Source of the DNA: Podarcis muralis
Taxonomy: Eukaryota
Reading direction: 5' to 3'
Length of the DNA stretch: 64,000 nt
NCBI RefSeq assembly: GCF_964188315.1
Contig: NC_135656.1
Location: 111,042,001-111,106,000, forward strand
This document shows positions 1 to 64,000 of this stretch, one piece after another. The notes under the pieces were generated by a model, which was not told where the DNA came from, ran no database searches, and saw only the letters and a list, made by a program, of their open reading frames with translations. The translations under genes were made by a program, and so were the position numbers. Position 1 is the first letter of the stretch, and each line of letters starts with the position of its first letter.

Positions 1-10491: not shown

Positions 10492-11988
10492 TCACCTTTC
10501 TGGACCATCGTCTGCCTGTCTGCTGTCTGAAGACTCCTCTAGAACACCAGGTGGCTCTTCTTCATCATCTTCATCTTCATCTTCATCTTCACTTGATCCA
10601 TTGGATGTTCGCTCCATTTCTTTCCCAGCCTCCTCCCGGTGTCCATGGATCAACACTTCCTCTGTTGCTGTTCCACTGGGTAAGCTCTGCCACCCAGCAT
10701 GTTCTCCTTCTTTTCCATCCCTCTCACCAGACCGTTTCCGTTTCCCACTGGTCGATAATGCTTTTGACTTAAGGGAACATTCCCTTCCTGGCGTCCTGGA
10801 ACTTTTGGACAGCCCCGTATCTGCCCTTTTCTCACGGGTAAAAGTCCTCCCTGCAAACGATGATGTTGTTTCTTCCTCCCATTTCCAAGTACTAGAGGCA
10901 AATTCTTCTAAGGCGATCACATTGGGCGGCCCTCCTCTCTTAGATCTCTTCCCATTGGACAGCACTTTGAAAGTTCTCCTTGCCTGATTGGACGGGCCCT
11001 CCTCTGCCCCTCTCCTCCCTTCCTGCTTCCTCATCCAAACTGATGGTCCTTCTTTCCCTTGTTTCGCAGAGGTCGGGCCTGTTACCCTGGAATCCGCCAG
11101 CGCCAGAACCACTTCTCTTCGGCAATGTTGATCTCCAACAACATTGAAAACAGAGATCCAGCTGTCTCCGTGCCCGGAAACCATCTTGAAGTTCTTTCCA
11201 TCGCAGTCAATGAAGATGGTGGCATTGGCCCGGTGTCGTGGAGTCAAAGCATTAAACTCCTGCAAGGCTCGCTTGAGGCAGGCCCGAAGGTCCACCGTAC
11301 ATCCTTTCAGGCCTTCCGTCTCCTTCCACACTTTAAGCAAGTTCTCAGAGGTGAGGGGCACTGCGCGGCTGTTCAACCTGTCTACGTAGATGTCCATGCA
11401 AGTAACTCGAACCCGGTACCGAGGTTGTCTATCGGAGAAAAGGATGTGGATGCGGGACTTGCCCTTCCCAGAAATGAAATCCAAGCAGGAACCTTCACAT
11501 TCAATGGTCAACTCAGCATTGCTCTTCACTGTAGGTGGCTCCTTCTCAATCTCTGTTATGGCTAGATCAAGGCAGGCCCGCAGGTCCTTTGTGACATCCC
11601 CCCACTTAAGGAGCTCCTGCCTCACCTTCTCCAAATTCTCAGAGGTCAGTGGAGCTGGGCAGAGGGACAGCCGGTCCAGGTACACCTCCAGGCTGGAGAC
11701 CTCAATGTTATAGCGGGTTTTCTTCTTTGACCAAGAGATGACTATTTTGTTCTCACCTCCACCGGAGACAAACTCCATCCTTTTCCTCCCTCTCACCTGG
11801 ACGGTCAAGGTGGCATTGTCCTGGAGGCAGCGTGGCTCACGGGGGAACTCTAGCAGGGCATGGTCTAAGCAAGCCGTCAGCATGGTGTCAGATCCCCGGT
11901 TGGCTATCTCCAAGCTCTCCTTCGCTGAGAGTAAGTTGCTGACACTCAGTGGTGCTGGAGGGATGGGCTTGGGGATGCAGGCACCCAT
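10492..11988 (-). CDS. Uncharacterised intronless 498-aa protein: MGAC N-terminus, three ~100-aa repeats, charged low-complexity tail
   Basis: 1.5-kb uninterrupted ORF. In-frame stop 18 nt upstream of the ATG. Internal repeats at aa 13-112, 113-210 and 211-~295. AATAAA on the minus strand near 10333-10338. Diverged paralogues at 19860 and 37851 keep the same motif. Confidence 0.8.
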   Translation of the reverse strand: MGACIPKPIPPAPLSVSNLLSAKESLEIANRGSDTMLTACLDHALLEFPREPRCLQDNATLTVQVRGRKRMEFVSGGGENKIVISWSKKKTRYNIEVSSLEVYLDRLSLCPAPLTSENLEKVRQELLKWGDVTKDLRACLDLAITEIEKEPPTVKSNAELTIECEGSCLDFISGKGKSRIHILFSDRQPRYRVRVTCMDIYVDRLNSRAVPLTSENLLKVWKETEGLKGCTVDLRACLKRALQEFNALTPRHRANATIFIDCDGKNFKMVSGHGDSWISVFNVVGDQHCRREVVLALADSRVTGPTSAKQGKEGPSVWMRKQEGRRGAEEGPSNQARRTFKVLSNGKRSKRGGPPNVIALEEFASSTWKWEEETTSSFAGRTFTREKRADTGLSKSSRTPGRECSLKSKALSTSGKRKRSGERDGKEGEHAGWQSLPSGTATEEVLIHGHREEAGKEMERTSNGSSEDEDEDEDDEEEPPGVLEESSDSRQADDGPER

Positions 11989-12258
11989 ACGAAGAAAGGC
12001 CAGGATCTACGGATGCAACGCCAAACATGTCTTCTCGTGCAGTGGCATCAATGGTCCTCCAAGACCTGGAGAAGAAAGCAGGCATCTCAGAATGGAATCC
12101 GTCACTGTACGGAAGTGGCAACCGGTGCCCGTTTGATAATGGTGATCATGTGCCTGGTTCCTCCAGGACAGGGACAGCCAATGTGTTGCCCTCCAGATGT
12201 TGTTGAGGGCCACAATTCGCATCAGCCCCAGCCAACATGGCCAGCCGCCAGGAATTAT

Positions 12259-12609
12259 GGTGGCGCTGTGGGTTAAACCACAGAGCCTAGGACTTGCTGA
12301 TCAGAAGGTCAGCGGTTTGAATCCCCGCAATGGGGTGAGCTCCCGTTGCTCGGTCCCTGCTCCTGCCCACCCAGCAGTTCGAAAGCACGTCAAAGTGCAA
12401 GTAGATAAATAGGTACCGCTCTGGCGGGAAGGTAAATGGCGTTTCCGTGCGCTGCTCTGGTTTCGCCAGAAGCGGCTTAGTCATGCTGGCCACATGACCC
12501 GGAAGCTGTACGCCGGCTCCCTCGGCCAATAAAGCGAGATGAGTGTCGCAACCCCAGAGTCGGCCACAACTGGACCTAATGGTCAGGGGTCCCTTTACCT
12601 TTACCTTTA
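12259..12609 (+). mobile_element. Sauria SINE
   Basis: Match to the other copies, (ACCTTT)n tail. Confidence 0.9.
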
Positions 12610-13273
12610 TGGCAAGGCTGGAGAAGAGGCCTTGCATGGGTAAACACTTAGGAAGGCTAAGAAGTTTCCTAAGAGAGTGCAAAGGTCAGCGCTGTGCAAC
12701 TGCCTGGACAATCCCTTTACATTTCCCCAGGGCAGACCTCCTCTCCCCAGGCCACAGCCCTCACCACCCCTGCTTTGCTGTCTCCTTAAGGGATGCATTC
12801 CAGGATGTTTTCGTACACAACTAGTGATGGAGGTGCTGGCTTGTCCCATGCCTAGAAAGCATGGGTCTGAGCAGTTCTCCACTTAACCCACACTTTCTAA
12901 GCACGGGTCTGAGTGGTTTCCTTCTTCCCCAGAGGAAATCTATCTGCTATTTAGTGCTAAATCAGAGCAGGTGTGGGCTTTGGTAATCTTTCATAATATG
13001 GTGCCAAAATTCCAAATGCACCTTCTCAGTTATCGATCTTCTCAGTTTCGCACCCCTTCAGCTCAGCTCCCTGTCTGGAGGAACTGCCCACGCTGCCCTA
13101 AATCTGGTGCTGTTCAGAGCAAATGCAAATCCGGAGAAAAGGTGAACTTCCGTTTGCGCCAACCGAGTGCTAAAGAGTGGTTTGATATTCAGAATGTAGC
13201 AGGCGAAGCTCGCCCTTGCATAGTGATGACTCTTAGAACCTGTGAATATATGTAACATTTACCTCTATGCAGT

Positions 13274-13638
13274 CGTAAAGGACCCCTGGACGGTTAAGTC
13301 CAGTCAAAGGCGACTATGGGGTGTAGCGCTTATCTCTGCTTTCAGGCCGAGGGAGCCGACAGAAAGCTTTCTGGGTCATGTGGCCAGCATGACTAAACCA
13401 CTTCTGGCACAATGGAACACCGTGATGGAAACCAGAGCGCACGGAAATGCCGTTTACCTTCTCGCCGGAGCGGTACCTATTTATCTACTTCCACTGGTTG
13501 CTTTCGAACTGTTAGGTTGGCAGGAGCTGGGACAGAGCAACGGGAACTCACCCCATCATGCAGATTCGAACCGCTGACCTTCCGATCGGCAAGCCCAAGA
13601 GGCTCAGTGGTTTAGACCACAGCGCCACCTGCATCCCT
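13274..13638 (-). mobile_element. Sauria SINE (diverged subfamily)
   Basis: Match to the other copies. Confidence 0.85.
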
Positions 13639-13993
13639 CTATGCAGTACATGGGCTTGTAAAAAAGCACAACAGCGTGTTGTCTCCATTGTCTTATTCAG
13701 AGTAGATCCATTGGAGTTAATGGACACGACTCAATCAAGCCCATTAATTTATTTGCATCTACTCTGAACAGGACTTACTTGAATAAAGTCCTATGCTGAC
13801 AACTCTCAGGTGCAAGGTTGCATCCTCTCTCCCCCGTGTCTCAACCTAGAAGTCCTCTGACCTGTCCATGAAGTGGCTTAGAACCTCGGTGTAGCCTACA
13901 GAAGTATGCAATGGAAGAGCAAGCGGCTTGACTTTATCAAGCCAAATGTGCGTATGAAGGGATGCTTGAGGGTTAATTGTTTCTGTCCAATTA

Positions 13994-14162
13994 CCGTATT
14001 TTTCGCTCTATAACACGCACCCGACCATAACACGCACGTAGTTTTTAGAGGAGGAAAATCCGTAGGCATGCCACCCGTAGGCATACCCTCCATAACACGC
14101 ACAGACATTTCCCCTTACTTTCTAGGAGGAAAAAAGTGAGTGTTATGGTGCAAAAAATACGG
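13994..14162. mobile_element. Tc1/mariner (pogo/Tigger-like) MITE
   Basis: TIR CCGTATTTTT, TA TSD. Confidence 0.8.
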
Positions 14163-14599
14163 TATATCAGTTGTGAACCCTTAGGAACAAGGACTGAAAG
14201 GGAAAGGAGGACAACAAGGGGTTCTTGGGCCAGAACTGAAGTCACAGGCACAGCTGAGGGTAGCTCAGGGCTGAACGTGAGATCGTGGGGAGAACGCCGC
14301 AGTCGGTAACTCGGGGAAATGAACTTACTTTTGTGTCTGGGTTCCTACTAGCATCCATGGGAGTTGGGAAGAGGACAGGAGAGAATGTGGCTTGATTCTC
14401 ATTGGTCTTTGCAGCTGTGATGTCACAGACCCATCCTTCGGAGTTCCGTTCCATCCATGTGTTCTGTAGAAGGAAGCACCAATCGCGAGCAGACGGGTCC
14501 AGAATTAGAAAGGCAAAGCTGCGAAACAGAAATGATACAAGCAAGCAAACATCCAGCTTCTGAAGCAAATTGCAAAATTTTAACAGGTCGTCCCATTAG

Positions 14600-15170
14600 A
14601 ATAATTATACAAGAGACAATGAGGCAATGAGGCTAAGGGTACATTCTGTCCTATGTGGTGGACTTGTAAAAGGGCAAAAGGGTATTGGGAAACAATTTAT
14701 AATGAATTGTGGGGGGGAAATGTTTAAAAGTACTTTTCAAAAAACAAAACAAACCAGAGTCCTTTTTGTTGGGGATAATTCAGATGGAAATTCCCAAGTG
14801 TCAGAAAAGGCTATTTATGTATGCCACTACCGCAGCCCGTGTTTTGTTAGCCCAAAAATGGAAAACGAGTGAGGTCCCAGCTAAAGAAGAATGGCAACTT
14901 AAGCTGATGGAATATGCGTAGCCTGCAGACTTAACATATAGAATAAGAGAAATAGAGGAACATACTTTTAAAGAAGATTTGCAAATGTCTATTGAATATA
15001 TGGGTGAAAATTGCATACACTTGAAAATGTTGGCAGCATTAAGATAAATTCAACAGGGTAAATAAGTTTTGATGGATGCAATAATGGAATTCTGAATGGT
15101 TTAGTTTATGTAAAATATGCAGGGATTTATGGCATGCAAAATGAACCATGGAAAGAGAAGAAGGGAAGTT
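14600..15170 (+). mobile_element. L1 LINE 3' fragment
   Basis: EIPKCQKRLFMYATTAARVLLAQKWKTSEVPAKEEWQLKLMEYA. Confidence 0.8.
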
Positions 15171-15179
15171 AAATGAATA

Positions 15180-15394
15180 CAGTGGCACCTCAGGTTAAGA
15201 ACTTAATTCATTGTGGAGGTCTGTTCTTAACCTGAAACTGTTCTTAACCTGAGGTACCACTTTAGCTAATGGGGCCTCCTACTGCAGCCGCGCGATTTCT
15301 GTTATCATCCTGAGGTAAAGTTCTTAACCTGAGGTAATATTTCTGGGTTAGCGGAGTCTGTAACCTGAAGCGTCTGTAACCCGAGGTACCAGTG
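15180..15394. mobile_element. Tc1/mariner-type MITE
   Basis: CAGTGG(C/T)ACCTC TIRs, TA TSD; same site as the copy at 32822. Confidence 0.8.
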
Positions 15395-16385
15395 TATTCT
15401 AAAATGTAAAACAAAAAAAATTATACCAAAAAATAATTATTATTATACAAGAAGGCTCGAAGGATAGAGATCCTCCAGCCTCCAGGCCAGATTTGGCCCA
15501 GGACTGGTCCCAAATTGGAACCTGAGGCAGTTTTCCCTCAGTGCATACCCCCTTGCCCCACACCTGTCATCAAATAGTGCATCCAGTGTGGGGCAAGGAG
15601 ATGGACATGCTTGGATCAGCTGCACAGCAGAATTTCACGCGAGGAAGCCAGTTGCCCTGGAGGAAGCAGCTTTGGCTTGGTGCCTGGAAAGTGCCGAGTG
15701 GGTCGGTGAGCATTTGGGAAGCATGGTGCAAAAGTGCTTTGCAAGCCCAACGCTCAGCACTTTCTAAGCTTCCTGCTGAGCAAAGGGCCATCGGAAACCC
15801 TCTGCAATGCGGCTCCCAAGGACCCGAAAAGCTGCCGTCCGTCGGGTGCTCAGGAAGTAGCGCACAAGGGACATTGGCAGGTAGGCGGAATAACCCATTC
15901 AAGGGGCCTTATTCTTGACTGGAGATCCTGCTGGCAATTTGTGTACAGTGGTACCTCAGGTTGAGCAATCTGGTGGAGAAGGCATGGAGCGTTGCCTCTC
16001 TCCCCTGACAGGCCATTTGCTTTCCATGCAGAATGCACTGAAAAGAGCCCCATTCCCCCCCCCCCCCAACATCCATCATAAACACGCAGCAGGTTAGTGG
16101 GCTGAACTCACAGGTTGCTGCATTCTTCTGTGTCCTGCTCAGAGCTGTAGCGGGGGGAGGGCAGGTCTAGCCTGGATTTCTGCCCCAGGTGAAGCCTCCA
16201 GAGGGGTGCCATTGAGTTTCCCACCAGATTGATTATGGGATCCTGGGATCTATGGTCCCAAAAACAGACGTCTGGGAGAACAGAAGTATCCAGGATCCCC
16301 CATGCTTCCTTTGAAAAAAAAAAAAGACGATTGTCCAGTAGCACCTTAGAGATCAACTAAGTTTGTCCGGGTATATTTGTTCTTT

Positions 16386-16585
16386 GTTGTTGTTGTTTAG
16401 TCATTTAGTCGTGTCCGACTCTTTGTGACCCCATGGACCAGAGCACGCCAGGCACTCCTGTCTTCCACTGCCTCCCGCAGTTTGGTCAAACTCATGCTGG
16501 TAGCTTCGAGAACACTGTCCAACCATCTTGTCCTCTGTCGTCCCCTTCTCCTTGTGCCCTCCATCTTTCTCAACATCAGGGTCCT
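16386..16585 (-). mobile_element. Bov-B LINE short 3' fragment
   Basis: Near-identical to 1468-1660. Confidence 0.9.
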
Positions 16586-19169
16586 TTGAAACCAGGGATG
16601 GGTGGGGAAGGAACTGAATCCCCCCCATACTTCCCTCCCTCAAACATCTGGGGAAAGAACTTTTTTTGGGGGGGCGGAGTATGTGTGGTGTGGAAAGGGC
16701 TCAGGATATTAAGTCCCTGCCCTAAACTGCCAACTTCTTTAGAGGGAATTAGTAACAGTCTGACTCTGACACACAGTGTCATTGCTGTCAATTCTGAAAG
16801 GGCCCTGCAGGCTCTCTCTTCCAAAGAGCGCTCTGTCCTGGGAAGCCAAACACATGAACACTGCCATAAACCCACAGCTTCGGGGGTGGGGCAGCTTAAC
16901 AGGGGAGGCTTTTGAATGAGGAACTGGCATGAGGCCCCAAACCAGATTGACTGCTTGTTCCGGATCACAACCCCATAGCTGTATTTTATTCAGAACAGAA
17001 ACACACAAAATAGAAGCACAGTTAAAGAGGAATAGTCTGCAAATACATGATACACAAATAGAGACTTGATATGGGGGCATATAAATGATTCCCTGTTATC
17101 TCCAGATATGGATAATTTAATGTGCTTCAAATAGTTGTTCTGTTTCCTTTTATAATTGTTTAATTGTCGTCACTCACTCTAGGACCTGATGTCGAAAGGT
17201 GTGTGAGAAACCTTGTAAATAAATAAAAGTAATTCCGCTTACTGCATTTGTTGGTGCCATTAATCGCTTAATATCCAAGCTGCTATGGGGATTTGCAGAA
17301 CCACTGTTAAATATCTCTTGTTTGGACCAGTGGAGGACAAGGTGCTCAAGTCTGCTCTTATATTGTAACTCTTAAACTGCTGTTGCTTTCTTTGAGTCTT
17401 TAATATATGAAATAAACAAGGGCTGCAGGGAGGAAGTGGGGAGCTGTGGTCTGAACCAGCAGGAATCTTCTGAAAGTATGTGCTTTTAAATGAAATAAAA
17501 ATGAAAACTATTCCTCTGTTTGAAATGACTGGCTTCAGATTTAACATTTCCCAACATGATGCACATTGATGGGAGGCAGAGGCGGGGAGCCTTTTGCAGC
17601 CCAGATGCTGCATTGTGTCTGGAGTTTGAAAAATATTGGCCCCACCCCATGGGGTGACAGATGGTTGGGACAATCACATAATATCACTATGAAATTACAT
17701 GATTGACAGATGAGTTCCCTACCCATGCCTTATGGGGAACATTTGAAATAACTTGTACTGGGGATAGATAGGACCGGTAGCAAAAGTGAGCAGAGTTCCT
17801 GCTATGCTCTTCATCCACACAAGCAAGAGAGATTATCCCTGTCCAAGGATAGATTTTCATCACAAGTGCATGCAAGGGATCAGTGAGGCCTATATCCTTG
17901 AAGGGCCATTAGAATATTGTTCTCTATATGATCCCAAAAACTGTTTAAGGCATTTTCTCCTCTCTCATATGTTATCCCAAAGGGGGGGGGGCAGCCAGAA
18001 GAACAAGGCTTTTTCTTGCTTAGATGTTACAGTGAAAATAGGCCTATCTCAGGAATGTCTGGCTTGGCCGAGTAAAAATAAAGAGCAAGGTTGAATGGAT
18101 ATTATTGTCACCCCAGAGGGAGGGACTGGACATACGTGAAACAAGGAAGTCCAAATATGGAGAAACGAAAGCTAAATTCTATACCATTTCCCGTGAATCA
18201 CATGTTTTCTTGTAAATCAGATGGAAGACCGTCACAGGGGATATAAAAAGGGCTGGCAACCCCAGAGAGGGCGGGCAGGCAATGAACTTTACCTTGTCTG
18301 TACCTTTTTTGTCATGACAAAATAAAAATGATTTTACTGCTGTCAAATTGACTCTTTGAAACGAATTCTGATGCTCCAAAGGGGAGGAACTAAGGAAAGG
18401 TCTTTCATCCTGACGGCCATTTTGAGGGGCCTGCATCATTTGGCTCCTGCAGCTGAGGTTTTCCAACCCTAGTGGAAGCTTGAGCTTTTTATTATTATTA
18501 TTATTGCGTGAAAACATTTATTTCAGTAAGCCCGCATAGGCACTTCTTTAATTGTGTACACTTGCTTTTAAATTCTTGCAGATTTTACCTGTGTTTTTAT
18601 TGAAAATCATACTATTTTTGTACATACAGCTTAGTTTTTTTTAATTATCTGGTTTCTAAACATTTCCAAATAAACAAAAACAACAACAATGAAACAATAT
18701 TTCAATAACATTTCTTAAAAACAAAACTATGCATCAAATAAAACTGAGAAGTGTACAGAACAGAAAATTTAAAAAATTAGGAGCCAGAATCTAGCAAAAC
18801 CTAGGTAAACATGTAAGTTTTTAAGAGGAAACATGTAAGTTTGGGTAAACATGTAAGTTTGGAAATCTCTACTGTCTCCATCTCATGAATTATTTGAGAG
18901 AGAGCATTCCAGAGGGTGGGTGCTGTACCCACAAATGAAGTTACCACCCATTGGTGTTGGAGTTACCCCAGAAGGGCCTCATCAGCTTGAGCTCTTACTG
19001 CTGAAATTTGACTCTCGTTTAACCCAATTTCAAGGGACCAGTTCAAATTTGATCCGAGGAGCAACTGGTATTTTTATCATACAAAACGTACCTGCTTATT
19101 CACATCTTCCTGGTCTGACAACAGGGTAAGCGAATGGGATTCTGGCTAACCCTTCTCATGGTTCATGTA

Positions 19170-19524
19170 CAGTGGTGCCTCGCAAGACGAAATTAATTCG
19201 TTCCGCGAGTTTTGTCGTCTTGCGATTTTTTTCGTCTTGCGAAGCACGGTGTCGGGAAAGTTTTGGAAAAGCTTAAAAAATCACCAAAGTCTTTAAAAAC
19301 CTCAAAAAAGGCTACCACACCGCGTTCTATGAGTTGCTCCTCGAAGTCAAGTCGCAACTGTATTAACGGTGTTAAGAAAAAGGAAAGAAACTTGCAAGAC
19401 GTTTCCGTCTTGCGAAGCAAGCCCATAGGGAAAATCGTCTTGCGAAGCAGCTCAAAAAACAAAAAACCCTTTCGTCTAGCGAGTTTCTTGTCTTGCGAGG
19501 CATTTGTCTTGCGAGGTACCACTG
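19170..19524. mobile_element. Tc1/mariner-type MITE (GCAAGACG subfamily)
   Basis: TIR CAGTGGT(G/A)CCTCGCAAGAC, TA TSD. Confidence 0.85.
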
Positions 19525-19859
19525 TACTTTGTAAACAGCAGCGAAGGAACCGTATGTAAACTCAAACATGGCAGGTTTCCATCACATTTTGGTCTTGTTT
19601 GTTTTTTGGGGGAAGTTCCCACACACTGAAATTTACTGGTAAGTTCAATTCCATTTGCTTTCTATTGTTAACACCTGCAGGAAAGCTAAATACAGATCAC
19701 CACAGTAACATGCAAAACATGTGTTCCTATACCACATCCTCCAGCAATTCATACCTGCTTCAGCTGAGCTGGAGATCAGCAGTCCTCTTGAATCAGGCCA
19801 GAGATTCATCAAATATACCCTCAACAGGCTGGTAATAATTTAGGGGCATTCTTAGTGAG

Positions 19860-20299
19860 ATGGATTGGCTTATTGTGGGAAAGTTTCTGGGTCAAGAACT
19901 CTTGTTTAAAAGTCTCTGCTATCAGATCCAGAGAGAAACACACCCACTGAGCATGGAGTCTCTGAGATCTGTGCAGAAACGATTGCAGGGTTATGAGCCA
20001 GACACAAGGAATGAGCCAGACACAATGAGGAATTTCAAGCAGGAGCCCACATGCGTGAAGGAGAATGCCACTTTGTTGATCAAGAGTGATGGGGTCGAGT
20101 TGAAATTCTCCTGTGGGAATCAGAAATGTCTCATCTGCATAGATGACGCTGGCGGAGAACTCCAGTACAATGCCTCTGAGCTCTCAGGGGATGTTTATTT
20201 GTCAAGATTACATTGCAGGCCCCAGCCACTGAATGTGGCAAGTCTCCAGGGAGTGAAGGAAAGTTTGGAGAAATGGGAGATGGGAGAAGATTTGAGAAG
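19860..20299 (+). pseudogene. Truncated paralogue of the 100-aa-repeat protein (X3)
   Basis: HPLSMESLRSVQKRLQGYE...NFKQEPTCVKENATLLIKSDG...PLNVASLQGVKESLEKWEMGEDLR. The LVACLDMAL helix is replaced by a short local duplication (GAGCCAGACACAA twice), and homology stops abruptly at 20299. Confidence 0.8.
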
Positions 20300-20630
20300 T
20301 TCAACACACACCACAATTGCCTCATTACGTAAATCCTGTTCAGAATACCACAACACACACGTAACTGGCTGTAAAGTAACATAAGATTGTATATAATAAA
20401 ACTGTAATCATCATATAAAAAAATTGCAAAGCACAGTTCCTGGTGGCAAGAACGTATCATATTACTATTAACCTTCTATATGTTTTTATTGTCGTAAAGT
20501 CCAAGGACAGTCAAGTCCAAAGATTGTCAAGTCCAACGATTACAATGTACAGTTCCTGTTGGCAATGCTATTTCATACTGATATCTTCCTTCTGCAGTCC
20601 TATGTCTTGAGAGTGTAACAAGCAGAACTA

Positions 20631-20995
20631 GTAAAGGTAAAGGTAAAGGTAAAGGGACCCCTGACCATTAGGTCCAGTTGTGGCCGACTCTGGGGTTGTG
20701 GCACTCATCTTGCTTTATTGGCCAAGGAAGCTAGTGTACAGCTTCCGGGTCATGTGGCCAGCAAGACTAAGCTGCTTCTGGCAAACCAGAGCAGTGCACG
20801 GAAACGCCGTTTACCTTCCCGCCGGAGTGGTACCTATTTATCTACTTGCACTTTGAGGTGCTTTCGAACTGCTAGGTTGGCAGGAGCAGGGACCAAGCAA
20901 TGGGAGTTCACCCCGTTGCGGGGATTCGAACCACCGACCTTCTGATCAGCAAGTCCCAGGCTCTGTGGTTTAACCCACAGCGCCACCCGCGTCCC
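20631..20995 (-). mobile_element. Sauria SINE
   Basis: Match to the other copies. Confidence 0.9.
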
Positions 20996-22484
20996 ACGAG
21001 CAGAACTACTTAGTAACAATAAGGCAGCTGATGATAGACCAGTTCTCAGGATACACCCTTGTTTTGCCCATTGGGCTTCTTCGGCGACAAGGTTTCCAGG
21101 AGAATTTTCAGTAGGTTTTTCCAGCCGAAATAGTACACAGGAACGCAGAAGTTGTCAGTCAGAGATGCTCCGTATCAATGATCATTGAAACTAAGCTATA
21201 TAGGAGGAATCCCTGCAATGGGGCAGGTGCAGGCAATTAGAATTAAATATTCTTAAACAAAATCAATAAATCTAACCCCTAAAAGGGGAAAGGGGGAAAT
21301 GAGGTGTGTTATTGTTTGTAGAGAAGTGACAGTATGTGGAGGAATTAAGGAACAAAGAGAAGCAGGAAATGTAAATAAGTGAACAAGCGAGGGCATTTGG
21401 ACAGAGCAGATCCACCATCTCCATATCACCAAAAACAATAGGTCAGAAATTTAAATGAAAACGTACATGAAAGTCAGAGATGCATTAGCTGAGAGTCTTA
21501 CGACTAGATGACGCTTGGGATCCCTTCCATCTCTACAATTCTGTCATTCTTTGTGCTCATTTGTACGTGGAGACAGCAAATTTTAAAATACTCAGTACAA
21601 TTGAAATAGAAATACAGTCCATCTTACTGCATCAGGGGGAAAGACTGTGTCTTCCTGCTCAGTATGCTGACTGGATGCTAACTGTGAACACGGGCAGCGC
21701 CAGGGTGCCAACTGCTCTCCCTTCTCAGGGCTCTTTATCCTTAAACCCAACTTGGATTGGATGCTCCTTCAGATACAGACAGTGTGGTATAGTGGTTACA
21801 GCACTGGACCAGGATGGGGAGTTCAGGGCAGACACACACAATAAAAACACATGAAATCATAAACTTAAGCAAACACTCATGTGGTTTTGCTTTTCTTTCT
21901 TTGGGCTTATTTACTTTAATTATATTTTGATCTAAAAGCCTAATCATAGCAGCTACAGTGTCCCAGCTGTGGCAAATTCAAAAGTAAAAGTTAGTTGTCC
22001 CCAAATCCTATTAACATTTGGGACTGGAGCAACAGTGTTTGCATGAAGAAACTGTATGAGAACTGGGGGTGGGAGACAGGAAACCAATTCTTCCCTCACT
22101 AATTCCTTCTCGAGTAAACAATTGTTTTTCTCAGTCTTTACTTCCTTTTCCCTCCTGCTCCAGTCAGTTCGTATTTGACCTTTTATTAGCCTCATGATGG
22201 CCACACGGCTCTCGCTCAATTTTTCCTGGGGACTGTAAGGTTAGTTAAGGGTGCTGGAAAATGTAGCTTTTTGAGGTAAATAGCCATTGCCAAGATTCTT
22301 TGGCAGACACCATGCACTTTGAATTCATGGTACGGATGTGAAGCTGCACACTGTGAGGGTTTCTCCTGGTTTACGCTGCTGCTTTGCAAACACTATGAGC
22401 CACCCAGAGGCAGAGCCACCCAACCTTGGACTTTAAACTGGAAAAATGAAACTAAGGCTTTTATTCCCGTTTCAGGCAGACGAA

Positions 22485-23919
22485 ATGGCAGACGAGAGTC
22501 CAGTCCAGAACCTCTGCGAGGAAACGACATGCCGCATCTGCTGGGAGTATTTCAAAGACCCAGTGATCATAGAATGCGGCCACAATTTCTGCCAAAGCTG
22601 CATCACCCAGGCTTGGGGAAACTCGGACCAAGATGCTTCTTGCCCTCAGTGCAGGGAACCTTGTCAGCAAAGGAATGTCAGGCCCAACCGGCAACTGGCC
22701 AGCATTGTGGAAATAGTCAAGAAATTCAGCCTTCAGATGGCCAGAGGGGCGGAAGCACTGGGAAGGGTTTGTGAGAGACAGCAGGAGCCCCTGAAACTCT
22801 TCGGCGAAGGCGACCAAGCCCCCATCTGTATGGTGTGCGACAAATCCAAGGAGCACAGGGACCACAAGGTGATCCCAAAGGAGGAGGCCTTTGATGAGTA
22901 TCAGGTAGGGAGCTGTAGGATGGGGACCAGAATTCCAAGGGATGCTCAGTTATCCTAAGGATGGGGAAAATATTTCACCCTGAGGGCTGCATTTTTCTCT
23001 AGGTGACATTCAGGTGGGTGTTTTCAGGGGTGCAGGAAGGGGGCGGAGGTGCAGGTGGGTGGGCCGCTCCAAGTGCCCTCACTGAGGGGGGTGACATTTG
23101 GTGCACCGCCTGCCCGTGACCCCCAAGCCTACTCCGAGCCGTTGGGGTAACGAAGGGAGCTACGCCGCTCTGCCGGCAGGATTCCCCCCTTTTCCCTTCA
23201 TTTTGCCAGCTTGGGGGAGGCTTGGGAGTTTTGAGCGGGTGACGCGCCAAATGTCCACCATGGGGGGCTCATTCCGCCCCCGTGCAAAGAAGTAATACAG
23301 ACAAAAAAATAATGGCAAGATGAATTATTTGACTATGTAGAATTGGCCAGAAGGACAGATGCAATTAAAGGTCAGACCAAACGAAAATTCCAAAAAGAAT
23401 GGAGAAAATATAGAGATTACCTTTAAAAAAAAGTGCCCTCAAATTAATCCTTGGACTTGTTTTGATTAACTTTTGCAAAACATACTATGGGGTAAAAGGT
23501 AAAAACCAGAAAGAAGAAGGGGTAAAAATGAAAAGAGAAGGAAACAGTTTGCTAAATATGAAAGTAGAACCGTGCTGAGGATGAAGGAAGTCAATTGGAA
23601 GAAAAGAAGAACTGAAATATTGTACATACAAATTGTTTAATATTTGCTTAGTATAAGTTTTTGTATTTACCTTTGATGTTCTTTGTTCTTTTTTTCTTTA
23701 TATTTTATGTTTTCTTTCTTTTTTCTTTTTCTTTTTGTTAGTGTGTGTGTGTTGCAAAATTTAAATTAAAATTTATTTCAAAAAAGAAAAAAGAAAACGT
23801 GGTTCTTTTTTGGTGGGTATGGGGTTGTTTTTATTTTGATTATATATTTTGTGGTTTTATATTCTGATTTTGTTCTGTGAACTGCCCTGAGATCTTCAGG
23901 TATAGGGCAGTATATGAAT

Positions 23920-23967
<48 letters not shown>

Positions 23968-26900
23968 GGTCACAGTAGCCCAATCTGGCATGCAGAAATC
24001 CTTAGCATTTCTAGGTAGGGCTGGGAATATACTGGACCTGAAATCCAGTCAGTACATCCAGTAGTGAGCTAGTTGGACCAGAGGTACAAATAACTCAGTG
24101 TAAGGCCACTTCCCCTCTTGCTAGATATGTCCAAAAACCCCAGAGCATAAAGGTATCAGGTATTAGCAATGGAGCCACGGGGCTCACAATTCTGCTGCAG
24201 AACCATATCAAAGCTTCCTATTAGCAGAGGCCCAGGAAGTTCTACCTGCAAAATACTGCAAGGGGGAAAAGGAGGAGCAAATCCCGTGAAGTTATGAGTT
24301 GTAAAGGATGTTATTAGGGCCAGTGTGGTTTCTTATGGGGGAACTCGGGGGAACCAGCACCTTTCCACCCCAAATGTGAAAAGTGTGGCACTTCCTGTGA
24401 TAACTTCATGGTGAATACTGGAAGCTGTTTTTCTTAAAAGAAGAAAAGAAAAAGAACGAGCTCTGAAAAGGACTGTGCACCAGCCACAACCTCTGGTTCG
24501 TACCCCAATTTAACTTTGGAAAAGAGCATGCTTTGGTGCAGAAAATGTGAGAGGGTGACTGACTTGGCTCAGGATCTGAATCCCATACAGATACTCTGTT
24601 TTGTGCAAACTTGGTATATGAGAAAACTTTTTATCTCTTACACTGTGTCCCCATAATTTTGAGCCCTCTTGTTTCCCCCAGATTTAATCAGAAAATGAAT
24701 TATTAGCTATATAAATATGCATATGTGAACACTGATTTAATTCTACACTGAGAATGGAAGTTTCCTAGAAGCTGTACGTAGACTCTCCTCATCCTTCATG
24801 TTCTTGGTTTCTTGAGCAGACATGCCTGTTACAGTTTATGAGTATATCTCTATTGCCAAAACTAACCCAAATGCCTTTTTGGCCACCCCAGGGTAGAATC
24901 CTGCGTCATTTGGAGTTCCTGAAGGAACAGAGAGAAGAAATTCTGTCTTCTAAACTGAAGAGGGAGACCGAAAGCCAGAATCTGCTGGTAGGTGCAAATC
25001 TTCTTGCCTCTCCAGGATGGTTATATTGACAGAGTGAGGCCTTAATTCTGTGGTGGAGCCTATGCTTCACTTGCTCAGCGTCCCAGATTTGATCATTGGC
25101 ATTATCAATTAAATGGATAATGGGTGGTAGAGTTGGGAAAGGTCTCTGCTTCAGACCTTGAAGAGCAGGATAGGCTAAAATTGGTTGGGTTGTCTAAGGG
25201 CAAATGTAGTCCTTGAGTCCAAAAATGTCCAGCCATGCCAGCATTAATCCTTTAAGAACGAAGTGAACCCCACAAAGCCAGTCTTCCTCCTTCTCATCAC
25301 TTCCTCACGGCCCTACTATTAGGCAGAGTGAGGTGGCCAAGGCAGGCTGAAGATGCCAGCGAATAGAGAGCAGCAGCAGTTTAATAGTTCAGTAGGTGAG
25401 CAGCAGGAAAATACTGAGGACCGAGCCAAGCAAAGAGGCCGTGTCCTGCTAATTTAGCCTGCCTGATGCCCTCAGCTGTGACTGAACTTCTGAAGTAAAC
25501 ATCAGCTGCCCTGCCAGTCAGGTTGTGCACATGGAATTAAGGGGACATCTAAATGTCTTTTTCTGGCCATGACTCTCTCCTTGCAGAAGCAGACAGACAT
25601 GGAGAGGCAGAAAATCATGGCTGATTTCAAGCAATTGCACCAGTTTCTGGAAGAACAAGAGTGCCTCCTGCTGGCTCAACTGAAGGAACTGGACGATGAG
25701 ATTAAATCCTGGGAGGACAAACATATTGCAAAACTCTCTGAGGAAATGTCCTCTATCGATGACCTTATTAAGGAGCTGGAGGAGAAGCAGAAACAGCCAG
25801 CGACTGAATTCTTGCAGGTAAGACTTGGCACAATTAAATAGTCCAAGTTGTCCTACAGGTAAGGGTTGTACCCCCAACCACTCTATTGGTTTACAGAAGT
25901 ACAGTAGCACCTCAAGTTACAAACGCCTCAGGTTACACACTCTTCAGGTTTCAAACTCCGCTAACCTGGAAGAGTTACCTCGAGAATTTTGCCCCAGGAT
26001 GAGAACGGAAATCGTGTGCTGGCGGCGCAGCGGCAGCAAGAGGCCCCATTAGTGAAAGCACACCTCTAGTTAAGAACAGTTTCGGGTTAAGAACGGACCT
26101 CCAGAACGAATGAAGTTCGTAACTAAAAGTACCACTGAATTCATAGTAGGGATATGCATTGGTCACACGTTTTGTTCCAAACTGTGATTGGAGCTTCATC
26201 AAACGGCATGATTCAGGTTGACCAATGGGAAAGCTTCCCTGTTCTGCTTCTGGTCCAGATCTGCTTCATTCTGCTGCTTCAATACTTGGAAAATTTAAAA
26301 CATCTATTACTCCCTGTCCTCCCTTTTGATAGAAGTGGATGAAATTTGCAGGCAAAGCTGCTCCTGAAGTGGGGATGAAGCCTGCCAAATTACACTGGAT
26401 CAAGGGAGTTTTTGTGCTAGTATTGGCAATGGCACCAGCAACACTGGCCAGTTGAGTTCTCCCTCTACCCAATTCAAACATGCCCTCGCTGTTGTGTGTA
26501 GAACAATGTACATTGTCAGCAGTAGCAGGTAGACATCTACTCTCAGGCTGGCAGCACCAGTGGTGGGAGCCAACAGCAGAGCATAGCCTGGGATCACTTG
26601 CAGTTGGCAGAAGATCCCATTCCATGACGAAGCATAACTGGGGGTGGGGTTCTGGGGCAGAGAGGGGGGCCTACATGCCCATTCGGGGGGATTTTCAAAT
26701 TTAGAAGCAAATGTCTGGGCTTTTGTAGTTTAATTAAGCAGCTGGAGGAGAAACAGAAGCAGCCAGTGACTGAATTCTTGCAGGTCAGCAATGGTGCAAC
26801 GAAACCCTCCAGGTTGTCCTCTGGGGAAGGGCTGTTCATCAGTCTATAGTCTATAGAAGTATTTACAGTAGGCATGTGCACTTTAGTATTTGGTTAATAT

Positions 26901-29748
26901 ATAAAGAAAAGGGGAAAGTAATAAACTGTTGGAGGCAACTGGTGCAAGGGACTGAATTTCTCTCATTCTGTCTCTTCCATCTAGAATATGAGAAGCATCC
27001 TGGAAAGGTATGTGGCTTTGTTATGAATATTAATATGAATAATATTAATTTCCTTCCTTGGAGGTAAGGGATAAATTGATTTGGTCTATACTTTTATTTG
27101 AACCAATCTAATTCAGAGTTTACAGAGCAATAAGCAGATCAAAAAAACAGTTACCAATCTGACTGCACAATTTTACAAATGTTGTGATGCATTTTTTTGT
27201 ATGGGGAAATGCACAAAAAGTGCCTTGGGGTATGCATAGAACAGCATACCAAAATGGATAGGATTTTTGGGGGGGGGGGGCAGAATGCATATAAAACACA
27301 TAGCAGGGCCGTGAGGAAGTGACGAGAAGGAGGAAGACTGGCTTTGTGGGGTTCATTCTTAAAATGTTTGCTTCTATTCAGCTGTCAATCCACAGAAAAC
27401 CCAAATGACCTTTGTTCCGATTCAGCGGTAAACAGTGGGGACTTTCCTGGGGAAAGCAGGGGGAATGAAAGAAAAACCTATCATGGACGAGCCCTTGGTA
27501 TCTTCCTGCTGCTCCCACTTTTCTCCTTCATTCTGACGACTGAATTAAGAATGACTTGAGAATGACCTGATGGAGCACAATAAACCTCACTTTCTTCACT
27601 TTCTTCTTCCTAGGAGTAATGAAAATGAATATAAAACCATGAATGCTTTTCCTCCTGGATTAGAAGAGCAAATAGATAATTTCTCCAAAATGCATCCTTT
27701 TTTGGAGAAGGAGACCGAGAAATTTAAAGGTAACAAAGATCATTGTATGATGTAGATATGGGATAGATAGAGATGATAGATGATAGATAGATAGATGATA
27801 GATAGAGTTGCATGCCTTGCCAATTTCCAAATGATGAATATTCCAGGGGTCCCAGGCTGCTTCCCCAGGGTTCGAGCTTCCTATTGGCAAATGAGGCACA
27901 GCAGAGACTGTGGTGTCCTTAGGATATATGGTTTATTTACACATATATACAATCTGAGCCTACAATGGAGGGGTTCACAGGCACCCCAAGAGAGTCTTGT
28001 TTCTCCCATAGCCCCAGCCTTGCATTCAAAACAGGAATCAACCATCGTGCTCTGGTTCTGTTTCTGTTTTGCTGCCTTTTGCAGCCTGTCACATCCCTAA
28101 ACTCTGCTCCAGAACTCTGGTTTTGTCTTCTAACTCTCTCAGAGCTGGGGGAGGCAACTCTTCTCTGTGTCCCCCACCCCGAACATGCTGTCATAACACT
28201 TAATGCTAATGCTGGAAGAGGGAGGAAGATGGAGAACTGTGGCTAAATTTTAGATTTATGTATGAACACTCTTGCAGACATTCTAAATCTAAAGCAATGC
28301 CCTTGGAGCCAAGTACGAATATTGACTTTTTCCTCATTTCACTTTTTTCCTCAGACGTTGTGCTCTCTGGACCTCAAGAAAAGAAAGGTACATTTCCAGG
28401 TTTGGCAGATCATTAAACAATTTTTGCAGATGAGAAATGGGAGGGTTTTGCACTTCAATCTCCCAGCAGCACAAGATTGCTGGGGTCCCAAGCTGCATCC
28501 CCAGGGTTTGATTTTCTTTTGGGAAATGAGGCACAGCAGAGACTGTGGTGTCTTTAGGATATATGGTTTATTCACACATATATACATTCTGAGCCTATGG
28601 TGGAGGGGTTCACAAGGCGGACAACCCAAGAGAGTCTTGTTTTTCCCATAGCCACAGCCTTGCATTCAAAACAGGAACCAGCCCTCGTGCTCTGATTTTC
28701 TTTCCATCTTGCTGCCTTTTACAGCCTGTCACTCTGCTCCAAAACTCTGGTTTTGTCTTCTAACTCTCTCAGAACTGGAGGACTGGGAAGCAAACAAGAG
28801 TAGCTGAAGCTTGACATTTGAGTGTTCTTCTTATCTATTTCTCTATTAAAAATTCTGAGTAATCTTCATTATTTGGCATTGATTCTTCTGAAACACTCCC
28901 CCCGTCCCAATGTTTCCATAAAATGTAATGGGAATGCTGGAATGCTGTGGCTTGCTGAAGTCAGCTGGGAGTTCACCACATCTCAACTGGTGTGTGTTAT
29001 GAGCACAGCAAACGGAGTCATCAGAGATTTCCTTCTCCCATCTGAACAGCATCTTCCAGAGTTCGTTAAGAGGGAAACTCCTCCCACACAGTTCAAAGTA
29101 ACCAAGTGTTTAATGTCTCCAGACACAAGACCAGTCCTTCATCGTCTTTGAAGTAAAGATAGGTACGATCAGATCCATTGACACTGATCACCATGCTAGC
29201 TAATGCTTCTGTGGAATACCCACAGCCTCTTCCCCTGAGTCTCACAGAGTCAGACCCTTGACAGCAAATGGGACAGTGCACAGACAAGACAGACAGGATG
29301 AAAGCAATGCCCGAGTCAACCAGAGCACAACTGTTAAGGGTCTTACTTGGCCATTTCTTAAAGATGTCCCCAACTAATCAAGTTCCTTGCTATTGCAGCT
29401 GGCTCTGCCATGCCCTCCTCAACACCAGAGAGCATACAACAAGGTGAAATGTGCATCATGAGGGAGAAGAGCAACTTGGGAACACTTGGGAAAATAGCAT
29501 CAGGTACGCTGCTTGGGGATGGATTCCCCCCCCCCCATTTGTGTGTGTGAGAGAGTGTGGGGGAGATTTTGCAGTCAAATCTACAGTACTAATGCACATA
29601 CTTACTAGTTAGCATGTGAATGAGTTAAGACCATAGAGCTGTCTTGCTGATAGGCCATAGACCATAGAAATGTAATTGGTAGAGAGGGCAGTGTGTGGTG
29701 TCATTTCCCCTTCTCTCCTGAGGGGGAAGAAGCCAATAAATATTTCCT

Positions 29749-29792
<44 letters not shown>

Positions 29793-32059
29793 CCCCCCCC
29801 TTTGACCAACAATGGAGGCAGACATGTTAATAGTTAATATATTCCCACACTTACCTAATAAAAACCCATCAGAGAGCATAGAGGAGTGTGAGCCATTCCC
29901 TCCCCCTTTTTTAAACTCTCTCCTGCTCCTTTTTCTTCTCTTCCCTCTTCCATCTGGTCTTCCTTCCTTCCTTCTTCATAGCTCCAAAGGCTGTTCACCC
30001 CTCCCACCAGCAGATGGAGATACACAGAGCAATCTACCTGGGTCTGCCCAGACATAGGTGTTGGAATCCATGATTTGCCGGCAGCTTAGCAAGTTTGCAA
30101 TTAGAATCTCCACAGCATGGGAATACAGGACATGAAAGGAATCTGCCTAGAGATAAGGAGACCCAGCAACAACCAAGTGATTGTCTTGAGTTCCTTATGC
30201 AGGCATGACCTATAACACTGGTGTGTGTTGGAGAGTGTTAGTGTGGTGTGGTTAGTGCTGAGGAGTTACTGAGAGTTAAGAAGTCGTGTTGTAAAAAGTA
30301 ACTTGTGAATAGCTTGTATGTTTGCTGCTGTAAATAATAAAACAACAAGAACCAAGTTAGTAGTCAGCAGTTTTTGTTCCTGCTCGTCGTTCAGCTGGGC
30401 AATCTGAAGAGTTGCTCAGCAATCGCTGTGATACTCTTCTATACTCTGCTGTGCAACAGGTGAAAGCACTTCAAAGGTTCATTGGATTCCAAAAGTTTTA
30501 ACAATAGGTTGTATGGAGTTCAGAGGGATTCATTTCCAAGCTAGCAAGTGTAGGATTGCAGTCTCCAATTCAGTTCCTTGGGCAAGTCACTGCCCTCTGA
30601 GCCTCACCACCTTAACAAAATCCATAAGCTCCGCTCTGACTAAGGATGGGGAAAGATTCAGGTCAATTCACGTGGAAAGGCGAATCTTACCTAATTCACA
30701 CTTCCTGAAAGTATACGCAAACTGTGATGTCAGCCTCCTTCGGAATTTGCACTCCTCCAAATTTTGCCGCACAGTTCTCCAAGGATGCAACGTGTAAAAA
30801 AAGGTAAAGGACCCCTGACAGTTAAGTCCAGTCGTGAACGACTCTGGGGTTGCAGCACTCATCTCACTTTACAGGCCGAGGGAGCCGGCGTTTGTCCGCT
30901 CCGCAGACAGTCCCCGCCCCCCCGGGTCATGTGGCCAGCATGACTAAGCCGCTTCTGGTGCAATGGAACACCAAAACCAAAGCAGCGCAAGGGAGGGAGT
31001 ACCTATTTATCTACTTGCACTTTGATGTGCTTTCGAACTGCTAGGTTGGCAGGAGCAGGGACGGAGCAACAGGAGCTCACCCTGTCATGGGGATTTGAAC
31101 CGTCAACCTTCTGATCAGCAGGCCCAAGAGGCTCAGTGGTTTAGACCACAGCTCGACCCACGTCCCTATGTGTACAAACATGCCAAAAAAATGTGCGTTA
31201 GGAGAAATTCACACTAGCAACACAGATGGATTTTCATGAGTACTTAAAAAAAAAAAAAGAATTTGCAAAGCAATGTGAAAGTGTGGAGAACTGAATTTAG
31301 GAGTAGAAAATATAAGAAACCAAAAATTGATAATTTGCCATTTCCTAGCCCTGATTCCCATTTCATCCCTCCAAATTGTAGCCAACCCAGAACCCCCTCG
31401 GTAGCTTCCTAAGCACACAAAAAACTATAGGGTATCACAAAAGATAGATGCACACATGCACCTTCCCCTATAATTCAAACACTGACCCGGCTCCCTCTTT
31501 CTCTGTGTGTGAATCTCTCTCTCTTACAGTGAATATAGTTTTGGATCCAGAAACAGCAAATCACTACCTCATTCTCTCTGAAGACAGGAAGAGTGTGAGA
31601 TGTGGAAGGGAAAAGCAAAATCTGCCCGACAGCCGAAAGAGATTTGATCCGAAGACCTACGTGCTGGGCAGCGAGAGATTCCGTGCAGTAAGAAAATGGT
31701 GGGAAGTGGAAGTTGGAGGAGAGAAAAATGCCACGTGGGCTGTGGGGGTGGCACGCGACTCCACCCCGAGGAAGGGACAGGTCAGCCTTCAACCCAGTGT
31801 AGGAATCTGGGCTGTCGGGAAAGCCATAGTTGGCTCATTGTATGGACTTTGGGCTTTTACTGCCCCTGAGCGGACCCCTTTGCTGTTGAATCACGAGCTC
31901 AGGAAGATCCGGGTGACCCTGGACTACGAAAAGGGTTCTGTGGGATTTGTTGATGTCAAAGGAGATGTCTTGATCTTCACTTTCCCGAACGCGTCCTTCT
32001 TTGGGGAGGAAATCCGGCCCTTTTTCTTGGTCGGGCAAGGAGCTGAACTGAGCTGCTGA
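22485..32059 (+). CDS. TRIM A: RING-Bbox2-coiled coil-PRY/SPRY E3 ligase (TRIM7/27/39-like class), 482 aa; exons 22485-22904, 24892-24987, 25587-25817, 26985-27007, 27614-27729, 28355-28387, 31530-32059
   Basis: C3HC4 RING. Exon sizes 420/96/231/23/116/33/530 with GT-AG sites sum to 1449 nt, open. Terminal exon VLDPETANHYLILSEDRKSV...WWEVEV...WAVGVA...IRVTLDYEKG is a canonical B30.2. The B-box lacks two zinc ligands. Confidence 0.88.
23285..23790 (+). mobile_element. L1 LINE 3' fragment in TRIM A intron 1
   Basis: Degenerate L1 C-terminal coding (…QKEWRKYRDYL) followed by a T-rich UTR and A-rich tail. Confidence 0.6.
23920..23966. repeat. (AAGT)n microsatellite
   Basis: Direct reading; shorter homologue at 49115-49132. 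Confidence 0.95.
25902..26137. mobile_element. Tc1/mariner-type MITE
   Basis: Degenerate CAGT(A/G)G(C/T)ACC TIRs and the same internal sequence as other copies. Confidence 0.75.
29750..29790. repeat. (CT)n microsatellite
   Basis: Direct reading. Confidence 0.95.
30795..31167 (-). mobile_element. Sauria SINE
   Basis: Match to the other copies. Confidence 0.85.
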
Positions 32060-32821
32060 ATCTTGAGGGCACGACTCCTCACAGTCCCCTCCCCAATCGC
32101 CCCCAATGCCCTGAAAAAGAGGAGTTGTTTTTGCACTTCCCGTGCAACTGTATGAGATCCAAGCAAAGAGCTGTAGAATGGCGCTCAGGGAGGAATGGCC
32201 ACAGAAATTTGGGCCTTTCCATCTGTGGGGCAAGAGCGGGTTGGCATGTGGGAAGAACAGTGTTCTTGTGCTTTCAACAATGGCCTGGCAGGCAGAAATC
32301 CAACAGGCTAAGCCTCTTCTAGTATGAAAAGACAGTCATGGGAAAAGCTTCATCACCTCTGTATTCCCTCTCATATTGTATTATGGCAGCCATGTTTTGT
32401 TATGGTCCTGTGGCAGCCATTTTGTTACTGGTACCGACAGCACACCCTCAAAACTTGAGATGTGCCCTCGTCCAAAAAAGTGGGCGCCCGCTGGTCTACA
32501 ATATCAGTTCTGTATTGTACTGAGCGTTTTGCATCAATAAACCATCTCCTTGTTTTCAGTTTCAGTGTTTAGTCTGTGGTCCTTATCCCTGGCTATGTTT
32601 CACCTAATGAGGTGAAAATCTGAGCCTAGAGTAACAACCTAAAGGGGAAATGTCCTTGAAACTTGAAAACGTTGACAGCATTAAGATAAATTCAACAGTG
32701 TAAATAAGTTTTGATGGATGCAATAATGGAATACTCAATGGTTTATTTTATGTAAAATATGCAGGGATTTATGGCATGCAAAATGAACCATGGAAAGAGA
32801 AGAAAGGAAGTTAAATGAATA

Positions 32822-33051
32822 AGTGGTACCTCAGGTTAAGAACTTAATTTGTTCTGGAGGTCTGTTCTTAACCTGAAACTGTTCTTAACCTGAGGTAGCA
32901 CTTTAGCTAATGGGACCTCCTGCTGCTGCCACACAATTTCTGTTCTCATCCTGAGGTAAAGTTCTTAACCTGAGGTACTATTTCTGGGTTAGCGGAGTCT
33001 GTAACCTGAAGCGTCTATAACCTGAAGAATCTGTAACCCAAGGTACCACTG
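32822..33051. mobile_element. Tc1/mariner-type MITE
   Basis: TIRs, TA TSD; paralogous to 15180-15394. Confidence 0.8.
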
Positions 33052-34848
33052 TATTCTAAAATGTAAAACAAAAAAATTATACCAAAAAATAATTATTATT
33101 ATACAAGAAGGCTCCAAGGATAGAGATCCTCCAGCCTGCAGGCCAGATTTGGCCCAGCACTGGTCCCAAATTGAAACTTGAGGCAGTTTCCCCCAGTGCA
33201 TACCCCCTTGCCCCACACCTGTCATCAAATGCTGTATCCGGTGTGGGGCAAAGAGATGGACATGCTTGGATCAGCTGCACAGCAGAATTTTGCGCGAGGA
33301 AGCCAGTTGCACAGATGATCCCTGGAGGAAGCTGCTTTGGCTTGGTGCCTGGAAAGTGCCGAGTGGGTCGGTGAGCATTTAGTTGGTGAGCAAGCCCAAC
33401 GCTCAGCACTTCCTGAGCTTCCCGCTGAGCAAAGGGCCACCGGAAACCCCCTGCAATGCGGCTCCCAAGGACCTGAAAAATGGCCGTCCGTCGGGTGCTC
33501 AGGAAGTAGTGCACAAAGGACACTGGCAGGTAGGTGGAATAACCCATTCAAGGGGCCTTATTCTTGACTGGAGATCCTGCTGGCAATTTGTGTATTAAAA
33601 AAACACAACAGTCCTGCACAGATTTGAAATTAACACAGGCTAGTTTTGCCCTCAGACGACTCCTTCTTATTGAATATATACTGTATACCTAGCAAGGAGG
33701 TGATAGTGAGGTCCAATCAGGGAAGATTGAGGTTGGTGGTCCTAAATCTAGGCTTCTTCACACCACTGCACACCTTCCAGGAAAGCAACAATGTTGTTGC
33801 TCTGCCCGCCCGCCCCAACCCCAAGTAGGATTTTGAAACCCCATAGAAGAAACCTCCTTTTTTAAAATAGTTTTTATTAATATAAAGTACAAACAATCAA
33901 GAAAAAAAATTAAAAGTTACAAAGCATAGGAGCAGTACTGGGATTGTCTTTTTCAAATAAACAGAGAGAAGACAGTAGAAAAATAGAAACAGCAAGAAAT
34001 GTCGTGAAAGCCAAATTTCACAATTTGTTGGGGGGAGATTTATTTCTTCGCCTTACATGGAACCTAAAATGACTACAAAATTATCATTTCCTAAAATGAG
34101 CAATCAGACAGGAAAAAAAATTGAAAGCAATCTTGAAAAGGTTTGCGCAGAACCAGGAAGAGGGGTGGGGTGGCAAAAAGCCTCAAAGAGAGACAGAGAG
34201 AAAACATTTTAAAAGGAAACCAGAACACCGTGGCTGATCTTATGAAAATGCAGTCATTAAACGATCCTGTGACCAAATAAATCCAATTCAAAACCTGACC
34301 TCAGATAGACAAATGCTGCCCATGGAAGTTCTACTTTTGACAAACAATTTGCTTTTACTGGAAAGGCTGCTAATTTCCCCTTTGGTCATACAGTCATAAT
34401 AATACTTAGGGTTCCTTTGTATTCAGATGATATATTGCCTACTTTTTATGCCCTGTACAAATAAATGTGTTGAGGGGTGTGTGTATTTATGTATGTATGT
34501 GTATGTATGTACACAAACACGCATCCAGGGGGTTGAGGTGCCAAACTGGGTCTTTGACAGGGGTGACAGAAAGCCTAGTTTCAGCTCTGCTCTCGCCTCC
34601 TGTGTTTCTCTGCTGCCCCCTATTGAATGGAGTTTCCTCTGCAACCAGCACAGAAGCCAACACAATGCTCTGTACCTTGACTGCATGAACTTCCTGGTTG
34701 CCACTGCAAAGATGTTGTACCAGATTCCTGGCAGGATAGACATTGTTACTCTCTCACCTGTTTTTCCCAAGAGGGAAAATACATAACTATGAGCAGCGTG
34801 GCTGGGGGATGCAGCATTATTTAGTTGTTAATATTATTATTATTATTA

Positions 34849-35079
34849 CAGTGGTACCTTGGGTTACAAACACCTCGGATTACAAACACTTCCGGTTACA
34901 GACTCCGCTAACCCAGAAATAGTACCTCAGGTTAAGAACTTTACCTCAGGATGAGAACAGAAATCGCGCAGTGGTAGCGGGAGGCCCCATTAGTTAAAGT
35001 GGTACCTCAGGTTAAGAACAGTTTCAGGTTAAGAACGGACCTCTGGAACGAATTAAGTTCGTAACCAGAGGTACCACTG
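34849..35079. mobile_element. Tc1/mariner-type MITE
   Basis: CAGTGGTACCT TIRs, TA TSD. Confidence 0.85.
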
Positions 35080-35464
35080 TATTATTATTATTTATACCCC
35101 GCCCATCTGGCTGGGTTTCCCCAGCCACTCTGGGCGGCTCACAACAGAATCTTAAAAACAGAATAAAAGATCAACATTAAAAACTTTCCTAAACAGTAGT
35201 AGTAGTAATTTATTATTTGTACCCGGCCCATCTGGCTGGGTCTCGCCAGCCACTCAGGGCAACTTCCAACAAAGATTAAAAATACATTAAAATGTCACAC
35301 ATTAAAAACTTCCCTGAACAGGGCTGCCTTCAGATGTCTTCTAAATGTCAGGTAGTTGTTTATTTCCTTGACATCTGATGGGAGGGACGCAGGAAGAATT
35401 TCATTCAGTTCAAAGGCAAATCTACCTAATTCACATTCTCTAAGACAATTTGTGTGCTGAAACG

Positions 35465-35627
35465 CAACCTTGAGAGGTGGTGGACTCTCCTTCCCTGGAG
35501 GTTTCTAAGCAGAGGTTGGACGGCCCTCTGCTATGGATGCTTAGCTGAGATTCCTGCATTGCAGGGGTTGGACTAGATGACCCTCAAGGTCCCTTCCAGT
35601 TCTACGATTCTATGATCCTATGATTCT
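35465..35627 (+). mobile_element. CR1 LINE 3' end
   Basis: GGGTTGGACTAGATGACC...GGTCCCTTCCAG followed by (ATTCTATG)-like terminal repeats. Confidence 0.85.
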
Positions 35628-36856
35628 TTGATTGTAAGAGCAGGGAACATCTTATTACTGATGTTTGTAAACTGCTCCAAGAGCTGTTTTGGCTGAAGAG
35701 CAGGGTAGAAATGCTTTAAAGAAAGAAAGAAACTAAAGATGGTACTTGGCACCATCTTCTTTTATTTCACTTACAAAGGAAATGAGATTAAAGTGAGGTC
35801 CCAACAGCTACAAATGTGGCAATTTCAGTTTCACTCTGATCCCCCCCCCCCCCAGGCTTAAATTCAGTTCTCTGCATTCCTACATCAGTTAGTGGTTTGG
35901 TTTCATTTTGCTTTGCTTTGTTTTAAAAGTCCTGGGCATTTCTGTGCAATCTTCTAATATACACGTTTATTTATTTAAAAGAAATAAACAAAAAAATTCT
36001 TTAAAAAGATAGCTCCTAAAAACTCCCTTGAAAGAATAAAATCTTATTGTCCCTGGAAGTCTTTAAAAGAATCCTTCCAAAATAATAATAATATTTTTTT
36101 TTGAAAAAAGACAATTTTCCAGCAGCACCTTAGAGGACCAACTAAGTTTGTTCTGGGTATGTTTGTTCTTAGTTGGTCTCTAAGGTGCTACTGGTGCTTG
36201 AAATCAACAGGCTTGCTACTTGATAGCCTAAATAACAGACACATTTTTGCAAAGCATATTTCCCCATAGATAATATATTTCCCTAAAATAATTCATATTT
36301 GTATGTTATTTTTACTCACGTTTGCACACTTTACTGCACTTTACCACCCCAAAGTGTCCCGAACAGCACCTACATATTTGTTGGCTTGTGTCAGGTCCCA
36401 GCCCAGTTCTGTTCCAAACCTTCAGGGAGCCCAGAGTTCAAGGGAAGCTGGCTGTTGAGATGAAGTCAAAGTTCCAGAGATCAGGATCCAATGGCCGGAG
36501 ACAGGGGCATCCACAACATAAGGTCCAGTTTCAGAGAAGCCGGATCTGGATCAGAGGTCTCAGAGGCAGGAGCATTGTGAAGGTCAAGCAGCACGTGAGA
36601 TCTTAGGCAACAGTACCAGGGCAGGTGGTCAGCAACATCAGCGAGTGGAAGGTCAAAATCAGGTGGTGGTCCTGATCCTAAGAAAATGGCAGGAAATGGG
36701 GAGCTGTCAGAGCAACTCTCAGGCCAGAACTTTGTAGGACTTGCTGAAAGCACACAGACCTGTGAGGTTGAGCTGACAGTGTTTAGGTACGTAGGTGGTG
36801 CCCATGAACAACAAAGCTTAGTGCCACAAGAACTATCTGGTGATAGTTGCGCTAGT

Positions 36857-37110
36857 CTTCTTCTTCTTTGGTGATCACTCATAGCCGAGTAAGATTGTCT
36901 TCCATAAAAACGGTTTTAACAATGAGTCCGTAAGTGACTGTGGAGGCCGATTCTGGATCCACACGTCCTTCCACAGTGGGGACATTGGTTTCCGGGCGGG
37001 AGTTGATCACGGTGGTAGCGTGGGTAGGGCTGGTAGCGTTGGAGATGGCGTCCTCGTGCCTGCCTGCTTTGAACCCCTTTCCTGTGCCTTGGAGCTGGAC
37101 GGCTGCATCT
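36857..37110 (-). mobile_element. RTE-clade LINE 3' fragment
   Basis: Encodes DQLPPGNQCPHCGRTCGSRIGLHSHLRTH, the C2H2 finger typical of RTE ORF ends, and has an (AAG)n tail near 36857-36868. The 5' boundary is approximate. Confidence 0.75.
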
Positions 37111-37960
37111 GTAGGATATTTCCCCACCGACACAGGAGACATCGATGCAATTCTCTCTGGTCCCAGAGATTAGCTCCATCTCCCCTCCTTCCACTTCAAT
37201 CACCATGCGGGCATTCTTCTTCACATCCTCCGGTTCCTGGCAGAACCTGTGCAAGGCAATATTAAGGCTCTTCCGGACATCAGGAGGCGTCCCTGCTAGG
37301 GATCTCACTGTTCTACGGATGCTTTCCAAATTCTTGGCATTCAGGTGCTCCTTGTGGAGTGGTAGCCGTTCCCGGTACATTTCCCAGGTCTTCGGTTCAA
37401 CCTCATAATGAGGTTCCCCCTTGTCAAAACACACCAATATCTCACATTGCCCCATCCCAGAGATGAACTCCAGTTGAACTTTGCGTTTCCTAATGATCAA
37501 CCGGGCATTTTCCTGCACTAATAAGGGTTCCTTAGGGAACTCCTTCAGGGCTAGCTTGAGACATCTTCTCAAATGTTCTCCCATCTCCCATTTCTCCAAA
37601 CTTTCCTTCACTCCCTGGAGACTTGCCACATTCAGTGGCTGGGGCCTGCAACATAATCTTGACAGATAGACATCCCCTGAGAGCTCAGAGGCATTGTACT
37701 GGAGTTCTCCGCCAGCGTCATCTATGCAGATGAGACATTTCTGATTCCCACAGGAGAATTTCAACTCGACCCCATCACTCTTGATCAACAAAGTGGCATT
37801 CTCCTTCACGCATGTAGGCTCCTGCTTGAAATTCCTCAGCGCCATGTCCAAGCATGCGACCAGATTCCTTGTGTCTCACTCATAACCCTGCAACTGTTTC
37901 TGCACAGATCTCAGAGACTCCATGCTCAGTGGGTGAGTTACTCTCTGGATCTGATAGCAG
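36916..37960 (-). pseudogene. Paralogue X2 of the 100-aa-repeat protein: three repeats, in-frame TGA upstream of Met 37851, C-terminus fused to an RTE fragment
   Basis: THPLSMESLRSVQKQLQGYE*DTRNLVACLDMALRNFKQEP... then two more repeats. The ORF from 37851 is 311 aa and open into the RTE zinc finger. Confidence 0.7.
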
Positions 37961-38403
37961 AGATATTTAAACCACAGTTTTTCTCCCACACGAAGCCAAT
38001 CCATCTCTTTAATCCAATCCATCTCTTTAAGAAAAGGAGCCTACTTTCCTTTAAGAATGCCCTCAAATTACCAGTCAGTCGCCTGTTGAGGGTATCTTTG
38101 ATGGATCTCCGGCCTGATTCAGGAGGACCGCTGATCGCCAGCTCAGCTGAAGCAAGTATGAACTGTTGGAGGACGTGGCAAAGGAACATGACTCTTGTTT
38201 TGCATGTTACTGTGGTGATCTGTATTTAGCTTTCCCACAGGTGTTAACAATAGAAAGCAAATGGAATGGAACTTAAATTTCAATGTGTGGGAACTTCCCC
38301 CAAAACAAACAAGACTAGAATGTGACAGAAGTCTGCCCTGTTTGAGTCTACATACTGTTCCTTCACTGTTGTTTACAAAGTACAGTGGTTTGTAAACTGA
38401 ATA

Positions 38404-38677
38404 CAGTGGTACCTCTGGTTACAAACTTAATTTGTTCCGGAGGTCCGTTCTTAAGCCGAAACTGCTCATAACCGCTCATTAGCTTTCGCTAATGGCGCCT
38501 CCCACTGCTGCCATGCTGCCGGTGTGCGACTTCCACTCGCATCCCGGGGCATAATTTGCAACTGGGAGCATCTACTTCCGGGTTAACGGAACTCGTAACC
38601 CGAAGTGTTTGCAAGGAGGACGGTACATAACACAAGTTTCCACTGTAGTTCGTAAAGAGGGCTGTTCTTAAACTGAG
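38404..38677. mobile_element. Tc1/mariner-type MITE with truncated right TIR
   Basis: CAGTGGTACCTC start, GAGGTAC end. Confidence 0.7.
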
Positions 38678-40262
38678 GTACATGAACCATGAGAAGGGTG
38701 AGCCAGAGTCCCATCCACCTGCCCTGTTGTCAGACCAGGAAGATGTGAATAAGCAGCTACATTTTGTATGATAAAAAATACCAGTTGTTCCTCGGATGAA
38801 ATGTGAACTGGTCCCTTGGAATTGGGTGAAATGAGAGACAAAATTCAGCAGTAAGAGCTCAAGCTTATGAAGCCCTGCTGCGGTCACTCCAACACCCATG
38901 GGTGGTCACTTCATTTGTGGGTGCAGCACCCACCCTCTGGAATGCTCTCTCTCAGATAATTCATGAGATGGAGACAGTAGATATTTCCAAACATCCCGTA
39001 AAAACTTAAATGTTTACCCAGGTTTTGATAGATTCTGGCTCCTAATTGTTTTTAAATTTTCTGTTCTGTACACTTCTCAGTTTTATATGATGTATAGTTT
39101 ACTTTTGTTTTTAAGAAATGTTATTGAAATATTGTTGTATCATTGTCACTTTTGTTTATTTGGAAATGTTTGGAAACCAGTTCAGGTTTTTTTAAAAAAA
39201 AACAACTAAGCTGTGGTACAAGAATAGTATAAATGGTTTTCAATAAAAACACAGGTAAGATCTGCAAAAGTTTAAAGGCAAGTGTACACAATTAAAGAAG
39301 TGTCTCTGTGGGTTTACTGAAATAAATGTTTTCACGCAATAATAATAAAAAAAGAGCTCAAGCTCCCACTAGGGTTGGAAAACCTCAGCTGCAGGAGCCA
39401 AATGATGCAGGCCCCTCAAAATGGCCGTCAGGATACAGGCCTCTGGTCCCTTGCATGCACTTCTGACTAAAATCTGTCCTTGGACCGTGATAATATCTCT
39501 TGCTTGTGTGGATGGAGAACATAGCAGGAACTCTGCTCACTTTTGCTACTGGTCCTATCTATCCACAGCGCAAGTTATTTCAAATGTTTCCCATAAGGCA
39601 TGGGTAGGGAACTCATCTGTCAATCGTGTAATTTCATAGTGATATTATGTGATTGTCCCATCCATCAAATTTCACCCATGGGGTGGGGCCAAATTTTTTC
39701 AAACTCCAGACACAATGCAGCATCTGGGCTGCAAAAGGCTCCCCACATGTGCCTCACATCAACATGGGTCATGTTGGGAAATGTTAAATCTGAAGCCAGT
39801 CATTTCAAACATAGAGTAATTGTTTTGATTTTTATCTCACTTAAAAGCGCATACTTTCAGAAGACCCCTGCTGGTTCAGACCACAGCTCCCACTTCCTGG
39901 ATCAATGGAGCCCTTGTTTATTTCATATATTAAAGACTCAAATAAAGCAACAGCAGTTTAAGAGTAATAATATAAGAGCAGACATGAGCACCTTGTCCTC
40001 CACTGGTTCAGACTAGAGATACTTAACTGCAGTTCTGCAAATCCCCTTGTTGTAAGCAAAAAATGGCTTATCTTCTGAGTTTACGCCAATAAAACTCAGA
40101 GGCAAGAGGTGTTAAGAGTCCATTGTTGTTTACTGCAAAGCAATAGGTTACAGTCGAATCTTTTCGCAAAACTGCAACCCCGCCCAAGGGTCAGGGCAGT
40201 GGTATTTATAACATTTCAAACAAAGGATTTCAATTTTCACCAATCTTCGATACCTCCCTCTC

Positions 40263-41030
40263 TATGGAGGCACAGATTACAGCTATAACAAAGGCGGCAT
40301 TTTTTCATCTCCGCCAAGCTAAGCAGTTGGCTCCTTATCTCTCTCGCCCTGACCTAGCCACTGTGATCCACGCGACGGTCACCTCCAGACTGGATTATTG
40401 TAACTCACTCTACGTGGGGCTGCCCTTGAGACTGACCCAGAAACTCCAGCGGGTGCAGAATGCCGCGGCGAGACTCCTTATGGGGTCTTCGCTGCGAGAT
40501 CATATCCATCCGGTACTATACCAGCTGCACTGGCTCCCGGTGGAGTACAGGATCAGGTTTAAGGTGCTGGTTTTAACCTTTAAAGCCCTATACGGCCTAG
40601 GACCCTCGTACCTACGGGACCGCCTCTCCTGGTATGTCCCACAGAGAAATTTACGGTCTGCAAATAAAAACATCCTAAAGATCCCAGGCCACAGAGAGGT
40701 TAGGCTGGCCTCAACTAGAGCCAGGGCTTTCTCGGCTGCGGCTCCAATCTGGTGGAACGCTCTGTCACAAGAGACTAGGGCCCTGCAGGACCTGACATCC
40801 TTCCGCAGGGCCTGCAAGACAGAGCTGTTCCACCAGGCCTTTGGTCAGGGCGCAGCCTGACCCCCTCCTCTGGCAATCTGCACAGAATTTTGCTTGATGG
40901 TTGCCATTAATTTGATTTTAATTTGATTTAATTAATTTTATAATGAATGTTTTTAGAATGTTGGACTATTTTGATTGTTGTTAGCCGCCCTGAGCCCAGC
41001 TTCGGCTGGGGAGGGCGGGATATAAATAAA

Positions 41031-41063
<33 letters not shown>
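40263..41063 (+). mobile_element. Young L2 LINE 3' fragment
   Basis: Open 198-aa frame (TSRLDYCNSLYVGLP...LQRVQNAAARLL...LHWLPVEYRIRFKVL), 3' UTR and (ATT)n tail. Absent from the paralogous segment near 17360-17300. Confidence 0.92.
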
Positions 41064-42208
41064 CATGTACATCATTACCTCATTTCATGTTTAATACACA
41101 TGCGCAATAAGCATTGCTAACTAAACTTTGATTCTCACTGTGCTCTGTTACATTGTGTTAGTATGCATGTTGGGAAGCTGTGTTACATGCAGCCATTTGC
41201 ACCGTGTATCAACTTGCGTTCTAACTTATGAGCTTCATCTTTGTGATTCACACATTGGCTGCCCTTCTGTCCCAGTGGGGGACGGCATCTTGCAAAATCC
41301 TCAGTTTCTTAAAGCAACAGGTTACCATAACTTCTCTATTAGAAGCATATTGAAGGATTTATAGGGGTTCACATTATCACATTCATTATGGCCCTTTGGG
41401 CCACTACCACACCCTGAGCAGCTTGGACATTAAGCGATTAATGGCACGCACAAATGCAGTAAGCGGAATTGCTTTTATTTATTTACAAGGTTTCTTACAT
41501 ACCTTTCGACATCAGGTCCTAGAGTGAGTGACAACAACTAAACAATTATAAAAAGACATAGAACAACTACTTGAAGCACATAAACAACCCACCTCTTTAG
41601 ATAATTAAGGGGGCATTTAAATGCCCCCATATCAAGTCTCTATTTGTGTGTCATGTATTTGCAGACAATTCCTTTTTAATCATGCTTCTATTTTGTGTGT
41701 TTCTGTTCTGAATAAAATATAGCCATGGGGTTGTGATCCGAAGCACGCTGCCAATCTGGATCAGGGCCTCATGCCAGTTCCTCGTTGAAAAGCCTCTCCT
41801 CTTCAGCTACTATTTCCCCCTGAAGCTGTGTCTGAATGGCAGTTTTCATGTGTTTTGTTTCCCACAACAGAACGCTATTTGGAGGAGAAAGCCTGCAGGG
41901 CCCATTCAGACTTGACAGCAATAATACTGCATGATAGAGTCAGACTGTTACTAATTCCCTCTAAAGAAGTTGGCAGTTTGGGGCAGGGACTTAATATCCT
42001 GAGCCCTTTCCACACCACACATACCCGCCCCCCAAAAAAGTTCTTTCCCCAGATGTTTGGGGGAGGAAAGTATGGGTGGGGAGAGGATTCAGTTCCTTCC
42101 TCCTGACCCCCCACACTGTTTTTTTAAACTTCCCCACCCATCCCTGGTTTTAAAGGACTTGGCACCTCCCGCTGGCCTGTCAAGTTTGCACCAAATGGCA
42201 ACCTCATC

Positions 42209-45200
42209 TCATTTCCCCACACAGACAAAGGAGCTGATTTTCTCCCCAGAAAACAAAGCACGGGAGAAGGTAAAGAGATTATTATTTGAGTCAGCATCAC
42301 GGAAGAGTATTACTTGTGCTTCATAGTTCACAAGCACACGGATCCTCTTTGGCTGAATCCCTTTTGGGTTGAACTTAAGGGGTCCCGTGTGGATCGAGGG
42401 TGATGGTCCCAGAGTTATTCCAGGAGAAGTGGAAGCGTAATATGCATCATTAGAAATCCTCCCAATAGCCCAGATCCCAATCCCATCATTCAAATTGACA
42501 ATATTGTGACCCCTTAAAGACTCCTTGACAATCCCCACAGCCCAGAAGTTCTCGTTCCCCACGTCCACTATCCAGGAATGAGTCCCTGAGGTGATTCTCT
42601 CAACTCCCATAACATAGGAACAACAATTAATGTTGTTATTTGAGAATACGGGGATAGCGTGTGATTGGTTCAAATACGGGCTTGGTGGGAAGGCAAACAA
42701 TGGTGACTTCATATATGTGTCTCGAGTTGGTGCTTGGCCATACGCTTCTAGGACTAGTTTAGGAATGGCCTTGTCTTCACCTGCAAGAGAAAGGAAACGA
42801 TTAGGGAGGCAGCGCCCAAAACCTGCATCCACGTTTTGTGCAGCTCTGAGTGAGGAGGAGGTTTGAAAAGCCAATGTACTAATGGGGTGGGAAATTGCTC
42901 CCCCATGCAGGTCAGTTCAGAAACTCAGGGAACGCCCCTTGAGGGCAAGGATGCTAGCTCTGAGGTAGGCTTGCTTGCAAAAGGTCCCTGGTTCAATCCC
43001 TGTAGGGTGAGTTCCCTGGATAAAACCCTGGAGGGCTGTTGCCAGTCATTCTTGGCAATATGAAGCTAGATGGACAGTTGGCTTGGCTCTGTAGAAAAGC
43101 TGCTTCCTATGCTCCTGTGCTCAGCCCTTCTCCCAATCTCACATGTAAAACCCAAAACAAGGAACCCTACCCAACCTGGAAATGTACTTTCTTTTCTGGA
43201 GGTCCAGACAGCTGAAGTAACGCTGCCCAATCTGGAACCATATGTTTTACTTGAGGTCCAGGGAGCACAACACTTAAGGAACAAAACCGATATGAGGAAG
43301 AAGTTGAGACTCACACTTGGCTCCAAGGTAATGCTTTAGATCAGGAGTGCTTGGAAGTGTGTTCACGCCAATATTTAAAATGTAGTCATCGTATAGGACC
43401 GTTTGAGCTCTTCCATGTTGCTGTAATGCGCTTGGGGCTCGTGCCTTGAGGAGCACATTTCCCACGACTGGATGCCCTGAGATAAGGGAGCCGGGTGCAC
43501 TGGGTTGCCATAGCAACACCAGCAGGTCGAGTGTGCGACTTGCAGAGTCATTCACCCTCCCACTGGTCCAGGAAATGTGCCCACATGTAGAGAAAGGAAT
43601 AGTAGCCTCTAGGGCATTGCTTTCATCCTGTCTGTCTTGTCTGTGCCCTGTCCCGTTTGCTGTCAAGGGTCTGACTCTGTGAGACTCAGGGGAAGAGGCC
43701 GTGGGTTTTGCACAGAAGCATTAGCTAGCATGGTGATGAGTGTCAATGGATCTGATCGTACATATCTTTACTTCAGGCCAGAAGGACTGGTCTTGTGTCT
43801 GGAGACATTAAACACTTGGTTACTTTGAACTGCGTGTGAGGAGTTTCCCCCTTAACGAACTCTGGAAGATGCTGTTCGGATGGGAGAAGGAAATCTCTGA
43901 TGACTTCGTTTGCTGTGCTCATAACACACACACCAGTTGAGGTGTGGTGAACTCCCAGCTGACTTCAGCAAGTCACAGCATTCCAGCATTCCCATTACAT
44001 TTTATGAAAACATTGGGAGAGGGGGTGATTCAGAAAAATCAATGCCAAATAATGAAGATTACTCAGAATTTTGAATAGAGAAATAGAAAAAAAAGAACTC
44101 TCAAATGTCAAGCTTCAGCTACTCTTTCTTGCTTCCCAGTCCTCCAGTTCTGAGAGAGTTAGAAGACAAAACCAGAGTTTTGAAGTAGAGCAGAGTTTAG
44201 GGATGTGACAGGCTGTAAAAGGCAGCAAGACAGAAAGAGAATCAGAGCATGAAGGTTGATTCCTGTTTTGAATGCAAGGCTGTGGCAGTGGGAGAAACAA
44301 GACTCTCTTGGGGTGTCCGTGTTGTGAACCCCTCCATCGTAGGCTCAGATTCTATATATGTGGGAATAAACCATATATCCTAAAGACACCACAGTCTCTG
44401 CTGTCTCTCATTTCCCAAAAGGAAATACGAACCCAGGGGATGCAGCTTGGGACCCCAGCAATCTTGTGCTGCTGGGAGATTGAAGTGCAAAACCCTCCCA
44501 TATCTCATCTGCAAAAATTGTTTAAAGATGTGCCAAACCTGGAAATGTACCTTTATTTTCTTGAGGTCCCGAGAGCACAGCGTCTAAGAAATAAAAGTGA
44601 AATGAGGAAAAAGTCAATACTCAGACTTGGCTTCAAGGGCAATGCTTTAGATTTAGAATGTTTGCAAGTGTGTTCGTGTCTAAATCTAAAATTTAGCCAC
44701 AGTACTCCGTTTTCCTCCCTCTTGCAGCATTAGCATTAAGTGTTATGAAAGCATGTTCGGGGTGGAGACACAGAGAAGAGTTGCCTCCCCCAGCTCTGAG
44801 AGAGTTAGAAGACAAAACCAGAGTTCTGGAGTAGAGTTTAGGGATGTGACAGGCTGTAAAAGGCAGCAAGTTGGAAAGAGAATCAGAGCACGATGGTGGG
44901 TTCCTGTTTTGAATGCAAGGCTGTGGCTATGGGAGAAACAAAACTCTCTTGGGGTGTCTGTGAATCCCTCCATTGTAGGCTCAGATAGCATTTTAATAAA
45001 CCATATATCCTAAAGACACCACAGTCTCTGCTGTGCCTCATTTGCCAATAGGAAACTCGAACCCTGGGGAAGCAGCCTGGGACCCCTGGAATATTCACCG
45101 TTTGGAANNNNNNNNNNNNNNNNNNNNNNNNNNNNNNNNNNNNNNNNNNNNNNNNNNNNNNNNNNNNNNNNNNNNNNNNNNNNNNNNNNNNNNNNNNNNN

Positions 45201-48200
45201 NNNNNNNNNNNNNNNNNNNNNNNNNNNNNNNNNNNNNNNNNNNNNNNNNNNNNNNNNNNNNNNNNNNNNNNNNNNNNNNNNNNNNNNNNNNNNNNNCCCA
45301 CATCTAAAACATCATACAATGACCCTTGTTACCTTTGACTTTCTTGGTCTCCTTCTCCAAAAAAGGATGTATTTTGGAGAAATAATCTATTTGCTGTTTT
45401 AATCCACGAGGAAATGCTATTGCATTGATGGTTTTATTCTTATTTTCATTACATCTAGGAAGAAGAAAGTGACGTTTATTGTGCTCATCAGGTCATTTCA
45501 AGTCTTTCTTAATTCAGTCGTCAGAATGAAGGAGAAAAGTGGGAACAGGAGGAAGATACCAAGGGCTCGTCCATGATAGGTTGTTCTTTCATTCCCCCTG
45601 GTTTCCCCACGAAAGTCCCTGCTGTTTACCACTGAATCGGAACAAAGGTCAGTCGAGTTTTCTGTGGATTTACAGCTGAATAGAAGCAAACATTTATCAG
45701 GTTTTCTGCTGATTTATGTTTGTTCCAATTCTGTGGTAAGCAGCAGGTTTCCCCAGGAAAAGCGGAGGGACAAAAGAAAAGCTTCTTGGACCTTTGCTTA
45801 GAAATCACAGGAAAAGCGGACTTGTGGATGAGCCCTGTGATAGCAACTAATGGTATTGTCTGCCCTGGGACCATTACAAAGACCTATTACAAACTAGAAA
45901 ATGATGTATAAGGGGGTGGAGAGTATAAAGTGTAAATTTACATACACATTTTTTCATTTAAAAATTACATATAAATGATCAATCCGTAATCTATTTTACC
46001 TCTTTTTTTAAAATAAACTTTACTGTGAAGATGCCGAAAGATTTTCAAACTATCTGCCTGAAATTTTGACGCACACGTTGCATACCGTACCATGTTTAAA
46101 ATTACAACTAGGTCAGAAGTGCCTGATTAACTTGTGACAAAGTTGTGATTTGTCGCTGCTTCTACCTGATCAGAACAGGGTATAAATCGGCCCAATTTGG
46201 TAGAGGATCTGGGTGAATCTGGAGCAGAGCCTTACTGAATATTTACTGCAAGAAATTATGTTTGCAGATAATGCACACAAGTAACTAATAAGAGCCTCTC
46301 TTTACCCTGGCCTTTGTCATCTAGGAGATGTATTTTAGCACCCACCCAGTTTTCTTGGAGTGTAATTTGTTTTAACTATTTTTAATATTGTATTTTAATC
46401 CACAAGCTGCCCTGGAACCTGACAGTGGAGGGCAAGTAAGAAATCTAATAATCCACCACCACCAACAACAACTCTGCTATGATATGAAGTATACAGTAGA
46501 TGAAGAAATAGCATCAAAATATGCATTTTATATACAGTGGTACCTCGGGTTACATACACTTCAGGTTACAGACACTGCTAACCCAGAAATAGTACCTCGG
46601 GTTAAGAACTTTGCTTCAGGATGGGAACAGAAATCGTGCTCCAGTGGCGCGGCAGCAGCAGGAGGCCCCATTAGCTAAAGTGGTGCTTCAGGTTAAGAAC
46701 AGTTTCAGGTTAAGAACGGACCTCCGGAACAAATTAAGTACTTAACCTGAGGTACCACTGTACATTCTCCCCCCAAAATCCTATCCATTTTGTATGTTCT
46801 TCTATGCATCTCCCATCTTCTATGCTTTTTGTACATTTCCCTGCATGAGATACACAGTGGATTTTTTAAGCCAAAACCAAATTTGTAAAAGTGTGCAATC
46901 AGATAGGTAACTGTTTTTTGATCTGCTTATTTTTCTGCAAACAGTGAATTAGATTGGTTCACATGAAAGTATAGACCAAATAAAATTATCCCTCACCTCC
47001 AAGGACGGAAATTAATATTATTCATATTCATATCAAAGCCACATACCTTTCCAGGATGCTTCTTATATTCTAGATGGAAGAGACAGGATGAGAGAAATTC
47101 AGTCCCTTGCACCAGTTGCCTCCAGCTGTTTATTATTACCAAATACTGAAGTGCTCATGCCTACTGTAAATACTTCTATAGACCAATGAACAGCCCTTCC
47201 CCAGAGGACAACCTGGATGGTTTTGTTCCACCATTGCTCACCTGCAAGAATTCAGTCACTGGCTGCTTCTGTTTCTCCTCCAGCTGCCTGATTAGGTTGT
47301 CAAGGGAGGCCATTTCCTCACAGAGTTTGGCGATATATTGATTCCTACAGTTTTTAATCTCATCGTCCAGTTGCTTCAATTGAGCCAGCACGAGGTGCTC
47401 TTGTTCTTCCAGAAACTGGTGCAATTGCTTGAAATCGGCCATGATTTCCTGCCTCTCCATGTCTGTCTGTTTCTGCAAAGAGAGAGTCATGGCCAGACAA
47501 AGACGTTTAGATGTCCCCTTAATTCTATGTGCACAAGCTGACTGGCAGGGCAGCTGATGTTTACTTCAACACTCACAATGGTATAGAACATCAATTACAG
47601 CTGAGGGCGGCAGGCAGGCTAGCTTTGCAGGACACGACCTCTTTGCTTGCCTCTGTCCTCAGTATTTTCCTGCTGCTCACCTACCGATCTATTAAGCTGC
47701 TGCTGCTCTCTATTCCCTGGCATCTTCAGCCTGGCTTGGCCACCTCACTCTGCCTAATAGTAGGGCCGTGAGGAAGTGACGAGAAGGAGGAAGACTGGCT
47801 TTGGGGGGTTCACTTCATTCTTAAAGGATTAATGCTGGCATGGCTGGACATTTTTGGACTCAAGGACTACATTCGCCCCTAGACAGCCCTACCAATTTTA
47901 GCCTATCCTGCTGAATGTTGTCTAAACTTGCAGGCAGCTGCTCTTCAAGGTCTGAAGCAGAGACCTTTCTCAACTCTACCACCCAATATCCATTTAATTG
48001 ATAATGCCAATGATCAGACCTGGGACACTGTGCAAGCGAAGAATTAAGGCCTCACTCTGTCAAGTATAACCATCCTGGAGAGGCAAGAAGATTTGCACCT
48101 ACCAGCAGATTCTGGCTTTCGGTCTCCCCATTCAGTTTAGAAGACAGGATTTCTTCTCTCTTTTTGTTCAGGAACTCCAAATGACGCAGGATTTTACCCT

Positions 48201-50902
48201 GGGGTGGCCGAAAAGGAATTTGGGTTAGTTTTGGCAGCAGAGATATAAACTGTAACAGGCATGTCTGTTCAAGAAACCAAGAACATGAAAGTTGAAAAGG
48301 GTCCATGTACAGCTTCTAGGAAACTTCCGTTCTCCATGTGGAATTAGATTAGTGTTCACATATGCATATTTATATAGTTAATAAATCATTTTCTTATTAA
48401 ATATGGGGGGAATCAAGGGGACTCAAAATTATGTGGACACAGCGTAAGATATAAAATGTTTTCTCATATACCAAGTTTGCACAAAACAAAGTATCTGTAT
48501 GGGATTCAGATCCTGAGCCAAGTCACCCTCTCACATTTTCTGCACCAAACCATGCTCTTTTCCAAAGTTAAATTGGGGTACGAACCAGAGGTTGTGGCTG
48601 GTGCACAGTCCTATTCAGAGCTCATTCTTTTTCTTTTTTTCTTTTAAGAATAACAGCTTCCAGTATTCACCATGAAGTTATCACAGGAAGTGCCACACTT
48701 TTCACATTTGGGGGGAAAGGTGCCAGTTCCCCCGAGTAACCCCATAAGAAACCACACTGACCCAATAACATCCTCTTTACAACTCATAACTTCACGGGAT
48801 TTGCTTCTCCTTTTCCCCCTTGCAGTATTTTGCAGGTAGAACTTCCTGGGCCTCTGCTAATAGGAAGCTTTGATATGGTTCTGCAGCAGAATTGTGAGCC
48901 ACGTGGCTCCATTGCTAATACCTGATACCTATGCTCTGGGGGTTTTGGACATATCTAGAAAGAGGGGAAGTGGCCTTACACTGAGTTATTTGTACCTCTG
49001 GTCCAACTCAGTCACTACTGGCTGTACTGACTGGATTTCAGGTCCAGTATATTCCCAGCCCAACACAGAAATGCTAAGGATTTCTGCATGCAAGATTGGG
49101 CTACTGTGAACCTCACTTACTTACTTACTTACTTTATTTGCTGACCTATACCTCAAGATCTCAGGGCAGTTCCCAGAACAAAATCCAAATATAATACCAC
49201 AAAATATATAATCAAAATAAAAACAACTCCATACCCACCAAAAAAGAACCACTTTTTAAAAGGGCATAGGATGTCAATCAAATCAACCAAAGGCCTGGTT
49301 AAAAATAACGTTTTTGCCTGGCAGCTAAAGGTGTATAATGAAGGCACCAGGCGGACTTCCCTGGGAAGAGCATTCCACAGATGGGGAGCCACTGCAGAGA
49401 AGGCCCTGTTCTCGTGTTGCCACCCTCCTGACCTCTCAAGGAGGGGGCACATGAAGGAGGGCCTCAGAAGATGATCTCAGGGTCCGGGTAGGTTCATATG
49501 GGAAGAGACGGTCCTTGAGGTATTGCGGTCCTGAGCCATTTAAGGCTTTATAGGTCAAAACCAGCACTTTGAATTGGGCTTGGTAACTAATTTGTAGCCA
49601 GTGGAGTCATACTAGGATTTTTTGTAATATGCTCAAGCTGTCTTGCTCCAGTGAGCAACCTGGCCACTGAATTCTGCACCAGCTGAAGTTTCCAAACCGT
49701 CTTCAGAGGCAGCCCTACATATAGCGCATTGCAGTCATCTAACCTTAAGGTTACCAAAGCATAGACAACAGTAGTTAGGCTATTCATGTCCAGATAGGGG
49801 CGTAGCTGGGCCACCATCCGAAGCTCCTGACAACCTTTCCACCAGGCAGCCCTCCTAGACCATTGAGCAAAAAAATGGTGGGCATAACAACCATTTCCCA
49901 ACATAAATTCTGAGACTAGAGAAAAAGAGGAACTGCTGGGACCTGGGGAACACCAAATGTTTCCACAATGCTGGCTCATACAGAGTAAGACCTCTGGTCT
50001 GTTTTCTATACCGACAGAAAGTTGCTTTGGGGCAAAGGCTGTCCCCAGCCCTACATAACAATGCAAAGGAACCAGGTTAGCCATATTGATTTGTATGCTG
50101 TTGGTGGATTATTGTCACTGTCTTGTTGGGCTGTGTATGTGATAAAAGGGGAGCCACCCCACTCACACACGAAAACAAAGATCACCACAGCCAATCACAA
50201 ACAAACAACCACACCCTAGGCCAACCCCAACCTCTCTCACCACCAAAGAAACACAAATGAACAGCATGAGCAATGCTGACACCAAACCCTACATACATTA
50301 AGCAAAATAAAAACATCGCCACCCCAATAACCAGCAGCGTTTGGGACACAAACACTCACCCACATGCCCCGCCCGAATTTCGCAGAGAGAAAAATGCAGC
50401 CCTCAGGCTGAAATATTTCCCCCATCCCTAGGATAACTGAGCATCCCTTGGAAGCCTGGCCCCCAATCCTACAGCTCCCTACCTGATACTCCTCAAAGGC
50501 CTCCTCCTTTGGGATCACTTTGTGCTTCCTGTGCTCCTTGGATTTGTCGCACACCACACAGATGGGGTCTTGGTCGTCTTCGCAGAAGAGCTTCAGGGGC
50601 TCCTGGTGTCTCTCGCAAACCTTTCCCAGCACTTCCACCCCTTTGGCCGCCTGAAGGCTGAATTTCTTGACTATTTCCACAATGCTCGCCAGTTGCCGGT
50701 TGGGCCTGGAATTCCTTTGCTGATGAGGTTCCCTGCACTGAGGGCACGAAGCATCTTGGTCTGATTTCCCCCAAGCCTCGGTGATGCAGCTTTGGCAGAA
50801 ATTGTGGCCGCAGTCTATGATCACTGGATCTGTGAAATACTCCAGGCAGATGGAACATGTTGTTTCCTCGCAGAGGTTCTGGACTGGACCCTCGTCGGCC
50901 AT
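42209..50902 (-). CDS. TRIM B: RING-Bbox2-coiled coil-atypical B30.2, 498 aa; exons 50902-50483, 48198-48103, 47472-47242, 47069-47047, 45454-45333, 44583-44551, 42780-42209
   Basis: Intact RING and B-box (CERHQEPLKLFCEDD...CVVCDKSKEHRKH). Exons 420/96/231/23/122/33/572 sum to 1497 nt, open. SPRY motifs SGTHSWIVDV, FWAVGIV, IWAIG, KRIRVLVNYE. Confidence 0.85.
45108..45297. other. Assembly gap (190 N)
   Basis: Run of N. Confidence 1.
46535..46760. mobile_element. Tc1/mariner-type MITE (shared by TRIM B and C introns)
   Basis: TIRs, TA TSD; paralogue at 60137-60361. Confidence 0.85.
49125..49850 (-). mobile_element. L2 LINE 3' fragment in TRIM B intron 1
   Basis: QLRPYLDMNSLTTVVYALVTLRLDDCNALYVGLPLKTVWKLQLVQN and RAFSAVAPHLWNALP. 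Confidence 0.85.
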
Positions 50903-51402
50903 TTCGTTTGCCTGAAATGAGAACAAAAGCTTTAGTTTCCTTTCTCCAGTTTCAAGTTACAGGGCGGGCCTTTCCCTCCCCCTGGGTGACTCATAGTTTT
51001 TGAAAAGAAACAGCATAAGCTGGGGGAAACCGTTACAGTGTGCAGCTTTACATCTGTACCATGAATGCAAAGCGCACGGTGTCTGCCAAAGAATCCTGGC
51101 AATGGCCGTTCACCCCAAAAAGCTACACTTCCCAGCACCCTTAACTAACTACAGTCCCCAGGAAAAATTATGGGAGAGCCATGTGGCCATCATGATGCTA
51201 GTAAAAGGTCAAATAATAACTGACAGGAGCAGGAAGAAAAAGGAAGTAAAGACTGAGAAAAACAATTGTTTACTCGAGAAGGAATCAGTGAGGGAAGAAT
51301 TGGTTTCCTGTCTCCCACCCCAAGTTCTCAGACAGTTTCTTCTTGCAAACACTGTTGCTCCAGTCCCAAATGTTAACAGGATTTGGCGACAACTATGATG
51401 AA

Positions 51403-51760
51403 GGGACGCGGGTGGCGCTGTGGGTAAAAGCCTCAGCGCCTAGGGCTTGCCGATCGAAAGGTCAGCGGTTCGAATCCCCGCGGCGGGGTGCGCTCCCGTT
51501 GCTCGGTCCCAGCGCCTGCCAACCTAGCAGTTCGAAAGCACTCCCGGGTGCAAGTAGATAAATAGGGACCGCTTACTGGCGGGAAGGTAAACGGCGTTTC
51601 CGTGTGCGGCTCTGGCTCGCCAGAGCAGCGATGTCACGCTGGCCACGTGACCCGGAAGTGTCTCCAGACAGCGCTGGCCCCCGGCCTCTTGAGTGAGATG
51701 GGCGCACAACCCTAGAGTCTGTCAAGACTGGCCCGTACGGGCAGGGGTACCTTTACTTTA
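51403..51760 (+). mobile_element. Sauria SINE
   Basis: Full head GGGACGCGGGTGGCGCTG and ACCTTT tail. Confidence 0.9.
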
Positions 51761-53249
51761 AGCTGATATGATTAGGCTTTTAGATCAAAATAAAATTAAA
51801 GTAAATAAGCCCAAAGAAAGAAAAGCAAAACCACATGCGTGTTTGCTTAAGTTTATGATTTCATGTGTTTATATTGTGTGTGTCTGCCCTGAACTCCCCA
51901 TCCTGATCCAGGGCCGTAACCACTATACCACACTGTCTCTATCTGAAGGAGCATCCAATCCAAGTTGTGTTTAAGGATAAAGAGCCCTGAGAAGGGAGAG
52001 CAGTTGGCACCCTGGCACTGCCCGTGTTCACAGTTAGCATCCAGTCAGCATACTGAGCAGGAAGACACAGTCTTTCCCCCTGATGCAGTAAGATTGACTG
52101 CATTTCTATTTCAATTGTACAGTACTGATTATTTTAAAATTTGCTGTCCCCATGTATAAAGAATGACAGAATTGTAGAGATGGAAGGGATCCCACGCGTC
52201 ATCTAGTCGCAGGACTCTCAGCTAATGCATCTCTGACTTTCATGTACGTTTTCATTTAAATTTCTGACGTATTGTTTTTGGTGATACGGAGATGGTCGAT
52301 CTGCTCTGTCCAAATGCCCTCGCTTGTTTACTTATTTACAATTCCTGCTTCTCTTTGTTCCTTAATTCCTCCACATACTGTGACTTCTCTACAAAGACTC
52401 AAATTCCTAATTTCACCTTTCCCCCTTTCGGGGGGTTAGATTGATTAATTTTGTAGCAACATGGCAGATCTTCAACATATATACACAAATACACAAATAC
52501 ATTAGTAATAAGCATGCATAGGCATACAATGAAAATAGAATCTTCTCTTTTCTGTCTTAAACACCAATAACAGCTATGGAGGTGCAACAAGCTATACAGA
52601 GATCAAAATTAGGAAAGACATAAAATGAAGAGAGAAGGTGGGGGGAGAGGGGGGGGTATACAGGATTTTATAGTTAAATAAACTCCAAGGGGCAGAAGCA
52701 GCCTTGCCTGGCAAAGCCCGTCAACAAAATACTATTTAAAAGGCAAAAGAGAGGCTGGGTTTAAACGCACAGAGTCGCAGGCAAAGGGGGAGGAGGGGCA
52801 ACTCAAGCCAAAACAGGGGGGGGGGGGCAGCTGTAGAAACAGGGCTAATGTGCCTGCACGCCTTCCTCACAGGGGAAACGAAGAGGAACAAACCGGAGAG
52901 AATAAGCAACGTTGTTCACAACCACGCACAAACCACTTTAACAACTATAAATGGTGCAGCAATGAAAAAGTAAGGAGCAGAGCTAGCCAAGGCTTATATA
53001 TAGCGCTCCCGATGCTATGTATTGGTTGATCTAATTGACCCCGACCACAAACACACACACGCCGTGACGAACCCCAGGTCGGCAGCGGAGCCCCCTAGCA
53101 GCTGACTAGCAGCTGAGATTCAAAAGACGCTTCACAGCTCCATACATTCACAGGCAGGGAAATTTAAATACAGCAAGCACAGTGATACTGTAAGCACAGA
53201 CACACACACACACACAGAATGTCTCTCCTTAGATCGCCAGGGCGCTGAG

Positions 53250-53281
53250 GAACACCGCCACAATCACCGCAGCAATGAACA

Positions 53282-53312
<31 letters not shown>

Positions 53313-54200
53313 GGCTATCCGTAGGTCGGAGGAGCGCTGAAAAGCCCAAATTAGCCGGCACGGAACCCACTGTCTTTGAAAGCAAGTTTTAAAAGGACGT
53401 TGAGGCAGAGAGGATAGTATCACTTGTCAATCAAAGGTAGGTAGGCGGATGCAGCCGCAAGCGCACGTGGCCAAGGCAAGACAGAGCAATAAGACAAATA
53501 AAAGGAAAGTAACCAGGCAGTGAAGAAAACTGGGCAGTATAGAAATAGCGCAACTATTCGCGCTGTTGGTGCAGAGCTCCGGGAATTACCGAGGAGCACA
53601 CACGCACCAGACACACGTAGTGGCAGAAACCAAGTCGCAAGACGTAGCCCACACGCACAGAACACACACTGTGGGGGGAAAACAAAGTCGCTAACCCAGA
53701 AACATGCGCCCAAAAGAAAAAGAGAACTTTTAGGCAGTATAATCGGGAGGCGGAGAACACTAGAAGTAAAGTCTTAAGGGTAACGTAGTATTTCCGGAAC
53801 TAAATAAGCTCAGCAGACGAAAACAATGGGAAAAGGCTTTGGAAATATTAAGGAGAAAATAAGGAAGAATGAGGGGGGAGCAGTAGGGAAATGCTAGGTT
53901 AGCTCGGACAACAGCAACAACAAGGCGAAACCTCCCTTTTAAAAGTCCTCTTCAAAGCACAGGCTCCACGTGGTCGCTCAGCTAGGCGCGCGGAAGAGGA
54001 GATCCTGATGAGTAGATCCTGAATCGCGACGGGACGACGAGAGTGAGGCCGAGGAGGGGCTGCCGCCGCCGCCGTATTAAGGCTGCGAAGGGGCACCTGG
54101 CTGGGTGCCTGCCGATGGGCGTGGGCGCCAGCCAGGTGAGTGGGAGGCGGGGCTAGAGGCGGGGCTCTGTCTCCCGCCCACAACCACTCCCCTCCCTTCA
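53250..54200. promoter_or_regulatory. CpG-rich segment with two GC boxes: candidate TRIM B promoter or retroelement 5' region
   Basis: Locally dense CpG, (GCC)n and two GGCGGGGC boxes near 54145-54168. It lies upstream of TRIM B on the minus strand. Function is inferred only. Confidence 0.35.
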
Positions 54201-55317
54201 GGAAGAGAGCCCTAACTAAACTTTGATTCTCACCGTGCTCTGTTACATTGTGTTAGTACGCATGTTGGGAACCTGTGTTACGTGCAGCCATTTGCACGGC
54301 GTGTATCAACTTGCGTTCTAACTTATGAGCTGTATCTTCGTGATTCACGTATTAGCTGCCCTTCTGTCCCAGTGGGGGGGGGCGGCATCTTGCAAAATCC
54401 TCAGTTTCTTAAAGCAACAGGTTATCATAACTTCTCTATTAGAAGTATATTGAAGGATTTATAGGGGTTCACATTATCACATTCATTGTGGCCCTTTGGG
54501 CCACTACCACAGCCAGAGCAGTTTGGACATTAAGCGATTAATGGCACGCACAAATGCAGTAAGCGGAATTGCTTTTATTTATTTACAAGGTTTCTTACAC
54601 ACCTTTCAACATCAGGTCCTAGAGTGAGCGACAACAATTAAACAATTATAAAAAGACACAGAACAACTACATGAAGCACATAAAACAACCCACCTCTTTA
54701 GATAATTAAGGGGGCATTTAAATGCCCCCATATCAAGTCTCTATTTGTGTATCATGTATTTGCAGACAATTCCTTTTTAATCATCAATTCCTTTTTAATA
54801 ATTTTGTGTGTTTCTTTTCCAAATAAAATATAGCTATGGGGTTGTGATCCGAAGCACGCTGCCAATCTGGATCAGGGCCTCATGCCAGTTCCTCGTTGAA
54901 AAGCCTCCCCTCTTCAGCTACTATTTCCTCCTGAAGCTGTGTCTGAATGGCAGTTTTCATGTGTTTTGTTTCCCACAACAGAGCGCTATTTGGAGGGGAA
55001 AGCCTGCAGGGCCCATTCAGACTTGACAGCAATAACACTGCATGATAGAGTCAGACTGTTACTAATTCCCTCTAAAGAAGTTGGCAGTTTGGGGTGGGGA
55101 CTTAATATGCTGAGTCCTTTCCACACCACACATACCCACCCCCCAAAAAAGTTATTTCCCCAGACCTTTGAGGAAGGAAAGTATGGGTGGGGAGAGGATT
55201 CAGTTCCTTCCTCCTGACCCCCATGCTGTTTTTTACACTTCCCCACCCAGCCCTGGTTTTAAAGGACTTGGCACCTCCCGGTGGCCTGTCAAGTTTGCAC
55301 CAAATGGCAACCTCATC

Positions 55318-58300
55318 TCATTTCCCCACACAGAGAAAGGAGCTGATTTTCTCCCCAGAAAACAAAGCATTGAAGGTAAAGAGAACATTATTTGAGTCCG
55401 CCTCATAGAAGGTTACTAATCCTGCTTCATATTTCACAACCACACGGATCCTATTTGGCCAAATCCCATATGTGCTATACTTAAGGGGTCGTGTGCTGGC
55501 CGAGGGTGATGGTTCCAGAGATATTCCAGGAGAAGTGGAAGCATAATATGCATCATTAGAAATCCTCCCAATAGCCCAGATGCCAATTTCATGATTCAAA
55601 TTGACAATATTGTGACCCCTTAAAGACTCCTTAACAACCCCCACAGCCCAGAAGTTCTCGTTCCCCACGTCCACTTTCCAGGAATGGGTCCCCGAGGTGA
55701 TTCTCTCAACTCCTATAACATAGGAACAACTACTAATGTTCTTATTTGAGGATTTGGAGACACCCCGTGGTTGGTTCCTATACATGGGTGTTGCTTGGCC
55801 ATACATTCCTTGGGCTGTTGCTTCGCCATACACTGTTAGGACTAGTTTAGGAATGGCCATGTCTTCACCTACAAGAGAAAGGAAATAATTAGGGAGGCAG
55901 CACCCAAAACCTGCATCCAAGTTTTGTGCAGCTCTGAGTGAGGAGGAGGTTTGAAAAGCCAATGTACTAATGGGGTGGGGGGTGGGAAATCGCTCCCCCA
56001 TGCAGGTCAGTTCAGAAACTCAGGGAACGCCCCTTGAGGGCAAGGATGCTAGCTCTGAGGTAGGCTTGCTTGCAAAGGTCCCTGGTTCAATCCCTGTAGG
56101 GTGAGTTCCCTGGATAAAACCCTGGAGAGCTGTTGCCAGTCATTCTTGGCAATATGAAGCTAGATGGGCAGTTGTCTTGGCTCTGCAGAAAAGCTGCTTC
56201 CTGTGCTCCTGTGCTCAGCCCTTCTCCCAATCTCACATGTAAAACCCAAAACAAAGAACCCTACCCAACCTGGAAATGTACTTTCTTTTCTGGAGGTCCA
56301 GACAGCTGAAGTAACGCTGCCCAATCTGGAACCATATGTTTTACTTGAGGTCCAGGGAGCACAACGCTTAAGGAACAAAACCGATTTGAGGAAGAAGTTG
56401 AGACTCACACTTAGCTCCTAGGTAATGCTTTAGATTTAGAGTGCTTGGAAGTGTGTTCATGCCAAAATCTAAAATTTAGCCAAGACCAGAAAGAAGAGGA
56501 GTTTCAAGAGGACTTGAGGAAATTCAAGGACTATTTGAATAAATATTGTAATATAAAAAATTAGAAATTACTTGAAAGAAACAAATAGGCCTAGGATTAA
56601 ATCAAGTTATAATTAAATAAATGGGATTTAGAATGTTAAGAAAAGTGAATAAGATGGACTATAACTGGAAATTGTTTTAGTTTAATAATGATAATGGAAA
56701 GCTGTTACTTTTAATTACAAGGAAACTCAGAAGGGAGGGATTTGGGGAAGTCAACCAAGATGTTTAAAAGGTTGGATTTGTGAAGAATTAAGTTTGTTGT
56801 TATTGCTTATCTGTTTATTGTTCCCCCTTTTTAGTTTCTCTTTTTTCTTTTTCTCTTTCTGTTTTTGTGTATCAGTTTGCTTTGTGGTTTGTGTTATCAC
56901 TGTGGAAAATCTAATTAAAAAGTTATTTTTAAAAAAATAGATTTGGAGTGCTTGGAAGTGTGTTCTCGCCAAAATTTAAAATGTATTGATCGTATATGAC
57001 CGTTTGATGTCTTCCATGTTGCTGTAATGTGCTTGGGGCTCGTGGCTTGAGGAGCACATTTCCCACGACTGGATGCCCTGAGATAAGGGAGCCGGGTGCA
57101 CTGGGTTGCCATAGCAACACCAGCAGGTCAAGTGTGCGACTTGTGGAGTCATTCACCCTCCCATTGGTCCAGGAAATATGCCCACATGTAGAGACAGGAA
57201 TAGTAGCCTCTGGGGCATTGCTTTCATCCTCTCTGTCTTGTCTGTGCCCTGTCCCATTTGCTGTCAGGGTCTGACTCTGTGAGACTCAGGGGGAAAAGGC
57301 CGTGGGTTTTGCACAGAAGCATTAGCTAGCACGGTGATCAGTGTCAATGGATCTGCTCATACGTATCTTTACTTCAAAGATGATGTCTGGAGACATTAAA
57401 TACTTGGTTACTTTGAACTGTGTGGGAGGAGTTTCCCCCTTAACGAACTCTGGAAGATGTTGTTCAGATGGGAGAAGGAAATCTCTGATGACTCCGCTTG
57501 CTGTGCTCATAACACACACCAGTTGAGGTGTGGTGAACTCCCAGCTGACTTCAGCAAGCCACAGCATTCCAGCATTCCCATTACATTTTATGAAAACATT
57601 GGGACGGGGGGAGTGTTTCAGAAAAATCAATGCCAAATAATGAATATTACTCAGAATTTTGAATAGAGAAATAGAAAAAAAGAACACTCAAATGTCAAGC
57701 TTCAGTTACTCTTGCTTGCTTCCCAGCCCTCCAGTTCTGAGAGTGTTAGAAGACAAAACCAGAGTTTTGAAGTAGAGCAGAGTTTAGGGATGTGACAGGC
57801 TGTAAAAGGCAGCAAGTTGGAAAGAGAATCAGAGCATGATGGTTGATTCCTGTTTTGAATGCAAGGCTGTGGCAGTGGGAGAAACAAGACTCTCTTGGGG
57901 TGTCCGTGTTGTGAACCCCTCCATCGTAGGCTCAGATTCTATATATGTGGGAATAAACCATATATACTAAAGACACCACAGTCTCTGCTGTCTCTCATTT
58001 CCCAAAAGGAAATACGAACTCAGGGGAGGCAGCTTGGGACCCCAGCAATCTTGTGCTGCTGGGAGATTGAAGTGCAAAACCCTCCCATATCTCATCTGCA
58101 AAAATTGTTTAAAGATCTGCCAAACCTGGAAATGTACCTTTCTTTTCTTGAGGTCCAGAGAGCACAACGTCTGAGGAAAAAAGTGAAATGAGAAAAAAGT
58201 CAGTACTCATACTTGGCTCCAAGGGCATTGCTTTAAATTTAGAATGTTTGCAAGAGTGTTCAGGCGTAAATCTAAAATTTAGCCATAGTACTCCATCTTC

Positions 58301-61300
58301 CTCCCTCTTCCAGCATTAGCATTAAGTGTTATGAAAGCATGTTTGGAGTGGGGGACACAGAGAAGAGTTGCCTCCCCCAGCTCTGAGAGAGTTAGAAGAC
58401 AAAACCAGTATTTTGGAGTACAGCTGAGGGATGTGACAGGCTGCAAAAGGCAGCAAGATGGAAAGAGAATCAGAGCACGATGGTGGGTTCCTGTTTGTGA
58501 CAGACTGTGGCTATGGGAGAAACAAGACTCTCTTGGGGTGCCTGTGAACCCCTCCATCATAGGCTCAGAGTACCTATATGTGTAAATAAACCATATATCC
58601 TAAAGACACCACAGTCTTTGCTGTGCCTCACTTGCCAATAGGAAACTCGAACCCTGGGGAAGCAGCCTGGGATCCCAGAATATTCACCGTTTGGAANNNN
58701 NNNNNNNNNNNNNNNNNNNNNNNNNNNNNNNNNNNNNNNNNNNNNNNNNNNNNNNNNNNNNNNNNNNNNNNNNNNNNNNNNNNNNNNNNNNNNNNNNNNN
58801 NNNNNNNNNNNNNNNNNNNNNNNNNNNNNNNNNNNNNNNNNNNNNNNNNNNNNNNNNNNNNNNNNNNNTATCCCAATTCTAAAACATCATACAATGACCC
58901 TTGTTACCTTTGAATTTCTTGGTCTCCTTCTCCAAAAAAGGATGTATTTTGGAGAAATTATCTATTTGCCGTTTTAATCCAGGAGTAAAAGCTATTGCGT
59001 TCATGGTTCTATTCTTATTTTTATTACACCTAGGAAGAAGAAAGTGAGGTTTATTGTGCTCCATCTGGTCATTCTCAAGTCATTCTTAATTCAGTCGTCA
59101 GAATGAAGGAGAAAAGTGGGAACAGCAGGAAGATACCAAGGGCTCGTCCATGATAGGTTTTTCTTTCATTTTCCCCATTTCCCCCACAAAAGCCCCCGCT
59201 GTTTACCACTGAATCGGAACAAAGGTCAGTCAGGTTTTCTGTGGGTTGACAGCTGAATAGAAGCAAACATTTATCGGGTTTTCTGCTGATTTATGCTTCT
59301 TCCAATTCAGTGATAAGCAGCAGGTTTTCCCAGGAAAAGCGGTGGGGCAAAAGAAAAGCCTCTCGGACCTGTTCCTAGAAATAACGGGAAAAACAGAAGT
59401 GTGGATGAGCCCTGTGATAGCAACTAATGGTATTGTCTGCCCTGAGACCATTACAAAGACCTATTACAAACTAGAAAATGAGGTATAAGGGGGTGGAGAG
59501 TATAAAGTGTAAATTTACATAAACATTTTTTTCAATTAAAAATTACATATAAATGATCAATCCGTAATCTATTTTACCTCTTTTTAAAAAATCAACTTTA
59601 CTGTGAAGATGCAGAAATATTTTCAAACAATCTGTCTGAAATTTTGGCGCACATGTTGCATACAGTACCATGTTTAAAATTATAGCTAGGTCAGAAGTGC
59701 CTGATTAACTTGTGACAAAGTTGTGATTTGTCGCTGCTTCTGCCTGATCAGAACAGGGTATAAATCGGCCCAATTTGGTCGAGGATCCAGGTGAACCAAT
59801 ATTTTCTCCAACAATATTTTCTCCAGGTGAACCAATATTTTCTCCAACAAATTATGTCTGTACATAATGTATACAGTAATTAATTAAGAGCATCTCTTTA
59901 CCCTGGCCTTTGTCATCTAGGAGATGTACTTTAGGCCCACCCTGTTTTCTTGGATTGAAATTTGTTTTAACTATTTTTGATATTGTATTTTAATTCACAA
60001 GCTGCCCTGGAACCTGACAGTGGAGGGCAAGTAAGAAATCTAATAATCCACCACCAACAACAACTCTGCTATGATATGAAGTATACAGTAGGTGAAGAAA
60101 TATCATCACTCCTTCCTAAAATATGCATTTTATATACAGTGTACCTAGGGTTACATACGCTTCAGGTTACACACTCCGCTAACCCAGAAATAGTGCTTCA
60201 GGTTAAGAAATTTGCTTCAGGATAAGAACAGAAATTGTGCTCCGGCGGCGCGGCAGCAGCAGGAGGCCCCATTAGCTAAAGTGGTGCTTCAGGTTAAGAA
60301 CAGTTTCAGGTTAAGAACAGACCTCCAGAACGAATTAAGTACGTAACCAGAGGTACCACTGTACATTCTCCCCCCAAAATCCTATCCATTTTTGTATGCT
60401 GTTCTATGCATCCCCCAATGTGCTTTTTGTACATTTCCCTGCATGAGATACACAGTTTTAGGTGGATTTTTTAAACGAAAACATGAATCACAAAATTTGT
60501 AAAAGTATGCAATCAGATTGGTAACTGTTTTCTGATCTGCTTATTAGTCTGTAAACTGTGAATTAGATTAGTTCACATAAAAGTATAGACCAAATCAATT
60601 TATCCCTTACCTCCAAGGAAGGAAATTAATATTATACATATTAATATTCATAACAAAGCCACATACCTTTCCAGGATGCTTCTCATATTCTAGATGGAAG
60701 AGACAGAAGGAGAGAAATTCAGTCCCTTGCACCAGTTGCCTCCAGCAGTTTATTAGTTTCCCCTTTGCTTTATATATCAACCAAATACTGAAGTGCACAC
60801 GCCTACTGTAAATACCGTATTTTTTGCTCTATAAAACTCTCTTTTCCCACTCCTAAAGTAAGGGGAAATGTGTGTGCGTCTTATGGTGCGAATGCAGGCT
60901 GCGCAGCTATCCCAGAAGCTAGAACAGCAAGAGGGATTGCACAGCGATCCCTCTTGCTGTTCTGGCATCTGGGATTCAGAATATTTTTTTTCTTGTTTTC
61001 CTCCTCCAAAAACTAGGTGCGTCTTGTGGTCTGATGCGTCTAGAGCGAAAAATACGGTACTTCTATAGATCAATGAACAGAGTGTGTGGTGGTACAGCCC
61101 TTCCCCAGAGGACAACCTGGATGGTATTGTTCCACCATTGCTCACCTGCAAGAAGTCAGTCACTGGCTGCTTCTGTTTCTCCTCCAGCTGCCTGATTAGG
61201 TTGTCAAGGGAGGCCATTTCCTCACAGAGTTTGGCAATATATTGATTCCTACAGTTTTTAATCTCATCGTCCAGTTCCTTCAATTGAGCCAGCACGAGGT

Positions 61301-63547
61301 GCTCTTGTTCTTCCAGAAACTGGTGCAATTGCTGGAAATCGGCCATGATTTCCTGCCTCTCCATGTCTGTCTGCTTCTGCAAGGAGAGAGTCATGGCCAG
61401 ACAAAGACGTTTAGATGTCCCCTTAATTCCATGTGCACAACCTGACTGGCAGGGCAGCTGATGTTTACTTCAACACTCACAAAGGTACAGAAGTTCAGTC
61501 ACAGCTGAGAGCAGCAGGCAGGCTAACTTAGCAGGACACGGCCTCTTTGCTTGCCTCTGTCCTCAATATTTTCCTGCTGCTCACCTACCGATCTATTAAG
61601 CTGCTGCTGCTCTCTATTCCCTGGCATCTTCAGCCTGCCTTGGCCACCTCACTCTGCCTAATAGTAGGGCCGTGAGGAAGTGACGAGAAGGAGGAAGACT
61701 GGCTTTCTGGGGTTCATTCTTAAAGGATTAATGCTGGCATGGCTGGCATTTTTGGACTCGAGGACTACATTCGCCCCTAGACAACCCAACCAGTTTTAGC
61801 CTATCCTGCTGAATGTTGTCTAAACTTGCAGGCAGCTGCTCTTCAAGCTCTGAAGCAGAGACCTTTCCCAACTCTACCACCCAATATCCATTTAATTGAT
61901 AATGCCAGTGATCAAACCTGGGACACTGTGCAAGCGAAGAATTAAGGCCTCACTCTGTCAAGTATAACCATCCTGGAGAGGCAAGAAGATTTGCACCTAC
62001 CAGCAGATTCTGGCTTTCGGTCTCCCCATTCAGTTGAGAAGACAGAATTTCTTCTCTCTTTTTGTTCAGGAACTCCAAATGCCACAGGATTTTACCCTGG
62101 GGTGGCCAAAAAGGCATTTGGGTTAGTTTTGGCAGCAAAGATATAAACTGTAACAGGCATGTCTGTTCAAGAAACCAAGAACATGAAAGTTGAAAAGAGT
62201 CTACGCGCAGCTTCTAGGAAACTTCCGTTCTCAACGTGGAATTAGATTCGGCCACCAGCCGAAGCTCCTGACAACCTTTCCACCAGGCAGACCTCCTAGA
62301 CCATTGTGGGGGGACTATCCGGAGCAAAAAATGGTGGGCATAACATCCGTTTCGCAACATAAATTCTGAGACTAGAGAAAAAGAGGAACTGCTGGGATCT
62401 GGGGAACATCAAATGCTTCCACAAGGCTGGCTCATACAGAGTCAGACCTCTGGTCTGTTTTCTATACCGACAGAAAGTTGCTTTGGGGCAAAGGCTGTCC
62501 CCAGCCCTACATAACAATGCTAAGGAATGAACCTGGGACCTTCTTCAGTCAAAGCAGAAGCTCTATTGTTGAGCTACGGCCCTCAGATCAGCCTTCCAGT
62601 GTTTCCCTGCCCTGGTAGTTCTCTGGGCTCCTGGGGCAGGAAAAGGTGGGAGATGGTTAAAATGAGCATTTTCCAAGTTCTCTTGGAACTTCTTGCGAAT
62701 GTTCCTGCTACTGAATGCTCAGTAGAAGATAGTGAGTCCTGCAGCTCCTAACTCGCTTCCGGCCTCTCCCCAGGCTGGAACATTCGCCAGCTCCAGTTCA
62801 CATCCTCCTCAAGTCTTTTTTGCCTGACAAAATGTTTCCCTGAACTCCACTAATGCTTCCTGCTTACTTAGATGGCGGACAGAGCGGCAATGAGAACGTT
62901 TGTAGGAACTAGCCTATTGCAAAAAGGTGAAATTTTCAAGTGTTGCTCTGTCCACTTTTGCCTCAGGCCCCAATAACCAGCAGCGTTTGGGACAAAAACA
63001 CCCACCCACATGCCCCGCCCGAATTTCGCAAAGAGAAAAATGCGGCTCTCAGGCTGAAATATTTCCCCCATCCCTAGGATAACTGAGCATCCCTTGGAAG
63101 CCTGGTCCCCATCCTACAGCTCCCTACCTGATACTCTTCAAAGGCCTCCTCCTTTGGGATCACTTTGTGCTTCCTGTGCTCCTTGGATTTGTCGCACACC
63201 ACACAGATGGGGGCTTGGTCGTCTTCGCAGAAGAGCTTCAGGGGCTCCTGGTGTCGCTCGCAAACCCTTCCCAGCGCTTCCGCCCCTTTGGCCATCTGAA
63301 GGCTGAATTTCTTGGCTATTTCCACAATGCTCGCTAGTTGCCGGATGGGCCTGACATTCCTTTGCTGACAAGGTTCCCTGCACTGAGGGCACAAAGCATC
63401 TTGGTCTGATTTCCCCCAAACCTCAGTGATGCAGCTTTGGCAGAAAATGTGGCCGCAGTCTATGATCACTGGATCTGTGAAATACTCCAGGCAGATGGGG
63501 CATGTCGTTTCCTCGCAGAGGTTCTGGACTGGACTCTCGTCTGCCAT
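55318..63547 (-). CDS. TRIM C: RING-Bbox2-coiled coil-atypical B30.2, 491 aa; exons 63547-63128, 62096-62001, 61376-61146, 60689-60667, 59029-58908, 58170-58138, 55868-55318
   Basis: Intact RING and B-box. Exons 420/96/231/23/122/33/551 sum to 1476 nt, open, with GT-AG sites. Confidence 0.85.
56480..56930 (+). mobile_element. L1 LINE 3' fragment (TRIM C last intron only)
   Basis: …RKFKDYLNKYC-like coding end plus T-rich UTR; absent at the equivalent place in B. Confidence 0.55.
58697..58868. other. Assembly gap (172 N)
   Basis: Run of N. Confidence 1.
60137..60361. mobile_element. Tc1/mariner-type MITE
   Basis: Paralogue of 46535-46760. Confidence 0.8.
60815..61057. mobile_element. pogo/Tigger-like MITE, specific to TRIM C
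   Basis: TIR CCGTATTTTT, TA TSD. The empty site GTAAA-TA-CTTCTATAG is present in B at about 47166-47180. Confidence 0.9.
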
Positions 63548-64000
63548 TTCGTCTGCCTGAAATGAGAATAAAAGCTTTAGTTTCGTTTCTCCAGTTTCAA
63601 GTCACAGGGTGGGCCGTTTCCTCCCTCTGGGTGACTCATAGTTTTTGCAAAGCAGCAGCATAGGAAATGCTGGCAGAAGCCAGAAGAAACTCTTACAGGG
63701 TGCAGCTTCACATCCGTACCATGAATTCAAAGTGCATGCATAGGCATAGAGAATCACACATATAATGGAAATATAATCTTCTCTTTTCCGTTTTAAACCT
63801 CTGTATTATATACCCCGATACATCTCCCTCTTCTAGCTTGGGGATGGCTGCGGGGGGGGGGGGGGGAATAATTCCCCCCCTTGATTTCCCCCCCAAAAAA
63901 CTAAGTGCGCCATATGGACCGGTGCGCCCTATGGGGCGAAAAATACAGTATCTTACCCCCTAACAGCCCCTTTTATGCAGTTTAGTTTCCTTCCTCACCC

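What the first reader, a model, noticed from the sequence alone, without database searches (positions are those of the whole stretch)
10492..11988. Unrecognised triple-repeat, putatively lipid-anchored protein inside an immune gene cluster
Seen: an intronless 498-aa ORF starting MGAC (Gly2, Cys4), with three repeats of 100, 98 and about 85 aa. Shared pattern: PL-x3-NL-x2-V...L-x-ACL-x2-A[LI]-x-E...EP...NA-x-L-x-I...G...F-x-SG-x-G...I-x-I...Y...Y-x-x-RL. This pattern recurs in two far-diverged paralogues in the window, so it looks like a folded alpha/beta domain under selection. I cannot match it to any family I know. Inference: a myristoylated or palmitoylated membrane-associated protein family evolving by birth and death alongside antiviral-type TRIMs, possibly an undescribed innate-immunity component. 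This is the best novelty candidate in the window.
Basis: partly seen in the sequence, partly recalled or inferred. Interest (0 to 1): 0.85.

Follow-up and report, generated by a model that had tools for sequence, protein, structure and literature searches.

The report
Undescribed membrane-tethered repeat protein of lizards
This is a real, expressed wall-lizard gene, kept nearly unchanged in all lizards and snakes, whose protein has a likely fat-anchor signal at its start and three copies of a folded module that matches no described protein family or solved structure; what it does is unknown.

Summary
Window 10492-11988 (-) is an intact 498-aa ORF, already listed as Podarcis muralis 'uncharacterized protein LOC114592018'. 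It starts MGACIPK and has three ~98-aa repeats and a 200-aa disordered tail.

It is a two-exon gene with a conserved non-coding first exon, a single coding exon and a polyA signal. RNA-run contigs cover it. One-to-one orthologues exist in every major squamate lineage: 71-87% identity, no indels in residues 1-298, dN/dS 0.14-0.16.

Membrane tethering recurs across the family as transmembrane helices, signal peptides or MG-x-C starts. A turtle relative starts MGGCVPK and its close kin MGGCASK.

The immune, TRIM-linked, birth-and-death reading is not supported for this gene. Five other squamates have no TRIM exon within 10 kb. The window's two paralogues are broken copies.

The scan noted a likely relative 3.7 Mb away (s1-189843).

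The parts
10492..11988 (-). Complete coding sequence, 498 codons plus TGA stop; = P. muralis LOC114592018
   Evidence: identical protein P0001/P0002
11968..11988 (-). N-terminal MGACIPK (Gly2, Cys4, Ile5, Pro6, Lys7): putative N-myristoylation / S-palmitoylation signal
   Evidence: Identical in all 13 orthologues that have a complete N-terminus. Turtle P0131 has MGGCVPK and P0060 has MGGCASK. Pro6 is non-canonical (PMC5170614).
11659..11958 (-). Repeat 1 (aa 11-110)
11365..11658 (-). Repeat 2 (aa 111-208)
11095..11364 (-). Repeat 3 (aa 209-298). The most conserved repeat; its last helix is replaced by a strand.
   Evidence: dN/dS 0.09-0.16; long stem in the repeat tree
10495..11094 (-). Disordered Ser/Glu/Gly/Arg/Lys-rich tail (aa 299-498). 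Conserved islands: GKEGP, AEEGPS, a basic K[RK]x[KR][KR] cluster, EEVLIHG, and an acidic C-terminus ending DDGPER.
   Evidence: Composition: 70% disorder-promoting residues. Conserved islands and conserved stop position. dN/dS 0.34-0.56.
11989..12065 (-). 5' leader within exon 2, with conserved upstream ATGs at -60 and -40. The splice acceptor AG is at 12066-12067.
   Evidence: RNA-run contig X6 ends at 12065 with 164 further letters. The sequence and acceptor are conserved in six squamates. uATG analysis.
12066..14328 (-). Intron 1 (GT at 14328-14327, AG at 12067-12066); contains a SINE at about 12259-12610
14329..14484 (-). Conserved block holding non-coding exon 1 and probably the core promoter. 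It has a CCAAT motif, a TGACATCA motif, an upstream ATG in the context CCCATGG, and a GTAAGT donor.
   Evidence: 75-83% identical to the block upstream of the orthologue in five other squamates. The exact transcription start was not determined.
10315..10491 (-). 3' UTR with AATAAA at 10332-10337. Cross-species similarity ends at about 10313-10316.
37093..37935 (-). Disrupted three-repeat paralogue. It has an in-frame stop at 37876-37878 and its reading frame runs on into a LINE-derived tail (36916-37092). It is 66% identical to the intact 380-aa protein P0030.
19860..20384 (+). Truncated copy (about 1.3 repeats) of the same paralogue lineage, inside an inverted segmental duplication that also carries TRIM exons

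Best explanation
The stretch is the single coding exon of a real, transcribed, two-exon gene that all lizards and snakes keep as a one-to-one orthologue.

Shown:
- The protein has no signal peptide or transmembrane helix.
- It starts with an invariant MGACIPK.
- It carries three tandem copies of a ~98-aa alpha/beta module (helix, helix, short helix, four-strand antiparallel meander, helix) that belongs to no described sequence family and has no convincing neighbour among solved or predicted structures.
- It ends in a 200-aa disordered tail with a few conserved short motifs.
- The module defines a small family that is found mainly in non-avian reptiles and is also detectable in a hemichordate, corals, molluscs and an eel.

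Inferred:
- After Met removal, Gly2 is myristoylated and/or Cys4 is palmitoylated. This pins the protein to the cytosolic face of a membrane.
- There the three rigidly packed modules act as binding surfaces and the tail recruits or regulates partners, that is, a membrane-tethered scaffold or adaptor. Repeat 3 is the most constrained module.
- Conserved upstream ATGs, one of which overlaps the main start codon in all six species, suggest that translation is normally throttled.

Confidence in the descriptive part (real gene, new module family) is about 0.9. Confidence in the lipid-anchored scaffold mechanism is about 0.45.
For: Gene reality:
- The ORF is intact.
- RNA-run contigs cover 10600-12065. 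One contig stops exactly after the AG acceptor at 12065 and carries 164 more letters.
- The exon-1 block, donor, acceptor and leader are conserved in six squamates.
- There is a polyA signal.

Conservation:
- 20 orthologous clusters, 71-87% identical, 484-509 aa, with no indels in residues 1-298.
- dN/dS is 0.14-0.16 in the repeats and 0.34-0.56 in the tail.
- Each repeat is monophyletic across squamates with 100/100 support.

New module:
- Pfam: none for the protein or for 64 family members.
- PDB sequence and profile searches: none.
- Models: pLDDT 88 with pTM 0.76, and pLDDT 84.6.
- Foldseek against PDB: best E 0.29-0.34.
- Swiss-Prot AFDB: E >= 0.12. Atlas: TM < 0.5. BFVD: nothing.
- The only fold hits are uncharacterised reptile, coral, oyster and scallop proteins.
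- The profile search of 1.84 billion representatives gives 74 hits. All 30 looked up are unnamed or misnamed.

Membrane theme:
- Relatives carry one or two transmembrane helices, signal peptides, or the starts MGGCASK, MGNCWCSC and MGQTNGK.
- Turtle P0131 starts MGGCVPK and its 55%-identical relative starts MGGCASK.
- A hydrophobic residue 5 and Lys7 suit N-myristoyltransferase (PMC5170614, PMC7048800).

Translation control: uATGs at -60 (5 of 6 species) and at -40 (6 of 6 species).
Against: - Lipidation is not demonstrated, and Pro at position 6 departs from the Ser/Thr preference of N-myristoyltransferase (PMC5170614).
- Part of the family looks extracytosolic. Single-pass members have a more positive N-flank, 1.1-3.1 N-glycosylation sequons per 100 aa, and exactly two Cys per repeat spaced C-x24-C. 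A shared cytosolic scaffold role for the module therefore cannot be assumed.
- No partner, ligand or phenotype is known.
- Two raw RNA-seq runs (about 12% of each run was read) showed no reads on the ORF, so expression is low or tissue-restricted.
- The runs that hold the ORF are only guessed to be RNA.
- The structure is a prediction, and the tool's notes say that a weak or missing fold match does not prove a new fold.
Confidence: 0.5

Rival explanations
1. One reading: the protein is an innate-immunity component that evolves by birth and death together with the neighbouring antiviral-type TRIM genes.
For: - In this window the gene lies beside three TRIM genes.
- Its paralogue lineage was duplicated together with TRIM exons (scan note s1-181841).
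- The wider family shows lineage-specific expansion and variable repeat number: 1-20 repeats, an alligator tandem cluster, and Ig V-set-like exons nearby in alligator.
- The Anolis orthologue neighbours a Ly6/uPAR gene.
- uORF-gated translation is compatible with stress or infection induction.
Against: - This gene is a stable single orthologue with dN/dS about 0.15 and no length change over the squamate radiation. That is unlike fast-evolving restriction factors.
- No TRIM exon lies within 10 kb of it in five other squamates.
- No family member carries a RING, B30.2, death-fold, TIR or other immune domain.
- No expression data under infection were available.
Confidence: 0.15
2. The protein is a soluble cytosolic or nuclear protein. 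The N-terminus is conserved for another reason (for example N-terminal acetylation, a degron, or a binding motif), and the basic clusters in the tail act as nuclear localisation signals.
For: - Pro6 violates the usual myristoylation pattern (PMC5170614).
- The tail holds a conserved K[RK]x[KR][KR] cluster.
- Many multi-repeat turtle relatives have no anchor of any kind.
Against: - Gly2 and Cys4 are invariant, with a hydrophobic residue 5 and Lys7.
- The same MG[AG]C[IV]PK in a turtle relative is replaced by the canonical MGGCASK in that relative's close kin.
- Membrane anchors of some kind recur in the family.
Confidence: 0.2
3. The module is a small-molecule-binding, lipid-binding or catalytic domain. 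It would use its conserved pole (Glu40-Pro41, Gln45, Asn47, Ser63-Gly64-x-Gly66 in repeat numbering) and the nearly invariant Cys29, rather than acting as a passive interaction module.
For:
- Cys29 is present in 74 of 87 repeats.
- The weak top structural neighbours include REDD1 and SCP2-type alpha/beta sandwiches.
Against: - There is no conserved His/Asp partner for the Cys.
- Arrays of 2-20 linker-less copies are more typical of structural or binding modules.
- In the transmembrane-type members, Cys29 pairs with Cys54 in number, which looks like a disulfide.
Confidence: 0.1
4. It is not a functional host gene: a chance ORF, a pseudogene, or a transposon-borne ORF.
For: - The coding sequence lies in a single exon.
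- The phyletic distribution of the family is patchy.
- Broken paralogues lie beside transposon debris in the window.
Against: - The position, promoter/exon-1 block and splice sites are conserved in six squamates.
- Purifying selection acts on it.
- RNA contigs cover it.
- No transposase or reverse-transcriptase domain is present.
Confidence: 0.02

Closest known systems
Uncharacterised sauropsid proteins with the same module, e.g. Anolis carolinensis LOC100554454, Chrysemys picta LOC135974678 (20 repeats), Pelodiscus LOC142825960 (13 repeats), Alligator LOC106737987, Thamnophis LOC116502908
   Same: They share the same ~98-aa module (profile E down to 0), tandem linker-less arrays, and mostly single-exon coding sequences.
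   Different: - Identity to the window's protein is only 30-41%.
- Repeat number ranges from 1 to 20.
- Many carry transmembrane helices or signal peptides in place of the MG-x-C start.
- None has a described function or name.
Dual-acylated peripheral membrane proteins with an SH4-type N-terminus (Src-family kinases, G-alpha i/o) and acylated repeat-only scaffolds such as apicomplexan ARO (PMC13432881)
   Same: - A Met-Gly start with a nearby Cys, a hydrophobic residue 5 and Lys7.
- In ARO, a repeat-only body is held on a membrane by N-terminal acylation and recruits a partner.
- This is what the lizard protein most plausibly works like.
   Different: - There is no sequence or fold relationship.
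- Position 6 is Pro instead of Ser/Thr/Cys.
- Acylation is untested.
GAP43 / MARCKS / BASP1 class (PMC6478813)
   Same: An N-terminal fatty-acid modification combined with a long, charged, intrinsically disordered region that holds basic clusters.
   Different: - Those proteins are almost wholly disordered, whereas this one has 290 residues of folded repeats.
- Its basic clusters are far from the N-terminus.
- There is no homology.
REDD1/DDIT4 alpha/beta sandwich (PDB 3lq9), the best solved-structure neighbour
   Same: Two helices packed on a four-stranded sheet. 78 of 98 residues align at 3.6 A. It recurs in the Foldseek lists.
   Different: - From my own knowledge, REDD1 has a mixed sheet with a psi-loop, not a simple meander.
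- There is no sequence similarity.

Membership tests
N-myristoylated / dual-acylated (SH4-type) proteins | Gly at position 2 after the initiator Met, with no in-frame upstream start | tested here: met
   MGACIPK is identical in all 13 orthologues with a complete N-terminus. An in-frame stop lies 18-21 nt upstream in five of six species, and the leader holds only short uORFs.
N-myristoylated / dual-acylated (SH4-type) proteins | Small uncharged residue at position 3; Ser/Thr (or Ala/Gly/Cys/Asn) at position 6; not Pro at position 7 (PROSITE PS00008 pattern, recalled from my own knowledge; Ser/Thr6 preference in PMC5170614) | tested here: not met
   Ala3 fits and Lys7 fits (PMC7048800), but position 6 is Pro. 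Mitigating evidence: turtle P0131 has the same MGGCVPK and its relative P0060 has the canonical MGGCASK.
N-myristoylated / dual-acylated (SH4-type) proteins | Cys within the first few residues, available for S-palmitoylation | tested here: met
   Cys4 is present in all 13 orthologues with a complete N-terminus.
N-myristoylated / dual-acylated (SH4-type) proteins | Demonstrated lipid attachment and membrane localisation | not testable with these tools
   Needs metabolic labelling and imaging.
TRIM / RBCC proteins (the neighbours) | RING, B-box, coiled coil, PRY/SPRY | tested here: not met
   No Pfam domain in the ORF at E <= 1. The neighbouring ORFs do carry them.
Any Pfam-A family or solved structure | Significant sequence or profile match | tested here: not met
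   The only hits are sub-threshold HAUS1 (27 bits against a cut-off of 40) in two snake orthologues and PP1_inhibitor in turtles, both below the gathering score.
REDD1 / SCP2 / other known alpha/beta sandwiches | Fold match well above background | tested here: not met
   [not shown]
Transposable-element proteins | Reverse transcriptase, transposase, gag or envelope domains; multi-copy dispersed insertion; no conserved synteny | tested here: not met
   No such domains. The orthologous locus has conserved upstream exon and splice sites in six species.
The undescribed ~98-aa repeat family itself | The motif P-x-P-L-S..L..V..L...L..C[FL]..A...F..EP..VQ.NA.L.I.C.G..L.F.SG.GE..I.V....G...Y.V and the helix-helix-helix-strand x4-helix topology | tested here: met
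   All three repeats match the profile over 86-97 of its 98 positions. The consensus is, and the topology.

The most novel reading that the evidence does not exclude
The ~98-aa repeat is a new protein fold. It founds a metazoan family of membrane-tethered modules used on both faces of the membrane, expanded in non-avian reptiles and apparently absent from birds and mammals. The squamate three-repeat gene is a dual-acylated, uORF-gated signalling scaffold that is switched on under stress or infection and works with the neighbouring TRIM ligases.
Probability: 0.12. Interest if true: 0.8.

Novelty: categorically new. Interest (0 to 1): 0.6.

Why it matters
If the predictions hold, this is a folded, strongly conserved protein module that no domain database or solved structure covers. 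It occurs in every lizard and snake examined, and in arrays of up to 20 copies in turtles. No bird or mammal turned up among the relatives that could be traced.

It offers several things to follow up:
- a candidate new fold for structural work;
- a clean test case for a non-canonical (Pro6) acylation signal that appears interchangeable with a canonical one in close relatives;
- a reptile-centred gene family whose members sit on either side of membranes and expand by lineage, a pattern often seen in host-environment or immune interfaces.

The gene models already sit in public databases as 'uncharacterized protein'. What is new is recognising the module, its family, its membrane theme and the gene's tight regulation. 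No function has been shown.

Tried and rejected
- Pfam scans of the ORF, orthologues, paralogues, 64 family members, hemichordate multi-repeat proteins and a 5774-aa metagenomic hit gave nothing shared. They returned only scattered sub-threshold or repeat-inflated hits: HAUS1, PP1_inhibitor, Rdx, DUF2786 and others.
- One old alligator model with Ig V-set domains (P0111) is probably a fused gene model. Its own Ig exons are not in the locus; only similar ones are.
- PDB sequence and profile searches returned noise only, e.g. sigma-54 and RACK1 at E >= 0.14.
- ESM Atlas feature searches scored at most 0.61 and were uninformative.
- Fold searches in six libraries found no characterised neighbour.
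- Two bacterial hits in the profile search (P0084, P0094) match only 30-40 profile positions and carry unrelated domains. I treated them as spurious.
- A second word-indexed protein search with a diverse alignment returned the same 23 proteins and added nothing on taxonomic range.
- Literature searches for the LOC identifiers and for descriptive terms found no paper on this gene or family.
- A C29-C54 disulfide as a family-wide feature is rejected: 35 of 87 repeats keep C29 alone. It may hold in the transmembrane-type subgroup.
- TRIM synteny is rejected at the +-10 kb scale. Larger scales could not be examined.
Full report
**1. The observation**

The window holds an uninterrupted 498-codon ORF at 10492-11988 on the minus strand, starting MGACIPK. 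Residues 11-110, 111-208 and 209-298 are mutually similar. BLASTP gives E 1.8e-21, 4.6e-17 and 1e-7, at 35-38% identity. The triple repeat is therefore real and not a chance pattern.

tblastn of the repeat region against the window finds two more related stretches, at 37093-37935 (-) and about 20034-20333 (+), 33-38% identical.

- The first has an in-frame stop (37876-37878). Its frame then runs into a LINE-type C2H2-like tail.
- The second breaks off after about 1.3 repeats.
- They are two copies, about 86% identical in DNA, of one paralogue lineage. They lie inside an inverted segmental duplication that also carries TRIM exons.

Pfam confirms the TRIM neighbourhood: three RING/B-box first exons and three PRY/SPRY or SPRY last exons.

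**2. It is a real gene**

The protein is identical to Podarcis muralis 'uncharacterized protein LOC114592018'.

Transcript evidence:
- Contigs assembled from runs classed as RNA cover 10600-11831 and 11009-12065.
- One contig stops aligning exactly at 12065, the first base after an AG, and carries 164 further letters. That is the signature of a spliced upstream exon.
- Two raw-read RNA runs (about 12% of each read) had no reads on the ORF, so expression is low or tissue-restricted.

Gene structure:
- A 155-170-nt block 2.3 kb upstream (14318-14484) is 75-83% identical to a block 2-9.5 kb upstream of the orthologue in Anolis, Crotalus, Hemicordylus, Paroedura and Rhineura. It ends in a conserved GTAAGT donor at 14328.
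- The acceptor and the 77-nt leader in exon 2 are conserved as well.
- An AATAAA signal lies 157 nt after the stop, where cross-species similarity ends.
- The gene therefore has a non-coding exon 1, a 2.26-kb intron holding a SINE, and one exon with the whole coding sequence.

**3. Conservation**

- Orthologues were found in lacertids, an amphisbaenian, a cordylid, iguanians, a varanid, geckos and snakes. They are 71-87% identical over residues 1-300 and 484-509 aa long.
- There is not a single indel in residues 1-298. MGACIPK is identical in all 13 aligned orthologues that have a complete N-terminus. The stop position is conserved in 12 of the 14 aligned sequences, which end ...DDGPER or a close variant.
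- Pairwise Nei-Gojobori dN/dS among Podarcis, Anolis and Crotalus is 0.14-0.16 for the repeats, 0.09-0.16 for repeat 3, and 0.34-0.56 for the tail, with dS about 0.6-1.5.
- In a tree of repeats, each of the three repeats is monophyletic across squamates (100/100). Repeat 3 sits on the longest stem with the shortest tips. The triplication therefore predates the squamate crown, and repeat 3 acquired a specialised, tightly constrained role.
- This is a stable orthologue, not a birth-and-death locus.

**4. What the module is**

Searches that found nothing:
- No Pfam family matches the protein at E <= 1, its orthologues at E <= 10, or 64 family members at E <= 0.001.
- No PDB sequence matches the protein or an 87-repeat profile.

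Predicted structure:
- AlphaFold2 gives confident models: three repeats at pLDDT 88.0 and pTM 0.76, and a single repeat at pLDDT 84.6.
- Both show the same topology: helix, helix, short helix, four antiparallel strands, helix.
- In repeat 3 the last helix is replaced by a strand.

Fold comparisons:
- Foldseek finds nothing in the PDB (best E 0.29-0.34).
- Swiss-Prot AFDB: E >= 0.12. BFVD: best E 0.037 with TM <= 0.3. ESM Atlas: TM < 0.5.
- The only confident fold hits are uncharacterised proteins: lizard, snake, alligator and turtle, then a coral (E 7e-8), oyster, scallop, a gorgonian and a ciliate.

I therefore treat the module as undescribed. The caveat is that both sides are predictions, and a missing match does not prove a new fold.

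**5. The family**

A 25-repeat profile searched with HMMER against 1.84 billion cluster representatives finds 74 proteins at E <= 0.001 and 35 at E <= 1e-30.

The 30 representatives that could be looked up are all 'uncharacterized' or carry obviously transferred names:
- turtles: Chrysemys with 20 repeats in 1934 aa, Pelodiscus with 13, Platysternon with 10;
- sea turtles;
- alligators, with four members on one 207-kb scaffold;
- Anolis, Thamnophis, Naja, Pogona and Phrynocephalus;
- the hemichordate Ptychodera;
- a conger eel.

No bird, mammal or amphibian was among them. The remaining 44 could not be traced.

Other family features:
- No accessory domain is shared.
- The 20-repeat turtle protein is encoded by one 5.8-kb exon.
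- The Anolis paralogue LOC100554454 lies about 60 kb from the Anolis orthologue on the same chromosome.
- Positions conserved across the family are hydrophobic core positions plus a polar set: Glu40-Pro41, Gln45, Asn47-Ala48, Ser63-Gly64-x-Gly66-Glu67, Tyr81 and Cys29 (74 of 87 repeats).
- From the strand order, the polar set should cluster at one end of the sheet.

**6. Membrane theme and topology**

Twenty-one family members have strongly hydrophobic segments.

- Single-pass members from snakes and crocodilians have a transmembrane helix before two repeats. Nearly all have a more positively charged N-flank. They carry 1.1-3.1 N-x-S/T sequons per 100 residues in the repeats, and most have exactly two Cys per repeat, spaced C-x24-C. 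This predicts type II proteins with the repeats outside the cytosol.
- Turtle and alligator two-helix members bracket the repeats between helices, with basic termini.
- Three members start with signal-peptide-like segments.
- Members without hydrophobic segments have almost no sequons and 3-4 Cys per repeat. Several of them start with Met-Gly: MGGCASK (P0060), MGNCWCSC (P0063) and MGQTNGK (P0028).

The window's protein belongs to the last group.

The turtle protein P0131 (Mauremys) starts MGGCVPK, which is the same G-small-C-aliphatic-P-K pattern as MGACIPK. Its 55%-identical relative P0060 has the canonical MGGCASK. Two inferences follow from this:
- the motif is probably older than the squamate-turtle split;
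- Pro6 and Ser6 versions substitute for each other in close relatives.

This is the best available argument that MGACIPK is an acylation signal.

Evidence on the enzyme's preferences cuts both ways. N-myristoyltransferase prefers Ser/Thr at position 6, while a large hydrophobic residue 5 and Lys7 are favourable (PMC5170614, PMC7048800).

**7. Mechanism**

The best-supported reading has four steps:
- after Met removal, Gly2 and/or Cys4 are acylated;
- the protein sits on the cytosolic face of a membrane;
- the three tightly packed modules present binding surfaces;
- the disordered tail mediates regulated interactions. It is 70% disorder-promoting residues and has conserved islands GKEGP, AEEGPS, a basic cluster, EEVLIHG and an acidic end.

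The leader has conserved upstream ATGs. One is in exon 1. One at -60 opens a 13-codon uORF in five of six species. One at -40, with A at -3, overlaps the main ATG out of frame in all six species. The main ATG itself has a weak -3 base. Translation is therefore probably held low and may be conditionally released.

All of section 7 is inference. Nothing here shows a partner, a ligand or a phenotype.

**8. The immune / TRIM idea**

In five other squamates no TRIM RING, coiled-coil or SPRY exon lies within 10 kb of the orthologue. The same holds around the Anolis paralogue.

The Anolis neighbour is a Ly6/uPAR gene. An alligator paralogue neighbours a carboxylesterase, and another has Ig V-set-like exons upstream.

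The family's lineage-specific expansions and membrane display are compatible with a role at a host-environment interface. For this particular gene the evidence is neutral to negative. I put that reading at about 0.15.

**9. Comparison and novelty**

- What it most plausibly works like: dual-acylated peripheral membrane scaffolds, such as SH4-type N-termini, the acylated repeat-only protein ARO of apicomplexans (PMC13432881), or the acylated, disordered GAP43/MARCKS/BASP1 class (PMC6478813).
- It is not a member of any of these by sequence or fold, and it misses one defining feature of the canonical myristoylation motif.
- Its true relatives are only unnamed proteins. No paper mentions the LOC identifiers.
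- The scan has a first-stage note (s1-189843) on a 'type II membrane protein with a tandem Cys-x24-Cys domain' 3.7 Mb away in the same genome. From the spacing and topology it is probably a transmembrane-type member of this family. I did not examine that locus.

**10. Verdict**

- Observation: confirmed.
- Interpretation: partly supported. The new folded module and the likely membrane tether hold. The TRIM-coupled birth-and-death and immune role are not supported for this gene.
- Novelty: an undescribed domain family and possibly a new fold, in gene models that databases already list as uncharacterised.
- Interest: 0.6.

Noticed in passing
window 11989-12065 and 14329-14484 (-): The 5' leader is about as conserved across six squamates as the coding sequence. 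It holds three conserved upstream ATGs. One is in exon 1 (context CCCATGG). One at -60 opens a 13-codon uORF in 5 of 6 species. One at -40 overlaps the main start out of frame in 6 of 6 species. This suggests uORF-gated translation.
   Followed up: partly
window 12259-12610: A SINE in intron 1 attracts enormous RNA-read and contig depth, with many variant letters and loose ends at its borders. These are reads from copies genome-wide, not from this locus.
   Followed up: no
window 12841-12870: A 30-nt island is covered by 127-260 RNA reads in two runs. Consistent loose ends on both sides (agreement 0.93-0.99) suggest a short match to an abundant transcript encoded elsewhere.
   Followed up: no
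window 36916-37092 (-): The disrupted paralogue's frame continues into a LINE-type C-terminal tail (...CPHCGRTCGSRIGLHSHLRTHC, a weak C2H2 hit). A retroelement insertion truncated the third repeat's end.
   Followed up: partly
window 17000-23018 versus 37565-54780: An inverted segmental duplication (85-92% identity, in pieces) carries the TRIM 5' exon, the paralogue and flanking sequence. The TRIM-plus-paralogue unit was copied as a block.
   Followed up: partly
window 4292-4786 (+), 40264-40860 (+), 49587-50084 (-): Three ORFs share a conserved motif (LDYCN..Y.GLP...Q.VQN.AARL....HI.PVL..LHWLP). The two scanned (4292-4786 and 40264-40860) have no Pfam match. They are presumably a repeated element's ORF.
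   Followed up: no
L009 (Chrysemys picta) 10001-15805 and 16919-17758: A 20-repeat, 1934-aa member is encoded by a single 5.8-kb exon. Further repeats of the same module lie 1.1 kb downstream.
   Followed up: no
L001 (Anolis) 16904-21518; L008 (Alligator) 3411-3748; L004 (Alligator) 19080-21607: Neighbours of family members elsewhere: a Ly6/uPAR gene next to the Anolis orthologue, Ig V-set-like exons upstream of an alligator member, and a carboxylesterase next to another alligator member.
   Followed up: no
window 10457-10987 (+): A 176-aa antisense ORF rich in Ser runs opposite the tail-coding region. It is most likely a by-product of the tail's Glu/Asp-rich codons, not a gene.
   Followed up: no
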